Shown here: positions 1 to 64,000 of the stretch, piece after piece | Layout of the letters: every line of letters starts with the position of its first letter | Position numbering within the stretch: position 1 is the first letter of the stretch | DNA from: a virus | Reading direction: 5' to 3' (one strand) | IMG/VR virus record: IMGVR_UViG_3300045988_177154 | Coordinates: 32,001-96,000 of that record | DNA: 64,000 bases | Made by a program: the position numbers and the translations under genes | The notes under the pieces: generated by a model | What the model saw: only the letters and a program-made list of their open reading frames with translations | What the model was told of the DNA's origin: nothing | The model's database searches: none

Positions 1-555
1 AGGTGGGAAAGTTAGCATAGCATCTAATTCAGCAGAAATATCTGCAACTTTTTTAGATTTGTCTAAGTGTGGCCAAGCAGTAGCAATATTACTGAATAAT
101 TCTTTATAGCAATCTTCTAGGGTTTCTTTAACAATAATATTTTCATACTCAAAATTCTTTTTTCGTTTAGGTGGAATATAATAAAGTCCAAGTTGAGCAA
201 ATTTAATAGCATTTTTCTGCAAAATAAAATAAATTATATAAGGAACAACTTCATCAGGTGAGCCATAAATAAATTCGTGGTCAATCTGACACCCATAATA
301 ATTACAAGGCATAACAAAGATTTTTTCGTATGGTTTTAATTTTGAGTAATCCACAATAATAGAATCTTTTTGAATAGTAAGAGTAAATTCACCTTGCAAC
401 AATCTACTTAATTCATTTTCAATTAGTTCTTTTATAACCGGTTGGTTTTGTTCAAAAGATTTTTCATAATATTCTTTTAGTTCAAGTTCTGTTTTAAAAG
501 AGCCTGTAATTAACTCTCTTTGGATAAAATCTTTCCATTTACTTCTATAAGTCAT
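1..555 (-). CDS. hypothetical protein, C-terminal end cut by window edge
   Basis: Minus-strand frame open from ATG 555-553 (GGAG RBS upstream) to position 1. Absent from ORF track because no stop lies in the window. Confidence 0.5.
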   Translation of the reverse strand, partial: MTYRSKWKDFIQRELITGSFKTELELKEYYEKSFEQNQPVIKELIENELSRLLQGEFTLTIQKDSIIVDYSKLKPYEKIFVMPCNYYGCQIDHEFIYGSPDEVVPYIIYFILQKNAIKFAQLGLYYIPPKRKKNFEYENIIVKETLEDCYKELFSNIATAWPHLDKSKKVADISAELDAMLTFPP

Positions 556-567
556 TAACACTCCAAT

Positions 568-855
568 CTACTCTTCAAATTCACGCAAGTAAACAATTTT
601 ACCGCCATTTTTAAGGTCGATACTAATCAAAAACGAATCTTTGCTATAATGAATACTGAATAGATAGCGGTCATCATCTTCTAAAAAGAAAGCATTTGGT
701 AACTCAACTGAAACTTCAGCATTTTTAATTCGTTCCTTTAATGATTGAGCTTCTTTTGAAGTATAATCTTCCAATGCTTTTTTTACTGCATTTACAATAT
801 TATCTTCAGTTGGTTCAACATTAACTCCATTGATTGTCAAAAATTCTCTTGCCAT
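568..855 (-). CDS. hypothetical protein (95 aa)
   Basis: ORF track. First gene behind minus-strand promoter 890-918. Confidence 0.6.
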   Translation of the reverse strand: MAREFLTINGVNVEPTEDNIVNAVKKALEDYTSKEAQSLKERIKNAEVSVELPNAFFLEDDDRYLFSIHYSKDSFLISIDLKNGGKIVYLREFEE

Positions 856-889
856 TGTTTTGTCCTCTTTATTCTTTCTTTATAGTTAT

Positions 890-918
890 ATTGTATAATA
901 AAAAAGATTGCTTGTCAA
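890..918 (-). promoter_or_regulatory. sigma-A type promoter
   Basis: Minus strand reads TTGACA-17-TACAAT. Confidence 0.7.
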
Positions 919-930
919 CAATCTTTTTAA

Positions 931-1374
931 TCATTTTTTAATCTTTTTAAACCTAGCAAAAGCTTTTTGATGTAAATGAAATTCTATATTTTTATAATCA
1001 ATAAGGATATAGTCCATTTCTAAGTTGTATTTGCTTTTCAAATCAAATTTTATTTTATTGTATTTGTCTTGTACAAAGTTTGATTTTTTAACAATAGGAA
1101 GTTTAATCTTTTTAGAGATTAAGAGGAAGCAGAAAATATAAACAATCAGAAATAGAATTAAGCTTGTTTCATAAGAGATTAAATTGAATTGATTTTTTAA
1201 TACTAGTATAGTAATTACAGGTAAATAAAAGAACCATAAAATCAATTTTGGATTATGAGGTTTAAAATATTTACCATTTTCTTCATATTCATCTTGATAG
1301 ACTTTACTAAGTTCCTTTAATTGAAGTTCAATTTCTTCCAATTCTTTATTGTGAATAATATGGTTATCAGTCAT
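931..1374 (-). CDS. small membrane protein, tandem paralog family A (1 of 3)
   Basis: Shares N-terminal NxELEEIExxLKELSxxYQ coiled segment, central hydrophobic helices and the K(L)PIV(S/K)K motif with 1367-1873 and 1870-2292. Confidence 0.7.
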   Translation of the reverse strand: MTDNHIIHNKELEEIELQLKELSKVYQDEYEENGKYFKPHNPKLILWFFYLPVITILVLKNQFNLISYETSLILFLIVYIFCFLLISKKIKLPIVKKSNFVQDKYNKIKFDLKSKYNLEMDYILIDYKNIEFHLHQKAFARFKKIKK

Positions 1375-1873
1375 TTTGGCCTCCTATCTTTTGAGCTCTT
1401 TTTAACATTTTTAATTTTTTCATTGATTTATGGTCATCTTTATTTAAAGAAATTTCTAAATTTTTACTATCAATAATTACATCATCTAAATTCAGATTAT
1501 AATTATTTAATTTAGTTATTAGTAATGATTTATTTTGTTTTAAGAAACTTTTTTTGCTAACAATTGGTAATTTAAAACGAGGTATAATATAACTAGTTGT
1601 AAAATTTACTGAAGCAATAAACAGAGAAATATCCAATATAATTAAAAGAATATTCGTAATTGCTGAAAGTGGTTGCATAAATGCTAACAAATAAAGGAAC
1701 AAGAAAACAAAAACAATAGGATATAAAATAGCTGTAATCACTCTAGTAACAGTCCTCATATATAAATATTTACCATCTTCTTTATATTTTGTTTGAAGCT
1801 CGTTACTTAGTATTTTGAGATAATTTTCAAATTCTTCTAGTTCTTGATTATCAGTAATATAATTCATTTTCAT
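1367..1873 (-). CDS. small membrane protein, paralog family A (2 of 3)
   Basis: Paralog of neighbours. Overlapping start and stop codons indicate translational coupling. Confidence 0.7.
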   Translation of the reverse strand: MKMNYITDNQELEEFENYLKILSNELQTKYKEDGKYLYMRTVTRVITAILYPIVFVFLFLYLLAFMQPLSAITNILLIILDISLFIASVNFTTSYIIPRFKLPIVSKKSFLKQNKSLLITKLNNYNLNLDDVIIDSKNLEISLNKDDHKSMKKLKMLKRAQKIGGQND

Positions 1874-2292
1874 TTCTTTCTAAGTCTTGATAAAGCTTTT
1901 TGATTAAGAGTAAACTCAATTTTATCATAATCAATAGAAATGTACTGAATATCTAAATTGTAGTTACTCTTTAAGTCAAACTTAAATTTAGGATAAATCT
2001 TCTTTACATAGCTCTTTTTACTAACAATTGGCAATTTTAGATTCTTCCCAAATGTTAGAACAAATGAAACTATTAAACCATAAATTGCTACACAAATAAG
2101 TCGCCCTAAATCATCAAGCTTGATAAATATTACTAAAGTCAAAATGAAATTAAGATAAAGAATTGTAGCTTGTGCTGTTTCAGACTTAATATACTTGCCT
2201 CTTTCAGCATAATCTTGTTGATACTTCTCAGTTAATTCTTTTAACTCATTTTCTATTTCTTTTAGTTCTTCATTGTAAGAAATGTAGTTCAT
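1870..2292 (-). CDS. small membrane protein, paralog family A (3 of 3)
   Basis: Paralog of neighbours. Sits behind promoter 2329-2357. Confidence 0.7.
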   Translation of the reverse strand: MNYISYNEELKEIENELKELTEKYQQDYAERGKYIKSETAQATILYLNFILTLVIFIKLDDLGRLICVAIYGLIVSFVLTFGKNLKLPIVSKKSYVKKIYPKFKFDLKSNYNLDIQYISIDYDKIEFTLNQKALSRLRKK

Positions 2293-2328
2293 TCTAATTC
2301 CCCTTTAGTAATATATTCTTTAAGTTAT

Positions 2329-2357
2329 ATTATATAATAAAAAAGATTGTCCGTCAA
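2329..2357 (-). promoter_or_regulatory. sigma-A type promoter
   Basis: Minus strand reads TTGACG-17-TATAAT. Confidence 0.7.
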
Positions 2358-2372
2358 CAATCTTTTTATTGT

Positions 2373-2633
2373 TTAATATTCCCAATAAAGTTTATTAGCA
2401 GATTTAGCAATAAACCAACCAACAAGAAGCAATACAATCAAACTAAAGATGAATGATTTATTTTGTTCACCCATGTACCAAATAAATGTTACAAGTGCAA
2501 TTACTGCATCAAGCAATGAATGAGCAATAGTGTGGCCCCAATTCTTTTCATGAGTTTGAATCCAGTAAATTTTAAATCCAGTATATCCAATGGCAATAGC
2601 CATGGCTGATGTTGAAATAATAAATGTTAGCAT
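2373..2633 (-). CDS. small hydrophobic membrane protein (86 aa)
   Basis: ORF track. Translation is almost entirely hydrophobic helices. Confidence 0.6.
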   Translation of the reverse strand: MLTFIISTSAMAIAIGYTGFKIYWIQTHEKNWGHTIAHSLLDAVIALVTFIWYMGEQNKSFIFSLIVLLLVGWFIAKSANKLYWEY

Positions 2634-2649
2634 GTTTTATCTCTCCTTT

Positions 2650-2790
2650 TTAGTTCCAAGTAAGAAGTTCCCAGCCGAATGTTTTAGCAATTTCGTGAGC
2701 TCGTTCTTCAGCATGGAATGGCCCATTAGCTTGGAAGCCGTAAGTTGTTACAGTACCGATTTCAGTTTTAAAAGTTCCTATATATTTCAT
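2650..2790 (-). CDS. small hypothetical protein (46 aa)
   Basis: Hand-translated MKYIGTFKTEIGTVTTYGFQANGPFHAEERAHEIAKTFGWELLTWN. GAGGAA RBS 6 nt upstream. Below the ORF-track length cut-off. Confidence 0.5.
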   Translation of the reverse strand: MKYIGTFKTEIGTVTTYGFQANGPFHAEERAHEIAKTFGWELLTWN

Positions 2791-2821
2791 TTTGTTTTCC
2801 TCATTTCTTAATTTCTATATT

Positions 2822-2850
2822 CATTATACAATACAAATTATTCTTTGTCA
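2822..2850 (-). promoter_or_regulatory. sigma-A type promoter
   Basis: Minus strand reads TTGACA-17-TATAAT. Confidence 0.75.
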
Positions 2851-2881
2851 ACACTTTTTTGAAAAAATTTTAAAAAAGTTT

Positions 2882-3499
2882 TTAAGCAGTTAATTCTTTG
2901 ATTTCATAACCAACATGAGTAAGACTTCCACGGTAATATACTCCTTGCTGATTGTTCTTAACTGAGGCACTGGCGTAATAAGATTTACCTGAAGCAAAAA
3001 TAAATTCTTCGTTGTTATCACCTTTATAAATTTTATAAGGTTTGTACAATTTCATTGTACGTTTTGTGAATTTTTTGCTAGCAGGTGTTTTACCAGATGA
3101 ACTAATATTCAATTCATAAAGTTTCATTTCAAAGTCATAAGAGCCATCATTAAAATTCTTTCCTTGTACTGATAAAGCATAATGAACAAGCTCATGCTTC
3201 AAAGTATCGTAAACTTCTTCTAAATCTCCAACAATAAGAGCCGCTGTAAGATGAGTCTTGGATAATTCAATACTAATAGGCATAAACTCTCCAAAATACA
3301 TTCTTGACATATAGCGACCTAATGTACTACTTAAACGGCCATTCATTTTGATAGGAATTTCAAGTCGCATATTAAAGTTTTCCATTAAGAATTTATTAGC
3401 AAAAGCTTTTGCTTCTTTTAGGAATGCTGAAAATTCTTTTGCTTTTTCGATTTTAAGTTTTTCATATTCTCTAATTGATAGTTTTACTGTCTTTACCAT
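2882..3499 (-). CDS. SprT-like zinc metalloprotease
   Basis: KHELVHYAL (HExxH) followed by GKNFNDGSYDFE, as in Firmicutes SprT-like proteins. Start moved to MVKTVKL, which has an AAGGGGGA RBS and avoids overlap with 3513-3731. Confidence 0.7.
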   Translation of the reverse strand: MVKTVKLSIREYEKLKIEKAKEFSAFLKEAKAFANKFLMENFNMRLEIPIKMNGRLSSTLGRYMSRMYFGEFMPISIELSKTHLTAALIVGDLEEVYDTLKHELVHYALSVQGKNFNDGSYDFEMKLYELNISSSGKTPASKKFTKRTMKLYKPYKIYKGDNNEEFIFASGKSYYASASVKNNQQGVYYRGSLTHVGYEIKELTA

Positions 3500-3512
3500 A
3501 ATTTTATCCCCC

Positions 3513-3731
3513 TTATTTAACTTGATTGAATCGTGTAACCATTTCTTTCGTAACAACAACTGAAGTAGAAAGTGGATTAGCTTGATTTACAGGTTTAAAT
3601 TCCATAACAATTGGTTCATTCAAGAATGATTCAATATAGTAGCGAATAGCTTTCATTTGTTTTGAAGTAATTTTCTTGTAATCTGTAAATAGAGTAATTG
3701 TATTACCACTTTTTGTTGCAAGTTCAAACAT
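3513..3731 (-). CDS. hypothetical protein (72 aa)
   Basis: ORF track. Behind promoter 3775-3803. Confidence 0.55.
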   Translation of the reverse strand: MFELATKSGNTITLFTDYKKITSKQMKAIRYYIESFLNEPIVMEFKPVNQANPLSTSVVVTKEMVTRFNQVK

Positions 3732-3774
3732 AGTTAAATCCTCGTTTTCATTTCTTTCATTTCTTTATAGTTAT

Positions 3775-3803
3775 ATGATACAACAAAAAATATCTTTTGT
3801 CAA
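3775..3803 (-). promoter_or_regulatory. sigma-A type promoter
   Basis: Minus strand reads TTGACA-17-TATCAT. Confidence 0.65.
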
Positions 3804-3841
3804 CAATTAAATACAAAAAAGAACTATTTTTAAATAGTTCT

Positions 3842-4219
3842 TTAAGAATGGAGTAAAACTTGTATAGAGATTGAATATTGATAATGGCGGCTGCCATCTA
3901 AAGGTTGGAATATTCTATGTGATTCAATTTGAAATAATGATTCAGATTTAGATATAGCAAGCTCATAAATGATAGTATCAATATTGGAGCGCTCTTTTGA
4001 AGTTTCATTGTATGAAGAATAACTTAAAATATCTTTTTCTTTTAATTTCTCTAATGCAGATTTAGTTTTATGAATTATAAGAGAGTCAGTATTTAATTGG
4101 GAGATTTGATTTAACAAAAAGTTATAAAGCTTGTCATTAGCTTCTGTTTCTAATGGAGTAGAGAAAGTATTATAAGTATCACAGTGATTTACGCTAGTAA
4201 TTGAAATAAGGGATTTCAT
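3842..4219 (-). CDS. hypothetical protein, paralog family B (1 of 2)
   Basis: Alignable with 4244-4639 (SI(T/V)(S/N)VNH..., KE(K/Q)DILSYSSY, ELAISKSE/ELTISKSE). Confidence 0.65.
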   Translation of the reverse strand: MKSLISITSVNHCDTYNTFSTPLETEANDKLYNFLLNQISQLNTDSLIIHKTKSALEKLKEKDILSYSSYNETSKERSNIDTIIYELAISKSESLFQIESHRIFQPLDGSRHYQYSISIQVLLHS

Positions 4220-4243
4220 ATTTATTCCTTTCTATGAGTTGTT

Positions 4244-4639
4244 TTACATATTGAGTAAAACTTGTACCGAGATGGAATGAGTATAACTCCGACTATCTAC
4301 TAGGAAAGGATTTCCACTTTTTCGATTAAAAAGTCTATGTAATTCAATTCGAAGTAAAGTTTCAGATTTACTAATAGTTAGTTCATGAACTACATCATTA
4401 TCATTAGAGTATTCTGTTGAAGCTTCCTTATATGAGCTATAACTCAAAATATCTTGTTCTTTTAAGCTTTCTAGGATAGATTGAAATTTATGAGTCATAT
4501 TAGGGGTAGTATTTAACTTAACAATTTGTTTAGTGAGGAAGTTGAAGATGTAATCGTTAGTGTTTGCTTCTCCCTCATATGCAAAATGGTCGCAAGAATC
4601 ATTGTGGTTTACATTAACAATTGAGATAAAGAATTTCAT
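4244..4639 (-). CDS. hypothetical protein, paralog family B (2 of 2)
   Basis: Paralog of 3842-4219. Confidence 0.65.
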   Translation of the reverse strand: MKFFISIVNVNHNDSCDHFAYEGEANTNDYIFNFLTKQIVKLNTTPNMTHKFQSILESLKEQDILSYSSYKEASTEYSNDNDVVHELTISKSETLLRIELHRLFNRKSGNPFLVDSRSYTHSISVQVLLNM

Positions 4640-4655
4640 ATTTAGCCCTTTCTAT

Positions 4656-4768
4656 AAGCTGTTTTAAGCTGTTTTTTCATAGAGTTGATGGTTTTATCGA
4701 AAAACAGTTCAAACTGTTTTAGCGATTAACTAGTGACGATATAACGACATTCAAAATCAGTTCTAGCG
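4656..4768 (+). repeat. dispersed intergenic repeat, copy A (partial left half)
   Basis: ...TATCGAAAAACAGTTCAAACTGTTTTAGCGATTAACTAGTGACGATATAACGACATTCAAAATCAGTTCTAGCG. Confidence 0.75.
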
Positions 4769-5083
4769 TTTGAATCCATTCTGTTTATATTGTTGATTGA
4801 TAAGCATAATAATTCGCTCTGATTTTTCAGACATTCGGTTCCAAACTGTATTTGGTACCAGGTCAAATAGAATAGTAACTGATGGAGCTAAGCTTTCCTT
4901 GTGATTCCAAACGAAATCATTCAAAAATTGAGCATAATCATGAATGAATTGCCAGCGTTTTTGGAAAAGTGATTTCTTTTCTTCTTCATTTTCACAATTA
5001 ACAGCTTGTTGAGTGAGTTGTTCAAATTTCTTATTATGGTTGGTAAGAGCAATTTCTAATTCATTTCTAAGGTCTTGTGTCAT
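4763..5083 (-). CDS. hypothetical protein (106 aa)
   Basis: ORF track. Its 3' end overlaps dispersed repeat copy A. Confidence 0.55.
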   Translation of the reverse strand: MTQDLRNELEIALTNHNKKFEQLTQQAVNCENEEEKKSLFQKRWQFIHDYAQFLNDFVWNHKESLAPSVTILFDLVPNTVWNRMSEKSERIIMLINQQYKQNGFKR

Positions 5084-5110
5084 AGTTATTCTCCTTTGCT
5101 TTATTAAAAT

Positions 5111-5317
5111 TTATTCAAGTTCTAGGTAAAAATCATTGTACCAGTCTGAATCGTATTTAATCCTATTTGTTTCAAAAGAATATTGAGATACTGCAGTTGA
5201 ATCACATAGAATATATTCAGTATTGTTAATAACTTTCAAAGTGTCTTTATCATCTATTTCAAAATATTCTGATGGCAACCAAACACTTTTCACTTTTAAA
5301 TTGTTAGTTAAATTCAT
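5111..5317 (-). CDS. hypothetical protein (68 aa)
   Basis: ORF track. Behind promoter 5366-5394. Confidence 0.55.
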   Translation of the reverse strand: MNLTNNLKVKSVWLPSEYFEIDDKDTLKVINNTEYILCDSTAVSQYSFETNRIKYDSDWYNDFYLELE

Positions 5318-5365
5318 TTTGAATATTCCTTTTTATCATATTTCTTTATTTCTTTTTATAGTATT

Positions 5366-5394
5366 ATTGTACGATAACATTTCTAATTTGTCAA
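5366..5394 (-). promoter_or_regulatory. sigma-A type promoter
   Basis: Minus strand reads TTGACA-17-TACAAT. Confidence 0.7.
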
Positions 5395-5444
5395 CAGAAA
5401 AATAAAACTTTTTTGAAAAATTAAAAAAAAGAGAAACTGCTAAA

Positions 5445-6236
5445 TTAAGCAGCTTCTTCTGAATGGTATTTCTTTTTATAAAGTTCTAATGCTTCTTCAT
5501 TTTCTTTATCTGTCTTGATTGGTGGAATGACTAAATTAAGAGTATCTTCAATACCATTTTCAGTTTTGTTTCTATCTATTCCTAAGCTATAAATATTTAC
5601 TACTCCAGCATTGTTGGAACGTATATTTAATTCAGAAATTTTCCTTTCAAAATCTGAATCACCATCATTGAATTTTTTGTTTTGATACCAAAGCGCATAA
5701 TGTACAAGTTCATGCTCAAAAATCGGTTGAACTATTCCAAAATCATTAAATTTTACCATAGCATATAGGAAAGGTTCGCTTATTAAGATTTGAGTAGCAT
5801 TTCTTTCTTCAAATAGGATTTTTTGATTTGGAGTCATATTAAGAAAAGAACCTGCTGAATAATTATTATATTCTGCTAAAAGGATTTTACTATTCCATTC
5901 AACACCAGGGAAATTCTTCTTTAGAAATTCTATGGCAAATGAATTGAGCTTGAGTTTTATTTCTTCCCATTTTTCTTTTGTTAGTAGTTCTTCATCTACT
6001 TTGTAAGAAGTAATCTTTTCAACTTTAAATTTTGCTTGTGATAATGATGGCTCAGAAATTGGAGAGGGGCTTACTAATTGATAATTTTTAGAATTATCAT
6101 CGAGAATGAAACTGATAACAAGGTATAAATAGCAAAGAAGAATTATAACAAATCCTACAGTTATGTCTTGAGCATTGCCACTGCTCATTAGATACATTGC
6201 TAAGAAATTTAGCAAAATCAATATAAGTTTTTTCAT
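5445..6236 (-). CDS. membrane-anchored SprT-like zinc metalloprotease
   Basis: N-terminal hydrophobic helices. EHELVHYALWYQNKKFNDGDSDFE is the same motif block as in 2882-3499. Confidence 0.65.
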   Translation of the reverse strand: MKKLILILLNFLAMYLMSSGNAQDITVGFVIILLCYLYLVISFILDDNSKNYQLVSPSPISEPSLSQAKFKVEKITSYKVDEELLTKEKWEEIKLKLNSFAIEFLKKNFPGVEWNSKILLAEYNNYSAGSFLNMTPNQKILFEERNATQILISEPFLYAMVKFNDFGIVQPIFEHELVHYALWYQNKKFNDGDSDFERKISELNIRSNNAGVVNIYSLGIDRNKTENGIEDTLNLVIPPIKTDKENEEALELYKKKYHSEEAA

Positions 6237-6257
6237 TTTATATTTAAGTAATCCTTT

Positions 6258-6752
6258 CTATCTTTTTACAATGTAATAGTTTTTCACACTCTTAAAATAA
6301 AAATATTCTTTTAAGAAAGTAAAAACAATATATTCAAAGAAATTTCTTTTTTCTTTATTTTGCAATTTGTAATATTTTTCTATAAACTTTGGATTTAGAG
6401 TTGTATTATTGAAGTGATAACTTCGCCAAGGAAAAATAAGTGTGATGTTTTCTGATTTAGAAATAGAATTAGAATCATTAGTAATATTCTCTACTTTATA
6501 TTCAGAAGTTCCTCTATCAGAAGCATTTGCCATAACAATCATTGGTAAACTTACTAATAAATTTAAAATGAATATGCTCATTCCCAATATAAACACAATT
6601 TCAGAATTAAGATTTACAGTCATTAGAGTAGCTAATAAAAGAATAGCATTAACCAAGATTTGAAAATTAGTATTGTCTTTATTAGGAGAGCTTAAAAATA
6701 AACTCCAATCTAATATAACCCATAGAATATTTAATAACAAAAACATTAGCAA
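6258..6752 (-). CDS. membrane protein, paralog family C (1 of 2)
   Basis: Shares FPW..Y.F...TLN.KFI.KYY.LQNK...F.E(F/Y)(L/I)(I/V)FTFLKEYFYFKSV with 6746-7243. Confidence 0.65.
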   Translation of the reverse strand: MLMFLLLNILWVILDWSLFLSSPNKDNTNFQILVNAILLLATLMTVNLNSEIVFILGMSIFILNLLVSLPMIVMANASDRGTSEYKVENITNDSNSISKSENITLIFPWRSYHFNNTTLNPKFIEKYYKLQNKEKRNFFEYIVFTFLKEYFYFKSVKNYYIVKR

Positions 6753-7243
6753 TCCTTTCTATGTTTTTCTCTTTTGATAAGATGAAAACTATGAACACTC
6801 TTAAAATAGAAGTATTCCTTTAAGAAAGTAAAAATTAAAAATTCAGAAAAGCTTCTGCTCTTGTTTTGTAATTCATAATATTTAATAATGAATTTTTGAT
6901 TAAGAGTAACTTTTGAAAAATCATATTTACCCCAAGGAAAATTAAGTACAATATATGGCTCGGAAATGAAATTAAATTTATTATCTATCTTATAAGAAAC
7001 TGACTCTTGAGAATCAGAACTCACACCAATAAAAAGCCAAAGAAGAATATTACAGCCAAATAAAATTTGAAACCAAGCAGTGCTTAGATAAGCTGGATTA
7101 TAAGTAGCTTCTACTATGTTATCTACAACTATAACAATTGATGGTAACATGAATTGAAAAGATGTAATACCTTTGTTAGGCGATTTCACCAAGAAAAGAA
7201 GTAAAACAAAGGCTAATATATTAAGTGTTATAATCATTAACAA
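6746..7243 (-). CDS. membrane protein, paralog family C (2 of 2)
   Basis: Paralog of 6258-6752. The two genes overlap by 7 nt. Confidence 0.65.
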   Translation of the reverse strand: MLMIITLNILAFVLLLFLVKSPNKGITSFQFMLPSIVIVVDNIVEATYNPAYLSTAWFQILFGCNILLWLFIGVSSDSQESVSYKIDNKFNFISEPYIVLNFPWGKYDFSKVTLNQKFIIKYYELQNKSRSFSEFLIFTFLKEYFYFKSVHSFHLIKREKHRKDC

Positions 7244-7249
7244 ACCTTT

Positions 7250-7861
7250 CTAATCGTTCAAATACCAAGCTGCACAATACAACGCATCTTTTTTAAGTGT
7301 TACTAAATCTTTCCACTTTTCTTCAACTTCTGCTGTTTTGAAACGCTCTTCCAAAATAACTGCATAATAGTTAGGAGTAGTTCGCACTTCTACTTTAAAT
7401 TCACCTAACTTCTTGTTTACTTTCTTTGTTTCTTCATGTGCTAATGCCAAATCAGAAATAAATTCTTTTAATTTCTCAGCATTACTATCAAAGTCATAAA
7501 AATATTTACTTTCCAAAGCATGCTCAGGTTGAGCTGCAATCATAGCAATTCGTGAATCAAGACTACCTAAGTTCAAATCTTGATGGTCTAACAAGTAGTG
7601 CATAAGACTATGTTGAACTGTTTTATGGTTGCGTTTGTTCAATGAAACATACATACGGCTAAATTCATTCTTTTTGCCTTGTTTAGCCCAAGCTTCAAAA
7701 ATAGGAACTAATTCTTCATCAGTCATTGTACTAATAAATGAAGTCTTACGACTTGAAAAATCTTCAACTTCAATATTATCTTTTGGTCGTGATACAAAAG
7801 ATATTACTCTCAAGTCAGTTTTTTCTTCAGCTGTTTTATACCATTTGTTTAAGTTACTCAT
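7250..7861 (-). CDS. hypothetical protein, paralog family D (possible small AEP/Prim-Pol-like fold)
   Basis: Paralog of 25826-26392. Shared blocks are Y(V/M)(S/K)(L/I)N.R, (Y/L)F(Y/F)DFD and E(V)(R/H)(T/K)TPN. Start moved to MSNLNKW (AGAGGA RBS). Confidence 0.6.
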   Translation of the reverse strand: MSNLNKWYKTAEEKTDLRVISFVSRPKDNIEVEDFSSRKTSFISTMTDEELVPIFEAWAKQGKKNEFSRMYVSLNKRNHKTVQHSLMHYLLDHQDLNLGSLDSRIAMIAAQPEHALESKYFYDFDSNAEKLKEFISDLALAHEETKKVNKKLGEFKVEVRTTPNYYAVILEERFKTAEVEEKWKDLVTLKKDALYCAAWYLND

Positions 7862-7893
7862 TGTTAAATCCTCTTTCATTTCTTTATAGTTAT

Positions 7894-7922
7894 ATAATAC
7901 AATAAAGAATTTATTTTGTCAA
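7894..7922 (-). promoter_or_regulatory. sigma-A type promoter
   Basis: Minus strand reads TTGACA-17-TATTAT. Confidence 0.65.
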
Positions 7923-8083
7923 TATTAAAATAAAAAAGAAAGAGAAATTTTCTCTTTCTAGTAGATTTAAACCGAACCTAGCTCAATTTAAGATACCTGA
8001 CTGCGAATCATAGCTATTGTATCAAAAAGAGCTTTCAAAGTCAAGATTTACTTGTGATATACAAATTAAAAAGGAGTAAGTTA

Positions 8084-9316
8084 ATGGCTAAATATCATAT
8101 AACTCCAAGAGGCGAAGTTAAAAAATGTAATGCTAAAGTACATTGTCGCTATGGAGATTACAACCCTCACTTTGATGACCCAGTGACAGCTCAATTATTT
8201 GCTGATAATTGTTTTGATAGATTGAAATTTGACTCTACAATCAGAACTTTAGATACAAGTGGTTTTGATTTAAGAATGAAAAATAAAAATAGTTTACCAA
8301 GTAGAGTGAAAGATATAACTGGAGTAAAGCAAAGAGGTTTTGATTATGAATGTTACATGAGCTCTTGTTATGCTGAATCTCTAGGCCTTAGAAATGTTTT
8401 AGTGCAAGATAAAAATGGCTCATGGCATGCTATCAATCAAAACGGTGCTATTCCAGATATTGATGAAGAAAGAATAAAAAGCTTAATTGACAACGCTAAA
8501 CAAAGTTTAGAAAATGCTTATGATGTTGCTAATGAAACTAATTCAGAAAAATTCTGTCGTGCTATTTATTACAGTGACGATTCTGATTCATTATTCATTC
8601 AAACTGGAGCACCTGAGCTATTAGATGCAGCTGTTGTAGAAAATGGAGAAACTCAACTATTAGAAATCAAGAAAACTCACTCTAGTGGTGCTCAAACATT
8701 TGAAAGAACTTTAGGAATTGGCCACGATAGTTCTTTTGAATTAAGAGATGAAGATTACGATACTCTACACCCAGAAATCTTAGAACAAGTAGAGAAATTT
8801 AGAAATGATAATAGTACTAATCAATACAATCTAAAAGTTTCTAATTTTGTTGCTACTGAGCAATTCGTAAGAGATTATCAAAGAAGTGGAAGTTCTGAAT
8901 TTGTTTGTACAGATAAAAGGGGTAGAGCTATTTCAATAGATATGACTAGACCACCTGAAATTGTTGCTAAAGAATTAGTAAATAATGGATTTGTTACTAC
9001 TCTTAAAATCAGAACTAATCTAAATACTCGTAAATTAGACAGCAATGCTATATATAGATTAAGAGAAAATAAAGAAAACCTTTATACTGGTGACTATGTG
9101 AAAGCACCTGGTGGACATAGAGCTATTCCATTTGAAAACTTTGATAAATCTAAAATGACGAAAGTTAGAGGCAAAGTTAGAATTGGTGAATATATGTTGC
9201 CAGTTAAATGGGAAGATAAAGATAGCTTCACTGGCCCAATTACACTTGATAGAATGGAATATTTTGCTCCAGTTATGGGTGGCGATATTAAAAAAGTACG
9301 AGATGAAGAATACTAA
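8084..9316 (+). CDS. hypothetical protein with N-terminal Cys/His module and a possible PD-(D/E)xK-like motif
   Basis: Starts MAKYHITPRGEVKKCNAKVHC, a module shared with 28239 and 34432. Central ELLDAAVV...LLEIKK is a D...ExK pattern. Start set at the ATG with an AAGGAG RBS. Confidence 0.6.
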   Translation: MAKYHITPRGEVKKCNAKVHCRYGDYNPHFDDPVTAQLFADNCFDRLKFDSTIRTLDTSGFDLRMKNKNSLPSRVKDITGVKQRGFDYECYMSSCYAESLGLRNVLVQDKNGSWHAINQNGAIPDIDEERIKSLIDNAKQSLENAYDVANETNSEKFCRAIYYSDDSDSLFIQTGAPELLDAAVVENGETQLLEIKKTHSSGAQTFERTLGIGHDSSFELRDEDYDTLHPEILEQVEKFRNDNSTNQYNLKVSNFVATEQFVRDYQRSGSSEFVCTDKRGRAISIDMTRPPEIVAKELVNNGFVTTLKIRTNLNTRKLDSNAIYRLRENKENLYTGDYVKAPGGHRAIPFENFDKSKMTKVRGKVRIGEYMLPVKWEDKDSFTGPITLDRMEYFAPVMGGDIKKVRDEEY

Positions 9317-9346
9317 AAAAGATAGCATTGAGCTATCTTTTTTTAT
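9315..9346. terminator. bidirectional intrinsic terminator between convergent genes
   Basis: AAAGATAGC-ATTGA-GCTATCTTT flanked by A and T runs. Confidence 0.75.
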
Positions 9347-9757
9347 TTATAATTCAAGTTCATAAGTGACTTCATCATTGTTTGTTGTTTTGGTGCTATT
9401 AAATTTGTTATAAAAGTTAATAGCATTTTTATTTTTAATAGAGCAATTTAGTTTTAAGACTTTATTTTCATTTAGTAATTGCTGAATTACAGCAGTACCA
9501 TAATTCATTTTACGATACTCTGGTTTGATATACAGGTATCTTAAAATTTGAGAGTTACAAGGCGATAAGGAATAGAAACCCACAATATTGAAGTTTTCAT
9601 CATGAATGAAATAAGAGCAATCATCTAGTATTAAATCTTCAGCATAGTTCATAAATAAATTATCATGATAAGATTGCAATTCCTCATAAAAGTCACCCAA
9701 CAAATCATCAAACAAAAATATATTAGTTTGATTTGAGTAAATCTTTGAAACAATCAT
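9347..9757 (-). CDS. GNAT-family N-acetyltransferase
   Basis: 136 aa. LYIKPEYRKMNYGTAVIQQLL resembles GNAT motif A. Confidence 0.55.
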   Translation of the reverse strand: MIVSKIYSNQTNIFLFDDLLGDFYEELQSYHDNLFMNYAEDLILDDCSYFIHDENFNIVGFYSLSPCNSQILRYLYIKPEYRKMNYGTAVIQQLLNENKVLKLNCSIKNKNAINFYNKFNSTKTTNNDEVTYELEL

Positions 9758-9768
9758 AACTTATCCCC

Positions 9769-10137
9769 TTATTTAGAAAGCATTTTTTGGAAGAAGTTTT
9801 TTGGCTCTGGAAGATTTTGAGCATGAAATGATTCTAGCTTTTCTGTAAGAGTATCTGTTGCTACTGTAAGAGGGGATTTTGGAACAACTGATTTATATTC
9901 ATTTACGTTTTCCTTTTTTTCATCTTGATAGTCACAAAGATATAAATAGTCAGCATAGTATTTTAACTCATCATCAAAATTCATCATTCGAGCGAAGTCA
10001 GAAAACATGGAATTTTTCAAAAATGCGGGACTGTTACGCTCAGTTAGCCATTTGAAGTATAAATCATAAATGTAGCCAACAAGAATTTTTTCAGCTGCAG
10101 TCAATTCGTTATATTGTTTTTTGTTTGGAATAAACAT
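9769..10137 (-). CDS. hypothetical protein (122 aa)
   Basis: ORF track and operon packing. Confidence 0.55.
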   Translation of the reverse strand: MFIPNKKQYNELTAAEKILVGYIYDLYFKWLTERNSPAFLKNSMFSDFARMMNFDDELKYYADYLYLCDYQDEKKENVNEYKSVVPKSPLTVATDTLTEKLESFHAQNLPEPKNFFQKMLSK

Positions 10138-10154
10138 ATTAGTACTCCTTTATC

Positions 10155-10814
10155 TTATAAAAAGCGTTCATAGTGGCCATCATGTAGGACACTTGCTTCG
10201 TAGTGGAAGTTACAGTAAGTGAGCAAATCTTCGATTCGTTTTTTAACAATTCGTTTAGTAGTTGTTTTATGAAGCGAAGTTAATTCTTTTAATTCATCTT
10301 GTGAGAATGAATAGTTCAAATCTTTTGCTATTTTCTCCACTTGCATACCACGTAGAGCCTTTTCCCAATTATCTGTAATGTGTAATCGAGTCATAGCTGG
10401 TTGGAAGTTTTCATCAGTTAAAGTGAAAGCTTCTTTAAACAAGTTTTTGATTTCTTCAATTGTTTCAAGTCGTTCTTTTGGAGTTTTATTTTTCAAGATA
10501 ACATCAAATTCATTTTGTAAATGATAAATGAAACGAGCTTCATCGTCAACTTCCATAGCATTAAGTAGAGCTTCAATTTCATCATCAGAATCATTAAAAT
10601 AAACTTTTGAGTAAAGACTATATTTAGCTTTAATAAGTTCTGCTTTATCCAAGATAGCTTTTTCTTTTTGATAAGCTTCAATAACAGAAGCAATAGTTCG
10701 CAAATCAGTAACGTCCATATTTTCATAGTCATTGAAAGATAAGATTGTTTCAATGTGTTGAGCTTTTTCTGAATTTTTCATTTCTGCAATTTTCTTTGTT
10801 AAATCAATAATCAT
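10155..10814 (-). CDS. hypothetical protein (219 aa)
   Basis: ORF track. First gene behind a TTGACA promoter near 10851-10879. Confidence 0.6.
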   Translation of the reverse strand: MIIDLTKKIAEMKNSEKAQHIETILSFNDYENMDVTDLRTIASVIEAYQKEKAILDKAELIKAKYSLYSKVYFNDSDDEIEALLNAMEVDDEARFIYHLQNEFDVILKNKTPKERLETIEEIKNLFKEAFTLTDENFQPAMTRLHITDNWEKALRGMQVEKIAKDLNYSFSQDELKELTSLHKTTTKRIVKKRIEDLLTYCNFHYEASVLHDGHYERFL

Positions 10815-10924
10815 TTTTCATTCCTCATTTCATATTTCTTTTATAGTTATATAGTACAATAAAAATTTTACTTTGTCAACAATAAAATAAAAAAGAAAGT
10901 AACTTTTTTGTTACTTTCTTAATT

Positions 10925-11299
10925 TTAATATATAGAGGTTGTTGCAACTGCAATTTTCAAATTTGAGTTTTCAAGAGCACGATTTTTAGTCCATAAGTTA
11001 CAAACAGTATAAAACTTATCTCTTGTATCAATTTCTAAGTAGTAATCCTCATCTGGATAACGAATAAGTTCGTTTTTAATCATTAACAAGTTATTAGGAC
11101 TTGAATAATTCCATTTATCCCATTCTGCTTTGAATAAATTTGTTGAATATTCTAGTTTTTCTAAAACTTCAATCATTTTTTCTAAAACAGTATAATATTT
11201 AAATTTAATAAAAACCACACTGTTTTCAACTACAAATTTTTGAATTTTTTCGTCTAAATTTTGTGTGCTAATCCAATTTTCGTTAGTCATGTTGGTCAC
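10925..11299 (-). CDS. hypothetical protein (124 aa)
   Basis: ORF track. Confidence 0.55.
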   Translation of the reverse strand: MTNMTNENWISTQNLDEKIQKFVVENSVVFIKFKYYTVLEKMIEVLEKLEYSTNLFKAEWDKWNYSSPNNLLMIKNELIRYPDEDYYLEIDTRDKFYTVCNLWTKNRALENSNLKIAVATTSIY

Positions 11300-11591
11300 C
11301 TTCGAAAATTTTTGAAGTTCCTAAGAAGTAAGGAGCGATTGCTTCAAATTCTTCATCATTCATAACAACCATAGCTTTATCAACAATCATTGCTTGGATA
11401 GTAATGTTATCAGTCTTTAAATCAACTGGACATTCAGTAGCTACATAACGGACTGCTTCTGCCAAAACCCACGGGTCAAGATGATTTAGTAGTGCAATTG
11501 AGAAACCTTGCGTTAGAGCTCCATTTTCCTCAATATTTTTACGCAGTTCTGCTAAGCTTAATGCTTTTTTAGATTTCTTATCTGGCTTCAT
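11283..11591 (-). CDS. hypothetical protein (102 aa)
   Basis: ORF track. Confidence 0.55.
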   Translation of the reverse strand: MKPDKKSKKALSLAELRKNIEENGALTQGFSIALLNHLDPWVLAEAVRYVATECPVDLKTDNITIQAMIVDKAMVVMNDEEFEAIAPYFLGTSKIFEGDQHD

Positions 11592-11592
11592 T

Positions 11593-11757
11593 TTATTTCT
11601 CCTTAATTGTTTTGATTGTTTTGTTTTCTAATTGAGCAACTAGTTTGAAATATTCATCTGCTAAATATTTATCAGTACCAACTGTTTCTCGTTTAGTTCC
11701 ATCAGTAAAGACACAAACAAAAGTTTTGATTTCATTGTTTAGTACTACATTGTTCAT
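11593..11757 (-). CDS. small hypothetical protein (54 aa)
   Basis: Hand-translated MNNVVLNNEIKTFVCVFTDGTKRETVGTDKYLADEYFKLVAQLENKTIKTIKEK. Stop lies 1 nt before the next start. Below the ORF-track cut-off. Confidence 0.5.
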   Translation of the reverse strand: MNNVVLNNEIKTFVCVFTDGTKRETVGTDKYLADEYFKLVAQLENKTIKTIKEK

Positions 11758-11882
11758 TGTTTATCTTCCTTTTCGTTTCTTTATAGTTATATAATACAAT
11801 AAACATTTTGTTTTGTCAACAACTTTTAATAAAAAATTTAAAAAATAAAAAGGTAGTTTCCACTACCTTTTAAATTGTTATT

Positions 11883-12272
11883 TTATTTTTCTAGCAACGC
11901 TGAATTTTCATGAATATTACCGATGATTGTCATAGATGAACCATCTTCAATCAATTCAGCTAAAGCAGACTTTTTGTTGTATGTTTTTGATTCAACCATA
12001 AACAAAGCATGTTCATTATCCCAAAATACAATTACTTTAACTAAACCATCTTTAGTTTCGGTTGCCAGAATATCACCATCAAAAATTTCTTTGCTATCTT
12101 TATCAAGCAATCCTGTTGATTGCATGAGAATAGCATCTTCATCTTCAAGATAAAAGTCATAAGAATAACCACATACACATCTTGTTTTGTCATTTTCAAA
12201 AACAAGAGCTTTGACTCTTAACATTCTTTTAACATCTGGGTCTGGCAGCCATACTCGAAATTTTGGTATCAT
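11883..12272 (-). CDS. YopX-family protein
   Basis: MIPKFRVW start and C-terminal IIGNIHEN..LLE are typical of YopX (SPbeta-type phage) proteins. Confidence 0.7.
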   Translation of the reverse strand: MIPKFRVWLPDPDVKRMLRVKALVFENDKTRCVCGYSYDFYLEDEDAILMQSTGLLDKDSKEIFDGDILATETKDGLVKVIVFWDNEHALFMVESKTYNKKSALAELIEDGSSMTIIGNIHENSALLEK

Positions 12273-12478
12273 TTATCTTCCTCCTCGTAAAACTCAATCT
12301 TACCAAAATGTTTTGGGTGTAGTGTTATCATAGTTTCAGTAGGTTCAATCTGTTGTAATTGGAGGCATTGTATATTACCCACTTCTAACCAACCTAACAT
12401 ATCAGTTATATGTTTGTAACTTTCCTTTACCTTTATTTCTTCCTCAAAGTAAGGATTTTTCAATATAATCTTGGTCAT
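12269..12478 (-). CDS. hypothetical protein (69 aa)
   Basis: ORF track. 4-nt overlap with the downstream gene. Confidence 0.55.
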   Translation of the reverse strand: MTKIILKNPYFEEEIKVKESYKHITDMLGWLEVGNIQCLQLQQIEPTETMITLHPKHFGKIEFYEEEDK

Positions 12479-12487
12479 ATTATGCTC

Positions 12488-12802
12488 CTATTCAAAATTG
12501 TCGGCTGCATCTAAAACAGCATCTTCATCTTCATAATAGTTATAGTTATAATCATTGCTTTCTAATCCAATGTAAACTTCAAACAGAAGATACTCAATAG
12601 ATTCAAACGTTTCATCGTCAACACAAAATAAACAAACTTCGGTACCATCTTCTTGAATTGCTTTCTTTAAGAATGTTACCTTATCAAAGAGCGTTTTTAA
12701 AACTTCTTTGGCAGTTTGACTATCTTTGATAAGTGGATTTTCTTTAATCAAATATTGAAATGCTGTTTCTGGTTCTTCGTCCCAAAATCTTCCTTTAATC
12801 AT
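12488..12802 (-). CDS. hypothetical acidic protein (104 aa)
   Basis: ORF track. Confidence 0.55.
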   Translation of the reverse strand: MIKGRFWDEEPETAFQYLIKENPLIKDSQTAKEVLKTLFDKVTFLKKAIQEDGTEVCLFCVDDETFESIEYLLFEVYIGLESNDYNYNYYEDEDAVLDAADNFE

Positions 12803-12822
12803 ATTTTTAATCCTTTCTGAAA

Positions 12823-13071
12823 TTATAGTTCAACGTAACTTACACTAACTGGACAATTTTGTTGTTCTTCCAAAGCTTTTTCATAATTAGAGATAAAACT
12901 TTTGATTGTCTTTGGGTGGAGATTGATTTTACGATTATAGCTGTAACCAACTTCAAATGTGTAACGAGTTGCTTCAATCAATTCTTTTAATGTGCCTTCT
13001 AATGTGTAAGTACGAGTACGAGCCATGCCGTAAATATTTTTAGTAACTTGATAAATGTTTTCTTTTGCCAT
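12823..13071 (-). CDS. hypothetical protein (82 aa)
   Basis: ORF track. Behind promoter 13104-13132. Confidence 0.55.
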   Translation of the reverse strand: MAKENIYQVTKNIYGMARTRTYTLEGTLKELIEATRYTFEVGYSYNRKINLHPKTIKSFISNYEKALEEQQNCPVSVSYVEL

Positions 13072-13103
13072 TTGTATTTCCTCTTTTCATTTTTTACAAT
13101 CTT

Positions 13104-13132
13104 ATTGTATAACAACTTTTTTACTTTGTCAA
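13104..13132 (-). promoter_or_regulatory. sigma-A type promoter
   Basis: Minus strand reads TTGACA-17-TACAAT. Confidence 0.7.
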
Positions 13133-13190
13133 CAATAAAAATCAAAAAATAAAAAATATTTTTCAAATGCTAAAATCTTTAATTCTTGGA

Positions 13191-13300
13191 TTGCTTAGAC
13201 TGAATTTTAATGTCGTTATATCGTCAATAACTGCATGCTAAGACTGAAAAACTGCAATTTCGATAAATGTATCGACTTTGCAGTAAAACAGCTTAGAGTT
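13191..13300 (-). repeat. dispersed intergenic repeat, copy B (reverse orientation)
   Basis: The reverse complement reads GCAACTCTAAGCTGTTTTACTGCAAAGTCGATACATTTATCGAAA...TGACGATATAACGACATTAAAATTCAGTCTAAGCAA. Confidence 0.8.
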
Positions 13301-13311
13301 GCTTATTTTCA

Positions 13312-13686
13312 TTAGATGTACAGATGGCCATTGTGAATATATTCTGATTTTTCTAACATTGTTCCATAAGCAACTTTTTGATTATTGAAAACACCTTTTT
13401 GTACATGATAGAAAGTGGATAAGTCAATAGTTTTTCTTTCAGTACAAATATTAAGCCATAAGGATTCATAACGCTTTTTCAAATCTTCTTCAACAACTTT
13501 CAGATTCATAATACTAGTCATATCTTCCTCTTCAGTCCATTCAGAATTATAGCCCAATTGTTCAATAGCTTTAAATAATTCAATGAATTTTTCATAGTTA
13601 TTAAACTCAACAAAAATCATTTTGTAACTTTCAAGATTATTGATAATTTCTTCTTTAGTAAGTTTATTACCCAAATATTTTTTCAT
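13312..13686 (-). CDS. hypothetical protein (124 aa)
   Basis: ORF track. Confidence 0.55.
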   Translation of the reverse strand: MKKYLGNKLTKEEIINNLESYKMIFVEFNNYEKFIELFKAIEQLGYNSEWTEEEDMTSIMNLKVVEEDLKKRYESLWLNICTERKTIDLSTFYHVQKGVFNNQKVAYGTMLEKSEYIHNGHLYI

Positions 13687-13700
13687 TTTAGTAAGCCTTT

Positions 13701-14012
13701 CTAATTCTTTTCAATTCCAATAGTTGTTTCAGACCAATTAACTGGATTCCAATAAGAAATTTCAAAATAATTTTCATTTTGAATCTGTTTATAGATTTCT
13801 TTAATGATTTTAGATTTCTTAGAAATGCTTTCATCAAAATAATCATAGTTAGAGCTTATTTTTAATTTATTAAATATTAAATGGCTCAAAATCAAATTTA
13901 AAATTTGAATAGTTGATTTTTCTTCATCTTGGATTAGATATTCTTCAGGTTGACCAGAATAATTCCATGTTCCGTAATGAGCAGATTGGATTGTTACAGT
14001 ATATCTATTCAT
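13701..14012 (-). CDS. hypothetical protein (103 aa)
   Basis: ORF track. Confidence 0.55.
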   Translation of the reverse strand: MNRYTVTIQSAHYGTWNYSGQPEEYLIQDEEKSTIQILNLILSHLIFNKLKISSNYDYFDESISKKSKIIKEIYKQIQNENYFEISYWNPVNWSETTIGIEKN

Positions 14013-14015
14013 TTT

Positions 14016-14231
14016 TTAACTTTCTATATAGATTCCATAAATAATTGTAGTTGTGTAATGATAATATTCTTGTCTGTTTGTATTGACAGAAATAGCAATA
14101 ACTTTAAATCCTTTTTCAGTAATACTATCAATAAAATCATTAACTTCTTTATCAAGTTTCCAAGGTGTGTCAGCATAGATGATTTTTTGTTGTGGAACAC
14201 GAACATTAGTAGGTATCATAATTGGCTTCAT
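14016..14231 (-). CDS. hypothetical protein (71 aa)
   Basis: ORF track. Behind promoter 14264-14292. Confidence 0.55.
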   Translation of the reverse strand: MKPIMIPTNVRVPQQKIIYADTPWKLDKEVNDFIDSITEKGFKVIAISVNTNRQEYYHYTTTIIYGIYIES

Positions 14232-14263
14232 AATAAATTTCCTCTTTCTTTATTTCTACAACC

Positions 14264-14292
14264 ATTGTACAACAAAAATCTTTCATTGTCAA
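14264..14292 (-). promoter_or_regulatory. sigma-A type promoter
   Basis: Minus strand reads TTGACA-17-TACAAT. Confidence 0.7.
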
Positions 14293-14346
14293 CTAAGAAG
14301 ATTTACAAAAATAAAAAAGTAGCTATACAGCTACTTAATTGTCAAA

Positions 14347-15024
14347 TCAATTTACAATATGTTGAGATTGTTGTTTTTTATCATCGTCCTTATGAACAAA
14401 AGCTTTTAATTCTGCGACAAAATCATCTGGCAATGTTACAATTACAGAAGCTTCACGCTCTTCAAGTACTTCTTTAATATAAGGACTCGTTACTTTGTAA
14501 GTCAAGTTAATTTCTTCAATTTCTGTATAGGGAAACTCTTGCTTTTCCTTAATGAAATTCACCAAATTCTCAATCTCAGTGTATTTCATAATTTCGCTAT
14601 TTCGGATTCCAACATTACTAATACCATTTGATTTGTAAACTAATCCATTCTTTTCAATTAAATAGATTACTTCGCTAAAATAACCAGTCTTAAAAGAGAT
14701 AGTATAACCTTCATCTCGTTTGAGAATTGTTCCAGTTGAGTAATATTTAGATGTGAGTTCGCTATTCCATTCCCAAAGACTTTTTAGAGTAAAGAAAACA
14801 CTAAAAAAGGAAATCATAGAACCCATACTATAAATCAAAATAAATATTGCAAAAATCATAATGTGTGTATTGCTATTTGATACAAGAATACTCCCTACAA
14901 CAGTAGTAAATATGCTTAATATAAATTCAAAGCAGATAGCAAGACGAAAATTATCTCCAGTCGTTGCATACTTTAATTGCACTTTATTTCTTTTTAGAAT
15001 TTCAATCAAAATCTTTGTAATCAT
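14347..15024 (-). CDS. membrane protein (225 aa)
   Basis: N-terminal half contains several hydrophobic helices. Confidence 0.6.
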   Translation of the reverse strand: MITKILIEILKRNKVQLKYATTGDNFRLAICFEFILSIFTTVVGSILVSNSNTHIMIFAIFILIYSMGSMISFFSVFFTLKSLWEWNSELTSKYYSTGTILKRDEGYTISFKTGYFSEVIYLIEKNGLVYKSNGISNVGIRNSEIMKYTEIENLVNFIKEKQEFPYTEIEEINLTYKVTSPYIKEVLEEREASVIVTLPDDFVAELKAFVHKDDDKKQQSQHIVN

Positions 15025-15031
15025 TTTTTCA

Positions 15032-16021
15032 TCAACCTTTCTTTCCTAGCAAACTCATATATTTTTCATAAATCACTTCATCAATAACTCGACTAGCAGA
15101 ATCAATCTTAGAAAAATCTGTAATTAAAGCAAGTACATCTTCATCTAGTTTATCTTTCTTGATAGCTTTTGCTGAAATACCATCATGTGCTTTCATATGT
15201 TGATAAATTGCTTCAACAATCTTCAAATGTGAATCACTTAAATCATCTTTGAATTTAACAAGAGCGTACATTGCTCCAACATATTGATGGTTTGCAAACA
15301 TACTATGTGAACCATGAACTTCAACAAAGTAATCATGTGCTACTCCTTTTGACTGAGAAGGTTTCTTAGTAATTCCTTTACCCAAATCATGCAATTCTGC
15401 CAAAGTAACAATTTCATCTTTTGTGTAATGAATTGATTCAGATTGAGCTTTAGCACCATCAATAGTCATTTGAATATGTGTGTCAACATCTTCGGCATGA
15501 TATGGAGAATCGTGCTTCATTCCTTTAATCATAGCAATTTCATCTTCAAAAGCTTTGTAATCACCAATAACTTCAATTTTATCACAATCAACACTAATAC
15601 GTGGCACTTGTAAGCTTTCATACATACGGCGAATAACACTTTCAGGTACTTTTGCAAATCCACTACGTTGAGCATTTTGTTCCAAAATAGTAGCAAGAGG
15701 TTTTACTAATACAATAGCTTCAATTTCTGTATATTTCTTGAATTGTTCATAAAATCCTTTACGAAGTTTACGATTCAAGTTAGTAGCGTCATAAAAGATA
15801 GTATCATATTGTTTAGACAAAAGAGCTTCTCTCATTCGCTCATGAAGTGTTTTGAAAACAACTGGAATAGCTTCAGGTGCATTACCAGCTTCCAAATCGC
15901 CAAACAATTCAATGCGTAATTCATCAGAAGATAGTACTAATGATTTTTCTGTTTTAACTTTTTGAATATATGTTGATTTTCCTACGCCAGCAACTCCAAT
16001 CAATACTTTAATCTTAGTCAT
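15032..16021 (-). CDS. P-loop kinase fused to HD-domain phosphohydrolase (candidate polynucleotide kinase/phosphatase)
   Basis: Walker A GVAGVGKST at the N-terminus. C-terminal half has an H...HD pattern (AELHDLGK). Confidence 0.5.
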   Translation of the reverse strand: MTKIKVLIGVAGVGKSTYIQKVKTEKSLVLSSDELRIELFGDLEAGNAPEAIPVVFKTLHERMREALLSKQYDTIFYDATNLNRKLRKGFYEQFKKYTEIEAIVLVKPLATILEQNAQRSGFAKVPESVIRRMYESLQVPRISVDCDKIEVIGDYKAFEDEIAMIKGMKHDSPYHAEDVDTHIQMTIDGAKAQSESIHYTKDEIVTLAELHDLGKGITKKPSQSKGVAHDYFVEVHGSHSMFANHQYVGAMYALVKFKDDLSDSHLKIVEAIYQHMKAHDGISAKAIKKDKLDEDVLALITDFSKIDSASRVIDEVIYEKYMSLLGKKG

Positions 16022-16134
16022 TTTTCTTTACCTCGTTTCTATAATTCTATTATATGATATAATTTTCTGATTGTCTACATAAAAGTTGAAGAAAGAAGAA
16101 TAATATAACTATAAGTAAATAAAGGATTGAAAGA

Positions 16135-17898
16135 ATGAATAATAAAGAATTACTAAATGAAATATTACTTGAAAATTCAAATCTTAATGAAGCTCTAAAA
16201 GGAGCAGAATATACTTCACAAACCGAAGCAATTATCCAAATGTTAATGGGTAATAATGTTTTCCTTAGTGGCCCAGCGGGATCCGGTAAATCTTTCGTGA
16301 TTAGAAAATATTGCGAATTAGTTGAATCGTTTAATCCCAAAGTGAAAATCCATAAAACAAGTACTACTGGATTAAGTGCTATTAACATTGGTGGACAAAC
16401 TATTCAATCATTTTCAGGTATGGGTATTTATAAGCATACTTACGAAGATTATTTAAAATTACCGGGAGTTACAGATTCTGGCTTGTATAGAGGAAGTCTA
16501 TACAAAATTAGAAGTAGCCAAATCTTAATTATTGATGAAGTTTCTATGCTAAGTGCTAGAGATTTGCAATTTCTTGTAGATAGAATTAAAGACATTAAAA
16601 AGAATATTAAATACTTACAAATTATAGTATCTGGTGATTTTACTCAATTACAACCAGTTGCTACTAAAAAAGACATTGAAACATATGGCCAAGATTTAGC
16701 TGATTTTTGTTATGGAACTAAAGCTTGGGAAGAACTTAATTTCTCACTTTGCTATTTAGATAAAATCCAAAGAACAAGCGATAGAATATTGAAAGAATTA
16801 CTTGATAATATTTCTTTAGGAAATGGATTATCAAAAGAAGTGGCAGATACGATTAGAACTATTCCAATCTCTACTACTAAATACAAACCTGGTGTAGCAT
16901 TATTAGTTTCAACTAACTTCCAAGTAGACAAAATCAATGAAGATAATCACAAACTAAATAAAGGTGAATTATTTACTCATGAAACTTGGTGTAATCCAAG
17001 AACACCTGAAGATAGTGAAAAATACGCTTTTAGAGAATTAAAATTACCTGAAGTTCTAAGAGTTAAACATGGCGATACCATTATGATTACATCTAATGAA
17101 TCTGCAGCTATGCCGTATTCTACTCCACATATTAAATATATGTTAGATGATAAAGAGCGTTTAATTAGAACAAATGAAGCTAAACTTCTAAAGAATGGAA
17201 TGATTGGAACTTTTGAACTAATTGACCATGAACCTTACTTTAAATATTTCGATTCTGATTTAGATAAAACTTTCTATTATTTGCTAAGTGAAATTTACTA
17301 CACAAAAGAAGAAGTAACACCAGAGCAACTTAAGAGAAGAGAAGAATTAAAGAAAGGCATTAAAGAGAATGTTTTAAGTCATTATACTAAAGATGAGCAA
17401 AAAGCTTATAAGAAGAAAACAAACAAATGGTTAGTAGCACAAATTGATTCAGAAGTAGAAGATGAATTATTAAGAGCAACTAAAAAGAGTAAATTGTCAA
17501 TCATATTAGCAGAATGTACACAATATCCGATTAAGCTTGCTTATGCGATTTCAATTCATAAATCACAAGGACAAAGCTTTGATAATATTACTGTAGATTT
17601 AACTAATTGTTGGACTCCAGGTTTGGGTTATGTTGCATTATCAAGAGCAACTTCTCTTAAAGGAATTTCATTATTAAGAAATGCGACTAATGGAAAAGTA
17701 CTTAATAAAAATGCCATATTAGTAACAGATAAATCTATTGAAATTAAAAAAGATATTATGAGAAAAGCAAAAGAACTTAGAAAAGCAAATTTAGACTTTT
17801 ATAAGAAGTTATTTAATAATGAAATTGATTTCATAGAGTTACTTCAAGAAACAAGACCTAGAATTTTCCCTAAAATAGATGAAGATTCTCCATTTTAA
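16135..17898 (+). CDS. Pif1/RecD-like superfamily 1 DNA helicase
   Basis: Walker A GPAGSGKS, Walker B IIDEVSML, and C-terminal YAISIHKSQGQSFD and YVALSRAT motifs. Confidence 0.8.
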   Translation: MNNKELLNEILLENSNLNEALKGAEYTSQTEAIIQMLMGNNVFLSGPAGSGKSFVIRKYCELVESFNPKVKIHKTSTTGLSAINIGGQTIQSFSGMGIYKHTYEDYLKLPGVTDSGLYRGSLYKIRSSQILIIDEVSMLSARDLQFLVDRIKDIKKNIKYLQIIVSGDFTQLQPVATKKDIETYGQDLADFCYGTKAWEELNFSLCYLDKIQRTSDRILKELLDNISLGNGLSKEVADTIRTIPISTTKYKPGVALLVSTNFQVDKINEDNHKLNKGELFTHETWCNPRTPEDSEKYAFRELKLPEVLRVKHGDTIMITSNESAAMPYSTPHIKYMLDDKERLIRTNEAKLLKNGMIGTFELIDHEPYFKYFDSDLDKTFYYLLSEIYYTKEEVTPEQLKRREELKKGIKENVLSHYTKDEQKAYKKKTNKWLVAQIDSEVEDELLRATKKSKLSIILAECTQYPIKLAYAISIHKSQGQSFDNITVDLTNCWTPGLGYVALSRATSLKGISLLRNATNGKVLNKNAILVTDKSIEIKKDIMRKAKELRKANLDFYKKLFNNEIDFIELLQETRPRIFPKIDEDSPF

Positions 17899-18034
17899 AG
17901 ACGAACAAGCTTTGCTAAATGAAATTTTGAATGTTCGTAAATCAGGCTGCAATGCTGTAAAATTATGGCTATAAATGTTCGTAAACTAGGCTACATTCTC
18001 GGCTAAACAGCGGCTAAAATGTTCGTCTTTTTAA
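17897..18034 (-). repeat. divergent relative of the dispersed repeat, with three AATGTTCGT direct repeats and 11-bp terminal inverted repeats
   Basis: AAAGACGAACA (17897-17907) pairs with TGTTCGTCTTT (18024-18034). The reverse complement of 17900-17945 reads ACGAACATTCAAAATTTCATTTAGCA, similar to ACGACATTCAAAATCAGTCTAAGCA. Confidence 0.55.
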
Positions 18035-18042
18035 AAAACAGA

Positions 18043-18077
18043 AAAACCACTTAGATTTTTGTCTGAGTGGTTTCTTT
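18043..18077. terminator. bidirectional intrinsic terminator
   Basis: AAACCACTTAGA...TCTGAGTGGTTT plus a T run. Confidence 0.7.
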
Positions 18078-18484
18078 TAGTTAAAGTATATTTTTAAAAC
18101 TTTTTCATTTTCTTCTTCGTCAAAAGTTATATATTGACTTTCATTTATTCCATTCTCACCCTCAATTGGTAAGATTAGAGTTTTATTGTTATTGCTGTTT
18201 TCATAATCAATTGCAAAAGCAACAATATCATAGCATGATGTCAACCTGTTGTATGCGTCCTTTGAAAGAGCAGTCTTTTTGCCTATAAGTTTTTTAATGT
18301 TGATAACTATCAAAGCTTTTTCAGCACAAATGAAATCTTCTTTGAAAGTTTCTCCTTTAGCTGTATAGTTTGTAATAGTTTTATTTACCTCCAAAAAATG
18401 AGAAGTAATCAAATCACTAGGGTCTAAAGTTAGAGTATCTTCATCATTAAATAAAATTCTATATTCTTTTACTTTTTCAGTCAT
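18077..18484 (-). CDS. hypothetical protein, paralog family E (1 of 2)
   Basis: Alignable with 18502-18945 (common LxxxDLIxxxF, AKxALLI/VI and DIVAxxI blocks). Confidence 0.6.
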   Translation of the reverse strand: MTEKVKEYRILFNDEDTLTLDPSDLITSHFLEVNKTITNYTAKGETFKEDFICAEKALIVINIKKLIGKKTALSKDAYNRLTSCYDIVAFAIDYENSNNNKTLILPIEGENGINESQYITFDEEENEKVLKIYFN

Positions 18485-18501
18485 TATATAACCTTTCTAT
18501 A

Positions 18502-18945
18502 TTAAACAGTTGTAGAAATTTCTTGCACATTTTTACCGAAGTAAATTTCTAATCGTTCTTTTCCTTGTACTTCTTCAAGGGTAGTTTCTTGTAATTTATT
18601 TTCGTAATCGCCATCAAATGGAACATAAATAAGTTCATTTGAACTGTCACTGTAAAAAATTTCCAATGCAACAATATCTGAATGTTTTGTTACCCGTTCA
18701 TAAGCATTGTATTCGCCATTAGAGAAAGAAGTTCGTCTAGCTTTGAGATTTTCTGCATCGAAAATGAGCAAAGCATCTTTAGCTACCAGAGATTCTTTTC
18801 TAAGAACTTGATTTTCTGATTGCCAAATATCTATGTGTTTATCTAATCCAGCAAAATTAGCTTCAATTAAATCTGTTGCTGATAAGATGATTGTTTCGCA
18901 ATTTTCTAGTATAAGTTCATAGCTTGTTACTGATTTTTCGTTCAT
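18502..18945 (-). CDS. hypothetical protein, paralog family E (2 of 2)
   Basis: Paralog of 18077-18484. Confidence 0.6.
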   Translation of the reverse strand: MNEKSVTSYELILENCETIILSATDLIEANFAGLDKHIDIWQSENQVLRKESLVAKDALLIFDAENLKARRTSFSNGEYNAYERVTKHSDIVALEIFYSDSSNELIYVPFDGDYENKLQETTLEEVQGKERLEIYFGKNVQEISTTV

Positions 18946-18981
18946 TTAATCTCCTTGATTTTATATTTTCTTTAAATATAT

Positions 18982-19581
18982 CTATTTTAGAACTTTAAAT
19001 TCAACTGTTGACGCTTTTAATTTTCTTGTTAAGGTGTTGTTATTCCAATTGTTTTCAATTTTATAGATAACTAAAGTTTTATGGCTTTCTTTTTCATATA
19101 AAACTTTAAAATAGTAATCGTAAGAATCATTTCCTTTGTAATATGCTTTTCTAGTAAAATCAACAACTAAGTCATTATAAAATAATCTTGTTAATTCTTT
19201 AAAAGGCTCATCTGATTTATAAGCTTTAAAAACTTTTTCAATAGGAACAAAATCATTTCCTAACTTAGTATCTTCTAATTTAACTGATTTTAAATCTTGC
19301 TCTTCAAAAGAATTGATTACATCATCTTTAGAAATATTAACAACAAGCAACTGCTCTTTTAAAAATGTTTCCATTTTTCGTTGGGGCATAAAAATGTCAG
19401 TTTTTTTACCGTTAATAACAAGTTGGAATTGTGTTGATTTTAATTTAGCGTAGCTAGAATTGCTTGAATCTAAATACCCAATTAAATTGATTTTATCTCC
19501 AACATTTAATCTCTTAGTTAATGTAGTTTTTTTGATAACTTCTTTTACAATATATAAATCCGTTTTAACTGTAATATTCAT
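18982..19581 (-). CDS. hypothetical protein (199 aa)
   Basis: Start moved to MNITVK (AAAGGGG RBS). The longer ORF-track start would run through a terminator hairpin. Confidence 0.55.
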   Translation of the reverse strand: MNITVKTDLYIVKEVIKKTTLTKRLNVGDKINLIGYLDSSNSSYAKLKSTQFQLVINGKKTDIFMPQRKMETFLKEQLLVVNISKDDVINSFEEQDLKSVKLEDTKLGNDFVPIEKVFKAYKSDEPFKELTRLFYNDLVVDFTRKAYYKGNDSYDYYFKVLYEKESHKTLVIYKIENNWNNNTLTRKLKASTVEFKVLK

Positions 19582-19684
19582 TCTATTACCCCTTTCTTTT
19601 TCTAATTTAATTATATAATAATTTAAGAAAAAGAGCAATATATAATTAAAAATAAAAAAGAACTTCATTTAGAAGTTCTTTCTT

Positions 19685-20308
19685 TTATTTTTTATTTTTA
19701 GTAATTTCATTCATAAATATAACTTCTGAAGCTATAATATAAGGCTGTAACCATATTGATAAAATTCCCATAGTGAAAACTGATAAAAATTCCCAACCAA
19801 AGAAGCTTAAATGTTGAATGAACAATGTCATTTTATTGCCGTTCATATCAATTCTACTCTTTGTAATATTTTCCATAGGACTATTTTCTTTATAATCATT
19901 AGAATGGTATATAGCTAAAGCATAAGAAAAGCCTTTAACTGTAGCAATAAATGGCCCAGCAAGTGGAATCAATGCCCAACAAAATACTAGAACATCTGAT
20001 ACAAGGAATGTATATATATTTTCTCTAGTTAGACAGTTGAAAATGTCTTTAACTTGATTTGAAAAGCCTTCAGCAATTTCTATTTCATTTTTTACAACTT
20101 TATATAAATATATTTGGGCAGCCAAAGCATAAAAAGCCATTATAAATCCAAATGAATATACTGGAAAATGATAATTTTCAGGCATTAGAAATACTGTTAG
20201 AAAAACTATAACTGATAATATAAGATATGGTATTCCTATTGCTTTCCAAACATGATTTCTTTTAATCAAAGCTCTTGCTTGTTCTTTGATTTCAATTCTT
20301 GACATCAT
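19685..20308 (-). CDS. integral membrane protein (DUF975-like)
   Basis: N-terminal R(I)E(I)KEQAR..(I)K segment followed by multiple TM helices resembles DUF975 proteins. Confidence 0.5.
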   Translation of the reverse strand: MMSRIEIKEQARALIKRNHVWKAIGIPYLILSVIVFLTVFLMPENYHFPVYSFGFIMAFYALAAQIYLYKVVKNEIEIAEGFSNQVKDIFNCLTRENIYTFLVSDVLVFCWALIPLAGPFIATVKGFSYALAIYHSNDYKENSPMENITKSRIDMNGNKMTLFIQHLSFFGWEFLSVFTMGILSIWLQPYIIASEVIFMNEITKNKK

Positions 20309-20411
20309 AAAAATTTACCTCGATGATTTTAATATTCTGTTAAAATATCGAGGTTTATTTATAACTCAACAATTGGCTTCAAAGTTAGTAATATTACTTG
20401 CTTTTTGGCAT

Positions 20412-21068
20412 TTAATATCTGTTATATTTATAGCTAAGTTTCGGAAGAGCAGAATCTTCGGGAAGAGTATTAAGTAATTCTTTCAATTCCTTAACAGTGT
20501 TAAATTTTGTAAAATCAATAGTTTTATCAAGAGTTGTAAATGGAGTAACACCTGTATCAGAAAAATCATCATCACTATATGTGACTTTCCATTCAAAATA
20601 GTTTCCAAAATCTGTTTCTACTACATTCAAATAGGTAATTCCAACCCAATAATCGCCATATTCAAAATAAGGATAAGCTAGATGATTAAGTAATTCAATC
20701 AATTCATTTCTAGTAAGCATTGAAGCTGCTTTTGGAAGAGAGCTTATTGTTAATCCAGCACTTGGGTAAGTATCATAAGCTAATACACCAGAAATAAATT
20801 TAAGATAAAGTGGTACTAATTCTTGAGTAGGATTTTCAATTTCCTCTTTAGTAATTTCATAGTCTAAATCAACTGAATCAGAAAAATTTTCAATCGGAAC
20901 ATTTCTCGACTCGCTATTGAACATTGCAATATTTTTAATGATTTCTGATAGTTTCTTTGGAGTTAAATATTTGAGATTAGGATTTTGAAAATCTTTCCCA
21001 TGATAGTATTCATTTTTGCCCCATTCTTGTTTAAATTTCAATTCAATTTTTGTTTTAGTAATAGTCAT
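20412..21068 (-). CDS. hypothetical protein (218 aa)
   Basis: ORF track. Confidence 0.6.
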   Translation of the reverse strand: MTITKTKIELKFKQEWGKNEYYHGKDFQNPNLKYLTPKKLSEIIKNIAMFNSESRNVPIENFSDSVDLDYEITKEEIENPTQELVPLYLKFISGVLAYDTYPSAGLTISSLPKAASMLTRNELIELLNHLAYPYFEYGDYWVGITYLNVVETDFGNYFEWKVTYSDDDFSDTGVTPFTTLDKTIDFTKFNTVKELKELLNTLPEDSALPKLSYKYNRY

Positions 21069-21092
21069 ATTTAGTAAATCCTTTCTTCTTAA

Positions 21093-21890
21093 TCAATAGT
21101 GTTCTTCTTCAAAATCTGTGTAATTTAAGATTTGTTCTGCAGTTTCTTTAATTAAATCATTTAGAGAAGTTTCATCAATGCTATATCTTCTAGCTACTAA
21201 GTAAACATTAAATTCTTCATTAGGTTCAAAATCTCTATCATCAAAACTTTCTTCTGCTTCTGGTGTTACAATATGAGCGTCCAAACCATTATTATCTAAG
21301 GAAAGATTACACTTGACTGCATTGCTTAAAATTTTCTTATAAGCCATTAAATCAAAAGTAGAATAATCAAGGGTGTTGAACTTTAATAAATATAGAACTT
21401 CTTCATAATCGTGGTTGTCATAATTACATTTAAAAGATACTATGGAATCTTTGTAATTGTTGTTATATTGGCTTTTTACTCTGGTATATATTAAATTCTC
21501 GCCTAAATCTTCTAAGTATTTATAAATTGGAATAATTCTGTTTTGAAACTCAATCCATTTTTCAAGTTCATTAAGCATTGTAGAACCTGAAGTTGAAATC
21601 TCTACTGGCGAAAAATCTTCACAATAATAAATCAATGTTAACTTATTGATTGTATAATCACTTTCGATTTTAAGTTTGTGTTTGAAATGAAAATTATCAA
21701 TCTTATTTTGCAAGTCTTGAACTTTGCTTATAATAAATTCTTTGTTTAAATTGTTAGCGCTATTACTTTCTTCTTCCTCTCGTATTCGATTCTCAAAATA
21801 AGCTTTGCTCTCTTCAAGTTTTGTTATTTCTTTTTTCAGAGCTTCAATTTCTTTGTTCTTTTTCTCTACAATTTCATATAAGTTTTCCAT
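21093..21890 (-). CDS. hypothetical protein with N-terminal coiled coil (265 aa)
   Basis: ORF track. N-terminus is rich in heptad-like E/K repeats. Confidence 0.6.
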   Translation of the reverse strand: MENLYEIVEKKNKEIEALKKEITKLEESKAYFENRIREEEESNSANNLNKEFIISKVQDLQNKIDNFHFKHKLKIESDYTINKLTLIYYCEDFSPVEISTSGSTMLNELEKWIEFQNRIIPIYKYLEDLGENLIYTRVKSQYNNNYKDSIVSFKCNYDNHDYEEVLYLLKFNTLDYSTFDLMAYKKILSNAVKCNLSLDNNGLDAHIVTPEAEESFDDRDFEPNEEFNVYLVARRYSIDETSLNDLIKETAEQILNYTDFEEEHY

Positions 21891-21893
21891 TGC

Positions 21894-22430
21894 TTAATTC
21901 TCCTTACGAGCCATATCTTTTAAAACAAACTCTAAAATTGTTTCATCTTCTGGCACATGGTCGAAATTCCAATTAAGACCGTCAAGTAATCTGGTTCTTT
22001 TCCAAGCATAGACCCAATCTTCCATTCGTGATTGAATATATTTATTAGTCCAACTTGTTTCAAAATATTCTGCATCATCACCAATTTCTTTTTCTAAGTA
22101 TATAGGATTGCCTTCTAATTGCATAATTTCATTTAAGAAAGGCCCCTCGTGGTCATTCTTGTTTAATGAATCTTCATTTAGGATATTTTCTATTTCTTTC
22201 ATGGTGGTTTCTTGTAAGATATAGATTGGTAAATAAGTTTCTATTGGATAACCATTCTCAGTTTTAGCTTCTTCTAGTTCTTCGCTAGACAACCAATCAT
22301 CATCATTACAAAACTCAAAAAACAATTTATTATCTTTTGTTGTAATAATATTAAGTATTGAGCCTTCCATTCCAGCAATACCACCTAATAGATATAGACA
22401 GGTTCTGTTTTTTATTTCACTAAATTTCAT
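21894..22430 (-). CDS. hypothetical acidic protein (178 aa)
   Basis: ORF track. Confidence 0.6.
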   Translation of the reverse strand: MKFSEIKNRTCLYLLGGIAGMEGSILNIITTKDNKLFFEFCNDDDWLSSEELEEAKTENGYPIETYLPIYILQETTMKEIENILNEDSLNKNDHEGPFLNEIMQLEGNPIYLEKEIGDDAEYFETSWTNKYIQSRMEDWVYAWKRTRLLDGLNWNFDHVPEDETILEFVLKDMARKEN

Positions 22431-22438
22431 TTATAACC

Positions 22439-22867
22439 TCAATCTTTTGTTTTTAATCTTTTTAAAGTAGAATATAGAGAGCTTAATTTATGATAACTGT
22501 CATGTGTAAGTGTTTCATTCTCTGCAACAGTATTTATATTCCCTCTAATCCAATCAGCAACAGTATCACAATCTTTCAACAATTTACTTTGCTCAGCTTT
22601 AGTCAAAAGATGATTGTTTCTTTTTAGAATAATCAAAGCATGATTCACTTCAAAAGTAGAAAAACCCACCTCAAAAACCTTGAATAATCCATGCTCGAGA
22701 GCAAGTTCTATAATCTCTTTATTGAACTCATATTCAAATTGATTTACAAGATTGTAGGGTTTCTTACTTAAATAAGATAATTTATTTAATTTGTTTGTGC
22801 AGTCATTCAGAGTTATAGAATGAGGCTCTGCAATCAAAGAATGAAGAAACAGTCTATTAGTATCCAT
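22439..22867 (-). CDS. hypothetical protein (142 aa)
   Basis: ORF track. Behind promoter 22902-22930. Confidence 0.6.
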   Translation of the reverse strand: MDTNRLFLHSLIAEPHSITLNDCTNKLNKLSYLSKKPYNLVNQFEYEFNKEIIELALEHGLFKVFEVGFSTFEVNHALIILKRNNHLLTKAEQSKLLKDCDTVADWIRGNINTVAENETLTHDSYHKLSSLYSTLKRLKTKD

Positions 22868-22901
22868 TTTTTTATTTTACCTTTCAGTTTTCATTTGTAC
22901 T

Positions 22902-22930
22902 ATTATATAACATTTTTTAATTTTTATCAA
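22902..22930 (-). promoter_or_regulatory. sigma-A type promoter
   Basis: Minus strand reads TTGATA-17-TATAAT. Divergent from 22947-22975. Confidence 0.65.
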
Positions 22931-22946
22931 TTAAAAATTTTTATGA

Positions 22947-22975
22947 TTGAAAAATTAACATTTTTGTTATATAAT
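22947..22975 (+). promoter_or_regulatory. sigma-A type promoter upstream of the TnpA remnant and TnpB-like gene
   Basis: TTGAAA-17-TATAAT. Confidence 0.65.
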
Positions 22976-23202
22976 ATAACTATATTTATGAATATGAAAT
23001 AGAGGTTAGAAATGAAATTAGAAGCTTTATAACTACTAACAAAGAAAGATTAGTGGGATTTGGTTTTAAATATATAGAAGCTATATGTAATCCTCATAAT
23101 GTAGAAATAGTTGTAATACAATCAGAACAAGATAATAAATCAGTTGAACAAGAATTAACAGAAGATATTAAGAACTTATTAGCAACATTAGAAAAGGAGT
23201 AG
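22975..23202 (+). pseudogene. C-terminal remnant of an IS607-type serine-recombinase TnpA
   Basis: Frame with no ATG translates ...KERLVGFGFKYIEAICNPHNVEIVVIQSEQDNKSVEQELTEDIKNLLATLEKE*. This matches the conserved C-terminal end of IS607 TnpA (DRLxRFGFxYxE...ELxEDL). The catalytic N-terminal domain is absent. Confidence 0.55.
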
Positions 23203-23212
23203 TTATCAAATA

Positions 23213-24565
23213 ATGAGTAATGTATTTACGGTAACAACTGAATTAAAATTGAATAAAGAATATAATCAGTTGGTTGGTAAATACATTTCTGATTATATTG
23301 AAATATTCAATAAAATTCAGAGATTAACATTTCATAGAATTAAAAATTACTATATAAAAAATGGTAAAATAACTCAAAAAGATAGAAATATTATTCATGC
23401 TCAACTAAAAGAAGAATTTAATCTAACTAGTCGAGCTATTGATGCAATATTAAGTAATATGTTAGGTCGTTTTGAATCTATCAAAGAATTAAAGGAATTT
23501 GAAAGAAAAAGTTTAGAAAGAAAGATTTTTGCTCTTGAAAAAGAACTAACTAAATTAAAAGATGAAAGAACTTTACAAAGAATAAATTTAAATAACAATT
23601 TAAAAGATTTCAACTTTGTTAAATACAAAAATCTAAAAATAAAAATCTACTGGAAACAAAACAGATTAAATACTAAAAAGCAAAAACTTAAAAATCTTGA
23701 AAATGAAATTGAAACGAGTAAATATAAAGTATGTTTTGGCACTAAGAATTTACTACAAAAAGATTATAGCAAATTTATTAAGAAAAGAGATAGTGAAATC
23801 TATTTCTTAGGTAGAGCTGGCGATAAAGCTTGCAACTTCAATTTCCAAGTGGAATATAACTCTAAAACAAATCAATTCTATTTTAGAATTAGAAAAGAAA
23901 TTGACTTAGATAATGACAAATTCGTTTATGGCCAATTTCATTTTAATAATAAAAATTATACTAATTTATTAAAGAAGTTACTAAAAACCAAAGAAAGTGC
24001 TTTAACATATAGAATTAAGATAAAAAATAATCGAGTATTTCTCCAAATCATATACAACTTTGAGCATAACAAAGATTTATGTGTAACTAGAGATAGTTAT
24101 GGTGTAATTGGAGTAGATTTTAACAAAGGCTTTGTATCTGTAAGTGAAACAGATAAATACGGTAATTTAATAAACACTTTTAATATAGATTATCAATATA
24201 GTAAAGGTAATCAAACAACAAATGATTTTCAATATATAGCAACTAAATTAAAAGATTATTGCTTAAGAACTGGAAAAGATTTAGTTATAGAGAAACTTGA
24301 CTTTACTAAAAAGAAAGATAATTTAATAAGTAAGAAAGGTAAAAAATATAATGAAATGTTATCAACACTTGCTTATTCTAAATTTGATTCTATTATAACT
24401 TCTAAATGTGCTAAAAACAGAATTTTTTTACATAAAGTTAATCCGGCATGGACGAGTTGGATTGCGAAACGAAAATATTGTCTGAAAATGAAATTAAACA
24501 TACACTCTGGAGCTTCTTATGTTATTGCTCGTAGAGGTATGTTCTTAAAAGATAAAGTAAAATAA
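23213..24565 (+). CDS. tnpB: TnpB-like protein with degenerate RuvC-III and no zinc finger (possibly nuclease-dead)
   Basis: RuvC-I GVIGVDFN and RuvC-II LVIEKLDF are present. NPAWTS is followed by only about 35 aa ending NIHSGASYVIARRG, where D-x-NAA-x-NI is expected. No CxxC pairs. Confidence 0.75.
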   Translation: MSNVFTVTTELKLNKEYNQLVGKYISDYIEIFNKIQRLTFHRIKNYYIKNGKITQKDRNIIHAQLKEEFNLTSRAIDAILSNMLGRFESIKELKEFERKSLERKIFALEKELTKLKDERTLQRINLNNNLKDFNFVKYKNLKIKIYWKQNRLNTKKQKLKNLENEIETSKYKVCFGTKNLLQKDYSKFIKKRDSEIYFLGRAGDKACNFNFQVEYNSKTNQFYFRIRKEIDLDNDKFVYGQFHFNNKNYTNLLKKLLKTKESALTYRIKIKNNRVFLQIIYNFEHNKDLCVTRDSYGVIGVDFNKGFVSVSETDKYGNLINTFNIDYQYSKGNQTTNDFQYIATKLKDYCLRTGKDLVIEKLDFTKKKDNLISKKGKKYNEMLSTLAYSKFDSIITSKCAKNRIFLHKVNPAWTSWIAKRKYCLKMKLNIHSGASYVIARRGMFLKDKVK

Positions 24566-24760
24566 CATAGTATTTCTACTTAACCAGAATAAGACCAAGT
24601 GATTGATGTCTGGCTCTGTGTAGAAATTCAAAAATAAAATAACTTTTCATTATCTTTGAAGTTGTAATTCCTACGTGGTGAAACTAAAAAGAAAATGAAA
24701 TTAAAATGTTCATCTGAATTAAGATGAAATAGTCATTGTGGTCACGGACGAAAAACAATC
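24566..24760 (+). ncRNA. candidate omega/re-RNA scaffold of the TnpB-like gene 23213-24565
   Basis: Non-coding 3' flank with nested complementarity: ATTTCTAC 24571-24578 pairs with GTAGAAAT 24621-24628, CCAGA...TCTGG lies inside that stem, and CATCT-GAATTA-AGATG lies further 3'. Confidence 0.35.
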
Positions 24761-24769
24761 TTGAATTAT

Positions 24770-25036
24770 GGAATATACACTATTCTATATTTCTTGTACC
24801 ACATTCCACAAGAATTTCAAATAAAATACCCGTTAGAATTAGTCTTTAAATACCCTAATCTTGTTTCTTCTTTGAGTGACTCACAAATCTCTAATATTCC
24901 AAGCGCTAATCATTTACTTATGATTGGCTACAAAATCAAAGATTGGAATTATGACTATTTTGATGCTAGAGAAATTATGAGAGCAAGAGAAATATTTAAA
25001 AATGGCACCTATCAAGTAATTGAACATAAAAAGTGA
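24770..25036 (+). pseudogene. C-terminal fragment of a paralog family F gene
   Basis: Translation YHIPQEFQIKYPLELVFKYPNLVSSL...LLMIGYKIKDWNYDY...AREIFKNGTYQVIE aligns with the last ~85 aa of the ~330-aa family. The N-terminal ~240 aa are missing. Confidence 0.7.
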
Positions 25037-25077
25037 TAAGTCCTTTAGTTTTTACTTGTTAGATTGATGAAATAAAC

Positions 25078-25187
25078 AATTCTAAGCTGCTTTACTGCAA
25101 ATCCGATACATTGCAGTTTCTCAGTTATAGCGTTTTATTAGTGACGATATAACGACATTCAAATTCAGTCTAAGCAATTCTAAAAAT
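25078..25187 (+). repeat. dispersed intergenic repeat, copy C
   Basis: AATTCTAAGCTGCTTTACTGCAAATCCGATACATTGCAG...TAGTGACGATATAACGACATTCAAATTCAGTCTAAGCAAT. Confidence 0.8.
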
Positions 25188-25235
25188 CAACATTTCAAAC
25201 AGTTGAAACTATTTTTATTTTTTATATTTTTATTG

Positions 25236-25264
25236 TTGACAAATTATAAACTTTGTTGTATTAT
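25236..25264 (+). promoter_or_regulatory. sigma-A type promoter
   Basis: TTGACA-17-TATTAT. Confidence 0.7.
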
Positions 25265-25313
25265 ATAAATATAGAAAAGGAAATTAACAACAAAAGAAAT
25301 GGAGTTTTTTACT

Positions 25314-25490
25314 ATGACGAAAGAAGCTATTAAGAAAAATATTGCAACTCTTGCTAAATCACAAGGATTCTATGGGCGACTTCTTAATCAAATTGAAGAA
25401 GATGAAGCTGTCCTTGATTACCTTCATGAGAAATCAATTCAAGAAGGCTGGAAAGATGCTGTAGATATGGTTCTAGCTATTGAATGCTAA
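25314..25490 (+). CDS. hypothetical protein (58 aa)
   Basis: Start moved to MTKEAIKK (GGAG RBS 9 nt upstream). Behind promoter 25236-25264. Confidence 0.5.
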   Translation: MTKEAIKKNIATLAKSQGFYGRLLNQIEEDEAVLDYLHEKSIQEGWKDAVDMVLAIEC

Positions 25491-25573
25491 TCTTTTAAAA
25501 TAAATGAATTTAATATTTAAAGAGGTGGTGGAAAACTACCTTTTTATTTTTTAAAATTTTTTATTAAAAATTG

Positions 25574-25602
25574 TTGACAAACTATAAATTTTATTGTATT
25601 AT
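25574..25602 (+). promoter_or_regulatory. sigma-A type promoter
   Basis: TTGACA-17-TATTAT. Confidence 0.7.
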
Positions 25603-25642
25603 ATAACTATAATAAAACAAATGAAAAAAGAGGACATAAACA

Positions 25643-25813
25643 ATGAAAAGAAATAAAATGACAATCAAAATTACTGTAAAACCACATCATAAATCAAAAA
25701 TGACTAAGGAAGAACTACAATCTCACTTGAATGAGATGCGTAGAGGTGCCTCTGTTACTAAAAATGGAAAAGGCTTCCAGCGCCACCAAAAACATAAAAA
25801 TCGTGAATATTAA
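25643..25813 (+). CDS. small basic protein (56 aa)
   Basis: Hand-translated MKRNKMTIKITVKPHHKSKMTKEELQSHLNEMRRGASVTKNGKGFQRHQKHKNREY. AGAGGA RBS. Behind promoter 25574-25602. Confidence 0.5.
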   Translation: MKRNKMTIKITVKPHHKSKMTKEELQSHLNEMRRGASVTKNGKGFQRHQKHKNREY

Positions 25814-25825
25814 GAGGTGATGAAA

Positions 25826-26392
25826 ATGACTAAAGAACTCAAACCATTAAAATCAATTCTATTCGTAAGTAGAAATAAGGATAATAAACACTTGCCAGAT
25901 TTTAAAGAACGAAGATATGTTCGACTAACTACTAAAACAGCTGAAGAACTTAAAAAAGATTTTGACCATTGGGCTGCTAAAGGGCCTGAAGGTGAATTTT
26001 GCCGTTTCTATATGAAAATCAATGCTCGAGACCCAGAGAAAACTAAAAAGAATCTCATTAAAGAACTTATTTTTAATGACAATTTCGATTTAGTATCTGC
26101 TGAAGCAAAAATTGCTGGTATTGCTAATAAAAAAGAATGTGCAGCTGAACGAAAATGGCTATTTGACTTTGATGATACTGAAGATAAACTTGAAGAGTTC
26201 ATCAATGATATTAAGGAATATGACAAGGCTTCTGTTCCACTAGAAATAGAAGTTCATAAAACTCCAAATGGGCATGCAGTTATCGTCAATCGTGGTTTTG
26301 ATACTAGAGAATTGATGAAAAAATGGAACGCTACTGTCGAACTTAAAAAAGACGAAATGCTATGCGTTAACTGGACAGGTAAGGAGAATTAA
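25826..26392 (+). CDS. hypothetical protein, paralog family D (possible small AEP/Prim-Pol-like fold)
   Basis: Paralog of 7250-7861 (YMKINAR, WLFDFDD, EVHKTPNGHAVIV). Start set at the ATG 8 nt after the AAGAGG RBS. Confidence 0.6.
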   Translation: MTKELKPLKSILFVSRNKDNKHLPDFKERRYVRLTTKTAEELKKDFDHWAAKGPEGEFCRFYMKINARDPEKTKKNLIKELIFNDNFDLVSAEAKIAGIANKKECAAERKWLFDFDDTEDKLEEFINDIKEYDKASVPLEIEVHKTPNGHAVIVNRGFDTRELMKKWNATVELKKDEMLCVNWTGKEN

Positions 26393-26665
26393 GTGGAAAG
26401 AAAAGGATATGAAATGCTCAAAGGAATTTTTGAGCTAGATAAAGATTGGAATTTATATTCCCAAGAAGAACAAAAAGAAATTGTAGCTAAAAAAGCAAAA
26501 GTTTTGCTTCACCTAGTAGAAACAAATCCCCGATTAGAAGAAGCTCTAATCGGACACTTAAAACAAGAATATATTGCTTCAGTCGAAAAGAAAGCCAAAG
26601 AATATATTCTTGGAGGATTCCCTACTCTATCAAAGATGAATAACAAATCTCAAAAAGAAAAATAA
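26393..26665 (+). CDS. hypothetical protein (90 aa)
   Basis: GTG start 6 nt after AAGGAG. Abuts the upstream stop codon. Confidence 0.5.
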   Translation: MERKGYEMLKGIFELDKDWNLYSQEEQKEIVAKKAKVLLHLVETNPRLEEALIGHLKQEYIASVEKKAKEYILGGFPTLSKMNNKSQKEK

Positions 26666-26692
26666 ACTGCTCATTAAGGCAGTTTTTCTTTT
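26664..26692 (+). terminator. intrinsic terminator
   Basis: AAACTGC-loop-GCAGTTT plus a T run. Confidence 0.65.
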
Positions 26693-26725
26693 TATAAAAA
26701 ATTTTAAAAAAGTTTTATTTTTCTG

Positions 26726-26754
26726 TTGACAAATTAAAATTCCTATTGTATAAT
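26726..26754 (+). promoter_or_regulatory. sigma-A type promoter
   Basis: TTGACA-17-TATAAT. Confidence 0.8.
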
Positions 26755-26789
26755 GATATTATAGAAATGAGAAATGAGGAAAAATAACA

Positions 26790-27050
26790 ATGATTGAAGT
26801 ATGGTACTATGATAGAAATAAACAAGCTGACAAAACTTATCCAAACAAACTGTCAGAATATGAAGTTGCTGACCTAATCAAAAATGGCTTGACTACTACT
26901 TCAGAAGAAAATATTGCTCAATATATGAGTCCTTGGTATAGCACTTATAAAGATAAAAAAGATGCTAAGGAAAATTGTCCATATTCTAAAAAACGGGGCA
27001 ATGTAGTAATCTTCAAAAACATTAAAACAGGTAAATTTACTCGTGCTTAA
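26790..27050 (+). CDS. hypothetical protein (86 aa)
   Basis: ORF track. Behind promoter 26726-26754. Confidence 0.55.
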   Translation: MIEVWYYDRNKQADKTYPNKLSEYEVADLIKNGLTTTSEENIAQYMSPWYSTYKDKKDAKENCPYSKKRGNVVIFKNIKTGKFTRA

Positions 27051-27054
27051 TAAC

Positions 27055-27167
27055 TCTCAAACTGATTTTGAGGGTTGTTATATCGCCAATGAGTTGTTCA
27101 AAATGCTATTGTTTTCCAACTTCGATACATTTATCGAAACTTAGAAAAGAACAGCTGAGAACAGCTC
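27055..27167 (-). repeat. dispersed intergenic repeat, copy D (reverse orientation, diverged)
   Basis: The reverse complement reads GAGCTGTTCTCAGCTGTT...TCGATAAATGTATCGA...GGCGATATAACAACCCTCAAAATCAGTTTGA. Confidence 0.65.
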
Positions 27168-27198
27168 ATTTTTCTGTTTATAAAGATTTACTTTTTTG

Positions 27199-27227
27199 TT
27201 GACAAAATCAAATGTTTATGATACAAT
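27199..27227 (+). promoter_or_regulatory. sigma-A type promoter
   Basis: TTGACA-17-TACAAT. Confidence 0.75.
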
Positions 27228-27261
27228 AAAATAAATTAAAGAAATAAAGGAGTCTTATATC

Positions 27262-27630
27262 ATGGCAGAAATTGAAGTTATTAAAACTTATCGAGTAGGA
27301 AATGAATCGTTTGATACTCAAGAGGAAGCAGAACGCTACTTAGAAGAACAAAAGAAACTTGTTTTGCTAGAAAATCCAATCTATAAAGATAGTGAATTTC
27401 ATGCTACTTCTTATTATGAGCATTATGTTTATCAAGGTGGAGAGCATGAGCACCGTCATTGTGTGGGTAGATTTACTACATTAGCTGAAGCTGTAAACAA
27501 TATGAAAAATTTTCAAAATAGCATGGGTAAACCAGGCTCAGGATATATTGATTTTGTCAAAATCACAAAGCAAGAAAATACACAAGGATTAGTTAAGATT
27601 GAACGAATTACTATTTTATCCGTAGTTTAA
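27262..27630 (+). CDS. hypothetical protein (122 aa)
   Basis: ORF track. Behind promoter 27199-27227. Confidence 0.55.
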   Translation: MAEIEVIKTYRVGNESFDTQEEAERYLEEQKKLVLLENPIYKDSEFHATSYYEHYVYQGGEHEHRHCVGRFTTLAEAVNNMKNFQNSMGKPGSGYIDFVKITKQENTQGLVKIERITILSVV

Positions 27631-27662
27631 AAAATAACATTATTAAATCTAAAGGAGTCTTT

Positions 27663-28205
27663 ATGCCTAAACAAGAAAAACAAGCTAAACAATTTGCTTA
27701 TAAAGCACATAAAGGAATGAAAAGAAAAGGAAAAGACACCCCCTTTACTTATCATTTAGAATTAGTAAATAAAATTTTAAAAACTTTAACAACAGATGAT
27801 GAAATATTAGCTGTTGGATGGCTTCATGATGTTATTGAAGATACTCCAATCACATTAGATGAACTTAAAAAAGAATTTAATTCTAAGATTTGTTATTATG
27901 TAGACTTAGAAACAGAAGATAAGTCTTTGCCTTGGAAAGATAGAAAATTAAAACAAATCGAAGAATTAAGGCGAAATAATTTTGAAGTTGCTCTTATTGC
28001 TTATGCAGACAAAATGGCTAACATGACTGAAATGTTTGATGATTACAAAATTATCAAAGATGAACTATGGCAACGCTTCAATCGTGGAAAAGAAAAACAA
28101 TATTGGTACTACTTAGAGTTTTATAAGATTTTTTGCTACAATGAATTGATTGATAAAGAACATTTAAAAGAATATGAAATGTTACTAGAAAAATTATTTA
28201 AGTAA
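27663..28205 (+). CDS. RelA/SpoT-type HD-domain hydrolase (small alarmone hydrolase-like)
   Basis: AYKAHKG..R....PF..H and GWLHDVIEDT motifs match the (p)ppGpp hydrolase HD fold. No synthetase domain. Confidence 0.65.
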   Translation: MPKQEKQAKQFAYKAHKGMKRKGKDTPFTYHLELVNKILKTLTTDDEILAVGWLHDVIEDTPITLDELKKEFNSKICYYVDLETEDKSLPWKDRKLKQIEELRRNNFEVALIAYADKMANMTEMFDDYKIIKDELWQRFNRGKEKQYWYYLEFYKIFCYNELIDKEHLKEYEMLLEKLFK

Positions 28206-28238
28206 AAAGATATAACTCCTAAAAGGAGTAAATCCAAA

Positions 28239-29279
28239 ATGGGTAAGTATCATATAAATTTAAAGGGTGAAGTTGCTATTTGTAGAGCAATGGAGCATTG
28301 CCCTTTGGGGGGAGCACATTTTGAGCATCAAGCAGAAGCAATAGAATATGCTGATAGAATGAATGAAACTGTTATCAATAGTAATTTGCCTGAAGATTTA
28401 GCTAGAATGGAATATATTGAAGAAGATATTTTTAGGCATAAATTTATTCATGATGAAGATTATTCTATGCAAGAAGCTCTGAAAAGAGGTGAGTACGTTG
28501 AGAAAAGAGTAGAATATGCTAGAACAGTTGAAAAACTAGATTCTAAAAGCTTATACTATGATGAAACGATTGAAGATTATTCACCAGAAAGAAAAGCACT
28601 TCACAATAGATTGCTAAGAGAAGTCTTAGATAAATATAAAGATGTACCATGTGAAGCAAAAGTCTTTATGTCTGGTGGAATTTCAGGTGCTGGTAAAACT
28701 ACAATCCTATCAAAAATGGGAATAGATTTTCAAAACTATGCTACTGTTTCATCAGATGACTTCAAAGAATTACTTGCTAGAGAAGGTGCAATACCTCATG
28801 TAGAAGGCTTAACTCCTATGGAAGCATCAAGTCTTGTACATGAAGAATCTTCTCATTTGGCAGATAGATTATTACTCAACCTAGCTAACCAAAGAAAGAA
28901 TTTAATTTATGATTTTACTATGAAATCTGAATCAACTACTATGACTAGAATTGGAACGTTGAATAACTTCGGTTATCAAAATGAAGATATAAGGATAGTC
29001 TTTGTAGATGTTCCATTATCTGTTTCTAAAGGTAGAGCTAAAACAAGATACATGGTTGGATTAAATAACTTTGATTTAGGTGGAAGATGGGTGCCATCAT
29101 TTGTAGCAGATAAACAAAAAGCTAAGACTAATAGATTTAATACTGCTAATGCAGAAACATTAGTTACAATGGGAAGTAAATTAGAAGCAGACGGTTTCCC
29201 AACTCCAATTGTTTACGATAACACGGATGTTGCTAAGAAAATAGACTTTAATGAATTTAGAAAGGGATATAGAGAATGA
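28239..29279 (+). CDS. Zeta-toxin-like P-loop kinase with N-terminal Cys/His module
   Basis: N-terminus is MGKYHINLKGEVAICRAMEHCPLGGAHF. Walker A is SGGISGAGKTT in the C-terminal half. Confidence 0.55.
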   Translation: MGKYHINLKGEVAICRAMEHCPLGGAHFEHQAEAIEYADRMNETVINSNLPEDLARMEYIEEDIFRHKFIHDEDYSMQEALKRGEYVEKRVEYARTVEKLDSKSLYYDETIEDYSPERKALHNRLLREVLDKYKDVPCEAKVFMSGGISGAGKTTILSKMGIDFQNYATVSSDDFKELLAREGAIPHVEGLTPMEASSLVHEESSHLADRLLLNLANQRKNLIYDFTMKSESTTMTRIGTLNNFGYQNEDIRIVFVDVPLSVSKGRAKTRYMVGLNNFDLGGRWVPSFVADKQKAKTNRFNTANAETLVTMGSKLEADGFPTPIVYDNTDVAKKIDFNEFRKGYRE

Positions 29280-29515
29280 ACTTAATTAAAATTGCTGAAA
29301 AATGGAAAAACAACTTATATAAAGATGATAAAGAATTAAAGGAAGATTTAGATAAAGTTAAAATCTTTACGCCTATTACTTCTGCAACCGTTGATGAAGA
29401 TTCTATCTCATTTGACGGAAGCGGTAATAGCTTCCTTGAAGTAGGGGAACTTGTTTTCAAAGATGATTCACAAAATTATCATGAATTTGTTAAATTAGTA
29501 AAGAAATTGAAATAA
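29276..29515 (+). CDS. small acidic protein (79 aa)
   Basis: ATGA start/stop overlap with the Zeta-like kinase gene. Confidence 0.55.
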   Translation: MNLIKIAEKWKNNLYKDDKELKEDLDKVKIFTPITSATVDEDSISFDGSGNSFLEVGELVFKDDSQNYHEFVKLVKKLK

Positions 29516-29560
29516 AAATGTAACAAAAGAGCCGTATTTTTATATGGCTCTTTTTCTTAT

Positions 29561-29690
29561 TCTAAGCAGTTCTGAGCGATTTGTAGCATAACGCACACAT
29601 TCTATCAAGAGTAACATAAAACTGTCTTAGCAGCTGAATTACGGCCACTCATAACGTTTTAGCATAGAGCTAATAACTTAGATTTGCTCA
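29561..29690 (+). repeat. second intergenic repeat subfamily, copy 1
   Basis: TCTAAGCAG...AAAACTGTCTTAGCAGCTGAATTACGGCCACTCATAAC resembles 57449-57560. Confidence 0.5.
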
Positions 29691-29703
29691 AAAGGACGAA
29701 AAT

Positions 29704-29732
29704 TTGAAAAAGGTCAGTTTTTGTGATAAAAT
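29704..29732 (+). promoter_or_regulatory. sigma-A type promoter
   Basis: TTGAAA-17-TAAAAT, with TG two nt upstream of the -10 box. Confidence 0.6.
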
Positions 29733-29773
29733 AGTGATATAAAATAAATACTTTCAAAAAGGAGAAATTTTAT

Positions 29774-30634
29774 TTGAAGAAATATACTAAGAAAATAATC
29801 ATTGGATTGTTAGCAAGTACTGCCTTATTCGGTAGTGTTGCATACAGTGAAGAAATCCAAACAGTTGCTGTTGACACTTTAAATTTTGTTACTAATACAA
29901 AAGTTGCAACAGAAGAAGATGTAATTAAAGCAAAAGATACTATCAATGAGCTTAATCTAACTAAGGAATACAAAGAGTCTACAAAGGACTCTATTAAAGT
30001 TAGAATGCCTGAAGATGAAGTTTATAATATTGTTAAAACTGCTAAAACAGAATCAGAAAATAATTCTAAAGTTGAAAATAACAAAGCTTCTGAATTAGTA
30101 GACAAATATAATTCATCTAAGACAGAATATAATTATAGAACTGCTAAAGATTATATTGCTACTATTTTTGACTCATCTGAACAAAAAACTCTTTTAGAAA
30201 AATTAGATAAATCTTATAAAGACGAACAAAAGAGAATTGAGGAAGAGAAAAAGAAACAAGAAGAAGCAGAGGCGCAAGCTAGACGAAATAATATTCAATT
30301 TGGCTCTAATGGATTACTTGTGGAACATTCAAGTGATAATGCTGAAAGAGTTATTACATTATTACTTGCAATTCCAAATCATAAAAATGGCTCTGCTTAT
30401 CATGCACAAATTGACCCAATTATCGACCAATTATCTGCAGCTGAAGCGGTTCATGTTATCCATAGAATTGAAGGGGCTGGATTTGGTCAAACTGCCGATG
30501 GATTAGCTGGTGTAGATTCACCTGCAACACATAGAGCTTTTGTGGAAAGACAAGTAAATGGACGTAGGGAATTTGGGGGTTCCATTCATCAATTATTAAA
30601 ATTGTGGGGAACATTTGATTACGGCGGATATTAA
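29774..30634 (+). CDS. secreted protein with signal peptide
   Basis: TTG start after [32 protein letters not shown] is a signal-like N-terminus. Coiled-coil middle region. Confidence 0.6.
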
Positions 30635-30654
30635 AACAAAAAGGAACTAAAAAT

Positions 30655-31593
30655 ATGATTAACAAAGACTCATTTAAGAAAAACAAAAATCGAATTATTG
30701 CGGGTGGTGCTCTAATCCTTATGGTTGGAACACCAATCCTATCAATCATTGCTTCAAATACAAATCATTCTACTCATACGCAGACTGAAACTACTACTAA
30801 AGAACCTGAAACTGAAAAATTTGATTTGGATGCTGTAGCAAAAACACAAGAAGAAGTTAAAAAAGAAGCAGATGAAGCTATTGAAAAGCTAAAAGAGCTT
30901 GATTTAACAGAAACAGAAAAGACAGATATTATTCAATCATTAAAAGAAGCAAATTCTAAAGATAGAGTTAAACAAATTCTTGATGAAGCTATTCTGAAAT
31001 CTGATAATAAGAAAAAAGAAGCAGAAGCTAAAAAGGCTGAAGAAGAAAAAGCTAATAAAATCAAGAAATACTCTGATTTAGTAGATAAAGCAGAAAAAGA
31101 TAAAACAGTTGAAGCTTTCAATAAAGCAGCTACTGAAATTGCTAGTTCTGATTTATCTGATTCAGAAAAAGAAACTCTTTATGTTCGTTTAAGAAAATTA
31201 GAAGCAGAAATTACAGAACCTGAAACTACAACTCAAACAACACAAGCTTCTGCTCAATCAAATCCAACACCACAACCGACTTCTTATACATCATCTGAAC
31301 CATCTAATGTTGTATTATCAAATGGTAACACACCTGGTGAAGTTGGAACATATGCAGCTAAAAGAATGGCTGAAGCTACTGGAGTAGCACAATCTACATG
31401 GGAATATATTATTGCTAGAGAAAGCAATGGAAATCCAAATGCTTATAATCCAAGTGGTGCTTCTGGGCTATTCCAAACAATGCCTTTCTGGGGAGATACT
31501 TCAACTGTAGAAGCACAAATCCAAACAGCATTAAAAGCTTACAATGCAGCTAAATCTGCTTATGGAAATGGACTACAACCTTGGGCGCTATAA
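30655..31593 (+). CDS. membrane-anchored protein with C-terminal SLT-like lytic transglycosylase domain
   Basis: N-terminal TM helix. C-terminal [21 protein letters not shown] matches the E-S...G-A-x-G-L-(F/M)-Q pattern of SLT domains. Confidence 0.55.
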
Positions 31594-31612
31594 AATAAAA
31601 TATAAAACTAAT

Positions 31613-31638
31613 AGGAGCAATGATTTGCTCCTTTTTTA
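31613..31638 (+). terminator. intrinsic terminator
   Basis: AGGAGCAA-TGAT-TTGCTCCT plus a T run. Confidence 0.75.
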
Positions 31639-31667
31639 TTGACTTTATAAGATTAACTTGTTACAAT
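31639..31667 (+). promoter_or_regulatory. sigma-A type promoter
   Basis: TTGACT-17-TACAAT. Confidence 0.7.
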
Positions 31668-31698
31668 AAGAATGAATAAAAATATTACGGAGAATAGA

Positions 31699-32259
31699 AT
31701 GAAATATTTTGATTGCTGGTTGAGGCGGATTGATAAGAAAGAATATGCAAGAATACAGCAAAGAAAAGAATTATATGAAAAAGGTTTAGGTAGAGTTTTC
31801 GTTTTTCTTGATGTGGACGGAGTGTTAAATATTAACCGAACTGATGATAAATTTACTTATATAACTTCATCTACGGTATGGAAGATTAGAAATGAAGTTC
31901 TAGCTTGGATAAAAGAAATGAGTAACTTTATCAATGTACAATTCATCTGGTTATCAACTTGGCAAAATGAATGTAATGAGATTAACAAAGCTCTGAATAT
32001 TGAAGCTTTTCCAATTTCAAATGAATACATTAACCCTAAGGAAATGGACTCATTAACTATCAAAAAGAAACAAATAAATAAGTTGAGGAGCTTATATCCA
32101 TTAGCTAAAATTGTTTCCATTGATGATGATTTAAAGAAAACTGAAGTTAGTTCAGATTTTCATTTACAGCCTAAATCTGAATTAGGCTTAACACATGAAG
32201 ATTTAGTTATTTTAACTAATAAAATTAAAAAATACTTAGAACATAGAAAGGTATATTAA
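31699..32259 (+). CDS. HAD-superfamily phosphatase-like protein
   Basis: FLDVDGVLN (DxDG motif I). Start set at MKYFDCW (GGAGAA RBS), because the first ATG sits at the predicted transcription start of promoter 31639-31667. Confidence 0.5.
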   Translation: MKYFDCWLRRIDKKEYARIQQRKELYEKGLGRVFVFLDVDGVLNINRTDDKFTYITSSTVWKIRNEVLAWIKEMSNFINVQFIWLSTWQNECNEINKALNIEAFPISNEYINPKEMDSLTIKKKQINKLRSLYPLAKIVSIDDDLKKTEVSSDFHLQPKSELGLTHEDLVILTNKIKKYLEHRKVY

Positions 32260-32261
32260 AA

Positions 32262-33278
32262 ATGAATAATGAAGATGTACGGAAATTAGTAAGTTTCAAA
32301 ACTGTAGAAAAGATTAAACCAATTGAAAATGCAGATGCTATTGAATTAGTTTGTTTCGGTGGTTGGCAAGTTGTAGTTAAAAAAGATGAATTTAAAGTAG
32401 GAGATAAAGTTATTTATTTTGAAATTGATTCATTCTTGCCAAAAGGAGTAAAACAATTTTCTTTCTTAGTGGAAAAGAGCTCTAAAAAAGCATTAGACAC
32501 AAAAGGTAATGAAGTAGTTGGTCATGTTTTGAAAACTATTCGACTTCGTGGAGCTATCTCACAAGGATTAGTTTTAAGCCCTAAAGATTTTGATAAAGAA
32601 TTGAACACTCAAAAAGATTTAGAAGATTATTTTTACAATGAATTAGGAGTATTTAAATATGAAAAACCACTTCCATTAGACTCAGAAATTATCGGCAACT
32701 ATCCTAATTTTACAACAAAAACTGACTCTGAACGAGTACAAAATCTTTCAGATGAAATCTTGCAAAAATTAGGAGAAAAATGTACTTGGATTGCAACAGA
32801 AAAAGTTGATGGTACTTCTTCTACTTGGTGGAAAGATGAAAAGGGAATCATTCATGCGGCTTCTCGTAATTATGAAATTGCAATTGTTAAAGGAGCTGTT
32901 CATTATGAATTGATTAAAAAATACAAATTAGATGAAATCTTAAAACCAAATGAAATCATTAAAGGTGAAATTGTTGGGGAAGGTATTCAAAAGAACCCAC
33001 TAAAAATTCAAGGTAAAAAATTGCTTATTTTTGAGTGGGAAAGTCCTAATCGTGATTTACCAAAAGAATTGGAAGATTTAAAGGTTAAGGAATATGACTT
33101 ACCATTTCCTAAAACAGTTGAAGAAGCTGTTGCTCAAGTATACGGTTTGAAATCTCTAGTTAATCCAAATGTACAAGCAGAGGGTATTGTTTGGTGGAAC
33201 AAAGAACATGAGCTTTTTGAAGAATTAGACTTCCGTCCTAATTTCAAAGCTATTAACAACAAATATTTATTAAAATAA
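32262..33278 (+). CDS. ATP-dependent RNA ligase (DRB0094/Rnl5-like family)
   Basis: N-terminal I.PIENADAIE...GGWQVVVKKDEFKVGDKVIYFEIDSFLP block. Nucleotidyl-transferase motif I is EKVDGTS. Confidence 0.75.
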   Translation: MNNEDVRKLVSFKTVEKIKPIENADAIELVCFGGWQVVVKKDEFKVGDKVIYFEIDSFLPKGVKQFSFLVEKSSKKALDTKGNEVVGHVLKTIRLRGAISQGLVLSPKDFDKELNTQKDLEDYFYNELGVFKYEKPLPLDSEIIGNYPNFTTKTDSERVQNLSDEILQKLGEKCTWIATEKVDGTSSTWWKDEKGIIHAASRNYEIAIVKGAVHYELIKKYKLDEILKPNEIIKGEIVGEGIQKNPLKIQGKKLLIFEWESPNRDLPKELEDLKVKEYDLPFPKTVEEAVAQVYGLKSLVNPNVQAEGIVWWNKEHELFEELDFRPNFKAINNKYLLK

Positions 33279-33328
33279 ATAAGGGCTCTATTCAGAGCTC
33301 TTATTTTTTTATTTTTTTGCTAAAAATG

Positions 33329-33357
33329 TTGACAAAATAAAATTTTTGTTGTATCAT
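33329..33357 (+). promoter_or_regulatory. sigma-A type promoter
   Basis: TTGACA-17-TATCAT. Confidence 0.7.
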
Positions 33358-33387
33358 ATAAATATAGAAATGAAAGAGGAAAAACTC

Positions 33388-33492
33388 ATGAAAAAATTTA
33401 TTAAAATTGCAGCTGTTACTATTGCAGTTATTGCTTGGATTACTTTATCAATTTTTGTATTTTTTGCTTTGATTGAAAATGGCTTAATTTAA
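33388..33492 (+). CDS. small hydrophobic peptide (34 aa)
   Basis: Hand-translated MKKFIKIAAVTIAVIAWITLSIFVFFALIENGLI. AGAGGA RBS. Behind promoter 33329-33357. Confidence 0.45.
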   Translation: MKKFIKIAAVTIAVIAWITLSIFVFFALIENGLI

Positions 33493-33511
33493 AAGAATAG
33501 GAGAATTAACA

Positions 33512-33892
33512 ATGACAATTTTAACTGAGTTAAATGAATTAAAACAACAAGTACAAGCACAAGAAGAAAAACTTCAAGAACTTTATTCTAGTATTGATTA
33601 TGCTGATGATGAAGTTCAAGACTTTGTAATTTCTATGGTTGACAACATTTCACAAATAGAATGTTTCAAAGCTTTAGTTACTTTGGAAATCTTTACTTCA
33701 AGAAATGGCTTCCAACTCAAAGATTTAAAAGTTGGAACAAAAGTGAAAGATACTGAATCATCTAAAATTGAAGCAACTTATCTTTGTACAAATTGGATTT
33801 ATGAAAACAAAGAACGAAAAGACCGATTATGGATTGACATTTCAGAACAAGAAGTAGTTGGTATTTATTACGATTGTAAATATACTGATTAA
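33512..33892 (+). CDS. hypothetical protein (126 aa)
   Basis: ORF track. GGAG RBS. Confidence 0.55.
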   Translation: MTILTELNELKQQVQAQEEKLQELYSSIDYADDEVQDFVISMVDNISQIECFKALVTLEIFTSRNGFQLKDLKVGTKVKDTESSKIEATYLCTNWIYENKERKDRLWIDISEQEVVGIYYDCKYTD

Positions 33893-33906
33893 AAAGGAGA
33901 ATTAAA

Positions 33907-34305
33907 ATGAGTTATATTGGTGAAAATTATGACAGCTGGGAATTAGCAAATCTAATGCAAAAGGAATTAGTAGGGCATAGAATTGTTGCTATGACTGAAG
34001 AAGTTATTAAACTAGATAATGGTGTTACTCTCAACATTCAACTTAACGAGGGCTGCGGAGGTTGCTCTTCAGGTTGGTCAGAACTTGATGTTGTAAATTT
34101 CGATAAGAAATATAGTGAAGCTGCCGTCATGAATGTAGTTTATGAAAGCTATTACACTGACAAAGAAAAGAATAAGAATTATAGTCAAGATGAATTTAAA
34201 ATCTTTATTTACTTGGTAAACAAAGAAGTAATCGAAATTGACGGTGATGAAGGTGTGGGTAATGGTTATTACGGCTCAGGTTTCTGGGTGTCAGTCACAC
34301 GATAA
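33907..34305 (+). CDS. hypothetical protein (132 aa) with CGGC motif
   Basis: ORF track. Contains NEGCGGCSSGW. Confidence 0.55.
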   Translation: MSYIGENYDSWELANLMQKELVGHRIVAMTEEVIKLDNGVTLNIQLNEGCGGCSSGWSELDVVNFDKKYSEAAVMNVVYESYYTDKEKNKNYSQDEFKIFIYLVNKEVIEIDGDEGVGNGYYGSGFWVSVTR

Positions 34306-34333
34306 AAAGAACTTTTAAATAAGTTCTTTTTTC
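34305..34333 (+). terminator. intrinsic terminator
   Basis: AAAGAACTT-loop-AAGTTCTTT plus a T run. Confidence 0.7.
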
Positions 34334-34344
34334 TTAGCTTTAAT

Positions 34345-34372
34345 TTGACTTCTCACTTATTTTTGTTATAAT
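34345..34372 (+). promoter_or_regulatory. sigma-A type promoter
   Basis: TTGACT-16-TATAAT. Confidence 0.7.
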
Positions 34373-34431
34373 AGTTAAAAAGACTAGTAAAGAAATAAAA
34401 CGATATAGAAAAATAAAAAGGAGTTTTCCGA

Positions 34432-35571
34432 ATGCCAAAATTTCATATTGGAAAAAGGGGTAACACGGCTGCTTGCCACGCTAAAGGAAAATGCCCTCTT
34501 GGTGGTGACGAATCTCATGGAAAAACAAGAGAAGAAGTTCAAACTATCATAGATAGCTACTACGAAACAGAAGCAGCACTTAGACGACATCAAGAATTAC
34601 CCGAATCAACAAACGCTTTTGAAACTGCTGGAAGATTAAAAGCATATAAAGAAAAACAAGAATATCTAGCTCAACTAATCAATGGTATTGAAGAACGAAA
34701 TAGAAGTATTTTCTATTCTTCTTATGGAACTGCTGAACAAATTGAAGCTGCTATTGCAAGCAATCATGAAAGAATCGCTAATGAAAAAGCTTATCTAGCT
34801 AATAGAGAGATGGTTTTAGCTGATAGAGATGCTTACAAAGAAAAAGCATTAGCAGAAATTCAACAAAACAATCCTTTTGGTGAAAGATTAACTATTTCTC
34901 CAGCAGGTAAGCTATTTGTTAAAGACATTCAAAAAGACGAATGGTCAGCTTATAATAAGATTAAAGACAAACTAAAAGAGATTAAAGAAGAAGAACAAAA
35001 ATATATTGACGCTAGTTATGCTTATGCTCCAAAAGACAGACCATTCACTGATAATGAAATCAAAGAAATGCAAGAAGATTTAGAGAAGCTTAAACAACAA
35101 CCAGAGCGTTTTGACACTACTAAAGATAGAGAAGAATATGAAAAAGTAAGTACTGAAATTAAAAAATACGAACAGCTTCATAAAGAGCAATTATTTGAAG
35201 AACGTACTGGTCATAAACTTTCAGAATTAAACGCCATTCCTCGTACTGAAACTTCTGATAAAGTTAGAATTGATGAAAAAGGACATTTTACTAATGTTTA
35301 TGCAAAATCTGATGGTGAAGTTTACAAAGTATTAAAAACTGGCCATGAAGAAGGTGCATATGGTGGAATTGGAAGAAGTTACTTGGAAGTAGAAACACTT
35401 AATGGGGATAAAAAAGAATTAAGTATGACTACTACATGGAATTGGCGTATGACAAGAACTCATGACGCTTACAATTCATTACCACACATTTATACTGTTG
35501 ATGATAATAAAGGAACATTAACAAATGAACCAGTTCATTTCAGTAAAATTATGATTGATAGCTCAGATTAA
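34432..35571 (+). CDS. hypothetical protein with N-terminal Cys/His module and long coiled coil
   Basis: Starts MPKFHIGKRGNTAACHAKGKCPLGGDESH, a module shared with 8084 and 28239. Behind promoter 34345-34372. Confidence 0.6.
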   Translation: MPKFHIGKRGNTAACHAKGKCPLGGDESHGKTREEVQTIIDSYYETEAALRRHQELPESTNAFETAGRLKAYKEKQEYLAQLINGIEERNRSIFYSSYGTAEQIEAAIASNHERIANEKAYLANREMVLADRDAYKEKALAEIQQNNPFGERLTISPAGKLFVKDIQKDEWSAYNKIKDKLKEIKEEEQKYIDASYAYAPKDRPFTDNEIKEMQEDLEKLKQQPERFDTTKDREEYEKVSTEIKKYEQLHKEQLFEERTGHKLSELNAIPRTETSDKVRIDEKGHFTNVYAKSDGEVYKVLKTGHEEGAYGGIGRSYLEVETLNGDKKELSMTTTWNWRMTRTHDAYNSLPHIYTVDDNKGTLTNEPVHFSKIMIDSSD

Positions 35572-35596
35572 CAAAACAAAGAATGAGGTGTGATAT

Positions 35597-36364
35597 ATGC
35601 CATTTACTAAAAAAGCAAAAGAACAACTAAAAGAATTATCTTTAACTTCCGCTACTAAAAATCGTGTCAATCGTTATGAACGTAAAAAGAAAGGTAAGAT
35701 TAGAGATGTAAAGAAAGCTTTAGCTAATGGAAAATTGTGGCAAAGAGATAAAGTTCGCCAAGTAATAGGTAAAACTTATCCAATCCTATACAATTACCAT
35801 GAAAAAGAAAAACGCTTATTAGGTTATGTTGATAGCTTTGCTTCTAAAAAAGAATTGGAAGAAATCTTTGGTAAAGGTGTTTACACCGCTGAACGTTATA
35901 ATTGGGATGCTCATAATTGTGATTGGTTTTTAAGTGGAAAGCCATATGTTTCTGAATTAGATGACCGCTATATGGTTTATCAAGTATTGTATGTTTATAG
36001 ATGTAATGGTCGAAACTATTATGCTACCAAAGATTTAGATTTTGATTCTTTAGTGTTGACTGAAGAAAATATTGAAAAATACTCTAAACACTTCTTAAAT
36101 CCATTACCAACTAAAAAGAATAAAATTAGACAATGGGTTGATAATGAATCGCCATTTGATGAGTTACAAGAAATTGTTTCTAAAGAATATGATTTGTATG
36201 GTGGTATGTGGAAAGAAACAGAGGGTAGAGCTCATGTTCGTGATGAATTAAGAGAAATTGTTAGGGAAGCTAATTCTCATTTAGACGAAAACAAACTTGC
36301 TGAAAATACTCTCTTAGCTAATCCAAAAGATTATGATTATAGAAAATATACTTATATATGGTAA
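35597..36364 (+). CDS. hypothetical protein (255 aa)
   Basis: ORF track. Confidence 0.6.
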   Translation: MPFTKKAKEQLKELSLTSATKNRVNRYERKKKGKIRDVKKALANGKLWQRDKVRQVIGKTYPILYNYHEKEKRLLGYVDSFASKKELEEIFGKGVYTAERYNWDAHNCDWFLSGKPYVSELDDRYMVYQVLYVYRCNGRNYYATKDLDFDSLVLTEENIEKYSKHFLNPLPTKKNKIRQWVDNESPFDELQEIVSKEYDLYGGMWKETEGRAHVRDELREIVREANSHLDENKLAENTLLANPKDYDYRKYTYIW

Positions 36365-36370
36365 AAAATA

Positions 36371-36403
36371 AAAGAATTGCTTGAAAATAGCAATTCTTTT
36401 TTA
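36371..36403 (+). terminator. intrinsic terminator
   Basis: AAGAATTGC-loop-GCAATTCTT plus a T run. Confidence 0.75.
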
Positions 36404-36412
36404 GCGTTAAAA

Positions 36413-36527
36413 TAAGCGATTGTGAGCTGTTTTTATTAAAAGTCGATACATTTATCGAAAATCAGTTTTGACTGTTTTAGCATTAACTATATGACGATAT
36501 AGCGATGTTCAAAATCAGTTTTAGGTA
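36413..36527 (+). repeat. dispersed intergenic repeat, copy E
   Basis: GAGCTGTTTTTATTAAAAGTCGATACATTTATCGAAAATCAGTTTTGACTGTTTTAGCATTAACTATATGACGATATAGCGATGTTCAAAATCAGTTTTAGG. Confidence 0.8.
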
Positions 36528-36564
36528 TTGGAATGAGTTGTATTTTTGCTTTTCTTCTTTGATA

Positions 36565-36593
36565 TTGACAAACTTTAAAATTTTTTATATAAT
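36565..36593 (+). promoter_or_regulatory. sigma-A type promoter
   Basis: TTGACA-17-TATAAT. Confidence 0.8.
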
Positions 36594-36629
36594 ATAAATA
36601 ACTAAACAAGTAAGAAAGAGAGAAACAAA

Positions 36630-37622
36630 GTGATTATTGAGGGGTATTTGTTTTCTGAAAAAGCAAGAATGATAAACAATATTTATTATGGTATTGTTGA
36701 ATATGATAACAGTAATTGCATTTATTACAATATTACTGATTATGATTTTGCTCTACTGAAATTAAACACTTTTGTGTATAAAGTAGAAGTTGATTCAAAT
36801 GATGTTTATTCTTTAACACCAAGCCATGTTTCGGCCATTAAATACCGAGTAAAAGAAGAAATAAATTTTAATGAATGGATTAAAGCTGCTCAATTTACTG
36901 AAGATGAATTTGGTCAAGATAAAATTGAATGGGATTCAATTATTGATGGTTCTATGGTAAGTGATGAAGTTTTAAGTATCTATAATAAAATTATGCGCTG
37001 TCAACCATGGTCGTTATCATTTGCTCAAATCATAAAACTTCATGCAATCTTAAATCAAAAGACATATGAGCTTCCAATCTTAAAACTACTAATGTGGAAT
37101 AAGGAATATGCTAGAGTTTATGAATTTTATCATAGAAAATATGAAATAGATTATAATGTGTATATTGTTGTAAGAGAGGAGTTTGTAGAACGTGAAGCTC
37201 TATATGGGTCAAAAATTTTTGAAAGTATAAACAGTAAAGATAATAGTATTCAATTTCCAAATATTTTTTACTTGATAGAAACAAGGAAATTTACTCAAAA
37301 TGAATTTGAAGTATGTTGGCTGAAAAATATCTGTCGCCTAAGTGATGAAAATAAAAGAACCTATATTAGAGCTGCTTTGATAGCAAATTACAACATAACA
37401 CCTTTACATAGAGATATATATCCAGTTGCTCTTATGCTTAAATATCCGGAATTAGCAACAAAATTAACTCGTAACAATATTGGTGACCCTAGTTGCATTT
37501 CAAGACTACTTATGCTTGGATATAAAATAAAAGGAAAAGATTATAAAGGAAAATATATTTCTATTTTAAATGCTAGAAAAATCATGAAAAATGATGAATA
37601 TAAATTTATAGAAATTGATTGA
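36630..37622 (+). CDS. paralog family F protein (~330 aa)
   Basis: GTG start. Shares YLFS, YKVEVDSNDV, KLHAILNQKTYELP, RKFTQNEFE, YP.LA and LLMLGYKIK blocks with the 44789-50781 array. Confidence 0.7.
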   Translation: MIIEGYLFSEKARMINNIYYGIVEYDNSNCIYYNITDYDFALLKLNTFVYKVEVDSNDVYSLTPSHVSAIKYRVKEEINFNEWIKAAQFTEDEFGQDKIEWDSIIDGSMVSDEVLSIYNKIMRCQPWSLSFAQIIKLHAILNQKTYELPILKLLMWNKEYARVYEFYHRKYEIDYNVYIVVREEFVEREALYGSKIFESINSKDNSIQFPNIFYLIETRKFTQNEFEVCWLKNICRLSDENKRTYIRAALIANYNITPLHRDIYPVALMLKYPELATKLTRNNIGDPSCISRLLMLGYKIKGKDYKGKYISILNARKIMKNDEYKFIEID

Positions 37623-37625
37623 ATA

Positions 37626-37660
37626 AAAAGCTATCAAATATTCTTTGATAGCTTTTTTAT
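37626..37660. terminator. bidirectional intrinsic terminator between convergent genes
   Basis: AAAAGCTATCAAA-loop-TTTGATAGCTTTT. Confidence 0.75.
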
Positions 37661-38187
37661 CTTAGTTCATCTGGGTGAATATGAATAATTTTCTTATTTT
37701 TGGATAAGCCATATTTTACAGCATTAGCAGTTCCACCAGTCTTATCACCATTATAAACAGCAATTAAAACTTCACATGGCTCAATCATGCCCCAGTTTCT
37801 AGCATTAAGAATATAACCAATACTCTTGCCTGGTTTTTTTTCCTCATAAGTAACTACTTCATCAGCATATTCCATAAGTTTGAGCCATATCTTTTTACTA
37901 TTGCTATTAGGCGGCCATTTTCTCCATTGTTCCATATTAGGAACATCAGCAATAAACTTAACTCTATCGGGAAATTGCTTTTTATTATCAACAATAACTT
38001 TGGCCCAAATCGTGTCAGCACCTAATGCCATACCAGAGTGCAATTCAAGACAATCATATCTAGTAAGAGCTTGTTTAACTATATTATCTAATTTTTTATA
38101 AAGTCTTTTATAAAAAATATTATTGTAATCATAACCGGCTAATTTAGGTGGTCTATGTCCTGTAAGTGCTATTGCAAGTTTTTTCAT
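37657..38187 (-). CDS. SLOG-superfamily protein (YpsA/YoqJ, DUF1273-like)
   Basis: MKKLAIALTGHRPPKL start, SGMALGADTIWA, and overall YpsA-like layout. Start moved to the ATG with an AAGGAG RBS. Confidence 0.6.
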   Translation of the reverse strand: MKKLAIALTGHRPPKLAGYDYNNIFYKRLYKKLDNIVKQALTRYDCLELHSGMALGADTIWAKVIVDNKKQFPDRVKFIADVPNMEQWRKWPPNSNSKKIWLKLMEYADEVVTYEEKKPGKSIGYILNARNWGMIEPCEVLIAVYNGDKTGGTANAVKYGLSKNKKIIHIHPDELR

Positions 38188-38209
38188 TCTATACAATCTC
38201 CTTGAATTT

Positions 38210-38956
38210 CTATATAACTTCATTTTCTGAAATAGATAGAAGTTCAGCATATTCATCTGTAATCTTTATATTCATTTGAAATTGCTTTACGCCATACTTT
38301 TTAGCAATTTTTAAATCTTTTACAAAATCTTTATATATTGGATTGTTTACAGGCGGTTTAAATTTAGGAGCATTATATTGAAACACTGTTAAGACAATTG
38401 CTTTGGAATTGTGTGCTTTTACTTCATTAGTTAATTCTTTAATATGTTTTTGAAGTCTTTCAATTGATGGTTCTTGTTCTTTCATCAATTGTTTGAGTTG
38501 TTCAGACGCTTCAGCATAGTATTCTGCTACCATTGTTTTGACTTCTATATAACCATCACTTGATTTAAAATCAATTCTACTTTTTCCAAGTTTCTTTTCT
38601 CTCGTAATTGGGGCTTTAATGCCTAAAATATTTTGAATTGCTTCATCTTGTAAGAAATAATTAACAAATTTATTAGATTTAACTTGATTGATGCCAGCAT
38701 AAGTTAGACCATTATCCAAGCTTATTGCTTCAACAGTATATCTTGTTCGTCTATTTGGATTTTCTCCATTATCGCTCATCAAGCATGGAATATTTTTAAA
38801 TTCTTTTCTTGGTATTCCAGCTATAGTACCGCCTGATGGGCAATGTGCTTCTACTTTTGTTCCATTCAAATTTACTATAAAAATAAATCTATTTATTCGT
38901 GACTCAATTGTTGCTTTTATAAGCGGTTTGTCAAAATAAAATCTTATATTTTCCAT
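38210..38956 (-). CDS. sfsA: SfsA-like nuclease
   Basis: R.NRF...V...G....AHCPSGG near the N-terminus, then SRIDF and YIEVKT, as in SfsA. Confidence 0.75.
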   Translation of the reverse strand: MENIRFYFDKPLIKATIESRINRFIFIVNLNGTKVEAHCPSGGTIAGIPRKEFKNIPCLMSDNGENPNRRTRYTVEAISLDNGLTYAGINQVKSNKFVNYFLQDEAIQNILGIKAPITREKKLGKSRIDFKSSDGYIEVKTMVAEYYAEASEQLKQLMKEQEPSIERLQKHIKELTNEVKAHNSKAIVLTVFQYNAPKFKPPVNNPIYKDFVKDLKIAKKYGVKQFQMNIKITDEYAELLSISENEVI

Positions 38957-39160
38957 TCTTTACCTCATTTCTACTTCGCAAATGAGCACTTCTTCACCAT
39001 CATCAAAATTAAAATCATCTTTATAGGGCAAGAATAAATAAGAATCTGTACTCTTATCGTAGTAGAATTGTGCTTTCATATTGAATAGGATAGTTAGTAA
39101 ATCCGTAATTTTTTGTTTCGATTCTTTTGGATTTTAAGTTCTGAATGATTAGTAATACCA
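38957..39160 (-). pseudogene. truncated, frame-disrupted copy of the 3' part of gene 40795-41145
   Basis: About 200 nt align nucleotide for nucleotide, with scattered changes, to 40795-41003. Homology stops at CCAATATT (39155-39162), next to the TnpB-like gene's 3' end. Confidence 0.65.
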
Positions 39161-39162
39161 AT

Positions 39163-39310
39163 ATTGTTGCTTACATCTGTAACTTATTGTAATAATGAAT
39201 AAGTGAGTTGTAAGGTAATACCTCATGTAGAGGACGAACTCCTAATTCAACTTGAACCGTTGAATCAAGTACATTCGTTAGAAATGACACAATTTGACCA
39301 TTTCCTTTAA
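39163..39310 (-). ncRNA. candidate omega-RNA scaffold overlapping the 3' end of the TnpB-like gene
   Basis: Position is typical for TnpB omega-RNA. A second non-coding copy with compensatory hairpin changes exists at 52353-52491. Confidence 0.5.
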
Positions 39311-40667
39311 GCTTATTTACTTTTTCCTTAATTTCTTTTTTATTTGATTTTGGTTTAACTCTTTTAGTCTTTGCCTTTTTTGGTAAAGATTTTTTGAGCT
39401 TAATATTAGTAGAACGAATCGCAATATTGATAGCAGCTAATAAATCTCTATCAATTTTACCAGTCGTAAATTCAATAGTTCTATCATTAACTACTCCTAT
39501 TTCTTTCGTTATTGGGTGCTCCTTACTAGTATTAAATGCAGAAACCTTTTTTACCTCAATTCCATACATAGTGGCTTTCTCTATAATTTTAGAATGAATT
39601 TGAGAATGATTCCATTTACCACCTTGTGAATTTAACCAAGATAAATCTTCAATATGAATTGTTTTACACTTCTGCTCTAATGCTAAATTTACAATTTCGT
39701 TTGACAAAAGCTTTGCTTGATAATCTTTTGTGTTAATAATTTTATTAGAAATATTTGAATAAAGATTTTTCCAAATTTCATATTTAGATTGATTTGTTAA
39801 CCTTAAAGCTTCATAAGATTTAAGTTTATCATATAAGATTTGTTTATTTTCATAAAGTTTATTGATTTTATATTCTGTTTCTTGGCTTCGTTTTGTGTTG
39901 ACAAATTCATTACTGAAATTACCTTTTCTATCAACAACAACAGAACTAAATAATTTAATTTTACCTATATCCACACCTAAGATTTTATCTTCTAACACAT
40001 AATCCCCCACTTCATATTCATAAGAGCAAATACCTATATATTGATTATCTCTTTTACGTTTAATAAATCTAGGCTTCGCAATTCTGCCTGTAAATCTTTC
40101 ATCTATACTACTTGGAAAGATTATTTCATATTCAATCCAATCTTTTTTGCTCACTTTTATTTCACAAATATTACCTTGTTTCATTCTGAATATTTGCTTT
40201 TCTGAAATAGTATAATCAAGATTGAATACAGCGCTTCGTGCTAATTCGGGTATGGAATTATTACGTTTAATATTGGCAATTCTACTTCTTGTTGGGTAAA
40301 GTTTTAATTTGTGTAATGAATTAAATAAATCTTCATTTATGTTAAAATCATTTTTAACTAATTGATTCCAAATGATGATTGCTTCTTGTTTTGACTTTAT
40401 TTCTCGTCTGATGTTTTCAAACAAGATATACGAGTGCCAGGTTTTATTATGCAACGGCCAGTCTTTTATTCGGAATTTAAGACTATCCCTCATATCCCTC
40501 CAAACATCGCCTCTGAGTTTAGATAAATCAATTTTATCCAAGAGAGCTCTTGTTTCATCATTAGAGAGAATAAAATTTAACTCATTTTGTAAGAAATCAT
40601 AAATAGGTATAAGTTCTGATGGCATATTTATATTAAAACTTTTCCAATGAACTTTTTTCTTTTTCAT
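39171..40667 (-). CDS. tnpB: TnpB-like RNA-guided nuclease homolog lacking the zinc-finger cysteines
   Basis: RuvC-I ILGVDIGK, RuvC-II TIHIEDLS and RuvC-III KIDRDLLAAINIA. The segment between AFNTS and DRD has no Cys. Lys-rich tail follows. Confidence 0.8.
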   Translation of the reverse strand: MKKKKVHWKSFNINMPSELIPIYDFLQNELNFILSNDETRALLDKIDLSKLRGDVWRDMRDSLKFRIKDWPLHNKTWHSYILFENIRREIKSKQEAIIIWNQLVKNDFNINEDLFNSLHKLKLYPTRSRIANIKRNNSIPELARSAVFNLDYTISEKQIFRMKQGNICEIKVSKKDWIEYEIIFPSSIDERFTGRIAKPRFIKRKRDNQYIGICSYEYEVGDYVLEDKILGVDIGKIKLFSSVVVDRKGNFSNEFVNTKRSQETEYKINKLYENKQILYDKLKSYEALRLTNQSKYEIWKNLYSNISNKIINTKDYQAKLLSNEIVNLALEQKCKTIHIEDLSWLNSQGGKWNHSQIHSKIIEKATMYGIEVKKVSAFNTSKEHPITKEIGVVNDRTIEFTTGKIDRDLLAAINIAIRSTNIKLKKSLPKKAKTKRVKPKSNKKEIKEKVNKLKGNGQIVSFLTNVLDSTVQVELGVRPLHEVLPYNSLIHYYNKLQM

Positions 40668-40794
40668 TTTACTCCTTTTATGTTATTTATTGTTACTATT
40701 ATAACAAATCATCAGTTTATTTTCAATTAAAGTTAATCATAAAGTTATAATAATTTACAAGAAATATCTATAAAAATTATCTGCTTCTATTATT

Positions 40795-41145
40795 TTACCT
40801 CATAACAACTTCACAAATAATAACTTCTTCGCCATTATCAAAGTCAAAATCATCTTTGTATGGTAAGAATAAGTAAGAATCAGTACTATTATCGTAGTAA
40901 TATTGAGACTTCATATTGAATAGAATAATTAAGAGTTCTGTAATTTTATTCTTTGATTCATTTTGAATTTCAAGTTTGGATTGGTTTGTAACACCAATAT
41001 TATCAAAAGAGTAATTATAGATAGTAAAGTTAGAATGATGATTAACTTTATTTTTTAAGTATTCATAATTATCTTTATTGAAGTCTTTAATTTTAGATAG
41101 CGGAAAATTCAAGACTAAGTTTAATGTTTCTTCTTTAATTTTCAT
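40795..41145 (-). CDS. hypothetical protein, intact paralog of pseudogene 38957-39160
   Basis: Start set at MKIKEETL (AGAGGA RBS 8 nt upstream). Confidence 0.55.
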   Translation of the reverse strand: MKIKEETLNLVLNFPLSKIKDFNKDNYEYLKNKVNHHSNFTIYNYSFDNIGVTNQSKLEIQNESKNKITELLIILFNMKSQYYYDNSTDSYLFLPYKDDFDFDNGEEVIICEVVMR

Positions 41146-41749
41146 TATACCAATCCTCTTTAAAGTTATTTTCACCTTCACTAAATCTTACAGATTCAAA
41201 ATGTCCTTGAACGAGTTTTCTTACATAAAAATCATATTTATCCATAGGGAAGCTATTAACAGGTCGAACTACAAAACCTTCAATATCTTCAGTCAGATTA
41301 GCAGTAGCTTCTTTTACTACTTCATCAAATGTTCCAACCTTTGATAATTCTTTTACAATTGGGATTCCAAGTTCTTTAGCTCTTTTCTTAGTTGTTTCCC
41401 AATCTAAGATTAAATCATCTTCTTTAATTCCAAATAGCATATAATCAGATGGTAAATCATTATAAGGAACAGATTTTCTCCAATGAAGAAATTCTCCAAG
41501 TACAACTTCATTATCTTTTAATTTATCTTTAATTGGATAGTACCAATTGTTGATTGGATAAGTCCATTCTTTATTGTAATTATTGCCAGCTCTTGTAAAC
41601 CAAGTTTCTTTTCCTAAAGAAATATTAGAACCGTCCATTTTTTCAGTAGCAATTACTAAACCGTCATATCTATAATGATTTTTAAAGACATCATCATCTG
41701 TACCCTTTGACCCTTTCATATGAGGAGTTCTAGGAAATTTAAAAGTCAT
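41135..41749 (-). CDS. ATP-dependent RNA ligase (Rnl2/PF09414-like)
   Basis: FPRTPHM near the N-terminus. Motif I is EKMDGSN. Confidence 0.7.
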   Translation of the reverse strand: MTFKFPRTPHMKGSKGTDDDVFKNHYRYDGLVIATEKMDGSNISLGKETWFTRAGNNYNKEWTYPINNWYYPIKDKLKDNEVVLGEFLHWRKSVPYNDLPSDYMLFGIKEDDLILDWETTKKRAKELGIPIVKELSKVGTFDEVVKEATANLTEDIEGFVVRPVNSFPMDKYDFYVRKLVQGHFESVRFSEGENNFKEDWYNEN

Positions 41750-41765
41750 ATTTGTTCTCCTTTCG

Positions 41766-42017
41766 TTAATCTATATATGCTAAAACTTCTTTTACACTTT
41801 CAAATGTTTGTTCATCTTCGTGAGTTACTCCATTTTCTTCTGAGTGATAATTTCTAATTACTACAAAATATTTATCTTTTTCTGTAATTTCATAAGTTAC
41901 AATTTCAGAAGCGTAAAGTTGAATTAGTTCTAATTCATCACCTAAATCATCTAATCTAGTATATGATATTGAACTATTTTCTATTGCATCTTTCAATTCT
42001 TTTATTTTGTTACTCAT
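41766..42017 (-). CDS. hypothetical protein, paralog family G (1 of 2)
   Basis: Alignable with 42030-42293 (IKELxxAIE, YEIT(E/V)KD, GVT.E and EVL(A/D)(Y/F)I). Confidence 0.6.
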   Translation of the reverse strand: MSNKIKELKDAIENSSISYTRLDDLGDELELIQLYASEIVTYEITEKDKYFVVIRNYHSEENGVTHEDEQTFESVKEVLAYID

Positions 42018-42029
42018 TTTGGCTTCTCC

Positions 42030-42293
42030 TTAGTAAATAAAATCTAAAACTTCTTCTAATGTATTAAATTTACTATTTCCCTCGATAGTTACTCCAGTTA
42101 CTTCTGAGTAAAACTTCTCAATTACAATATAACAATCATCTTTAACTGTAATTTCATATGTAAACTCATCAAGAGCTACATGATAGATTAAAACTAGTGT
42201 ATCTCCACAAACAGTAACAAGCTCATCGTCAACTGAGTGTCTTTCTATTGCTTCTTCTAGTTCCTTAATTTTTTCTTTAATGTTTTCATTCAT
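42030..42293 (-). CDS. hypothetical protein, paralog family G (2 of 2)
   Basis: Paralog of 41766-42017. Behind promoter 42338-42366. Confidence 0.6.
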   Translation of the reverse strand: MNENIKEKIKELEEAIERHSVDDELVTVCGDTLVLIYHVALDEFTYEITVKDDCYIVIEKFYSEVTGVTIEGNSKFNTLEEVLDFIY

Positions 42294-42337
42294 TTTTCAA
42301 TTTTCCTTGCTTTTTATTTTAATTTGGTTTAAGATAT

Positions 42338-42366
42338 ATTGTAATAAAAAAAATTAAAGTTGTCAA
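42338..42366 (-). promoter_or_regulatory. sigma-A type promoter
   Basis: Minus strand reads TTGACA-17-TACAAT. Confidence 0.7.
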
Positions 42367-42409
42367 ATGAAGTTCACAATAAGAATAATAAAAATAAAAA
42401 GGAGTTAAA

Positions 42410-43411
42410 ATGACTTTAGTAGAGTATAAGGGTCTAACTGCCGATGTGATGTGGTGGGAAGAAGTCTCTGATGAAAAGTTAGAAGAATTAAGAAAAGAAT
42501 ATTATCAAAAACCAAGCATAAACGAAGTCAAAAAAGAATTAAAAACTATCTCTCGTGGTGGGAGCCTTATTAGTAAAGTTAATAAATATTATTTCAGAGA
42601 TTTACAAGCAAGAGTAAAGAAATGGAATAGTAAATGGGCAGTTGCTGATGTTTTTGAGAGTAATGCTCTAATGGGTATTTTTCTAGCTCGAATACACAAT
42701 CAAAATGTTTATACAAAAGAAGATGGCCCAGACATTAAGAAAATCGAAACTGCATTAAGAATTGGAGCAAAAGGAATAGCTGCACCTATTACTAATTTTA
42801 ATATTAAAAATATTGATAACTTATTGCTTTCAAAATATAATGTAAATAATAATTATTATGATTATTCTTGTGGTTGGGGAGTTAGACTTCTTTCAGCTAT
42901 GAGAAATAATGTTAATTATTTTGGTACAGACCCAAATCATGAGCTATATGAAAGATTACTTGAATTAGAAAAAGATTACAAATCAGTAGCAATGTTTCAT
43001 AACTCAACTGTTGACATTAGAAACACTGGCTCTGAAGTGCTTCATGAAGATTGGAAAAATAAAATGGGATTAGCTTTTTCAAGTCCTCCTTATTTCCTTT
43101 TAGAAGATTATAAGACTGGAGAACAATCTGCACAACAAGATACAAGTTATGAAGATTGGCAAGAATTATATTTAAGACCTACTTTTAGGAATATTAAAGA
43201 GTATCTTATTGATGAAGGTTATTTTATGATAAATATTAAGGATTATTCAAAATTCACTCTCGAAGCAGACAGCAAAAGAATTGCTATTGAAGAAGGCTTT
43301 GAATTTATTGAAAACATTCCACTTTCACCTATCAATAGATACAGTCCAAAAGATGAAAAAGTAGTCCAAAAATCAGATGAATATATTATGGTATTTAGAA
43401 AGAAGTTATAA
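42410..43411 (+). CDS. DNA methyltransferase (SPPY motif, N6-adenine/N4-cytosine class)
   Basis: AdoMet-binding-like YDYSCGWG...FGTDPN, followed about 70 aa later by FSSPPYF. Confidence 0.6.
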   Translation: MTLVEYKGLTADVMWWEEVSDEKLEELRKEYYQKPSINEVKKELKTISRGGSLISKVNKYYFRDLQARVKKWNSKWAVADVFESNALMGIFLARIHNQNVYTKEDGPDIKKIETALRIGAKGIAAPITNFNIKNIDNLLLSKYNVNNNYYDYSCGWGVRLLSAMRNNVNYFGTDPNHELYERLLELEKDYKSVAMFHNSTVDIRNTGSEVLHEDWKNKMGLAFSSPPYFLLEDYKTGEQSAQQDTSYEDWQELYLRPTFRNIKEYLIDEGYFMINIKDYSKFTLEADSKRIAIEEGFEFIENIPLSPINRYSPKDEKVVQKSDEYIMVFRKKL

Positions 43412-43412
43412 A

Positions 43413-43697
43413 ATGATTTTTTACCATGGAACAACTACTAATACTAAAATAAACAAAATCTTATTACCGCCAAATGAAACAGGTTTGCTTAGAGAAGATT
43501 TCAGAAAGAATTTACAAGATAAAGTTTTTATAACAATCTCTAAGCCATCTGCTATAAAATATGCTAAAAAAGCTGCTGAGCGATTTGGGGGAGAAGCAAT
43601 TGTTTATACAGTAAGACCGGAGTTTAGTTCTTTAATCAAAAAAGGAACAGAATATATTTGTAACAAAGCTTTCATAAAAAGTTTTGAGAAAATTTAA
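43413..43697 (+). CDS. mini Arr-like (ADP-ribosyltransferase-fold) protein
   Basis: MIFYHGTT..., VFITIS, AIKYAKKAA and EAIVYTVRPE are colinear with the Arr blocks FYHGT, IYFSA, AVWGAELA and GYIYIVEP. Only 94 aa, and the acidic third catalytic position is not evident. Confidence 0.35.
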   Translation: MIFYHGTTTNTKINKILLPPNETGLLREDFRKNLQDKVFITISKPSAIKYAKKAAERFGGEAIVYTVRPEFSSLIKKGTEYICNKAFIKSFEKI

Positions 43698-43706
43698 TAT
43701 AATGTG

Positions 43707-43735
43707 TTGACAAGTTGTAATCTCTATGATACAAT
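43707..43735 (+). promoter_or_regulatory. sigma-A type promoter
   Basis: TTGACA-17-TACAAT. Confidence 0.75.
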
Positions 43736-43771
43736 AGCATTGTACTTAAGAAATGAAAAGAGGAATTTACA

Positions 43772-44731
43772 ATGACTAAAACAATTAAAGGATTTATTAA
43801 AACTTTCAACAAGCACGAATTAGGAAAAGAATACAGCAAAACAAATTCTTATTTAGCTGATGCTATTAGATTTGAATTAAAAGATGTTTACAATGCTGGT
43901 TCAGATTATTCTATCATCTATCCATACATTTATGAAGTAGAAGCTAATGTTGAAGATGTTTGGAACATTTCAAAAGGACAAACATGGTTGCCTGATTATT
44001 TCCAAACTACAAAAGCTGTTGCAGTTCGTGAAGTCTCATATTTAGAATTAGTACAAGCTATTGATTTAACTTCTTCAACAAAAGAAAAATTTGAAAAAAT
44101 CTATAATGGCGATTTAACTAAAGAAGAATTTGAAACTACTTGGGCTTCTTTAACTAAGAGAAGTTTTGAAGCATTGGGCCACAATCAACGTTTTCTATAT
44201 ATTGCTTGTTTATCTCAAGATAAATATGAATTAACAAAACCTGAAAAGGAATTGTCAGAAACAACTTTAATGCTTCATGCAAAATATGGTAAATTGTTTA
44301 ATAAAGATTTACGAGTAAGTTCAAAAGTCAAAATGAACATTGCAACAGAAAATGAAATCATTAACGCTCTTGAAACAGACTTATTTGATGTTCCAAACAT
44401 TCTTGAAAATTTAGTTGAAACAGAAAATTATGATTTTGATTTTGTTCTTAAGTTATTAAAAGAATCAAATTACTTAATTTTTAATAAATTAACAACAGCT
44501 TATGGATATAACACTGGTCGTTGGGAATTTGATAAAATTGATACTAACAGAGCTAAAGCAGAATCTTATTTAAATCCAATTAAAGCTTTCAATGATTACA
44601 AAGACCATGAAGAGTTAATCTTGAAAGGATTATTATTGAATAACTTTTTAATCAAAGGAGCAGATTATTCAGAATTTGAATCTATTCTAAAAATTAAAGA
44701 AGAATTAGAAGTGGAATTAAAAACTTTATAA
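43772..44731 (+). CDS. divergent member of paralog family F
   Basis: Shares the PYIYEVEANVEDV block and overall length with family F. The rest is diverged. Confidence 0.55.
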   Translation: MTKTIKGFIKTFNKHELGKEYSKTNSYLADAIRFELKDVYNAGSDYSIIYPYIYEVEANVEDVWNISKGQTWLPDYFQTTKAVAVREVSYLELVQAIDLTSSTKEKFEKIYNGDLTKEEFETTWASLTKRSFEALGHNQRFLYIACLSQDKYELTKPEKELSETTLMLHAKYGKLFNKDLRVSSKVKMNIATENEIINALETDLFDVPNILENLVETENYDFDFVLKLLKESNYLIFNKLTTAYGYNTGRWEFDKIDTNRAKAESYLNPIKAFNDYKDHEELILKGLLLNNFLIKGADYSEFESILKIKEELEVELKTL

Positions 44732-44788
44732 GAAAAGAACAACCTAATGGTTGTTTTTCTTATGTCAAAAAAGAAAGGAGTTATTAAA

Positions 44789-45784
44789 ATGATTATTGAT
44801 TGTTATGTGTTTTCAGATGTAGCACTCAAACTAAATCACACTTATTATAACATTGATGATTACAAATTACTATTATATAACTTAAAGGATTATCGAGTTG
44901 ATTCGTTTTCAATCTTTACTTTTATTTATAAAGTAAAAGTAAATTCAGATGATGTACATTATCTTGGTAAATATGGAGTATATTCACTTAAGTATCAAGT
45001 AGTAGAAGAAGTTCCTTTTGGAGATTTTGTAGCAAAACTTTCACTTGGGGGATTAGAAAAAGCTGGACTAATGTCTATTATCAAAGGTACTATGCCCGAA
45101 GATAAAGCTATTAAAAAATATGAAGATATTCTAACTCTAAATAAGTATGGGTATTCATTAACTTTTATTCAAGCCCTCAAATTTCATGCTATACTAAGCC
45201 AAAAGAAATATGAACTACCAATCCTTTATGTAGATGAACAAGGTTGGTATTTAGTTAGATTATTTGAATATTACAATAGAAAATATGAAGCAAAAAATAC
45301 TTTGTCAAATTCTACTAATCATTGTGTAGAACAAGAAAGGATATTAGGTTCAAAAAAATTTGAGGAACATTTTGACATTCAAAATGCTACACTTGCGAAT
45401 GAAAGAGAACTTCAGACTTTTTATGATTTAATAAAAGGAAGAAAGCTAACACAAGAGAAATTTGAGCAGTGTTGTGCTGAATTTATGAATTTATTAGACG
45501 ATGATTATAGAAAGGAATATTTAGCAAAAATAGTTGTATTTTCCAATTATGAAATACCTGAAAAGTATAAAGATATATTTTTACCAGAAGCTGTATTTAA
45601 ATACCCAGATTGGATAAAAGACTTAAAAGAAGAGCATATCTCTTGGCAATATGCTGATGTAACAAGATTCCTTATGATTGGATATAAAGTGAAAAATGGT
45701 AATTACAACCTAGAATGGGCAAATTCAATTATGAATGCTAGAAGCATTTTAAAGAACGACAATTACAAATATATAGAAATTTAA
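44789..45784 (+). CDS. paralog family F protein
   Basis: MIIDCYVFSD start (AAAGGAG RBS). Family blocks are present. Confidence 0.7.
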   Translation: MIIDCYVFSDVALKLNHTYYNIDDYKLLLYNLKDYRVDSFSIFTFIYKVKVNSDDVHYLGKYGVYSLKYQVVEEVPFGDFVAKLSLGGLEKAGLMSIIKGTMPEDKAIKKYEDILTLNKYGYSLTFIQALKFHAILSQKKYELPILYVDEQGWYLVRLFEYYNRKYEAKNTLSNSTNHCVEQERILGSKKFEEHFDIQNATLANERELQTFYDLIKGRKLTQEKFEQCCAEFMNLLDDDYRKEYLAKIVVFSNYEIPEKYKDIFLPEAVFKYPDWIKDLKEEHISWQYADVTRFLMIGYKVKNGNYNLEWANSIMNARSILKNDNYKYIEI

Positions 45785-45792
45785 TTTAAAAA

Positions 45793-45820
45793 AGCAACTA
45801 AAAAGTTGCTTTTTATTTTT
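45793..45820 (+). terminator. intrinsic terminator
   Basis: AGCAACT-AAAA-AGTTGCT plus a T run. Confidence 0.75.
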
Positions 45821-45833
45821 TTACAAAAATGTG

Positions 45834-45862
45834 TTGACAAACTAAAAATCATATTATATAAT
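45834..45862 (+). promoter_or_regulatory. sigma-A type promoter
   Basis: TTGACA-17-TATAAT. Confidence 0.8.
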
Positions 45863-45901
45863 ATAACTACAATAAAGAAATGAAATGAGAGATAAACAAA
45901 A

Positions 45902-46681
45902 ATGGAAATTGCAAAACAATACCACGCAAAAATCAATACAGCCGGAGTTGCTTCAGCTTATAATATTTCTACTGTAACTCGAACTCTTAGCCAGGCAGTA
46001 AAAGATGCTAATCTTGCACTTCATTCAGTAGAAGTACTAACAGAAGTTCCAACAGATAACAAATTAAAAGCAGAAGTACTTGCTGCTCATACTTATCGAG
46101 TAACATGGCAAGGAAAACTAGACATTGAAGTGATTCTCCTTGTTAAATTAGTAAATGGTGCTCAAGTACTAACTATTGATGATGATTTTGCTAATATTGA
46201 ATTGACTAATTCAATTACTATTGAACCACAAGGGCTTATCCGTATGGTTGAAAATGGTGAATTATTCCTTGAAGCTGAATACCAACGTGGATTTGTTTGG
46301 AGCCACGAACACAAAGAAGAATTTTTGCTGGATTGGATTAAAGGTGGAGTTATTATTACTCCTTACCTTGTAAGTTATTACAATGGTGATAACCACATTT
46401 ACGAAGTTCTTGATGGCAAACAACGTTTACAAACAGTTTATGAATTTCTAACAAACAAAATTGCTGTTAAAGGATTGTTGTTTGAAGAATTGCTAGACTA
46501 TGATAAACGCAAAATCCTTAATCGTAGAATTGTAGGCTTGACTATGACTCAAAAATATGGTGACAACGCATATGAGCGCCCAGACATGAAAACTCTTGTA
46601 AATGCTTTCGTGAATTTCAATAAAGGAATTACAGTTGATGAAGAAGTAATCGCCAAAGCAAAAGAATTGATTGAAGAATAA
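45902..46681 (+). CDS. DUF262 / ParB-like nuclease-superfamily domain protein
   Basis: EYQRGFVW ... VLDGKQRLQT is the DUF262 (GmrS-like) signature. No DUF1524/HNH half. Confidence 0.65.
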   Translation: MEIAKQYHAKINTAGVASAYNISTVTRTLSQAVKDANLALHSVEVLTEVPTDNKLKAEVLAAHTYRVTWQGKLDIEVILLVKLVNGAQVLTIDDDFANIELTNSITIEPQGLIRMVENGELFLEAEYQRGFVWSHEHKEEFLLDWIKGGVIITPYLVSYYNGDNHIYEVLDGKQRLQTVYEFLTNKIAVKGLLFEELLDYDKRKILNRRIVGLTMTQKYGDNAYERPDMKTLVNAFVNFNKGITVDEEVIAKAKELIEE

Positions 46682-46704
46682 GCAACCCCACGGTTGCTTT
46701 TTTC
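46682..46704 (+). terminator. intrinsic terminator
   Basis: GCAACC-CCAC-GGTTGC plus a T run. Confidence 0.7.
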
Positions 46705-46753
46705 TTTTAAAAGTTATATAATATAATAAAGAGCGAAAGAAAGAGGTATGAAA

Positions 46754-47743
46754 TTGTTTATTGATTGTTATTTCTTATCAAACATTGTTAGAAAACCTGA
46801 CCATATTTACTATACTAATTATGATTATATGTTTGGCGAATTTTTCTATTTTGATTTAAACCTTTGTAATTTAGACAATATACGTTTTAACACGTACCCT
46901 TATAAAGTTAGAGTTGACTCAAATGATGTGTTTTATATTGCTAATAATGGCTTAAGAGCACTCAAATTTCAAATAGTAGAAGAAGTTAATATTTTAGATT
47001 GGATTGAAGCTTCATCTTTGAAAGATAGAGCAAAGAGTCATTTGAAATCAATTTGTAATGGTTCTGTACTTCAAGATAAAGTGTTAGAATTTTATGATAA
47101 AACTATTATAACTCCAACTGCTTTATTGACTACAGCTCAAATTTTTAAATTGCATGCTATTTTGAGCCAGAAAAAATATGAATTGCCTACAAGAGTAATC
47201 ACTAATGGAAATAAAAGCTATTTGCGAGCTTATGAATTTTATGGCAGAGAATATGAATTTGATTCTAATCATAAACCTTTTTTCAAAGTGTTTGAAGCTG
47301 AAGCTGCCTTGGGGTCTAAAAGATTTGAATATATTGAAAATGAAGATAGTGAAATCCTTATGTCAGATGTGTCAAGTTTTTTAAAATTAGTAGCATCAAG
47401 AAAATTAACTCAAAATCAATTTGAGTATTGTTGTATGTACAGTCCTTTTTTAACTACAGCTGACAAAAAGAAATTTGTTAATACAGCATTACGAGCAAAT
47501 TATGAAATTCCTCATGAGGGCAGACACTTATTCTTTCCCGAAATCATATTTAAACACCCAAGTTGGGTAACAGAATTAAAGACGAAACATTTAGACAATG
47601 ATTATGCTAGAGCTAGATTACTCTTGTTAGGCTATAAATTGAAAGATTATAATTATCATCATTCTTATTGGGCTACTAATATTGAAAACACTAGACGAAT
47701 TTTTAAAAATGCCGTGTATCAATATATAGAACTTGATGATTAG
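46754..47743 (+). CDS. paralog family F protein
   Basis: TTG start 7 nt after AAGAGG gives (M)FIDCYFLS, aligned with the other family N-termini. The ORF-track ATG at 46748 is only 1 nt from the RBS. Confidence 0.65.
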   Translation: MFIDCYFLSNIVRKPDHIYYTNYDYMFGEFFYFDLNLCNLDNIRFNTYPYKVRVDSNDVFYIANNGLRALKFQIVEEVNILDWIEASSLKDRAKSHLKSICNGSVLQDKVLEFYDKTIITPTALLTTAQIFKLHAILSQKKYELPTRVITNGNKSYLRAYEFYGREYEFDSNHKPFFKVFEAEAALGSKRFEYIENEDSEILMSDVSSFLKLVASRKLTQNQFEYCCMYSPFLTTADKKKFVNTALRANYEIPHEGRHLFFPEIIFKHPSWVTELKTKHLDNDYARARLLLLGYKLKDYNYHHSYWATNIENTRRIFKNAVYQYIELDD

Positions 47744-47759
47744 ATAGAAAGAGAAAACT

Positions 47760-48740
47760 ATGAAAATTAAATGCTATTTATTTACAGGTATAGCAAAACA
47801 AGAAAATCATACTTATTATTCATTAGGAGATAATCGAGGTTCAAGATTTTATTATAATTTGAGAGAGGGACTCAATAGAGAAGAAATTAAAATAGCTCCA
47901 TTTGTTTATGAAGTAGAGTTAGACTCAGAAGATATATGTACAATTACTTCTTATTATTTAGAAACAACAAAATTTAAATTAGTAAGAGCAGTTGAATTTA
48001 GAGAAGTTGTAGAAGTTTTAGATGTTTCAAGTAGAACTCGAAACGAATTGAATGCTATCCTTAGATGTGTGAGTGATAAAGCACAAATCATTCAACAATA
48101 TAAAAAATTGCTTTCAAAAGATTATAGTGATTTATCTAGGATAGAGTTTTATAAATTTATTGCTATTATAAGTCAAAAACATTATAAATTACCACTAATT
48201 GAATTTTCTTGCTTTAGAGCATTTAAATATGTTCGGCTATTGGAATTTTATAATCAGCCACATAGATATGCTCTTGCTGGAAGGGGTTATAGTTTTGTAG
48301 CTTATAATAAAGAAAAATTTTATGGAAGTAGAATATTTGAAAATCTGTCAGATTGTACTATAAATGATTTGCTTAGAGAACACGATATTAGGGTACTTTT
48401 ACAGACTAGGAAATTGTCGCAGAAAAAATTTGAAGAATATTGTGAATATAAGTTTAAAAATAAAGATAAGATTTATAATGCAGATGAATGTGTGGGGGCT
48501 GGATATGAAATTCTACCAAAATATAAAGAGCAATTCTACCCCTATATAATCTATTCTAATCCTGAGTTAGCATTAGATTTGGTAAAAAAAGGCTTGAGCA
48601 CCAATGATTATCAAACTTTATTACTTTTAAGAAAAGGATATAAAATCAGAGATTTTGATTATGATAATAATTATAGAGTCTTTGCTACAACACAAAAAGC
48701 CCAAAAGATTTTCATGAAAAATGATTATAAATATATTTAA
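47760..48740 (+). CDS. paralog family F protein
   Basis: MKIKCYLFT start. Family blocks are present. Confidence 0.7.
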   Translation: MKIKCYLFTGIAKQENHTYYSLGDNRGSRFYYNLREGLNREEIKIAPFVYEVELDSEDICTITSYYLETTKFKLVRAVEFREVVEVLDVSSRTRNELNAILRCVSDKAQIIQQYKKLLSKDYSDLSRIEFYKFIAIISQKHYKLPLIEFSCFRAFKYVRLLEFYNQPHRYALAGRGYSFVAYNKEKFYGSRIFENLSDCTINDLLREHDIRVLLQTRKLSQKKFEEYCEYKFKNKDKIYNADECVGAGYEILPKYKEQFYPYIIYSNPELALDLVKKGLSTNDYQTLLLLRKGYKIRDFDYDNNYRVFATTQKAQKIFMKNDYKYI

Positions 48741-48757
48741 GAGAAAGGATAAGAATT

Positions 48758-49741
48758 ATGGCTGTTAAATGCTATTTATTTACAAGTGTGGCTAGACAAT
48801 TAAATCATACTTATTACTCATTAGAATATAATAAATCTTTATACTTTTACCATAATTTAAATGATTATCATAAAGAAGTGAATAAAATTCTATTAAATCC
48901 CTTTGTTTATGAAGTAGAAGTTGAGCCTAAAACAGTGATTGCTTGTGATTCCTTAGGTTTAGTTGCAACGGAATTTAAACTTGTTAGAGAAGTAGAACTT
49001 ACAGAACTTATCAATGCTTATAAATTTTCAATAAAAACGAAAAATGAAATCAATTCTATTCTTAATGGGCTTGCTGATTCATCAGAAGTAATTTCTTTAT
49101 ATAAAAGATTTTTTAAAAAATCTAAATGGGACCTGTCTAAAATTGAAAAATTCAAATTCTTAGCTATATTGAGTCAAAATCACTATAAATTACCTGTTAT
49201 GAAGATTCGTGAAAATTCTGGTATGGAATATGTTAGGATATTGAAATTCTTTAACAAACCTTACATACCCGCCTTTAGAAGCAATGATAGTACGTTTGAT
49301 AGATTTATTGAAATAGAAGAACTTTATGGAAGCAAAGATTTTGAAACTGGTGTAGAATTACCTATGAAAGAACTGGTTTGCCATATTAACTTGAAACAAT
49401 ATATAGAAACAAGGAAATTATCCCAAGAACAATTTGAAGAGTATTGTGAATATATGTTTACTGAAGAAAGAACAATATATTACACTTCTCATGCTATAGC
49501 AGCTGGATATAAAATTTTACCAAAATACAAAAAACATTTTTATCCATATTTAATTTATTCTGACCCCGAAATGGCATTAGAATTGCTTAATAAAAGGAAT
49601 TTAACTCGTACTGCAGTTATTTATTTCTATGAAAAGAATTATAAAATAGGTGATTACAATTACTCTAATGATAAAGTTAGAGAAACAAAAGCAATCTTTG
49701 TAAAAGAAGATGATTATAAATGTATTGAAGTAGCAACTTGA
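48758..49741 (+). CDS. paralog family F protein
   Basis: MAVKCYLFT start. Family blocks are present. Confidence 0.7.
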   Translation: MAVKCYLFTSVARQLNHTYYSLEYNKSLYFYHNLNDYHKEVNKILLNPFVYEVEVEPKTVIACDSLGLVATEFKLVREVELTELINAYKFSIKTKNEINSILNGLADSSEVISLYKRFFKKSKWDLSKIEKFKFLAILSQNHYKLPVMKIRENSGMEYVRILKFFNKPYIPAFRSNDSTFDRFIEIEELYGSKDFETGVELPMKELVCHINLKQYIETRKLSQEQFEEYCEYMFTEERTIYYTSHAIAAGYKILPKYKKHFYPYLIYSDPEMALELLNKRNLTRTAVIYFYEKNYKIGDYNYSNDKVRETKAIFVKEDDYKCIEVAT

Positions 49742-49797
49742 TAGTTGCTTTTTCTTTTTGTTTATTATATAATATAATAGAGCGAAAGGAGTTAATT

Positions 49798-50781
49798 ATG
49801 ATTATAAAATGCTATTTGTTTTCAGATAGAACTAGACAATTAGGTCATACTTATTATTCATTAGGAATGGGAGATTATTTGTATTTTGAGCTTAGCTCAT
49901 ACCAAGATTATTTTCACATTGGTGACCCATTTGTTTACGAAGTAGAAGTTGATACAGACAAAATATTGTATTGTGATAGTGAAAGTGTACACTCTATTGA
50001 GTACAAGATAAGTAGAGTAATCAAATTTGAAGAATATATTTTTACGTTTGAGTTTCCAAAAGATGATTTAAAAGAATTACTTAATATACTTGATGGAAAT
50101 ATTGACAAAAATGAAATGATAGAATTTTATACTGCAATCATTAGTAAAGATGTTTACAAAGTAAATAGGTTTGAGCAATTAAAACTTTTTGCAATATTAA
50201 ATCAAACAAAATATGAGCTGCCAGAAGTAACAATAGAAAAAGAATTTCAAATGGATTACTATGTTAAGCTTTTAATTTATTACAATAAACCTTATCAAGC
50301 TATTTGTAAACATTCCGCCAAAATTTCTGGGTTTAGAAAAGAACTTAATAAGCAGAGAATGCGGGGAACTACTACTTTTGAAACAATTTCAGATGAAATC
50401 ACCGAAAGATTAGCTTATAATTATTTTTTAGATGAATATATACTAAATAGACAACTTACTCAAGAACAATTTGAAAGTTTATGTGAGTACTTCAAGTGGA
50501 ATACACATATTTTTAAATTTAGAATAAAACTTAGTTCAATTGCAGCTGGTTACAAAATTCTACCAGAACATAGAAGTCTTTTTTATCCTTTTGTGCTTTA
50601 TCATGGAATAGAAGATAATTTGGATATAATTGACCGTGAGAAAAAGCCTGATGAATTATTAAAGATTTTATTTAACTGCGGTTATAAATTTAAAAATGTT
50701 GATTATAGCGACATGCCTTCACATGATAAAATTACTGAAGCAAAAATCATCTTTCAAAAAGGATTTAAATATATAGAATAA
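49798..50781 (+). CDS. paralog family F protein
   Basis: Start moved to MIIKCYLFS (AAAGGAG RBS). Confidence 0.7.
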   Translation: MIIKCYLFSDRTRQLGHTYYSLGMGDYLYFELSSYQDYFHIGDPFVYEVEVDTDKILYCDSESVHSIEYKISRVIKFEEYIFTFEFPKDDLKELLNILDGNIDKNEMIEFYTAIISKDVYKVNRFEQLKLFAILNQTKYELPEVTIEKEFQMDYYVKLLIYYNKPYQAICKHSAKISGFRKELNKQRMRGTTTFETISDEITERLAYNYFLDEYILNRQLTQEQFESLCEYFKWNTHIFKFRIKLSSIAAGYKILPEHRSLFYPFVLYHGIEDNLDIIDREKKPDELLKILFNCGYKFKNVDYSDMPSHDKITEAKIIFQKGFKYIE

Positions 50782-50894
50782 GCAACTCTAAGCTGTTTTA
50801 TTTTAAAGCCGATACATTTATCGAAAATCAGTTTTAACTGTTTTACTGTTGATTATATGACGATATAACGACATTCAAAATCAGTCTAAGCAAT
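50782..50894 (+). repeat. dispersed intergenic repeat, copy F
   Basis: GCAACTCTAAGCTGTTTTATTTTAAAGCCGATACATTTATCGAAAATCAGTTTTAACTGTTTTACTGTTGATTATATGACGATATAACGACATTCAAAATCAGTCTAAGCAAT. Confidence 0.85.
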
Positions 50895-50925
50895 ATGAAA
50901 ATTATAAAAAGAACAATAAAAATAT

Positions 50926-50954
50926 TTGACAAATGAAATACTATATAATATAAT
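50926..50954 (+). promoter_or_regulatory. sigma-A type promoter of the E1/Ubl/JAB cassette
   Basis: TTGACA-17-TATAAT. Confidence 0.8.
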
Positions 50955-50983
50955 AGAATTATCAAAAGAAAGCGAGGATTAAA

Positions 50984-51409
50984 ATGGCTACTACTGAAGA
51001 ATTACTAACAGAAGCTAGAGAATATTTTGCTCAATTGGAAAAACCAAATGAAGAATTAAATGTTGACTATAATTCTGATTATGTGTTATTTGATGAAATA
51101 GATAAAGAAAATCTAAATAAAAATGGTAGACGAGTATTGCTACTTGACTTAAATAACGGAATGAAAGCTGCATTTTTACTAATACCAGATATGGAACAAA
51201 ATCGTTTTACTTTATCTAAGATTAAAGAAACTGCATCTGTACGATTACTTACAAAAGAAACAAAAAATACAGTAAAACAATTTACTTCTCATAAAGGATT
51301 TTTCCCTACTCTAACTTTAGAACAACAAGGGGATATTACTGGAGCTGTTGTTAAATTAAAAGATGGTTCTTATGCAACAATTACTGAACAATTGGAGGTA
51401 ATTAAATAA
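50984..51409 (+). CDS. hypothetical protein (141 aa, no Cys), first gene of the E1/Ubl/JAB cassette
   Basis: Behind promoter 50926-50954. Its stop overlaps the start of the E1-like gene (TAATG). Confidence 0.6.
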   Translation: MATTEELLTEAREYFAQLEKPNEELNVDYNSDYVLFDEIDKENLNKNGRRVLLLDLNNGMKAAFLLIPDMEQNRFTLSKIKETASVRLLTKETKNTVKQFTSHKGFFPTLTLEQQGDITGAVVKLKDGSYATITEQLEVIK

Positions 51410-52089
51410 TGCTGAAAATTAAAGAAGGCCGAAAATATTATATTGTACTAGGTGCTGGTGGAACTGGGTCTTGGCTTGCACAATTCCTATCTAAAATTGA
51501 AGTTCCAGTATACCTTATTGATGGTGATGTGGTGGAACCTAAAAATGTTCTCCGTCAAAACTTTGTCAATGAAGAAGTAAATATGAGCAAAGCAGAAATT
51601 GCTAAAAAATGGGATTTTGCTTATGTGCCTGAATTTTTGAGTGATACTTCTATTATTGATGAAATTATTGCTCAAGAAGAAGGCACACCAGTACTTGTAG
51701 GTTGCTTAGATAACAATGCTACTCGTAAAATTGCTCAAGATGTATTCTACAATCCTAATTACAAAGACATTTTGTGGTTAGACGGTGGAAATGCAGAGCG
51801 ACATGGTCAAGCTTATGTTGCGGCTAAATATGATAATGAAGTTCATTATGAAAGTCCTATTGCTCTTGACCCAGCATTCCAAAACTTTGAAGGTGATGAA
51901 CGTAGACCAGACCAGATTTCATGTGCTGAACAATCTGAGTCTGCGCCACAAAACGTAACTGCAAACGTTACTAGTGCTACATTGTTATTTAATCTAATTA
52001 ACTTGATTGAAGAAAATGCTATGTTGCTTGGAAATAAATTTATGTTCCACACAAAATTATGTAGTATGACAACAACAGAAATTGTTTGA
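51409..52089 (+). CDS. ThiF/MoeB/E1-like adenylyltransferase
   Basis: Rossmann GAGGTGS, then IDGDVVEPKNVLRQNF (the DxDxVExxNLxRQ signature of E1-like enzymes). Cys in PDQISCAEQ. Confidence 0.75.
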   Translation: MLKIKEGRKYYIVLGAGGTGSWLAQFLSKIEVPVYLIDGDVVEPKNVLRQNFVNEEVNMSKAEIAKKWDFAYVPEFLSDTSIIDEIIAQEEGTPVLVGCLDNNATRKIAQDVFYNPNYKDILWLDGGNAERHGQAYVAAKYDNEVHYESPIALDPAFQNFEGDERRPDQISCAEQSESAPQNVTANVTSATLLFNLINLIEENAMLLGNKFMFHTKLCSMTTTEIV

Positions 52090-52114
52090 CAAAGTTTGAT
52101 TAACCTGATAAAAT
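52086..52114 (+). promoter_or_regulatory. sigma-A type promoter overlapping the E1-like gene stop
   Basis: TTGACA-17-TAAAAT. Confidence 0.65.
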
Positions 52115-52145
52115 AAATTTATAAATATGAAAGGAGTTCATTGTC

Positions 52146-52310
52146 ATGGCTTTTAATCCTAGTCAGATTAAATTTGTTCAGTACAAAGGAGAAAAATTTC
52201 CCTTGAATGGAGCAGATTATAATAAAGTTCTTGATTTGCTGAAAATTCCAAAATCAGCAACAGTAACAATTGTAGGTAATACAATTATTGTTACCACTCG
52301 AAAAAGTTGA
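52146..52310 (+). CDS. small Ubl-like (possible beta-grasp) protein, 54 aa
   Basis: Hand-translated MAFNPSQIKFVQYKGEKFPLNGADYNKVLDLLKIPKSATVTIVGNTIIVTTRKS. AAAGGAG RBS. Behind promoter 52086-52114. Paralogous to the N-terminus of 52537-53070. Confidence 0.5.
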   Translation: MAFNPSQIKFVQYKGEKFPLNGADYNKVLDLLKIPKSATVTIVGNTIIVTTRKS

Positions 52311-52319
52311 TAAAAATAG

Positions 52320-52348
52320 TTGACAAACGCTAAATCACTTGTTATAAT
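52320..52348 (+). promoter_or_regulatory. sigma-A type promoter driving the orphan omega-RNA-like element and gene 52537
   Basis: TTGACA-17-TATAAT. Confidence 0.8.
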
Positions 52349-52352
52349 GAAA

Positions 52353-52491
52353 TTAAAGGAAATAATCAAATTGTGTTATTTCTAATAGATGTACCATATT
52401 TAATCATTAAATTTGGAGTCTATCCTCTATTTGAGGTATTACCTTGCAACTCACTTATTTATTACAATAAGTTACAGGTGTAAGCAACAAT
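52353..52491 (+). ncRNA. orphan omega-RNA-like element (copy of the 3' segment of TnpB-like gene 39171-40667)
   Basis: 139 nt alignable to 39310-39163 (minus strand) with compensatory hairpin substitutions and in-frame stops. Begins about 5 nt after the -10 box of promoter 52320-52348. Confidence 0.6.
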
Positions 52492-52536
52492 GTAAATATA
52501 AAATAAAAAATAAAATTTTGAAAGGAGCTATTTAAA

Positions 52537-53070
52537 ATGGCTACAAATATTTATGAAAACGTTACGGAGATTGTTTTCCAAAACAATCGCTTCCCACTGA
52601 ATGGTGCTTCTGTTGATGATGTACTTGCATTGCTAAACGTCCCAGACAATGCAGAATTGGCAGTAGAAGGTACTGCTCTTCTAATTACAGAAAAATCTGG
52701 TACAAAGGGTGCTGACCCTGACCCAGAATTGATTGCTAAGTTGGCTGCTACTTTTGGTGGCGAAGCAATCAAAGGTGCTAGTGTGAAACTCCACCGTGCT
52801 TCAAATGGTAAATGGGTACCAAAAATCCCTGGTTTCACTCTTGATGAAGTTGCTTACTTGCTTGAAAAAGATGTAGAACTTTCAGAAGAAATGACTGATG
52901 AACAAGTTGAAATTGCTCGTCAAGCTCTTGAACAACGTGATGCTGAAATTGAAGCACAACGTGTTGCAGAAAAACAAGCTTTAGTAACAGAAGCTCTTGA
53001 AGGCTCAGGTCTTAACTTCACTTATGACCAATTGGTCTGTTTGCAAAAAGCTCTTGATGCTATTCGCTAA
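52537..53070 (+). CDS. Ubl-like N-terminal module fused to an acidic helical C-terminal region
   Basis: EIVFQNNRFPLNGASVDDVLALLNVPDNAELAVEGTALLITEKSG aligns with the 54-aa ORF. Visibly more G/C-rich codons than neighbouring genes. Confidence 0.6.
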   Translation: MATNIYENVTEIVFQNNRFPLNGASVDDVLALLNVPDNAELAVEGTALLITEKSGTKGADPDPELIAKLAATFGGEAIKGASVKLHRASNGKWVPKIPGFTLDEVAYLLEKDVELSEEMTDEQVEIARQALEQRDAEIEAQRVAEKQALVTEALEGSGLNFTYDQLVCLQKALDAIR

Positions 53071-53098
53071 AAACAACACACTATTTAACAAAAAAAGA

Positions 53099-53130
53099 AA
53101 ATCACACTTCAGTGTGATTTTTTTATTTTT
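53099..53130 (+). terminator. intrinsic terminator after gene 52537-53070
   Basis: AAATCACAC-TTCA-GTGTGATTT plus a T run. Confidence 0.8.
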
Positions 53131-53145
53131 TAATACACTTTTCGG

Positions 53146-53174
53146 TTGACAAATTCATAATTGTTTGATAGAAT
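53146..53174 (+). promoter_or_regulatory. sigma-A type promoter
   Basis: TTGACA-17-TAGAAT. Confidence 0.7.
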
Positions 53175-53204
53175 ATATAATATAATAAGAAAGGGGAAAA
53201 TACA

Positions 53205-53942
53205 ATGCCTATTTTAGAACTAGACGCTAGTCAATATGTGAAGCAAGGTCGAATTTTTAAGAAATTTGATTCTAATTTGCTTGATTCATATATGGACGGT
53301 AGACAAAATAACTATAATATTAACTTAGCAGAATTAGATGACCAAATTTCTGATGGTATCGTTTATGCTGACCGAAATGGTAAAATGATTTACAAATTTG
53401 GAGCTAAGAAAATTATTCAAACAGCAATCACAAATGGATTGGAAATTAGTGGGTTGTCTAAGGATTTAGAAATGAAGCATTATTCATTTTGGGTACCTGA
53501 TTTATATTTTGTTTCATTTTACAGTTTTAATCCAAATGAAGATTTATATATTGCATACCGTAGCAAAGATGAAGAATTTATTTGCTTGACAAATATTTGG
53601 CCTGACGGTTCGAGCTATGCAGAGGATTATTTCCCTAATGGTGACCGATTAACTCTTAAAAGACTTTGTAAGGGTAGCATGATGTCAGATGTTAGTTCGA
53701 GCGATTATGACGCATGGAGAAATAATGCTGTCACTCGTGCTAGTCAATTTGTAAATAAATTTGTAAGTGCTCGAGGAAATTCTGACTTAGATTTTGTTGG
53801 TAGTGCATTGCGAAGCAAAGTACCGAGTCATAATATTAAAAAATGTGCAGTATTTCTTGGCACAATTACAAAAGAACAAGAAAATGTAAACACTTATGAA
53901 GAGTTCATGGAATGGACTAAAAATACAAAATGGTTTAAATAA
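53205..53942 (+). CDS. hypothetical protein, tentative E2/UBC-like candidate
   Basis: FNPNEDLYIAYRSKDEEFICLTNIW recalls the E2 HPN...ICL arrangement. Position is between the Ubl and JAB genes. Motif-level guess only. Confidence 0.3.
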   Translation: MPILELDASQYVKQGRIFKKFDSNLLDSYMDGRQNNYNINLAELDDQISDGIVYADRNGKMIYKFGAKKIIQTAITNGLEISGLSKDLEMKHYSFWVPDLYFVSFYSFNPNEDLYIAYRSKDEEFICLTNIWPDGSSYAEDYFPNGDRLTLKRLCKGSMMSDVSSSDYDAWRNNAVTRASQFVNKFVSARGNSDLDFVGSALRSKVPSHNIKKCAVFLGTITKEQENVNTYEEFMEWTKNTKWFK

Positions 53943-53965
53943 AAAGAAAGTGAGAAATAAATAAA

Positions 53966-55144
53966 ATGAAATTAGTAGAACTTTACTCATCAGAACAATT
54001 TAAAAAAGAATCTGACCGTGGTATGATTAAAACAGTTATTGTCGGAAAAGACGGTACGTATGAAGAACAAAATTCTTGGTTAGGTACTTCTCTGAAAAAA
54101 GTACATGATTATGGAGTTATTACATTCCCCGAAGTTACTGAATTTGTAAAAGTAAAAAATGTAAATGTTACAAAAATTCCAGCAATTGCCATTAAAACAG
54201 TAATGAAATGGTACAAAGACATTACTGATAAGAATGGAGAAGAAGCACAAGTAAACTTTTATCTTAAAAGTCGTAAATTGGGCGGAACTCCACAAGATGG
54301 TATTTACAAATTAACTTATACTGAAGAAGATGAATTTGGAATTGAAACAGAAAAGACAGTTAAATTAGAAGATATTCCGGGGCTTAACTTTTGGAATGAT
54401 GATGTATTCTCATATACACCAAAACAAGAAAATTCACACGGCCAAACAAGTACAGATGACCCAATCTATACAGCTCTAAATCAACAATATGGAATGTTTT
54501 TGGAAACACATTCACATAACAGCATGCCAGCATTTTGCTCAAGTACTGACTATGCAAATTCTCAAAATGACGCTGTTCAATTAGTATTTGGGAAATTCAA
54601 AGGCTCTCATATTGAAATGTATAACTGGATTACAGTAAGTCAAAAGCTTAAGGAAGGTTTTGATGCTCATGTATTGGAAAAATTTGTAGAATTTCCAACT
54701 TATTCTGTAAATACAGCAGAAAAGAAATTGAACTTTGATTTTTCTGTACTTTCAGGTGTTGATGAAACAATTCTTGAAGAATGGGATAAACAAGTTATCA
54801 AACCTAAACCTATTGTACGTTCATTTGGATATGGTAGTTATGGTGGCGGATATGCTAACACAATTTGGTCTACTTCAGATACAACTCGTTCACCTTGGAC
54901 TCCAAAACATGGTTCTACTGTAACATCATACAAATCAACTCCAGCTAAGATTGAAGAAGGTTCTGAAAAAGCAATTATTGATTTACTAGAAATGTATGGC
55001 AATGATGCAATTAGTGTGATTGAAAATCTAGTAAGTATTTACAAATCAGCTATTTCAAATGCTACTTATGTAAGCAAGACTGAAACAGAAATTCAAGATG
55101 AAATTGTCACTCTTGTATCGGATGCAATTGATGAACTTTTCTAA
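53966..55144 (+). CDS. JAMM/JAB (MPN+) metallopeptidase domain protein
   Basis: Exact JAMM core H-S-H-NSMPAFC-S-ST-D (HxHx7Sx2D) with an upstream Glu (GEEAQV). Additional ~200-aa C-terminal region. Confidence 0.75.
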   Translation: MKLVELYSSEQFKKESDRGMIKTVIVGKDGTYEEQNSWLGTSLKKVHDYGVITFPEVTEFVKVKNVNVTKIPAIAIKTVMKWYKDITDKNGEEAQVNFYLKSRKLGGTPQDGIYKLTYTEEDEFGIETEKTVKLEDIPGLNFWNDDVFSYTPKQENSHGQTSTDDPIYTALNQQYGMFLETHSHNSMPAFCSSTDYANSQNDAVQLVFGKFKGSHIEMYNWITVSQKLKEGFDAHVLEKFVEFPTYSVNTAEKKLNFDFSVLSGVDETILEEWDKQVIKPKPIVRSFGYGSYGGGYANTIWSTSDTTRSPWTPKHGSTVTSYKSTPAKIEEGSEKAIIDLLEMYGNDAISVIENLVSIYKSAISNATYVSKTETEIQDEIVTLVSDAIDELF

Positions 55145-55160
55145 ACGCTAAATTTTGAGA

Positions 55161-55190
55161 AAAGTTATCCAAAATTGGATAACTTTTTCT
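55161..55190 (+). terminator. intrinsic terminator after the JAB gene
   Basis: AAGTTATCCAA-loop-TTGGATAACTT plus a T run. Confidence 0.8.
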
Positions 55191-55246
55191 TGATTTTTTA
55201 AGCATTATATTATATAATAGAATTACCGAAAGAAAGGTAGGACAAT

Positions 55247-55726
55247 ATGAAAAAAAGATTAGAAGTAAAAATCATTGATACTGCAAGACGATTAAATAGA
55301 AGAGTCAAATCAGAATATACTTTATTAAATCTAAATGAAATCTTTACAGGTACAGAAGAATTTGACTATGTTGCAGCTGCAAAATTAGGTGTTCTTGATA
55401 AATATAAAACTATTCTTGAAACTGGTGTAATTGCTGATGTTGATAAAAGTTGGAGTTCAAATAGTGTCTTAGGAAAGATTGTTGGTAATGATAAAATCGT
55501 TAAATTAGTAAATGCAGAACTTGCTGAATTATTTCCAGCGGACGTATTTGAACAAAGTGAAAATAGCACTTATTTAAAATTTAATCCAAAAAATGCTGAT
55601 AAGATTAGAAAGATTGACATTATCACATGGCTTCGTACTCAACCTAATTTTTATAGAGATGGTTCAACTTATGGATTGTCAACAAAAGTAAACGGAGCAA
55701 CTTATCATACGAAAATTCTATTTTAA
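55247..55726 (+). CDS. hypothetical protein (159 aa)
   Basis: ORF track. Confidence 0.6.
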   Translation: MKKRLEVKIIDTARRLNRRVKSEYTLLNLNEIFTGTEEFDYVAAAKLGVLDKYKTILETGVIADVDKSWSSNSVLGKIVGNDKIVKLVNAELAELFPADVFEQSENSTYLKFNPKNADKIRKIDIITWLRTQPNFYRDGSTYGLSTKVNGATYHTKILF

Positions 55727-55738
55727 GGGGGAAGCAAA

Positions 55739-56221
55739 ATGAATGAATTTCAAAAACATTTATTCAAGTTAAATGAAGTTAAATTTTCTGATTATAACTT
55801 GAATTATATTGACAGTAATAATGAAGATGAAGAAGGTGTGATTGTTGTAATCACAAATGACTTCGAAAAAGCTTTTGCTTTCAAACCTTACAATCGTATT
55901 GCTAATAAAAATGCTTATCTTGTAATTGAAGAAGAAACTGACTTAGAAGCAATTGTAAAACAAATTTTAGGAGAAGATAACTTCTGTAATCTTCCAAATT
56001 TAAGACAATTCCATAATGGGCAACTTTGTCGCTATCTTAAAATTGTAGAATTTTCAAGTTACAATACTGATGCTTTTACTCATCTTAAAACGTATCTAAA
56101 ACATAATTTTGAAGAAACTGAAGATGATGTAAAACATTATGAACTCTTTGACAAGAATATTGTGATTGTTCCAAAAGAATTTTATGACTTAGCAAAAGAA
56201 AAAGTCATGCCAGCTGCATAG
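55739..56221 (+). CDS. hypothetical protein (160 aa)
   Basis: ORF track. Confidence 0.6.
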   Translation: MNEFQKHLFKLNEVKFSDYNLNYIDSNNEDEEGVIVVITNDFEKAFAFKPYNRIANKNAYLVIEEETDLEAIVKQILGEDNFCNLPNLRQFHNGQLCRYLKIVEFSSYNTDAFTHLKTYLKHNFEETEDDVKHYELFDKNIVIVPKEFYDLAKEKVMPAA

Positions 56222-56236
56222 AAAGGGGAGTTAAAT

Positions 56237-56428
56237 ATGTCTTTAAGTGTTTTTTTGATTTCCTTGAACAATGCTTGTCGGGAATTTAATCAACAAAATA
56301 ACATTCAATTAGAAGTTTCAGAAGTAAATATTGATTTTGACTCTGAACGCTTTAAACAATTAGACAGATTGTTTGATTGGAGTACAGAACGAGGAAAGGA
56401 AATGATTCAACGCTTGTATGTTGAATAA
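56237..56428 (+). CDS. hypothetical protein (63 aa)
   Basis: ORF track. GGGGAG RBS. Confidence 0.5.
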   Translation: MSLSVFLISLNNACREFNQQNNIQLEVSEVNIDFDSERFKQLDRLFDWSTERGKEMIQRLYVE

Positions 56429-56436
56429 GGTTAAAT

Positions 56437-57417
56437 ATGGAAAACAAAACAGAATTAGTAAAACTACTTAATCAAATTTCAACGCTTTTAGAAGGTGAAG
56501 AAGAGCGCTTTAAACATTTGCTAGAACAATTGAAAACTGCTATCAATACAAAAAGTATTGCTCGAGAAGCAGAAACATTAGCAATGAACTTGATTGAAGA
56601 ACGTTATGGTAAATTACCAGAGATTACTAAAATTCAGATTGGTAATAATAAACCAAAAGAAATTAAAGGCTTGACTCACTCTTCTTTTAAATCCATTTTG
56701 ACTTTGCTTGCAAATGGAGAAAATGTTTTGCTTAATGGTCCGTCAGGTACTGGTAAAAACGTGCTTGGTAATCAAATTGCTGAAGCATTAGGATTGGAAT
56801 TTTACTGTACTCCAGCTATTCGACAAGAATATAAATTGAGTGGCTTTATTGATGCAAACGGAAACTTTGTTGAAACTCCATTCTACAAAGCTTGGACAAA
56901 TGGCGGTGTTTATCTATTTGATGAAATGGATGCTTCAGATGCTACCGTTATTCTTAATATTAACTCTGCTCTAGCAAATGGTTATTATGAATTTCCTATC
57001 GGATTGAAAAAGAAACATAAAGATTTCTATATTCTAGGTGCAGGCAATACTTTAGGAAATGGTGGCGACCGTATCTATACTGCTCGTGAAGAATTAGATG
57101 CTTCTACAATTGACCGATTTGCTGTAGTACCATTTGGATATGATGAAAAATTAGAGCGAGAACTTGCTGGAAATGAAAAGATTTATGAATTTATTATCGC
57201 AGTTCGAAAAGCAATTGAAGAAACTGGACTTCGCTATGTTGTATCTATGCGAGCGACAAAAAGTTTAGCACAATTGTATGGCAAAATGGATATTCAAGAA
57301 CTTGTTAAATATGTTGTATGTAGAAATATGCGAACAGCAGACATTAAAACAATTCTTTCACGTTGTAAATGCCCAGTAGATAATCCATTCTATATTGCTC
57401 TTAAAAATATTGATTAA
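56437..57417 (+). CDS. MoxR/CobS-type (AAA_5) AAA+ ATPase
   Basis: Walker A LLNGPSGTGKN, Walker B VYLFDEMD, and the sensor/arginine region TIDRF. Confidence 0.7.
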   Translation: MENKTELVKLLNQISTLLEGEEERFKHLLEQLKTAINTKSIAREAETLAMNLIEERYGKLPEITKIQIGNNKPKEIKGLTHSSFKSILTLLANGENVLLNGPSGTGKNVLGNQIAEALGLEFYCTPAIRQEYKLSGFIDANGNFVETPFYKAWTNGGVYLFDEMDASDATVILNINSALANGYYEFPIGLKKKHKDFYILGAGNTLGNGGDRIYTAREELDASTIDRFAVVPFGYDEKLERELAGNEKIYEFIIAVRKAIEETGLRYVVSMRATKSLAQLYGKMDIQELVKYVVCRNMRTADIKTILSRCKCPVDNPFYIALKNID

Positions 57418-57420
57418 CTA

Positions 57421-57447
57421 AAAAGAGATTTTTATAATCTCTTTTTC
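57421..57447 (+). terminator. intrinsic terminator after the AAA+ gene
   Basis: AAAAGAGATT-TTTAT-AATCTCTTTT. Confidence 0.75.
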
Positions 57448-57448
57448 A

Positions 57449-57560
57449 GTTTAAGCAGCTTTAAGAAGAATTTCTAATAAGACATAGAAATTATCATTCA
57501 TCTATTAAAACTGTCTTAGCTGCTGAGTAACAGTCGCTAATTATCATTTAAATTATTAAC
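57449..57560 (+). repeat. second intergenic repeat subfamily, copy 2
   Basis: TTTAAGCAG...AAAACTGTCTTAGCTGCTGAGTAACAGTCGCTAATTATC resembles 29561-29690. Confidence 0.5.
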
Positions 57561-57640
57561 TATTACTTAAAGATTATTCTATAACTCACTCTTCTTTTTT
57601 ATAGGCTTTATTCCAACGAGCTTTGAAAAAGCGAGGTGGG

Positions 57641-57696
57641 TTATCTATTTAGTTATTTATTTAGTTGTTTATTAGTTATTTATAGTTATTAGCTAA
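57641..57696. repeat. AT-rich tandem repeats (~11-nt period, TAGTTATTTAT-like)
   Basis: TTATCTATTT-AGTTATTTATT-TAGTTGTTTAT-TAGTTATTTAT-AGTTATTAGC read directly. Confidence 0.7.
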
Positions 57697-57778
57697 AAAA
57701 GCGCTGTTTTGCAAAGCGCTTTAGCTGTTGTTACTCAACTGTTTAGAGCATCTGTAAAATGGCGTAATGATAAAAAAC

Positions 57779-58030
57779 AGTATTTTACCGGTGATTATCA
57801 GTATTTTACCGGTTTTTTTGAGTATTTTTGGTCATTTTTTGAGTATTTTACCGGTTTTTTTGAGTATTTTTGGGCCGATTTTAGTATTTCATTACTGAGT
57901 ATTTTACCGGATTTTTAATTGCTTTGTTTTAGTTTTGAATGATTTCACTGAGTATTTTTGGTCTGTTTTTGAATTTTATATATGAGTATTTTTAGGCTTT
58001 TTCAAAATGCTTGATGAGTATTTTACCCTT
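57779..58030 (+). repeat. iteron-like array: 10 direct copies of AGTATTTT(A/T)(C/G)(C/G)
   Basis: Copies start at 57779, 57800, 57821, 57842, 57863, 57883, 57898, 57951, 57985 and 58017. Two alternating variants occur: AGTATTTTACCGG and AGTATTTTTGG(T/G)C. Confidence 0.8.
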
Positions 58031-58040
58031 GATTTATGAT

Positions 58041-58069
58041 TTGACTTATGGGAAAGTTTATAATATAAT
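58041..58069 (+). promoter_or_regulatory. sigma-A type promoter
   Basis: TTGACT-17-TATAAT. Confidence 0.7.
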
Positions 58070-58103
58070 AAAAATAAATAAAAAATGAAAGTAATGAGAA
58101 ACT

Positions 58104-59147
58104 ATGAAAGACGTTATTGAAACAGTAAATACTAAAATCAAAATTTATAGTAAAGAAGAATTTGAAAATGTAGCAAAAGGTTTAAGATTGAGCAATCGTA
58201 ATAATCAATCTGAAATGGCTTCGCCTGAATTTGCAGGTACTGAATCTTTAGCAGAAGCAGAAAAATTACGAAGCGATGGGGATATGGATAGTTATAGACA
58301 AATCCTATATTTTGTTAATAAATTTATTTCTTATACAAAGTATAATAAAAAGATTTCAAAAAATAAAGAAGATGTAGTAGGATTTTCACCTAATGTTTCA
58401 GCGACACTTATGGGTGTTCCTAAAAATATGTTTAATCGTGAAGAACGTAGACTTCCTATGAAAGAGATTTCTATTGCAATCTCGCCTACATTTAGTGCAA
58501 AATATACCACACAAGAAATTATTACATTCGGAACTGTAATGATTAGTTTGATTGACAAATTAGAAAATGAAAATATTAAAGTTAATCTTTATGTATTGTT
58601 TAATATGGGTGTTGACTCAGAAGTCATTAAAGTAAAACATAAAAAAGAACGACATTATTACTCTCCTATCACACAAGCAAAAGCAAGTGTTTATGACATT
58701 GGAAGATTGTTTAAATTAACAGATAAGAAGATTGCTAGATACAAAGATATAGTTAAAACTTATTATGAAACTTTCAAACCAACGAAAGAAGAAGATTTTA
58801 ATACAGAGGGATTTCTTTATCAATTAAAAGCAGCTTCTGACCCATTGAATACATTTGATTGTGCTTATTATATTGTAAACCCATCATTCTTACGCAGACA
58901 TTGCTTGAAAATTCTTGAAACAGACCCATTCTTTACTGATGTTACGTTTGATAATTATGGAGTAGCTTCTCTTAAAAGTGCAGCCATGGCTGAACAAGCT
59001 ATTAAGAAAAAATATAAAGATGTAGCATTCTTTTCTGTTTGGAATAGCAAATTCACTGACCCAGAGAAAATTGGTGATTACATTGAAGCTGCTTACGCTC
59101 GACTCAATAAAGAATTTCCCGACATTTTCAAGAAAAAACAAAAATAA
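58104..59147 (+). CDS. hypothetical protein (347 aa)
   Basis: ORF track. Behind promoter 58041-58069. Confidence 0.6.
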   Translation: MKDVIETVNTKIKIYSKEEFENVAKGLRLSNRNNQSEMASPEFAGTESLAEAEKLRSDGDMDSYRQILYFVNKFISYTKYNKKISKNKEDVVGFSPNVSATLMGVPKNMFNREERRLPMKEISIAISPTFSAKYTTQEIITFGTVMISLIDKLENENIKVNLYVLFNMGVDSEVIKVKHKKERHYYSPITQAKASVYDIGRLFKLTDKKIARYKDIVKTYYETFKPTKEEDFNTEGFLYQLKAASDPLNTFDCAYYIVNPSFLRRHCLKILETDPFFTDVTFDNYGVASLKSAAMAEQAIKKKYKDVAFFSVWNSKFTDPEKIGDYIEAAYARLNKEFPDIFKKKQK

Positions 59148-59151
59148 CTAT

Positions 59152-59262
59152 AAGACGCTAAAACTGTTTCTAAGCTGTTTTACTGCAAAGTCGATACATT
59201 TATCGAAAAACAGTTTTGACTGTTTTTGCGTTTCACTAGTGACGATATAACAGGTATCAAAA
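59152..59262 (+). repeat. dispersed intergenic repeat, copy G
   Basis: CTAAGCTGTTTTACTGCAAAGTCGATACATTTATCGAAAAACAGTTTTGACTGTTTTTGCGTTTCACTAGTGACGATATAACAGGTATCAAAAC. Confidence 0.8.
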
Positions 59263-59295
59263 CAAATACTACATAAGATGAAAAGGAGAAAAATT

Positions 59296-59856
59296 ATGGC
59301 TAGATATTACATAACAACTGAAAAAGAATTTATTAAAGAAACTGACGCTCAATCAAGAGAACTAATTATTACACCTAATCAATTGCTTTGGAAAGATACT
59401 TCATTAGTAAGTTATAAAATCGAACATATGGAAGATTATAATAAGTTAGTTGAAGTTAAAGAAAATTATTTCTATTTCTTAGTGGCGAGAGAATTAGCTC
59501 GTAACGTTTACACAATGAAACAATTCTTAATGATTGATGAATTAGCTACTAGAGTAAATGATTTAGAAACAAAAACTATCGCTTATTTAAATTCTATGTT
59601 AGATGATACTAATTTAAAATACTCTGAATTAGAATTAGTATTTAATAAACGAATTATGGATTGTTTAATGAGTTTGACTCCACCATCTCATGGAGATTAT
59701 TTATATTTTATCGGATTGACTAAAAATGATGAAAAAGCTCGTGAAATTATGATTAACAAACTAGAATTAGCTTTGGAATACTCATTCATCAATAATAACA
59801 CTTTAGGAGAAGTGGAATTATGGAATGAAGCTTTAAGAACTCTTTATTATGAATAA
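59296..59856 (+). CDS. hypothetical protein (186 aa)
   Basis: Start moved to MARYYITTEKEF (AAAGGAG RBS). Confidence 0.55.
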   Translation: MARYYITTEKEFIKETDAQSRELIITPNQLLWKDTSLVSYKIEHMEDYNKLVEVKENYFYFLVARELARNVYTMKQFLMIDELATRVNDLETKTIAYLNSMLDDTNLKYSELELVFNKRIMDCLMSLTPPSHGDYLYFIGLTKNDEKAREIMINKLELALEYSFINNNTLGEVELWNEALRTLYYE

Positions 59857-60193
59857 GCCAATAACATTAGCAACTCTAAAGTCTTTTAAAAAATCATTAG
59901 CTATAACTTATAAATATGCTTATCAAGATTTACCAATGATTTATAGACGATTGCTTGAAAAAGGACATTATATAAATATTTACAAAGCAGAATTAACTGA
60001 AGAAGAATTATCTGTTATTCTTTATGCAGCTGATAACTTAATGGCTCTATATGGAAATATTGCTCATCAATTACTCTATTATTCATTGATGAAATACTTA
60101 GATTTTTTAATTGATAAATATTCAGGCACAAATTTAGATATAAACAACAATAAAGATGAAATACTAAAAGAATGGAAACGCATAGGAGAATAA
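59849..60193 (+). CDS. hypothetical protein (114 aa)
   Basis: ORF track. 8-nt overlap with the upstream gene. Confidence 0.55.
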   Translation: MNKPITLATLKSFKKSLAITYKYAYQDLPMIYRRLLEKGHYINIYKAELTEEELSVILYAADNLMALYGNIAHQLLYYSLMKYLDFLIDKYSGTNLDINNNKDEILKEWKRIGE

Positions 60194-60194
60194 A

Positions 60195-60413
60195 ATGCTA
60201 GAAATTTTTAAATATAACGCTATCAGAGATATGTTTAAGCTTAATATGACAGCTAAAGAACTAGAAACAATCTTTAAGGATTACAAAAAGAATAAAGCTA
60301 TTTCACCACAATACAAAAAACAAGCTGATGAAATTGCTAAAGTTATTTCTAACAAATTAGAGTTAAATCACTCAGCTGAAGAATGGCTAAATGCTTTGGA
60401 TAAAATGTTTTAA
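60195..60413 (+). CDS. hypothetical protein (72 aa)
   Basis: ORF track. Confidence 0.55.
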   Translation: MLEIFKYNAIRDMFKLNMTAKELETIFKDYKKNKAISPQYKKQADEIAKVISNKLELNHSAEEWLNALDKMF

Positions 60414-60442
60414 GAAAGACTTTAATTAGTCTTTCTTTTTTG
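60412..60442 (+). terminator. intrinsic terminator
   Basis: AAGAAAGACT-TTAATT-AGTCTTTCTT plus a T run. Confidence 0.8.
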
Positions 60443-60471
60443 TTGACAAAATAAAAAATGCTTGATATAAT
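60443..60471 (+). promoter_or_regulatory. sigma-A type promoter
   Basis: TTGACA-17-TATAAT. Confidence 0.8.
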
Positions 60472-60502
60472 TAAAATACAAAAATGAAATGAGGTAATTA
60501 TT

Positions 60503-60997
60503 ATGAGTAACAACAAACAACTACAAACCGCTTTAGAAATTGCAGTAATGGCTCATAAAGGTGTAACACGCCGAAATACTGACCCTTATATTTTCCATGT
60601 GCTACGTGTAGCTAATAATGCTAAATATATTCGTACAAAAACTCAAAAAGCTGCAGGTATTCTTCATGATGTTATTGAAGATACTCCACTTAACGCTGAA
60701 TTTTTACGAGAAAAAGGAATTGATGATGATGTGTTGAATATTCTATCTTTCCTAACTCATGATAAAGAAAAAACAACTTATTCTGATTACATTGATAATA
60801 TTTGTAATAACGTTGATGCTATGCTGGTCAAATTGTCTGATTTAACTGACAACCTAGACCAAGGCACACTTTCTGTTATTACAGACCGTGACCGAGAGCG
60901 TTTTATTGTTTATGAAAATGCTCGTACTAAAATTATGAGTACTCTTGCTCGTGACTACCCAGAAACATTTAAAGAAATTATGAAAACAGGTAATTAA
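60503..60997 (+). CDS. RelA/SpoT-type HD-domain hydrolase (small alarmone hydrolase-like), second copy
   Basis: ALEIAVMAHKGVTRR...PYIFHVLRV and GILHDVIEDT. Paralogous in fold to 27663-28205. Confidence 0.7.
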   Translation: MSNNKQLQTALEIAVMAHKGVTRRNTDPYIFHVLRVANNAKYIRTKTQKAAGILHDVIEDTPLNAEFLREKGIDDDVLNILSFLTHDKEKTTYSDYIDNICNNVDAMLVKLSDLTDNLDQGTLSVITDRDRERFIVYENARTKIMSTLARDYPETFKEIMKTGN

Positions 60998-61015
60998 GAA
61001 AGGAGTTATAAAATC

Positions 61016-61270
61016 ATGGATAAGCAAACAAAAATTAAAGTAACTAATAAATGGTATGGCGATTTAGCCACAATTTACTCTATTAGAAACTTGGAAGATG
61101 AAACACTTGAACCTGTATTGTTATTTTATAGTAATGGAAGTGCTCCAAACTTCATTCGTAACCAAGAAATGACTATTGAAGAAGTTGAAAATACTCGTCC
61201 TTATAAAATGATTTTATTTAACTCATGGGACGACATTCCAAATGACATGGCTATGGCACTCGGATTTTAA
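61016..61270 (+). CDS. hypothetical protein (84 aa)
   Basis: ORF track. Confidence 0.55.
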   Translation: MDKQTKIKVTNKWYGDLATIYSIRNLEDETLEPVLLFYSNGSAPNFIRNQEMTIEEVENTRPYKMILFNSWDDIPNDMAMALGF

Positions 61271-61297
61271 GAAATAAGTATTAGAAAGATAAAATAA

Positions 61298-62083
61298 ATG
61301 ACTAAACCAAAATATTTTAATGATGAACGATCAGCTAAAGCTCAAGCACATATTCAAGAAATGAGCAAGAAATACTCAGAAGATATTCTTGAAATTGTTT
61401 ATGCTTCTACTATCTATATGGAGCCATTGGATAATAAAGTTAATAAAGCTACAACTAATATTATTGTGGATAACATTGATAGTGTAAGTGCTATTTATAA
61501 ACATGGTAATTGGAAAACAGCTGTGCTTAATTTTGCTTCATTTTATAACCCAGGTGGTGGTTTTGCGTGGGGAACTATGGCACAAGAAGAAGCTTTATGT
61601 AGTGAGTCTGTTCTATACAATGTTTTATCTAATAATAAATTTAAGAGTTATTATGCAAATAATGGTAAGGAAGTTTTTGATTACAAATTTGCTGACAGAG
61701 GAGTTTACTCTCCTAGTGTAATTTTTGAGCGACCTTTTTGGTCAAATCTTCGTGGCGCTAATGTTAAAGTAATCAATACTTGTGATGTAATTACTGTAGC
61801 TGCCCCTAATCGCAGACGCCAAACAAAAACTTCTGCTGAAGAAAATTACAATGCTCTTGCTAAACGGATTGATTTTGTTTTAAGTATTGCTCAAGAACAA
61901 AAAGTAAAAACACTTATCTTAGGAGCATTTGGTTGTGGAGTGTTTGCTCAAAAACCTGAAGAAGTAGCAACTTTATTTAAAGAAGCTTTGAAACATTATC
62001 ATTTTGATAAAGTTGTTTTTGCTATTATGCCAGACAAAGAGAATACTAATTTTAAAGTATTTTCTGAAATTCTAAATGGATAA
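61298..62083 (+). CDS. microbial PARG-like macrodomain protein (TIGR02452/DUF2263 type)
   Basis: VLNFASFYNPGGGF..G..AQEEALC.ES.LY signature, plus LILGAFGCGVF near the C-terminus. Confidence 0.7.
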   Translation: MTKPKYFNDERSAKAQAHIQEMSKKYSEDILEIVYASTIYMEPLDNKVNKATTNIIVDNIDSVSAIYKHGNWKTAVLNFASFYNPGGGFAWGTMAQEEALCSESVLYNVLSNNKFKSYYANNGKEVFDYKFADRGVYSPSVIFERPFWSNLRGANVKVINTCDVITVAAPNRRRQTKTSAEENYNALAKRIDFVLSIAQEQKVKTLILGAFGCGVFAQKPEEVATLFKEALKHYHFDKVVFAIMPDKENTNFKVFSEILNG

Positions 62084-62191
62084 AAATAACTGAGAATAGG
62101 GCTTTATTCATCAAAAAGTCCTATCCTTTGTTCAGTTATTGATATTAAATAGTACTTTTTTCAAAAACATAAAATTTTTTCATAAAAAGGA

Positions 62192-62219
62192 TTGACTTAT
62201 AACTCAAACCTGATATAAT
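62192..62219 (+). promoter_or_regulatory. sigma-A type promoter P1 upstream of the tRNA cluster
   Basis: TTGACT-16-TATAAT. Confidence 0.65.
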
Positions 62220-62283
62220 TATTTCTGTTGTTGATATTTAAACAACGTTTTCAGAAAAAGATGAAAAAATTTCAAAAAACCTA

Positions 62284-62312
62284 TTGACACATGACTTTAA
62301 ATAGGTTATAAT
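62284..62312 (+). promoter_or_regulatory. sigma-A type promoter P2 upstream of the tRNA cluster
   Basis: TTGACA-17-TATAAT, preceded by TTTCAAAAAACCTA. Confidence 0.75.
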
Positions 62313-62422
62313 AGAATTATAAATGATTTGATTTATCTTTTGGAGAGATGTAGAATAATAAATCTATACCTTTGCAAAAGATGAATCATTTCAAAAAATA
62401 TAAAAATTTTTTCAAAAACCTA

Positions 62423-62451
62423 TTGACACATAATTTTTGATATGATATAAT
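62423..62451 (+). promoter_or_regulatory. sigma-A type promoter P3 directly upstream of tRNA-Leu
   Basis: TTGACA-17-TATAAT, preceded by TTTCAAAAACCTA. Confidence 0.8.
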
Positions 62452-62478
62452 CATTTATGTACTTTGAAATTTAAATAT

Positions 62479-62563
62479 GCTCGGCTGGTGAAATTTGGCA
62501 AACACAGGGGACTTAAAATCCCCCGACCATTTGGTCTTGCGGGTTCGAGTCCCGCGCTGAGCA
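62479..62563 (+). tRNA. tRNA-Leu (anticodon TAA), type II with long variable arm
   Basis: GCTCGGC/GCTGAGC acceptor stem (one G-T pair). Anticodon arm GGGGA-CTTAAAA-TCCCC. Variable arm GACC-ATTT-GGTC. T arm GCGGG-TTCGAGT-CCCGC. No encoded CCA. Confidence 0.85.
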
Positions 62564-62740
62564 TGATGTGGTGTCTAACAGCCACAAGTCCTCAATTGTT
62601 AGGTTAACCGAAAGGCTAAAATAAATTCAGCGTAATGAGGCATTATGTTTAAGTAATTTATTTTAGGGTAGCTTCCTACCGTAAAGACAGGTATGGTTTA
62701 AGTTAAAATAAGCGTAATAAATAAACAAAAGACTTATCAC

Positions 62741-62824
62741 TTAAATCGGTGACCGAAGACAATCCGTATAATGGCGGTGACTTGTTCGTTGAAATAGAAA
62801 CGGAAAACATTGGTAGTTGTTCAT
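62741..62824 (-). CDS. possible 27-aa peptide gene in a tRNA spacer
   Basis: TAGGAGGTG RBS 6 nt before the ATG. Translation is MNNYQCFPFLFQRTSHRHYTDCLRSPI. No other support. Confidence 0.25.
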   Translation of the reverse strand: MNNYQCFPFLFQRTSHRHYTDCLRSPI

Positions 62825-62840
62825 GACTGCCACCTCCTAT

Positions 62841-62912
62841 TGACCTGTAGCTCAATGGTAGAGCATCCGGCTGTTAACCGGAAGGTTGTGGGTTCGAGTC
62901 CCACCGGGTCAG
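62841..62912 (+). tRNA. tRNA-Asn (anticodon GTT)
   Basis: TGACCTG/CGGGTCA acceptor stem. D arm GCTC-AATGGTA-GAGC. Anticodon arm TCCGG-CTGTTAA-CCGGA. T arm GTGGG-TTCGAGT-CCCAC. Confidence 0.9.
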
Positions 62913-62923
62913 TTAAATTAACT

Positions 62924-63072
62924 TAATGAGCGATACGTTTTATTCCGAATGACCTCCTTAATAAATTTCGGGATTTATCCTCCTTTCATACAACACACGT
63001 TAAATTTTTACTTTTCTAATGAAAGTAAAGAAAAGTAAAAAATATTCTTTCATTGTTTTGTATCGCTCGTTA
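62924..63072 (+). ncRNA. candidate structured RNA closed by a 13-bp long-range helix, with two CCUCCUU motifs
   Basis: TAATGAGCGATAC (62924-62936) pairs with GTATCGCTCGTTA (63060-63072). Internal hairpins are ATTCCGAA...TTCGGGAT, displaying ACCTCCTTA, and TTTACTTTC-TAAT-GAAAGTAAA. Confidence 0.35.
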
Positions 63073-63081
63073 TTTTAATTT

Positions 63082-63154
63082 GGGCCCATAGCTCAGACGG
63101 CAGAGCAGCGGACTTTTAATCCGTGGGTCGCAGGTTCGATTCCTGCTGGGCCCA
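63082..63154 (+). tRNA. tRNA-Lys (anticodon TTT)
   Basis: GGGCCCA/TGGGCCC acceptor stem. D arm GCTC-AGACGGCA-GAGC. Anticodon arm GCGGA-CTTTTAA-TCCGT. T arm GCAGG-TTCGATT-CCTGC. Confidence 0.9.
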
Positions 63155-63187
63155 TTCCTAGTAAAATAAATATATATTAGGTGACCT

Positions 63188-63246
63188 TAGGCACAAACAG
63201 CAACTACTCACACTTTCTATTTGGCAGAAAAAAGATGAGGTGCCTA
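63188..63246 (+). ncRNA. tRNA-like mini-unit U1 (terminal helix plus anticodon-arm-like hairpin, loop ATTTGGC)
   Basis: TAGGCAC pairs with GTGCCTA. A-A-ACAGCAA motif follows the 5' strand. Hairpin TTTCT-ATTTGGC-AGAAA at 63214-63230. Confidence 0.4.
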
Positions 63247-63264
63247 GTTTATACATTTTATACA

Positions 63265-63339
63265 TAACGACATACAGCAAGAATTTTTTAATAACGAAAC
63301 AGACTCCAAATCTATTTTTTCATTTTTAAAAAGTCGTTA
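63265..63339 (+). ncRNA. tRNA-like mini-unit U2 (loop CTCCAAA)
   Basis: TAACGAC pairs with GTCGTTA. ATACAGCAA motif. Hairpin ACAGA-CTCCAAA-TCTAT (one mismatch) at 63299-63315. Confidence 0.4.
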
Positions 63340-63351
63340 GAGTTATATAAT

Positions 63352-63426
63352 TAGTGACACACAGCAATTCTTCAAACTTAGGAACAAAACGTCATTTTGT
63401 AATTACTAAAATAAGAATCGTCACTA
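63352..63426 (+). ncRNA. tRNA-like mini-unit U3 (loop ACGTCAT)
   Basis: TAGTGAC pairs with GTCACTA. ACACAGCAA motif. Hairpin ACAAA-ACGTCAT-TTTGT at 63384-63400. Confidence 0.4.
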
Positions 63427-63451
63427 GATTAAATAATTTTTTTGAATATAT

Positions 63452-63513
63452 TAGTGGCATACAGCAACTCTACTATGGAATGGACTTTTAATCTGTAACC
63501 CAAGAGGCCACTA
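63452..63513 (+). ncRNA. tRNA-like mini-unit U4 (loop CTTTTAA, identical to the tRNA-Lys anticodon loop)
   Basis: TAGTGGC pairs with GCCACTA. ATACAGCAA motif. Hairpin ATGGA-CTTTTAA-TCTGT at 63480-63496. No D or T arm. 62 nt in total. Confidence 0.4.
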
Positions 63514-63540
63514 GATTATATTAGATTAAATTGAATATGT

Positions 63541-63650
63541 TAGTGGCAATCAGCAATTCTTGTCAAACCAGAGGGTTGTGGGTTCGAGCCCCACCGGTTC
63601 AATTGAACCGTAGCTCAATTGGTAGAGCATCAGGCATAAAACAGCCACTA
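63541..63650 (+). ncRNA. tRNA-like unit U5 enclosing a circularly permuted tRNA-like cloverleaf
   Basis: TAGTGGC pairs with GCCACTA. AATCAGCAA motif. Inside, a tRNA 3' half (CCAGA-GGGTT-GTGGG-TTCGAGC-CCCAC-CGGTTCA) is joined by AT to a 5' half (TGAACCG-TA-GCTC-AATTGGTA-GAGC-A-TCAGG). Confidence 0.45.
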
Positions 63651-63662
63651 GATTTTTATTTT

Positions 63663-63734
63663 GGAACCTTAGCTCATAAGGCAGAGCATTCGGTTGAAGC
63701 CCGTTGCGGATAGGTTCGATTCCTATAGGTTCCG
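63663..63734 (+). tRNA. tRNA-Phe-like (anticodon GAA) with a weak anticodon stem
   Basis: GGAACCT/AGGTTCC acceptor stem. D arm GCTC-ATAAGGCA-GAGC. T arm ATAGG-TTCGATT-CCTAT. Anticodon arm TTCGG-TTGAAGC-CCGTT has only 3 Watson-Crick pairs plus two T-T mismatches. Confidence 0.55.
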
Positions 63735-63969
63735 TTAAATTTATATTTTATATTAAATTGGTTGTCCTTGAGATGTAGGTTCAAATCCTGTACTGGCCGC
63801 CGGGTCGGTTATTTTAATTGGTAAAAATACAAGTAGGCATTAAATGAATTGAGAACTGGCACTTCCTTTCATACAATTTAATATAAGGTGATTCGACCGC
63901 CAATCGAATCATTTCTAGTCTTGGGTGACTACATATAAGAAGCTTCTAACTCAAGACTATTTTTAATAA

Positions 63970-64000
63970 GGGTCTCTAGCGAAGTCTGGTTAAACGCAGC
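63970..64000 (+). tRNA. 5' part of a tRNA (type II-like D loop), cut by window end
   Basis: GGGTCTC-TA-GCG-AAGTCTGGTTAAA-CGC is a pattern typical of Ser/Leu/Tyr-type tRNAs. Only 31 nt are visible. Confidence 0.35.

Follow-up and report, generated by a model that had tools for sequence, protein, structure and literature searches.

RIIIr-4 is one of five major TnpB clades. Proteins of this clade carry a conserved His in place of the RuvC-III Asp, together with the RuvC-I Asp and the RuvC-II Glu, and lack the C4 zinc finger; they are virus-enriched and predicted to be active, some are linked to a serine recombinase, and an archaeal sub-branch has an RHH/MazE partner (Altae-Tran et al. 2023, PNAS, PMC10691335). 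In the Clostridium botulinum IStron, an IS607 element, a serine-recombinase TnpA is followed by TnpB, the scaffold ends at the right end of the element, and the TAM in the left flank and the scaffold end share a core dinucleotide, as is the rule for IS607 (last bases TGGG and TCGG, respectively; 10.1101/2023.11.20.567912). TldRs, in which the catalytic site has decayed and transposon ends are missing, branched off recently from Asp-Glu-Asp TnpBs and are defined by conserved promoter-directed guides and stable gene partners such as fliC and oppF (Wiegand et al., 10.1101/2023.11.30.569447).

The tnpB locus compared here with these systems lies in a 64,000-nucleotide stretch of viral DNA (the window; positions 32,001 to 96,000 of IMG/VR record IMGVR_UViG_3300045988_177154). 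The locus adds no new kind of system. It is probably the tnpB and right-end half of an IS607-family insertion sequence in a jumbo-phage genome, and its features are collected in the table.

Table. Features of the tnpB locus and a related target site in the window.
Feature	Coordinates	Strand	Remarks
Sigma-70-like promoter TTGAAA-17-TATAAT	22947..22975	+	11/12 positions match
Family-F gene stub	23012..23032	+	ATG and 5 codons, then a stop codon made by the deletion junction
tnpA (IS607 serine recombinase) 3' remnant	23028..23202	+	Without start codon and catalytic N-terminal part
RBS AAGGAG of tnpB	23194..23199	+	13 nt ahead of ATG; read from the sequence
tnpB, 450 aa, RIIIr-4-type	23213..24565	+	Asp302, Glu360, His431; without zinc finger
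Right transposon end and predicted omega-RNA scaffold	24566..24803	+	238 nt, non-coding, conserved, structured
Subterminal repeat ATATACACTATTCTATA	24773..24789	+	Same motif in the right end of every copy and in the L008, L009 and L013 left ends
Predicted guide TTCCACAAGAATTTCAAATA	24804..24823	+	First sequence past the conservation boundary; extent approximate
Family-F gene 3' remnant	24804..25036	+	About aa 251-328 of 328
Unoccupied target site of sister copy	19375..19399	-	TGACA then TTTTTATGCCCCAACGAAAA, within an intact 228-aa gene (18982-19668)

The initial annotation had described a decayed IS607-type element in which a start-less frame encodes the C-terminal end of TnpA, and this was borne out. 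The frame at 22975-23199 matched the IS607 transposase model NF033518 (profile positions 116-172 of 187, E 3.4e-12), with the TnpA homology beginning only at about 23028. The remnant corresponds to aa 126-180 of an intact phage TnpA (tblastn) and aligns with the TnpA C-termini of L008, L009 and L013, relatives in which the full tnpA gene is present. Since only the last ~57 codons of tnpA are left, the window copy is an IS607 remnant and not a complete IS607; the deletion took the 5' half of tnpA and the left end, and no serine-recombinase TnpA with an N-terminal MerR-like HTH is found upstream of tnpB in the window.

The borders of the deletion were located by comparison with intact family-F genes. 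Homology to the flank of the intact gene stops at 23027, and the junction (~23027/23028) reads GAAGCTT/TATAAC, with the break at the slash and a short microhomology. The promoter that had been noted ahead of the unit is present, and an identical sequence lies upstream of the intact 328-aa family-F gene in L002, L004 and L005. It thus appears to be the native promoter of the disrupted family-F gene, now the closest one upstream of tnpB. Promoter-like sites as a class were not enriched in this AT-rich DNA (15 found, 18.9 expected). The truncated family-F gene placed in the 3' flank is likewise present, with 75% identity to the L002 328-aa protein (tblastn) and blastn alignments to L002, L004 and L005, but its start at 24770 had to be moved to 24804. 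An IS607-family element would first have inserted into one of the family-F paralogs of a jumbo phage. Subsequently, a deletion at the short microhomology would have removed the left end and the first ~125 codons of tnpA, along with ~735 bp of the family-F host gene, leaving tnpB directly behind the promoter of that gene.

The tnpB frame itself is intact, and its RBS, kept in all copies, adjoins the tnpA stop codon TAG (23200-23202), so that the tnpA stop region supplies the RBS as proposed. The 450-aa protein matched the NCBIfam models TIGR01766 (above cutoff) and guided_TnpB. Table-4 code (UGA = Trp), considered for a sequence of 25-30% GC, was rejected; nothing called for it, as table 11 already gives full-length frames for tnpB and its homologs. 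In a profile-profile comparison with canonical TnpBs (hhalign, 97.5% probability), GVDFN (Asp302) and VIEKLD (Glu360) aligned with RuvC-I and RuvC-II, and His431 in NIHSGASYVIARRG aligned with the invariant RuvC-III Asp. The third position of the Asp-Glu-Asp triad is thus a His and not an acidic residue, and there is no Asp three residues after it. Thirty-five residues follow NPAWTS, and no CxxC occurs anywhere in the protein. The earlier description of the protein (RuvC-I and RuvC-II retained, RuvC-III Asp replaced, about 35 residues after NPAWTS, no CxxC pairs) therefore holds.

A search of solved structures (PDB) with the family profile returned only a marginal Cas12m match (E 0.005) and coiled-coil noise, and a structure prediction was therefore needed. 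The AlphaFold2 model (pLDDT 93.1) gave Cas12f (Cas12f1, AsCas12f), Cas12k, Fanzor2 and RuvC as top Foldseek matches (E 2e-9 to 6e-4). The predicted fold resembles that of Cas12f and TnpB, with the RuvC domain split. Sequence identity to Cas12f, Cas12k and Fanzor2 is only 10-14%, however, and the window TnpB has neither a CRISPR array nor the TNB zinc-finger insertion. The 'TnpB-family transposase' of Thermus phage Lalka8 (PQ109075.1) shares the zinc-finger-less C-terminus (VNPAYTS...AAAYVIGRR), but it is 564 aa long, has an Asp aligned with His431 and adjoins an annotated CRISPR repeat region.

The absence of the RuvC-III Asp and of the zinc finger had been read as C-terminal truncation and decay of this copy. 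This reading did not stand. The TnpB protein was matched by 1511 representative clusters, with alignments reaching the query C-terminus. Among 115 distant relatives (26-51% identity), Asp302 and His431 are kept in 114 and Glu360 in all, and none of the 115 representatives has a CxxC between RuvC-II and the C-terminus. Because the Asp/Glu/His set is kept and the zinc finger is absent across distant relatives, the short C-terminus is not a truncation. By the His, the missing zinc finger and the virus enrichment (72 loci on IMG/VR contigs of 200-400 kb), the window TnpB matches the RIIIr-4 type, an assignment made by its sequence features. The RHH/MazE partner of the archaeal sub-branch is absent in the window, and the context is instead an IS607 element in jumbo phages.

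The same features had led to the proposal of a TldR-like domesticated regulator, a nuclease-dead, guide-RNA-binding protein that represses a phage or host promoter. The window TnpB does resemble TldRs in being TnpB-derived and phage-borne, in its non-canonical RuvC-III, in the absence of the zinc finger and in the adjacent guide-RNA-like region that is kept. The window copy, without TnpA and left end, lies behind a phage promoter, and at a second locus (L001-L006) tnpA was lost independently and tnpB is likewise retained behind a phage promoter. No published demonstration of DNA cleavage by any RIIIr-4 TnpB was found in the literature searched; a 59-ortholog TnpB screen reportedly found activity for a RuvC-II-rearranged clade and is silent on RIIIr-4. 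The proposal nevertheless fails on context. The His occurs clade-wide with Asp and Glu, a state conserved down to 26% identity, and is not a recent decay from close Asp-Glu-Asp relatives. The right end is intact, and TnpBs 88-91% identical to that of the window belong to complete IS607 elements, in which TnpA and the left end are preserved. The family occupies many sites, the guides differ at each insertion and equal the local flanking coding sequence, and there is no stable partner gene, since the neighbouring genes differ between insertion sites. Matches of the guide near promoters had been suggested as a search; besides its own site, none was found within 3 mismatches in the 64-kb window, and no conserved promoter-complementary guide was seen. 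A TldR-like function is thus very unlikely.

The distribution of the element gives the same picture. Close copies have at least 8 different right flanks in jumbo-phage contigs, a sister group of 40% identity has at least 33, and several element copies occur within single phage contigs. A left-end search with a 19-mer yielded no new intact copies. By these sequence comparisons, the element family appears still to behave as a mobile element and not as a domesticated gene regulator.

The region downstream of tnpB was analysed for an associated RNA. Among nine copies it shows 89% column identity, which drops sharply after ...CTTGTACCACA, and beyond 24803 the sequence differs at every insertion site. 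The sharp end and the variable flank are what an omega-RNA scaffold with a guide behind it would show, and a conserved 3' non-coding region that ends at the right end, then a variable guide, is a feature of the TnpB superfamily. Divergence in the region is 0.05-0.13, against a tnpB dS of 0.27-0.63, that is, 3-8x slower than synonymous sites. Its indels are not multiples of three, its fold z-score is -2.56, and a consensus with four helices was obtained. Covariation is thin in the close group, with only 2 pairs showing double changes; in the 3' RNA of the sister group, compensatory changes were seen in 33 of 55 pairs. Rfam gave no match over 22800-25400 and detected no group I intron, a difference from the C. 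botulinum IStron. With nhmmer and the close-group 3' profile, matches were confined to the close group. When the covariance model R1 of the sister group was run with default filters, it missed the window RNA; with filters off it gave a partial match of 10.4 bits. Because this match is weak and partial, homology of the two RNAs is regarded as suggestive.

The window copy retains an intact right end but has lost its left end. At each end of the intact relatives ATATACA(A/T)TATTCTACA is found, and their ACA/CA junctions are in agreement. The subterminal repeat ATATACACTATTCTATA is a candidate TnpA binding site, presumed because the motif is also found in the left end of intact copies. At five independent sites (TGACA at 3 of the 5), [T/G]ACA directly precedes the left end or the guide match, and the right end finishes in CACA. 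[T/G]ACA is thus a candidate TAM, and the [T/G]ACA/CACA pattern mirrors, by analogy, the IS607 TAM/scaffold-end rule. Scarless excision is also listed as shared with the IStron, and the donor joint can therefore serve as a homing target. Unlike the IStron protein, the window TnpB has Asp-Glu-His and not Asp-Glu-Asp, lacks the zinc finger, and its activity is predicted.

Empty alleles of the insertion site were found in related phages. The guide TTCCACAAGAATTTCAAATA matches unoccupied family-F alleles, preceded by TGACA, in L002, L004 and L005; in IMG/VR, the site is unoccupied in 4 contigs and occupied in 1. The window itself contains the target site listed last in the table, which differs at a single position from the right flank (guide) of the L001-L006 copy; 0.03 matches are expected by chance. 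These findings suggest how the locus may act. The tnpB transcript would carry the ~240-nt 3' scaffold ending at 24803 and the adjacent flank as guide, and TnpB would bind this scaffold-plus-guide RNA. The complex would recognise TGACA followed by TTCCACAAGA..., the unoccupied family-F allele of related phages (predicted target: TGACA-flanked TTCCACAAGAATTTC). Once it had cut the empty allele, the occupied genome of a co-infecting phage would serve as repair template, and the element would thereby be copied in. The window copy, without TnpA and left end, could not transpose, but it could still spread or be retained by such homing. The most likely function of the protein is thus that of an RNA-guided homing nuclease without its transposase, a reading that is probable but not beyond doubt.

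Loss of TnpA and of the left end would also fit a decaying relic without function, whose ORF is intact because the deletion is recent or because active copies keep refreshing it by gene conversion. In the comparison of the window with L007, identity is ~98% in the flanks and 92.6% in tnpB. This pattern, as judged from the alignments, implies that copies have been converted by, or have recombined with, one another. With flanks so much closer in sequence than tnpB, gene conversion from transposase-linked copies could explain an intact ORF without selection on this copy. With recombination among copies implied, dS between the window and L007 was rejected as a clock for tnpA loss. The constraint on the gene argues against a relic: dN/dS in tnpB is about 0.1 (0.09-0.15) in every pair compared, pairs without tnpA included, and the best 120 clusters of the protein search are all 447-451 aa at 90-93% identity. 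The non-coding 3' region is conserved too, and two independent tnpA-less loci persist across many assemblies. There is thus little likelihood that the locus is a relic, and homing is preferred.

A change in the chemistry of the enzyme was also considered. The His for Asp, without an Asp three residues on, could lower or change activity. The protein might be an RNA-guided enzyme that nicks one strand or cuts ssDNA or RNA, possibly a weapon against competitor phages. Conservation of the non-canonical triad implies that the protein has a function, though this need not be dsDNA cleavage; a changed substrate specificity was suggested by those who described the clade (PMC10691335), and some TnpB orthologs process their own RNA yet are inactive in dsDNA TAM screens. 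The genomic behaviour is, however, that of homing TnpBs (precise right end, TAM-like motif, occupied and empty alleles), and the data give no reason to assume another substrate. Altered chemistry is thus an unlikely explanation for this locus. As a statement about the Asp-Glu-His, zinc-finger-less jumbo-phage TnpBs in general, that their chemistry is altered (to nicking, to ssDNA or RNA as substrate, or to binding alone) and that they are not ordinary dsDNA homing nucleases, it is somewhat less likely still. If it were true, the fact that TnpA was lost repeatedly and independently while tnpB and its RNA stayed behind phage promoters would mark an early step of domestication, which could end in a regulator or in a weapon by which one phage excludes another.

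For the study of RIIIr-4 activity, the phage lineage offers a compact protein (450 aa, no zinc finger), a scaffold whose end is defined, naturally occurring guides, the candidate TAM [T/G]ACA and matched occupied and empty alleles. The locus illustrates TnpB elements in giant phages as multi-copy, recently mobile and repeatedly losing their transposase.

Of the 450-aa TnpB of the window, the NCBIfam models cover only the C-terminal third: guided_TnpB matches aa 336-433 (E 5.6e-9) and TIGR01766 scores 35 bits (cutoff 32). The Pfam TNB match is below threshold. The frame upstream is the C-terminal end of an IS607 transposase (positions 116-172 of the 187 of NF033518, E 3.4e-12), matched also by PHROG 6620, annotated as transposase. 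The 91-codon frame downstream of the element is the 3′ end of a gene of family F, a 328-aa paralog family of which at least six full copies lie at other places in the window. The initial annotation had thus described the ORF, the tnpA end, the promoter and the truncated downstream gene accurately. The IS607 target is one member of an array of paralogs 28-38% identical to the family F protein, for which no Pfam or PHROG family was found. The gene content of the window is phage-like in appearance, with a Dda-like helicase, a transglycosylase, RNA ligases, a methylase and proteins of the SfsA and YpsA families. No close match was found among cultured phage genomes. Neither Pfam nor PHROG matches the 420-aa ORF listed below, which is not related to either of the two TnpBs.

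Features of the window referred to in the text
Feature	Position	Strand	Remarks
420-aa ORF	8054-9316	+	GTG start; strand opposite to all neighbours
Intact 228-aa gene	18982-19668		holds the L001-type empty site
L001-type empty site	19375-19399	-	TGACA followed by TTTTTATGCCCCAACGAAAA
Promoter-like TTGAAA-17-TATAAT	22947-22975		11 of 12 positions match
tnpB ORF	23213-24565	+	encodes 450 aa
Conserved 3′ region	24566-24803		238 nt after the tnpB stop
Paralog array, ~320-347 aa	36630-37622 and 43772-50781	+	
Second TnpB, unrelated, 498 aa	39171-40667	-	canonical RuvC-III DRDLLAAINIA; Pfam TNB E 1.1e-8

Among 1.84 billion cluster representatives, 1511 relatives of the 450-aa protein were found, 106 with E<=1e-30. 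Those of full length mostly have 430-490 aa, their alignments reach the last residues of the query, and they share the C-terminal consensus K-L-N-x-H-x-[GA]-A-[SA]-[YF]-V-I-A-R-R-G. When the query was aligned with the 114 representatives that are 380 aa or longer, Asp302 was present in 114/115 sequences, Glu360 in 115/115 and His431 in 114/115, and a CxxC pair in none of the 115. Judged from these alignments, the short C-terminus is a family trait and the C-terminal truncation initially proposed for this copy is ruled out. In a profile-profile alignment to five canonical TnpBs of these phages, the 498-aa TnpB of the window among them (97.5% probability), Asp302 falls on RuvC-I, Glu360 on RuvC-II and His431 on the invariant RuvC-III aspartate; the replacement of the third acidic residue was thereby borne out. 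The 498-aa TnpB itself has no cysteine pairs within its TNB-matching segment, and no TnpA homolog was found beside its gene. Structure prediction, suggested earlier as a check, yielded a confident AlphaFold2 model (pLDDT 93.1, pTM 0.83) in which His431 lies where the last helix begins. Its Foldseek matches are Cas12f1, AsCas12f, Cas12k, CasX, Cas12m, Fanzor2 and RuvC resolvases, and those in BFVD are phage, giant-virus and IS607 transposases. In Thermus phage Lalka8 (PQ109075.1, 52571-54741), a 564-aa 'TnpB-family transposase' has the same zinc-finger-less C-terminus but carries Asp at the position of His431; an annotated CRISPR repeat region directly follows the gene.

The histidine-variant TnpB is already described in the literature: on published features it matches RIIIr-4, a clade of Altae-Tran et al. 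2023 (PMC10691335), who defined five major TnpB clades. The literature searched yielded no test of activity for members of this clade, and the sole mention in a screen of 59 TnpB orthologs is of an active RuvC-II-rearranged member (PMC10278001).

The non-coding region after the tnpB stop is conserved in nine copies (89% column identity, long invariant blocks), and conservation ends sharply after CTTGTACCACA, followed by at least eight unrelated flanks. Divergence in this region is 0.05-0.13, against synonymous divergence of 0.27-0.63 in the adjoining tnpB, and its indels have lengths not divisible by three. The fold of this strand is better than that of shuffled sequences (z-score -2.56). Its consensus fold has four helices, one pairing the 3′ terminal GUACCACA with UGUGGUCA, and double changes occur in only two pairs of the close-group fold. 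Each of two sister groups (protein identity 40% and 34%) has a conserved 3′ region of its own, ~220-240 nt long; the terminal TTACGGT has a partner, ACCGTAA, within the region, and the flanks beyond are unrelated. In group B, the one at 40%, compensatory changes are seen in 33/55 predicted pairs of the ~225-nt RNA; its covariance model detects the window RNA only weakly, and Rfam has no match to the latter. In L008 (5406-5434), L012 (from 5203) and L013 (from 5414), an insert of ~100 nt with a TTGA(A/C)T-17-TATAAT promoter separates the tnpB stop from the 3′ region; the window copy has no such insert. This extra promoter fits an independently transcribed RNA.

The best 120 protein clusters (447-451 aa, 90-93% identical to the window TnpB) come from metagenomic contigs of up to ~335-355 kb. 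In IMG/VR, 72 loci were found on viral contigs of 200-400 kb, and a single contig often carries several. In L008, L009 and L013 a TnpB 88-91% identical to that of the window follows a full-length IS607 TnpA (HTH and YARVS serine motif), preceded by a conserved left end. L007 has the truncated arrangement of the window, and in L001-L006 the same gene (91% identity) lies elsewhere, within another gene. All tnpB pairs give dN/dS of 0.09-0.15. From this distribution, the histidine-variant TnpB is a gene that behaves as part of a transposon. The sister TnpBs of group B (L015-L075, ~40% identity) occupy at least 33 distinct insertion sites on jumbo-phage contigs. In L009 (about 5558-5627) a short insert with a TTGACA...TATAAT-like promoter interrupts the right end of the otherwise complete IS607, and the terminal ~60 nt resume beyond it.

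The family F gene is uninterrupted in L002, L004 and L005, where the insertion point reads GATTATGACA before and T(T/C)CCACAAGA after; this empty site is TGACA plus the right flank of the window, with 1-3 mismatches over 20 nt. The window-type site is unoccupied in four IMG/VR contigs and occupied in one. The L001-type empty site in the window matches the predicted 20-nt guide of the sister copy in L001-L006 with 1 mismatch, and related phages differ reciprocally in which of the two element types they carry. AGACA, TTACA and TGACA immediately precede the left ends of the three intact elements, and the right end finishes in CACA. For one IS607 TnpB, experiments have shown that the recombinase core dinucleotide is common to the TAM (TGGG) and the scaffold end (TCGG), and that the scarless donor joint is cut by TnpB (10.1101/2023.11.20.567912); the TAM-like motif and right end here match that pattern. 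In L008 the right flank starts with the same 8 nt (TGAAATAG) as the element does at its left end, which may reflect a target preference of the recombinase; the resemblance is weaker in L009 and L013.

At junction 23027/23028, codon 6 of the family F gene is fused to mid-tnpA at short microhomology (GCTT/TATA). In the L001-type copy a separate deletion, at 9 nt of microhomology (GTTATCAAA), removed the whole of tnpA together with the left end, and L010 kept the left end but lost tnpA internally. The transposase has therefore been lost repeatedly, with tnpB and the right end retained. Between the window and L007, the upstream flank and tnpA stub are ~98% identical (22860-23212 against 3648-4003), whereas tnpB is 92.6% identical (dS 0.34). 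This mismatch suggests that tnpB copies have recombined with one another or undergone gene conversion, which blurs the selection argument for this copy alone.

The reading as a TldR-like RNA-guided regulator, put forward in the initial annotation, fails: the putative Asp-Glu-His catalytic state is shared across the clade, transposon ends remain, predicted guides differ from one insertion site to the next and there is no fixed partner gene. The locus fits an IS607 remnant that lacks its transposase, with TnpB and the predicted guide RNA still under selection. Its most economical function would be to home into unoccupied alleles when phages co-infect a cell.

Follow-up and report, generated by a model that had tools for sequence, protein, structure and literature searches.

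Results

A lineage-specific multigene family in a large oral phage

A lineage-specific multigene family, whose products are soluble proteins of ~330 aa, resides in the ~330-kb genome of a human oral phage. It evolves by birth and death: old sequence types are differentially kept or lost. Gene content turns over fast, and the sequences themselves are not in a rapid arms race. Each genome holds 5-10 mutually diverged copies of the gene: types V and P are each represented by one solitary copy, and the main array, always at the same site, contributes 3-9.

The window, that is, the whole 64-kb stretch of DNA that was analysed, was scanned in all six frames with a family HMM. Seven full-length paralogs (~330 aa) and one C-terminal remnant were found, and nothing further above E = 0.018. 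This is the set named in a preliminary description made from the sequence alone (six copies in tandem, one more at 36630-37622 and a truncated one), whose ORFs are all present where it had placed them. The members and the elements among them are as follows.

23028-24800, + strand: IS607-type element, 5'-truncated (boundaries from comparison with the related genome L018)
24782-25036, + strand: type V remnant, C-terminal ~85 residues of a member (HMM E = 3e-16, model positions 244-325)
36630-37622, + strand: type P, solitary, GTG start, 6 kb upstream of the array (HMM E = 6e-127)
43772-44731, + strand: type Q, divergent member, first gene of the array (47 ortholog clusters, 74-100% identity)
44789-45784, + strand: type A member (HMM E = 2e-132)
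45902-46681, + strand: GmrSD_N (DUF262, ParB-like) gene, not a family member (Pfam PF03235, E = 4e-15)
46754-47743, + strand: type B member, the protein chosen for modelling (AlphaFold pLDDT 91, pTM 0.89)
47760-48740, + strand: type C member with mosaic alleles (first 100 nt homogenised with paralog H)
48758-49741, + strand: type D member (77% identical allele in L007; missing in L001 and L008)
49798-50781, + strand: type E member, last of the array, with its own promoter

In pairwise BLASTP, which is independent of the HMM, the six typical copies matched one another at E = 1e-24 to 1e-84, and most other copies were matched at E = 1e-4 to 6e-11 by the type Q protein. The placement of the latter as a distant member was borne out by a leave-one-out HMM built without 43772-type sequences, which matched it at E = 2e-18 over residues 5-188 only; by this test its C-terminal half has no recognisable homology to the family. 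Paralogs within a genome are 18-45% identical (maximum 61-64%, for C/H). The motifs quoted in the preliminary description coincide with conserved islands of the alignment, namely N-terminal MxIKCYLFS, PFVYEVEVD, AILSQKKYELP, RKLTQxxFExxC and GYKIK...YKYIE. Its start codons at 44789, 46754, 49798 and 36630 (GTG) are better than those of the longest ORFs on homology and on promoter and terminator positions, and the DUF262/ParB-like gene is, as it had said, the sole non-member within the array.

Truncation of one member by an IS607-like element was confirmed by comparison with L018, where a full-length counterpart, P0120, occupies the syntenic site. The remnant, whose HMM match falls in ORF 24728-25033, is 64% identical to the C terminus of P0120, and the element takes the place of the first ~735 nt present in the full-length gene. 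The tnpB gene of the element (23213-24565; NCBIfam TIGR01766, 35 bits against a cutoff of 32; guided_TnpB, E = 6e-9) shares 90% identity with its counterpart in a resolvase-tnpB pair of L001. DNA homology to L001 starts within the 3' end of tnpA, of which just the last ~200 nt are left. No close relative of this TnpB element was found in bacterial genomes.

Distribution of the family

Searches of Pfam, PHROGs, NCBIfam, PADLOC and PDB sequences gave no significant profile match for the family, in keeping with the initial failure to recognise any known domain. A Pfam search at E up to 1 with all seven members returned DUF7819 alone, at 0.079 and for one member; PF12699 was not matched. At E up to 0.01, none of the seven members matched PADLOC-DB, whose 5027 models cover defence and not anti-defence proteins, and no homology of any member to a defence system or a host protein was found. 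When 1.84 billion proteins were searched exhaustively with the family profile, 58 clusters only (50% identity) were returned. Members were found on large, phage-size metagenome contigs (262-357 kb) and nowhere else; the contigs traced came from the human mouth, and the homologues are annotated as 'hypothetical protein' only. The family was not found in 185,579 bacterial and archaeal species representatives, a search sensitive to close relatives, and neither megablast nor tblastn detected it in the INPHARED phage collection. One long 'distant' match, P0161 (728 aa), is a bacterial repeat protein that matches a short beta-strand motif and was judged spurious.

The array lies in a plastic accessory region

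The window encodes a DNA methyltransferase, a polynucleotide kinase, RNA ligases, a PARG/macro protein, GmrSD_N, SfsA and an SLOG protein; no capsid, tail, portal or terminase genes were found across its 64 kb. These surroundings support the earlier assignment of the array to a phage accessory region; the genome is that of a large phage, and this part of it is plastic and non-structural. In all 21 related loci (21/21) the array is flanked at its 5' side by a small p94/p106 gene and at its 3' side by a p141-ThiF pair, which carries its own promoter. The families nearest to ThiF are the PRTRC-system ThiF and, among CBASS-type E1-E2 proteins, the E1 domain; p392 is weakly similar to PRTRC protein A. 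The scores for ThiF and PRTRC_A lie far under the family cutoffs. A ubiquitin-like Gly-Gly is not present at the C terminus of p141. Assignment of the neighbour p106 as an Arr-type ADP-ribosyltransferase was unsupported by Pfam, NCBIfam and PDB sequences. The GmrSD_N gene, for which the PADLOC DUF262 matches are NsnA and PD-T4-2_A, has a private promoter and terminator and is missing in clades L009-L020.

Array content varies among close relatives

The array was compared among 21 related loci. Its size ranges from 3 to 9 copies, drawn from a repertoire of more than 20 sequence types. Checking copy number among relatives, as the preliminary description had proposed, revealed sharp differences in number and content between close relatives. 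Genomes L001-L008 carry 4 to 7 array copies despite a 100% identical Q protein, and their flanks (p94/p106, Q, p141, p177) show 97-100% nucleotide identity; more distant clades carry 3 to 9 copies. Type Q is present in 20 of the 21 arrays, the sole exception being L017. Type A, restricted to the window's clade alongside the GmrSD_N gene, is 98-100% identical in L001-L008 and missing in L009-L015. Type B alleles of relatives are 80-100% identical, and type C is missing in L008. The last array position is taken in L007 and L009-L013 by type I (33% identity to E); the E and I lineages coexist in clade L014 as types O and S. Outside the array, type P forms 50 ortholog clusters (71-97% identity), is IS607-truncated in L003 and is missing in L006, L012 and L014.

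Unequal crossover at the conserved 5' codons removes copies; among the others, some have been homogenised through gene conversion and some frameshifted or interrupted by IS elements, and exchange between lineages adds to these processes. Single copies are dispensable, being deleted, frameshifted or IS-interrupted in some genomes. We considered whether the conserved 5' DNA is a programmed recombination site and rejected this as the main explanation (synonymous-codon identity 339 observed versus 306 expected, of 518).

The types are ancient and under purifying selection. The same paralog types recur in distant clades at 46-67% identity, and within-type dN/dS is 0.15-0.31 (0.035-0.11 for the flanking enzymes). 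A search along the alignment for diversifying segments, also proposed at the outset, gave none: in sliding windows of 40 codons dN/dS reached a maximum of 0.89 and never exceeded 1. The rapid diversification originally proposed thus holds for the gain, loss and reshuffling of cassettes by recombination, which are fast, and not for the sequences, which are old and constrained.

Structure and properties of the proteins

AlphaFold produced a confident two-part model of the type B protein (pLDDT 91). The N-terminal half consists of a six-stranded beta domain and a helical bundle bearing an invariant Q-x-x-Y-x-L-P motif; the remainder is helical and more variable. The first residues form a core beta-strand of the confidently folded domain (pLDDT 96), and the first 20 residues are the best conserved stretch of the family. 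In the type Q model confidence was limited to residues 1-180. No internal repeats were detected in the helical part (hhalign between sub-alignments, probability at most 0.5%). No transmembrane segments were predicted in family members; their net charge ranges from -12 to +11 and their aromatic content from 14 to 18%. Invariant residues are chiefly Tyr, Ile, Gln, Leu, Pro and Gly.

Foldseek comparison of the type B model with the PDB gave no fold match (best E 0.44, TM 0.2). Against BFVD it returned two family members ('Siphoviridae sp. ctHip2') and otherwise weak local matches, including partial, non-significant ones (E 0.06-2.5, TM at most 0.23) to giant-virus DUF4116 and ankyrin proteins. 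Local Foldseek matches of ~100 columns to three or four proteins involved DUF7666 (E 0.035-2.6), which had no Pfam match at E up to 1; we found no mention of the DUF7666 domain in the literature. The type Q model had no PDB match either; rifampin ADP-ribosyltransferase at E 4.6 is non-significant and was not relied on.

Predicted expression units

As judged from consensus motifs, the array is predicted to be organised as separate expression units with terminators and strong sigma-70-like promoters, listed below.

43707-43735, + strand: sigma-70-like promoter, TTGACA-17-TACAAT with TG extension, upstream of Q and A (consensus match only)
45789-45862, + strand: terminator hairpin (45789-45814) after A, then a 12/12 consensus promoter (45834-45862) for GmrSD_N
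46680-46731, + strand: terminator (46680-46699), then TATAATATAATAAAG promoter motif (46717-46731), ahead of B-C-D
49732-49782, + strand: terminator (49732-49749) after D, then TATAATATAATAGAG promoter motif (49768-49782), ahead of E

The total number of sigma-70-like sites in the region equals the shuffled expectation, and the predicted promoters are consensus matches only. The promoter and RBS block of E also precedes types H, I and S in relatives. Rfam holds no family for the repeated intergenic element.

Discussion

Our preferred reading, held tentatively, is that the copies constitute a repertoire of host-interaction or counter-defence binding proteins. They would probably be non-enzymatic intracellular binding proteins, expressed from host-type promoters. 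The shared N-terminal half, with its beta domain and Q-x-x-Y-x-L-P-bearing bundle, may have a common docking or effector role, and the variable helical remainder, with its diversified surface charge, may direct each paralog to a separate target. The array would then be a repertoire for coping with polymorphic host factors, most likely defence systems, and which cassettes a given phage carries would reflect the hosts encountered. Gain, loss and reshuffling of copies are as expected for genes that would deal with the host. The lack of positive selection in any sliding window, seen with few alleles, runs contrary to a binding interface engaged in a direct, fast arms race.

Phage accessory (hyperplastic) regions contain variable counter-defence genes (Silas et al., bioRxiv 10.1101/2023.04.06.535777). 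Because the locus fits this published pattern, a role in host range, exclusion or anti-defence, as the preliminary description suggested, stays plausible. Shared with such regions are variable content (here 4 to 7 copies) within conserved flanks (97-100%) of near-identical genomes, individually dispensable genes, cassettes swapped by recombination, and anti-restriction or repair neighbours. The known regions hold unrelated small ORFs, whereas here all variable genes belong to one ~330-aa paralog family, of which no member is known to act in counter-defence.

Families A (PF12699) and B of phiKZ and SPN3US likewise belong to giant phages, are expanded and partly tandem, vary in number and have conserved N termini. 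Giant-phage head paralog families range from 2 to 20 members between phages and lie partly in adjacent genes (gps 138-154), and their N-terminal propeptide can be identical (PMC5694885). By analogy, our copies could be virion head or ejection proteins, packaged with the DNA and injected, with the N terminus, where conservation of the family peaks, acting as a capsid-targeting signal. We consider this unlikely: Pfam gave no match, PF12699 included; the N terminus is a folded core strand and not a flexible propeptide; the [AGS]-x-E cleavage motif of the prohead protease occupies no alignment column in at least 60% of the 16 types; the window is devoid of structural genes; and the promoters are host sigma-70-like. 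It is similarly doubtful that the copies are exclusion or competition proteins against co-infecting phages or satellites (superinfection exclusion or phage-encoded defence), one per competitor. The accessory-region behaviour of the array would suit such a role, as would the presence inside it, in one clade, of the GmrSD_N/DUF262 gene, whose closest PADLOC models are of defence; but no member matches a PADLOC defence model, the membrane segments common among exclusion proteins are missing, and no nuclease, NTPase or toxin-like domain was detected.

A new fold is compatible with catalysis, and residues Y19, Y50, Q139, Y142 and Y250 are invariant in all types, with D37, D58, K71, E77, K94 and E183 near-invariant, as an enzyme family of diversified substrate specificity, modifying for example nucleic acids or the cell envelope, might require. 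Such a family is rather improbable, since type Q retains the N-terminal half alone, types P, A and B carry K or R in place of the YEVEV glutamates, and there is neither a cofactor- or nucleotide-binding motif nor any likeness to enzyme folds; no conserved catalytic residue set is apparent in the alignment columns. Direct adjacency of the array end to p141-ThiF in all clades examined, together with the PRTRC-like and E1-like affinities of ThiF and p392, raises the idea that the copies are interchangeable partners (adaptors or substrates) of this cassette. They might then be its specificity modules, the swappable targeting repertoire of a phage ubiquitin-like conjugation system. We give both forms of this idea very little credence: within one phage lineage, adjacency does not count as independent evidence, ThiF and PRTRC_A score far too low, p141-ThiF has its own promoter and p141 no terminal Gly-Gly, and the solitary P and V copies do not adjoin ThiF. 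Less exotic is the alternative that a fold unseen in the PDB may serve in each paralog to neutralise another host defence system. Least credible are functionless duplicates kept by chance in a recombination-prone region: the dispensability of single copies would fit, but dN/dS is well below 1 for every type, frames are intact at 18-45% paralog identity, and types are conserved between clades.

Giant viruses and poxviruses have expanded repeat-protein families (ankyrin/PRANC, BTB-kelch, DUF4116), which are presumed host-interaction adaptors. Like the family described here, these families comprise many diverged paralogs of helical architecture with a shared module and a variable part; unlike them, our family has no detectable internal repeats and no Pfam repeat match, and its Foldseek matches to them are non-significant. 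Poxvirus 'genomic accordions' (K3L amplification) are also tandem viral arrays whose copy number is altered by unequal recombination, but they are recent amplifications of near-identical copies, whereas the copies here are ancient and each represents its own conserved type. The T4-type internal-protein locus belongs, with the phage accessory regions above, among the closest known systems.

Large phages are common in the human mouth yet have hardly been studied, and for most of their genes a function is still to be assigned. The locus is a clean natural experiment, with many near-isogenic genomes that differ mainly in their cassettes, more than 20 types of one family and a confidently predicted structure that has no solved counterpart, and the remodelling of the array by unequal crossover and gene conversion at the conserved 5' end is documented at base-pair resolution. 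If the copies are host-interaction or counter-defence proteins, comparing the cassettes of each phage with the host strains or defence repertoires of the same metagenomes could expose their targets, and the family would be a new fold in the anti-defence toolbox.

Members of the paralog family

Seven reading frames of ~320-330 aa were present in the ORF list at the positions reported in the preliminary description, and the motifs quoted there proved to be the conserved islands of the family alignment. Members are designated here by sequence type (letters).

24782-25036, type V (fragment)
36630-37622, type P
43772-44731, type Q
44789-45784, type A
46754-47743, type B
47760-48740, type C
48758-49741, type D
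49798-50781, type E

Aligned end to end, the copies are 19-37% identical to the first copy. When every stop-to-stop frame in the window was scanned with a family HMM, all seven copies scored E = 1e-91 to 1e-133 and a single fragment, in ORF 24728-25033, scored E = 3e-16; nothing else scored better than E = 0.018, and no further member was found. Pairwise BLASTP and a leave-one-out HMM served as checks against circularity of the family HMM. In BLASTP, the six typical copies matched one another at 1e-24 to 1e-84, and the divergent 43772 copy (Q) matched most others at 1e-4 to 6e-11. An HMM from which all 43772-type sequences had been removed still found Q (E = 2e-18), over residues 5-188 only. 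The C-terminal half of Q has diverged past recognition, in accord with AlphaFold confidence limited to residues 1-180.

Array content differs among related loci

We fetched 21 related loci, located members by HMM and defined types as clusters at ≥70% identity. The layout was constant throughout: a solitary V lies ~9 kb upstream of p379, a solitary P between p255 and YpsA, and the main array between a small gene, p94/p106, and the p141-ThiF pair. At least 16 full-length types were found, and more than 20 with divergent clades included. The window and seven of the loci (L001-L005, L007 and L008) encode a 100% identical Q protein.

Main arrays with identical Q (brackets mark the place of the non-member gene GmrSD_N)
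Window, L002: Q A [GmrSD_N] B C D E
L001: Q A [ ] B C E
L003-L005: Q A [ ] B C H D E
L007: Q A [ ] B C D I
L008: Q A [ ] B E

The clade with 90% identical Q has neither A nor GmrSD_N; its array reads Q B C H (M) D I, and two of its genomes carry a TnpB or IS607 insertion. In the clade with 80% identical Q, every one of the nine positions holds another type, one of them split by a frameshift and one a remnant. L017 has three copies and no Q, L020 has eight, and L019 contains a split I/O hybrid gene. Copy number therefore does vary among related phages, as the preliminary description had proposed checking: the main array spans 3 to 9 positions, and its content differs even at 100% identical Q.

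The GmrSD_N (DUF262) protein (45902-46681) occurs without the DUF1524/HNH nuclease half, and its residues 1-110 gave no domain match. It is restricted to the window's clade and always accompanies type A, as if the two were one inserted block.

Copies are lost and exchanged by recombination and insertion

In L008, C and D are deleted, with the junction within conserved 5' codons: the gene opens as C's ATGAAAATTAAATGCTATTT and goes on as E. The deletion arose by unequal crossing-over between homologous sequences encoding K-C-Y-L-F. Divergence is mosaic. Between the window and L007 the flanks are 98-100% identical, B 84% and D 83%; between the window and L009-L013, Q is 90% identical, and B and C 96%. 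Window C is 99-100% identical to L009 C over ~800 nt and 84% identical across the first 100 nt, a stretch in which it is 95% identical to the paralog H. Window C is thus a mosaic allele, produced by gene conversion. IS elements and frameshifts inactivate family copies in relatives, and the V remnant, correctly described earlier as truncated by an IS607-type element, is one case of such inactivation in the window.

At conserved residues of the 5' end, 339 codon identities were observed versus 306 expected, of 518, a slight rise only, on which count a programmed DNA-level recombination switch was rejected as the main explanation. Recombination at the 5' end seems instead to follow from conservation of the protein.

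TnpB-type elements (IS605/IS607 family, some with a serine-recombinase TnpA) are dispersed in the region and polymorphic between near-identical genomes. They were seen in L001, L003, L005, L006, L008, L009 and L011-L014 and in the window.

39171-40667 (-), TnpB-type element
23213-24565 (+), TnpB-type element

The first of these, a 498-aa TnpB, is shared by the window and L002 and missing from L001 and L003-L005. Such elements disrupt family members, an RNA ligase gene and other genes; in L014 (6963-9299), a 204-aa RNA ligase is broken by one. A DNA methyltransferase in L012 (8639-9640) is split into two ORFs. The split methyltransferase and the disrupted ligase indicate that gene loss is tolerated by the whole neighbourhood, not by the array alone.

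Age of the types and selection

The types are old: the same ones recur between clades at moderate identity (C-H-K 56-64%, D-J 67%, E-O 61%, I-S 48%, M-N 46%), and A, B, P and L group more loosely (33-38%). The last position in the window's clade alternates between E and I. Because clade L014 holds both E-like and I-like lineages, this alternation reflects differential retention rather than replacement by a newly evolved allele.

Nei-Gojobori dN/dS, computed within types (figures are rough, since recombination inflates apparent divergence)
Types P, B, C, D, E, H, I, Q: 0.15-0.31
Type A (divergence almost nil): 0.54
ThiF, YpsA, SfsA, RNA ligase, p177, p141: 0.035-0.11
p255, p379 (unknown neighbours): about 0.24

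In 40-codon sliding windows no type exceeded 0.89; ratios peaked over residues ~61-120 and over the final ~40 residues. From these values we conclude that the family genes are functional and under more relaxed constraint than the enzymes, with no positive selection at the sliding-window level. The rapid diversification of sequences proposed in the preliminary description was not borne out, given the age of the types and these ratios, and dN/dS in 40-codon windows located no diversifying segments.

The family is confined to one phage lineage

The phage collection INPHARED gave no close relative of the window (G+C 25-34%, four tRNA genes). L002, on a 324,989-bp contig, is identical to it over the entire region; IMG/VR holds three related viral contigs (262-315 kb), and BFVD two family members, both from 'Siphoviridae sp. 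ctHip2'. When 5.8 billion protein clusters were searched with a profile, 105 matched, none of which carried a functional name. Many sit on 300-357 kb metagenome contigs; those looked up were human oral metagenomes, with some records labelled 'human.oral.metagenome'. Searched exhaustively with HMMER, 1.84 billion cluster representatives yielded only 58 clusters (~14 full length, the others fragments), and the family is accordingly limited to this phage lineage. One bacterial repeat protein among the 58 looks spurious as a member. The genomes of 185,579 bacterial and archaeal species yielded no close relatives of the TnpB element or of the family.

Predicted fold and conserved residues

Members had no match in Pfam, PHROGs, NCBIfam or PADLOC, in agreement with the earlier statement that no known domain was recognised, and the family profile (A1) matched no PDB sequence. 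AlphaFold modelled type B with confidence from a 44-sequence alignment (mean pLDDT 91, pTM 0.89): residues 1-77 form a six-stranded beta domain, and the body that follows is helical and contains short beta bridges. Foldseek comparison of this model with solved structures gave no match (best E 0.44, TM about 0.2). Among predicted viral structures, the two ctHip2 members were the only full-length matches (E = 1e-23 to 1e-24, TM 0.8-0.9); weak local matches of ~100 columns to DUF7666 and rIIB-type proteins were non-significant, as were low-TM matches to giant-virus DUF4116 and ankyrin repeat proteins.

The proteins have neither transmembrane-like segments nor detectable internal sequence repeats; aromatic content is 14-18%, pI 5.1 to 9.0 and net charge -12 to +11. 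Y19, Y50, I100, Q139, Y142 and Y250 are invariant in the 44 sequences, nearly invariant positions are for the most part hydrophobic, and the Glu of the YEVEV motif is Lys/Arg in types P, A and B. This residue pattern suggests a conserved scaffold with no obvious active site.

Expression signals and a repeated element

The array is not one operon. Hairpin-plus-T-run terminators lie after A, GmrSD_N and D, and sigma-70-like promoters of consensus or near-consensus sequence lie ahead of Q, GmrSD_N, B, E and p141. As promoters these are no more than matches to the consensus, and promoter-like sites in the region total the same as the shuffled expectation. One promoter-like motif, TATAATATAATAGAG, occurs 7 times in the window versus 1.1 expected.

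7893, 16045 (-), 46717, 49768, 50944, 55208 and 58059, motif TATAATATAATAGAG

In relatives it stands with an identical ribosome-binding block ahead of types E, H, I and S, and its excess over chance suggests a promoter class shared by many genes of the region besides the family. We infer that the array may be expressed early, by host polymerase.

An intergenic element of ~110 nt, with copies 80-87% identical, contains the short palindrome CGATACATTTATCG and matches no Rfam family. It sits right after type E, right before type P and, in L018 (1462-1698), right after a full-length V.

50785-50895 (+), ~110-nt repeat
36408-36519 (+), ~110-nt repeat
13190-13307 (-), ~110-nt repeat
59168-59252 (+), ~110-nt repeat

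Neighbouring genes

No capsid, portal, terminase or tail genes were found in the 64-kb window. It encodes an N6/N4 DNA methyltransferase, a polynucleotide-kinase-like protein, a zeta-toxin/AAA_33 kinase, RNA ligases, a PIF1-like helicase, SfsA, a YpsA SLOG protein, an SLT transglycosylase, an AAA_5 ATPase, a PARG/macro protein, GmrSD_N and a ThiF-family protein (nearest family, PRTRC ThiF). In T4, tRNA that host anticodon nucleases have cut is mended by a kinase and a ligase, and restriction is blocked by methyltransferases; the gene neighbourhood therefore leans towards counter-defence, which is context, not proof. The two kinase-type proteins, two RNA ligases and the microbial PARG/macro-domain protein form an RNA-repair/ADP-ribose-removal set, suggestive of counter-measures against tRNA-cleaving and ADP-ribosylating host defences.

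15032-16021 (-), 28239-29279 (+), 32262-33278 (+), 41135-41749 (-) and 61298-62083 (+), RNA-repair/ADP-ribose-removal set
50984-55144, conserved cassette after the array: p141, 226-aa ThiF-family protein, p177, p245, p392
43377-43697, small gene always ahead of the array (p94/p106)

By similarity, the ThiF protein comes closest to the PRTRC-system ThiF family (E = 4e-13, a score far below cutoff) and to the E1 portion of CBASS-type E1-E2 proteins, and p392 faintly matches PRTRC protein A; the cassette could be a phage E1-like system. The small gene contains FYHGT...ISKP...VYTVRPE, a pattern reminiscent of Arr-type ADP-ribosyltransferases, but sequence searches of Pfam, NCBIfam and the PDB did not support the resemblance.

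Interpretation

These comparisons show a lineage-restricted, structurally unassigned multigene family undergoing birth-and-death evolution in a phage accessory region. Tentatively, and with somewhat less than even chances, the family may be a repertoire of binding proteins that act inside the cell in host interaction or counter-defence; all copies would share the N-terminal half, and the target would be set by the rest of the protein. The published concept of phage accessory regions (bioRxiv 10.1101/2023.04.06.535777) supports the prior for such a repertoire.

The main competing explanation is a family of virion or ejection-protein paralogs of the giant-phage kind (PMC5694885), against which stand a folded N-terminus in the predicted model, a missing protease motif and the non-structural gene context. 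The copies might otherwise be proteins for competition or exclusion, enzymes of a new family, partners of the E1-like cassette next to the array, or neutral duplicates.

Large viruses with variable multigene families, and phages with accessory regions, are already known. Here the protein family is uncharacterised, as is its predicted fold, and the case is resolved unusually well. The array family is a good candidate for experimental work.

What the first reader, a model, noticed from the sequence alone, without database searches (positions are those of the whole stretch)
50984..55144. Phage-borne ubiquitin-like conjugation cassette: E1-like, two Ubl-like ORFs, possible E2-like protein and JAMM/JAB peptidase
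Seen in sequence: 51409-52089 carries the Rossmann GAGGTGS plus IDGDVVEPKNVLRQNF, which is the DxDxVExxNLxRQ signature of ThiF/MoeB/E1 adenylating enzymes. 53966-55144 carries an exact JAMM core, HSH-NSMPAFC-S-ST-D. Two ORFs between them (52146-52310 and the N-terminus of 52537-53070) share a ~45-aa module (FPLNGA..(D/N).VL.LL..P......(V/I).G..(L/I)(L/I)(I/V)T), short for a beta-grasp fold. 53205-53942 contains FNPNEDLYIAYRSKDEEFICLTNIW, which recalls the E2 HPN...Cys loop. The whole set is flanked by its own promoter (50926) and a terminator (55161). Established knowledge: E1+E2+Ubl+JAB operons exist in bacteria as antiphage or regulatory systems (Bil and Bub type systems, CBASS Cap2/Cap3). 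They also occur in the TIGRFAM-defined PRTRC cassette (ParB-related, ThiF-related) on mobile elements. Inference: this set sits in a phage-like accessory region, with a DUF262/ParB-like gene 5 kb upstream and a MoxR AAA+ gene downstream. It could be a virus-encoded Ubl conjugation or deconjugation system, serving counter-defence or modification of host or virion proteins. No sulfur-transfer or cofactor genes (ThiS/ThiG/MoaE) accompany the E1-like gene.
Basis: partly seen in the sequence, partly recalled or inferred. Interest (0 to 1): 0.85.

Follow-up and report, generated by a model that had tools for sequence, protein, structure and literature searches.

The report
Jumbo-phage ubiquitin-like E1–E2–Ubl–JAB gene set
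A giant bacteriophage carries its own four-part ubiquitin-like protein-tagging kit (activating enzyme, carrier-enzyme-like protein, small tag made as a fusion precursor, and a trimming protease). It is a distant, undescribed relative of the uncharacterised bacterial "PRTRC / 6D" cassette.

Summary
All six ORFs, the quoted motifs, the outer promoter and the terminator are present.

- **51409-52089:** a ThiF/E1 adenylating enzyme with an invariant Cys172.
- **53966-55144:** a JAMM/JAB metallopeptidase with invariant E93, HSH, S192 and D195; its family hits PRTRC_A.
- **u54 and the first 58 residues of p177:** paralogous, and homologous to Pfam Prok_Ub / PRTRC_C (hhalign 96%).
- **p177:** its Ubl module ends in an invariant GTKG, followed by a variable linker and a C-terminal domain, so it looks like a precursor. 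u54 lacks the Gly tail.
- **p245:** belongs to an unannotated family homologous to Prok-E2_D / PRTRC_B (hhalign 92.6%). No UBC fold was recovered by structure search.

The window is a jumbo phage (near-identical IMG/VR contigs of 260-315 kb). Every JAB-bearing viral locus also has a Ubl and exactly one of the two E2-like families. The p245 type was seen only in phage contigs.

The set fails the PRTRC thresholds and lacks ParB, D, E and F. It is best called a new phage variant of the 6D/PRTRC kind. Conjugation itself is inferred and the target is unknown.

The parts
50926..50954 (+). Sigma-70-type promoter (TTGACA-17-TATAAT, 12/12) ahead of p141-E1
   Evidence: sequence
50984..51409 (+). p141, a 141-aa protein of unknown function. 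Its stop codon overlaps the E1 start by one base (TAATG-type coupling). It is clade-specific.
   Evidence: ORF. Orthologues only in L005-L007. No Pfam, NCBIfam, PHROG or PDB hit. No profile similarity to neighbours of related cassettes.
51409..52089 (+). E1-like ThiF-family adenylating enzyme, 226 aa, with a single adenylation domain. Invariant residues: G15xG17G18xG20, D40, N46, Q50, D101-N102, R106 and Cys172 (nt 51922-51924).
   Evidence: Pfam ThiF 2.1e-13. Best NCBIfam family is PRTRC_ThiF, 3.8e-13, below its cut-off. Invariant columns. PDB profile hits: UBA2 5.5e-12, UBA5, ThiF 1.9e-8, MoeB 9e-6.
52086..52114 (+). Promoter (11/12, TG-extended -10) ahead of u54
52146..52310 (+). u54, a tail-less paralogue of the Ubl module, 54 aa. 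It ends TTRKS* with no G-x-K-G tail.
   Evidence: Paralogy to p177, E about 1e-7. Orthologues in L005-L007 all stop right after the last strand. dN/dS 0.27-0.71. Own promoter and RBS.
52320..52348 (+). Perfect promoter (12/12, TG-extended) ahead of p177, conserved in L005-L007
52353..52491 (+). Insertion of about 140 bp in the p177 5' leader, absent from orthologous loci. It is 90% identical to the 3' end of the TnpB-like gene at 39163-39310 (-). It is not part of the Ubl system proper.
52537..52710 (+). Ubl module of p177 (aa 1-58), a divergent Prok_Ub / PRTRC_C-type module ending in the invariant SGTKG
   Evidence: hhalign against Prok_Ub repeats 96.2%, E 2e-9, controls at or below 1%. Near-invariant across 16 homologues up to G58. 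AF2 secondary structure is beta-beta-alpha-beta-beta, but pLDDT is only about 55-65.
52711..53070 (+). C-terminal extension of p177 (aa 59-177): a variable linker, a short R-x-x-NGKWVP hairpin motif and long helices. It is presumed to be released by cleavage after G58.
   Evidence: Variable linker directly after KG. The motif recurs in extensions of other clades; hhalign between two of those clades (C2 vs C3) gives 59% over 20 columns, while the window clade (C1) scores 0.4% and 2.9% against them, so for the window the motif link is by eye only. No PDB or Pfam hit.
53095..53124 (+). Intrinsic-terminator-like hairpin plus T-run after p177
53146..53174 (+). Promoter (11/12, TG-extended) ahead of p245-JAB
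53205..53942 (+). p245, the E2-like protein of a previously unannotated family ('E2w'). Conserved N130 (nt 53592-53594; invariant in every alignment), Cys155 (nt 53667-53669) and N192, D194, L195 (invariant in A1-A3, present in at least 90% of the 55-sequence A4).
   Evidence: Family alignments. 62 representative clusters in 1.8e9 proteins, none with a Pfam hit. hhalign against Prok-E2_D-type proteins 92.6%, E 4.7e-7, with all three motifs in register. AF2 pLDDT 75.7, pTM 0.78. No PDB fold match.
53966..55144 (+). JAMM/JAB metallopeptidase, 392 aa, with an N-terminal alpha+beta region and a variable C-terminal region. Catalytic residues: E93, H182, H184, S192, D195 (motif at nt 54509-54550).
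   Evidence: Invariant columns. TIGR03735 PRTRC_A in 7 of 8 family members, best 3.3e-8. Pfam Prok-JAB in 2 of 8.
55159..55188 (+). Terminator-like hairpin after the JAB gene

Best explanation
This is a jumbo-phage version of the prokaryotic four-component ubiquitin-like system known bioinformatically as Iyer et al. 2006 type '6d', or the core of the PRTRC cassette. It has an E1, a Prok_Ub-type Ubl, an E2-like protein with a conserved Cys, and a JAB peptidase.

Proposed mechanism. Steps 1-3 are inferred from homology and sequence architecture; steps 4-6 are inference only.
1. p177 is made at high level from its own consensus promoter as a precursor: a Ubl module (aa 1-58, ending GTKG) fused to a C-terminal domain.
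2. The JAB Zn-peptidase cuts after Gly58. This frees the Ubl with a C-terminal Gly and releases the C-terminal domain. Eukaryotic DUBs process ubiquitin-ribosomal-protein fusions and polyubiquitin in the same way.
3. The ThiF-like E1 binds the Ubl and adenylates Gly58 with ATP.
4. The Ubl is passed to the invariant Cys172 of the E1 as a thioester, and then
5. to the conserved Cys155 of the E2-like p245.
6. p245 transfers it to a lysine of a target that is still unknown (a phage virion protein or a host protein). The JAB may also reverse the modification.

The tail-less u54 cannot be activated. It most likely acts as a non-conjugatable binder or regulator of E1, E2 or JAB.
For: Component identities:
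- E1.
- JAB.
- Ubl: the window-type module set is homologous to tandem repeats that pass the Pfam Prok_Ub (5e-27) and TIGR03738 (8.8e-17) cut-offs. Negative controls score at or below 1%.
- E2-like: p245 family against proteins that hit Prok-E2_D (3.3e-8, above its cut-off) and PRTRC_B. The profile comparison gives 92.6%, and N130, C155 and the GN.DL motif align with PFSN, ICWG and PFN.DL.

Genomic association. In 31 JAB-bearing IMG/VR loci:
- All carry one, and only one type, of the two E2-like families, except the 10-kb fragment L033, where none was detected.
- All but one also have a Ubl.
- An E1 lies within 9 kb, or elsewhere on the same contig.

Precursor logic:
- The module is nearly invariant up to ...SGTKG, and the sequence is variable directly after it.
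- In sister clades the same module occurs free and ending exactly in GSKG* (L009/L010), with a 1-residue cap (L025/L026), as 2-6 tandem copies each ending in G(T/V)KG plus a short cap (L001, L002, L037-L044), or fused to other extensions.
- The Ubl gene has its own 12/12 promoter and terminator.

Invariant Cys residues are present in both E1 and E2-like proteins. No sulfur-transfer or cofactor genes appear among the neighbours scanned.
Against: - No biochemical evidence exists for any member of the 6D/PRTRC kind.
- The UBC fold of p245 was not recovered. Foldseek against PDB had best E 0.44 and a sequence profile against PDB found nothing. The only structural link is a weak BFVD hit (prob 0.87, TM 0.39) to a 241-aa protein. 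That protein is probably the Bacillus-phage Prok-E2_D-type protein.
- The Ubl model has low confidence (pLDDT 63.6) and no beta-grasp hit.
- That Cys172 lies in the crossover loop is inferred from its position only.
- Cleavage after G58 is inferred. p177 could work as an uncleaved Ubl-domain protein.
- Targets are unknown and no E3-like protein was identified.
Confidence: 0.6

Rival explanations
1. The set is a Ubl-dependent, non-conjugating chemistry. The E1 adenylates the Ubl C-terminus for sulfur transfer (ThiS/MoaD/CysO/QbsE-like thiocarboxylate) or another acyl-adenylate reaction. The JAB only trims the carrier, as Mec+/QbsD do.
For: ThiF, MoeB, TcdA and MccB are all among the E1's PDB relatives. 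Systems that pair a JAB with a sulfur carrier are established knowledge (CysO-Mec+; also discussed in Iyer 2006). The Ubl ends in a single Gly after Lys, not the classical GG.
Against: No rhodanese, cysteine desulfurase, ThiG, MoaE or CysM-type partner was found among neighbours in the window or in related loci. The cassette is always accompanied by an E2-like protein with a conserved Cys. Poly-Ubl and Ubl-fusion precursors are not a feature of sulfur carriers.
Confidence: 0.12
2. The set is mainly a deconjugation or counter-defence device. The phage JAB, perhaps with the decoy-like u54, removes or blocks host Ubl conjugates (Bil-type tail tagging, CBASS Cap2 priming). The E1 and E2-like proteins have an accessory role.
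For: Host Bil and type II CBASS systems act by Ubl-like conjugation and are reversed by JAB peptidases. u54 lacks the activatable tail but is kept as an ORF with its own promoter.
Against: The JAB always co-occurs with its own Ubl, E1 and E2-like genes, in phages and in bacterial elements. The JAB's closest family is PRTRC_A, not Cap3 or BilC, and PADLOC models gave no hit for it.
Confidence: 0.12
3. The set is a plasmid-like partition or maintenance module, the usual informal reading of the 'ParB-related, ThiF-related cassette'.
For: PRTRC is annotated and discussed as a 'partitioning cassette'. Related E1 genes sit on large non-mobilizable Firmicute plasmids.
Against: No PRTRC ParB, D, E or F proteins are present. 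The nearest ParB-superfamily gene is a GmrSD_N/DUF262 protein 4.3 kb upstream, inside an unrelated paralogue array, with no TIGR03734 hit. Nothing in the four core proteins suggests DNA segregation.
Confidence: 0.04
4. p177 is not processed. It is a structural or regulatory protein with an N-terminal Ubl domain, and the resemblance of p245 to E2 enzymes is only distant shared ancestry without catalysis.
For: No fold confirmation exists for p245 or the Ubl. The extensions share a conserved hairpin motif, which suggests a function of their own.
Against: G(S/T)KG is invariant at the module boundary and is followed by hypervariable sequence. Sister phages encode the same module ending exactly at KG or as tandem repeats. 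C155 and N130 are conserved across 55 diverse family members.
Confidence: 0.1

Closest known systems
PRTRC cassette (TIGR03734-03742), equivalent to operon type '6d' of Iyer, Burroughs & Aravind 2006 (Pfam Prok_Ub, Prok-E2_D, Prok-JAB, ThiF)
   Same: It has the same four-protein core: a short single-domain ThiF-type E1, a JAB with an extra N-terminal alpha+beta region, an E2-like protein with a conserved Cys and without the classical His, and a roughly 60-aa Ubl ending in x-K-G. PRTRC_ThiF and PRTRC_A are the best-scoring NCBIfam families. The Ubl and E2 are linked through profile comparison. Both are carried on mobile DNA and neither has been characterised experimentally.
   Different: All scores are far below the PRTRC cut-offs. 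There is no ParB and no D, E or F proteins. The E2-like protein belongs to a separate unannotated family with a 24-residue insertion between the N and Cys motifs; this family was seen only in phage contigs. The Ubl is made as a fusion precursor alongside a tail-less paralogue. The genes form four transcription units. The host replicon is a lytic-type jumbo phage.
Poly-Ubl cassettes of Bacillus jumbo phages (vB_BceM_WH1 gp211-216, vB_BauM_KLEB27-3 gp194-199, Edson) and related IMG/VR contigs L037-L044
   Same: They have homologous E1 (about 30% identity), homologous JAB (E 1e-9 to 1e-12) and homologous Ubl modules, and they sit in jumbo phages.
   Different: Those phages use the Prok-E2_D-type E2, encode the Ubl as 2-6 tandem repeats (polyubiquitin-like), have the gene order Ubl...E2-JAB-E1, and carry a 509-559-aa extra protein.
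Bil (BilABCD) and Bub antiphage ubiquitination-like operons; CBASS Cap2/Cap3
   Same: The logic of E1, E2, Ubl and peptidase is shared, and those systems have been shown to perform protein conjugation.
   Different: Bil E1 has tandem IAD-AAD plus a CYS domain, and its Ubls are ISG15-like. Bub uses Ser/Tyr oxyesters and the DUF6527 protease. Cap2 is an E2-E1 fusion that acts on a CD-NTase. Here the E1 is a 226-aa single domain, both Cys residues are conserved, and there is no DUF6527 or CD-NTase. PADLOC gave only partial Rossmann-region hits. Those systems are host defences, whereas this one is phage-encoded.
Eukaryotic ubiquitin precursor genes (polyubiquitin; UBA52 / RPS27A fusions)
   Same: The tag is encoded as a C-terminal fusion, or as head-to-tail repeats with a short cap in sister phages, and needs an endopeptidase to expose the terminal Gly. 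This is established knowledge for ubiquitin. Here the parallel is sequence architecture only.
   Different: The C-terminus is K-G rather than G-G. The module is shorter (about 58 aa, four predicted strands and one helix). The fused partner is not a ribosomal protein. Processing has not been demonstrated.

Membership tests
PRTRC system (NCBIfam/TIGRFAM) | ThiF-family protein reaching the TIGR03736 cut-off (144.75 bits) | tested here: not met
   49.3 bits, E 3.8e-13. It is the best-scoring family but far below the cut-off.
PRTRC system (NCBIfam/TIGRFAM) | Protein A (JAB) reaching the TIGR03735 cut-off (101.8 bits) | tested here: not met
   Window protein 17.4 bits, E 0.0026, over the JAMM motif only. 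7 of 8 family members hit at E<=0.1, best 3.3e-8.
PRTRC system (NCBIfam/TIGRFAM) | Protein B (TIGR03737 / Pfam Prok-E2_D) | tested here: not met
   No hit for p245 or for any of 55 family members. There is only a profile-profile link (92.6%) to a group that hits Prok-E2_D at 3.3e-8 and PRTRC_B at 1.6e-5.
PRTRC system (NCBIfam/TIGRFAM) | Protein C (TIGR03738 / Pfam Prok_Ub) | tested here: inconclusive
   No direct hit for u54 or p177. The profile of window-type modules matches repeats that do pass both cut-offs, at 96.2%, E 2e-9.
PRTRC system (NCBIfam/TIGRFAM) | ParB-family protein (TIGR03734) and proteins D, E, F in the cassette | tested here: not met
   No such hits among the 16 neighbouring proteins scanned. 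The GmrSD_N/DUF262 gene 4.3 kb upstream has no NCBIfam hit.
E1 / ThiF / MoeB adenylating enzymes | Rossmann-type GxGxxG, the DxD...KNxxRQ and DNxxxR nucleotide-binding motifs, and a Pfam ThiF score above the cut-off | tested here: met
   PF00899 50.4 bits against a cut-off of 28.1. The motifs are invariant in 13 sequences. PDB relatives are UBA2, UBA5, ThiF and MoeB.
JAMM/JAB metallopeptidases | E ... H-x-H-x7-S-x2-D metal and catalytic motif | tested here: met
   E93, H182, H184, S192 and D195 are invariant in 8 sequences spanning 21-75% identity. Family hits. The fold itself was not modelled.
E2 / UBC superfamily | UBC fold with a catalytic Cys a few residues after an (H)PN-like motif | tested here: inconclusive
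   Conserved N130 and C155 align with the PFSN-x7-8-C(W)G motif of Prok-E2_D-type proteins, but they are 24 residues apart in p245. The order of secondary-structure elements (helix, beta-meander, N, Cys, helices) is compatible. Foldseek against PDB and an HMM against PDB found no UBC structure.
Ubiquitin-like beta-grasp proteins | Beta-grasp fold with an exposed C-terminal Gly | tested here: inconclusive
   Predicted beta-beta-alpha-beta-beta order, with G58 at the module end. pLDDT is only about 55-65 and Foldseek gave no hit. Homology to Prok_Ub is supported.
Bil / Bub / CBASS Cap2-Cap3 | Multidomain E1 (IAD-AAD-CYS) or an E2-E1 fusion, a DUF6527 protease or a CD-NTase partner, and a PADLOC model match over the full length | tested here: not met
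   Only partial PADLOC 'E1-E2' hits to E1 residues 10-67. There were none for the JAB, Ubl or p245. The architectures differ from those described.

The most novel reading that the evidence does not exclude
Jumbo phages run their own ubiquitin-like protein-conjugation pathway during infection. It would use a phage-specific E2-like family (the p245 type) and eukaryote-style tag precursors (a Ubl-fusion here, poly-Ubl in Bacillus jumbo phages). It would covalently mark virion or host proteins, for example to protect or assemble virion parts or to disable host immunity. The tail-less u54 would act as a built-in regulator. This would be the first experimentally tractable Ubl conjugation system of a bacterial virus, and the first function for the 6D/PRTRC kind.
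Probability: 0.4. Interest if true: 0.8.

Novelty: new variant of a known kind. Interest (0 to 1): 0.62.

Why it matters
All bacterial ubiquitin-like conjugation systems studied so far (CBASS Cap2, Bil, Bub) are host systems, mostly antiphage. The 6D/PRTRC kind has been known from sequence since 2006, yet no function has been shown for it.

A complete E1, E2-like, Ubl and JAB set is conserved across dozens of jumbo-phage contigs. It has a phage-restricted E2-like family and ubiquitin-style precursor genes. This suggests viruses of bacteria also use Ubl tagging.

The system is compact and well suited to experiment: four small proteins, a defined predicted cleavage site (G58) and two candidate catalytic cysteines. 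It also extends the parallel between prokaryotic and eukaryotic ubiquitin gene organisation.

A broad comparative survey of jumbo phages (PMC7824862) does not mention such a system.

Tried and rejected
- **Nucleotide search:** the cassette against GenBank phages gave no match.
- **Direct family searches:** Pfam, NCBIfam, PHROG and PADLOC gave nothing for u54, p177, p245 or p141. None of 55 p245-family members hits Pfam.
- **Structure of p245:** the AF2 model (pLDDT 75.7) had no PDB fold match (best E 0.44). BFVD returned only the identical protein plus weak hits.
- **Structure of p177:** the AF2 model has low confidence and no fold match.
- **Sequence profiles against PDB:** nothing for the JAB, the p245 family, the p177 C-terminal domain or p141.
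- **Neighbouring genes:** I tested whether p141, p159, p160 and p63 correspond to the conserved neighbours of the cassette in L008-L013 or in the Bacillus phages. There was no profile similarity, so I did not count them as parts of the system.
- **Early small alignments:** these gave only weak Ubl and E2 links. The links became significant only after more loci were added.
- **Pattern scans:**
  - A scan with the large p245 alignment failed because no stretch was conserved enough.
  - A JAB pattern scan of 185,579 representative genomes found no relative.
- **Rejected readings:**
  - A lambda-type tail-assembly Ubl/JAB pair, because there are no tail genes and E1 and E2 are present.
  - Thiamine or molybdopterin pathways, because there are no partner enzymes.

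Full report
**What is there**

- p141, 50984-51409
- E1, 51409-52089
- u54, 52146-52310
- p177, 52537-53070
- p245, 53205-53942
- JAB392, 53966-55144

Each has a Shine-Dalgarno-like sequence. The quoted motifs can be read directly in the translations.

The region is AT-rich (about 30% G+C). The window carries phage-type genes: a Dda-like helicase, an RNA ligase, a polynucleotide kinase, a CobS-like AAA+ ATPase and a DUF7192 protein, plus a tRNA cluster.

The E1 gene is 94-99% identical to genes on IMG/VR viral contigs of 262-315 kb, and the whole cassette is syntenic there. p245 is 100% identical to UniProt A0A8S5RVV4 of 'Siphoviridae sp. ctHip2'. The window is therefore a piece of a jumbo phage known only from metagenomes.

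**Transcription layout**

The outer promoter (50926, 12/12 consensus) and the terminator (55159-55188) are real. There are also three more near-perfect promoters, at 52086, 52320 (12/12, conserved in the sister phages) and 53146, and an internal terminator at 53095-53124.

This gives four units: [p141-E1] (stop and start overlap by one base), [u54], [p177] and [p245-JAB]. The Ubl-fusion gene has a consensus promoter and a terminator of its own. That fits a protein needed in substrate rather than catalytic amounts (inference).

**E1**

- Pfam ThiF scores 2.1e-13, above its cut-off.
- The best NCBIfam family is PRTRC_ThiF (3.8e-13), but at 49 bits it is far below that model's cut-off of 145.
- In an alignment of 13 phage and plasmid relatives the nucleotide-binding motifs are invariant: GxGGxG, D40, N46, Q50, D101-N102 and R106. 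So is Cys172 in ...ISCAEQSESAPQN.
- A profile search of PDB finds SUMO E1 UBA2 (5.5e-12), UBA5, TcdA, MccB, Uba1, ThiF (1.9e-8), Cap2 and MoeB (9e-6).
- That Cys172 lies in the crossover loop is my inference from its position.

**JAB**

E93 and H182-S-H184-x7-S192-x2-D195 are invariant across eight proteins that share as little as 21% identity. This is the exact JAMM spacing.

Seven of the eight proteins hit TIGR03735 PRTRC_A (best 3.3e-8), and two hit Pfam Prok-JAB. The KLEB27-3 orthologue is annotated 'PRTRC_A domain-containing'.

The N-terminal region, with its conserved basic residue and Trp (...KTVMKWYKDI...), matches what Iyer et al. describe for the JAB of their type 6d operons. No PDB relative was found by sequence, and I did not model this protein.

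**Ubl modules**

u54 and the first 58 residues of p177 are paralogues (E about 1e-7). Neither hits a library family directly.

Related phages make the assignment clear:
- In L009/L010 the short gene is 59 aa and ends exactly in ...PTGSKG*.
- In L025/L026 the module carries a one-residue cap.
- In many clades it is followed by an extension.
- In Bacillus jumbo phages and in L037-L044 it occurs as 2-6 head-to-tail repeats, each ending AG(T/V)KG, with a short cap after the last.

The KLEB27-3 repeats pass the cut-offs of Pfam Prok_Ub (5e-27) and TIGR03738 PRTRC_C (8.8e-17).

A profile of 27 window-type modules matches a profile of 27 such repeats with 96.2% probability (E 2e-9, 52 columns). Fifteen unrelated profiles scored at or below 1%.

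In p177 homologues the module is almost invariant up to S-G-T-K-G58, and the sequence immediately after it is variable in length and composition. That is the signature of a processing site.

The AF2 model gives beta-beta-alpha-beta-beta for residues 11-51, but with pLDDT of only about 55-65, and Foldseek found nothing. The beta-grasp fold therefore rests on homology to Prok_Ub and not on a structural test.

u54 and its orthologues stop right after the last strand and have no Gly tail. The ORF is nevertheless kept in four genomes with dN/dS of 0.27-0.71, and it has its own promoter and RBS.

**The p177 extension**

The extension comprises residues 59-177. It has no library or PDB match and is predicted to form a small hairpin plus long helices.

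A short motif, R-x-x-NG-K/R-(W/L)-V-P, recurs in the otherwise unrelated extensions of three clades. It lies at different distances from the KG site. The hhalign support (59% over 20 columns) is between the two non-window clades; the window clade scores 0.4% and 2.9% against them, so its share in the motif is by eye only. I treat the extension as a real domain of unknown role.

**E2-like protein**

p245 is homologous to 238-303-aa proteins next to the cassettes of L008-L013. An exhaustive HMMER search of 1.8 billion representative proteins found only 62 clusters. None of 55 members hits Pfam.

N130 is invariant in every alignment. C155, N192, D194 and L195 are invariant in the closer alignments and present in at least 90% of the 55-member set, as is P98.

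Proteins in the equivalent position in the Bacillus phages and Firmicute plasmids hit Pfam Prok-E2_D (3.3e-8, above its cut-off) and PRTRC_B.

The two families align at 92.6% probability (E 4.7e-7, 112 columns). PltN aligns to PFSN, klCxG to iCWG, and GNxDL to PFNxDL. Controls scored at or below 0.2%. In p245 a predicted beta-hairpin of about 24 residues separates the Asn from the Cys, whereas the Prok-E2_D type has 7-8 residues there.

The AF2 model is reasonable (pLDDT 75.7, pTM 0.78). The order of its elements is helix, beta-meander, Asn, Cys, helices. It has no PDB match. Its only other signal is a weak BFVD hit (prob 0.87) to a 241-aa protein, which is probably WH1 gp214.

So p245 is E2-like by homology to a family that its authors classify as E2. 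A UBC fold has not been shown.

**Association across genomes**

A scan of IMG/VR with JAB motifs returned 31 loci, nearly all on contigs of 130-315 kb. HMM mapping shows:
- All loci but the 10-kb fragment L033 have a p245-type or a Prok-E2_D-type protein, never both types.
- All but one have a Ubl.
- An E1 lies within 9 kb in most loci.
- In the L017-L027 clade the E1 lies roughly 13-30 kb away on the same contig where both genes were located, and there are two p245 paralogues.

In total 221 IMG/VR stretches encode a related E1.

In representative bacterial genomes the JAB motifs found nothing. E1 relatives of 27-36% identity occur in 43 loci, mostly gut Oscillospiraceae and Ruminococcaceae. 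Wherever an E2-like gene was detected there (29 of the 43 loci), it was the Prok-E2_D type. Within my sample, the p245 family is restricted to phages.

**Comparison with known systems**

The closest known kind is the PRTRC cassette, which matches row 6d of Iyer et al. 2006: Ubl, JAB with an N-terminal alpha+beta domain, E1, E2-like protein and an alpha-helical protein, carried on mobile elements.

The Corbett-lab papers identify 6C as type II Bil and 6E as Bub, and they treat the other families as uncharacterised. A 2026 paper on Burkholderia prophages states that the PRTRC function 'has not been studied'. [quoted passage not shown] The Aravind-lab survey of 224 jumbo phages does not mention a Ubl, JAB or ThiF system.

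The window cassette fails every PRTRC score cut-off and has no PRTRC ParB, D, E or F. The nearest ParB-superfamily gene is a GmrSD_N/DUF262 protein 4.3 kb upstream, inside an array of seven paralogous genes. I therefore file it as a new phage variant of the 6D/PRTRC kind, and not as a PRTRC member.

It is not Bil, Bub or CBASS:
- The E1 is a single 226-aa domain.
- Both candidate catalytic Cys residues are present.
- There is no DUF6527 protease and no CD-NTase.
- PADLOC gave only partial Rossmann-region hits.

**Mechanism**

The mechanism I think most likely is this. JAB392 cuts p177 after Gly58. The E1 adenylates the freed Ubl and may carry it on Cys172. p245 takes it on Cys155 and passes it to a lysine of an unknown target. 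The JAB may also reverse the mark. u54 acts as a non-activatable regulator.

What is shown: the identities of the parts by homology, the conserved residues, the precursor architecture and the strict gene association. What is inferred: the cleavage, the thioester relay, the conjugation itself and the target.

One lead on the target deserves a mention. In Bacillus phage WH1 the five-fold poly-Ubl gene (gp211) is annotated 'virion structural protein'. I could not trace the basis of that label.

**Verdict**

The finding is real, and its interpretation is essentially right, with three corrections: the E2 motif, the operon structure, and PRTRC relationship rather than membership. It is a new variant of a known but functionally unexplored kind, borne by jumbo phages, and it is directly testable.

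Noticed in passing
window 52353-52491 (+) and window 39163-39310 (-): A segment of about 140 bp sits between the consensus promoter and the RBS of p177 and is absent from the orthologous loci L005-L007. It is 90% identical to the 3' end of the 498-aa ORF 39171-40667(-). That ORF has a Cas12f1-like TNB (TnpB) domain and a PHROG 'transposase' hit. The insert lies in the same sense as tnpB, so it looks like a solo right-end or omega-RNA-like copy transcribed from the Ubl promoter.
   Followed up: partly
window 43772-50781 (+): Seven paralogous genes of 319-347 aa with no Pfam, NCBIfam or PHROG match. The array is interrupted by a GmrSD_N (DUF262) gene at 45902-46681, and there is a DNA methylase-domain gene at 42410-43411 just upstream.
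   Followed up: partly
L001:1781-2680 (Bacillus phage vB_BceM_WH1 gp211): The gene annotated 'virion structural protein' consists of five tandem Prok_Ub-type repeats, each ending AGTKG. If the label rests on virion proteomics, the Ubl (or its conjugates) is packaged in virions. Homologues were found only in Edson and KLEB27-3.
   Followed up: partly
L017-L027, L036 (IMG/VR contigs of 47-248 kb): This phage clade carries two paralogues of the p245-type E2-like gene about 1.5 kb apart, downstream of the JAB. Its Ubl has an acidic linker and a short extension. Its E1 lies roughly 13-30 kb away on the same contig where both genes were located.
   Followed up: partly
L011:3595-5979 and L013:442-2826: Nine tandem paralogous genes of 78-86 aa (consensus M.L.VGD.V.IEPLS...K..YP.GW...) lie immediately upstream of the E1 gene in this clade.
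   Followed up: no
window 56437-57417 and 58104-59147 (+): A CobS-like MoxR AAA+ ATPase (phrog_249, 9e-52) and a DUF7192 / phrog_1909 protein lie downstream of the cassette. The ATPase's synteny with the cassette is conserved in L005-L007. No link to the Ubl system was found.
   Followed up: partly
window 57709-57918 (+): The intergenic stretch between the AAA+ gene and the DUF7192 gene contains a short repetitive sequence. In one frame it translates as repeated FTGFFEYFW units, which suggests a DNA tandem repeat.
   Followed up: no
window 61298-62083 (+) and 62479-63734 (+): A microbial-type PARG catalytic domain plus Macro domain protein (2.7e-22), followed by a cluster of four tRNA genes.
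   Followed up: no
L033 (IMGVR_UViG_3300007100_000140, 10,080 bp): This contig is an inverted duplication of the Ubl-fusion and JAB genes (the same two ORFs on both strands). It is probably an assembly artefact.
   Followed up: no
L045-L086 (bacterial genome contigs, mostly gut Oscillospiraceae / Ruminococcaceae): A conserved arrangement occurs in many gut Clostridia genomes: JAB (about 450-560 aa), then E1, and about 5.5 kb further on a Prok-E2_D-type gene. My Ubl HMM did not detect a Ubl there at E<=1e-3. The intervening genes were not examined.
   Followed up: no
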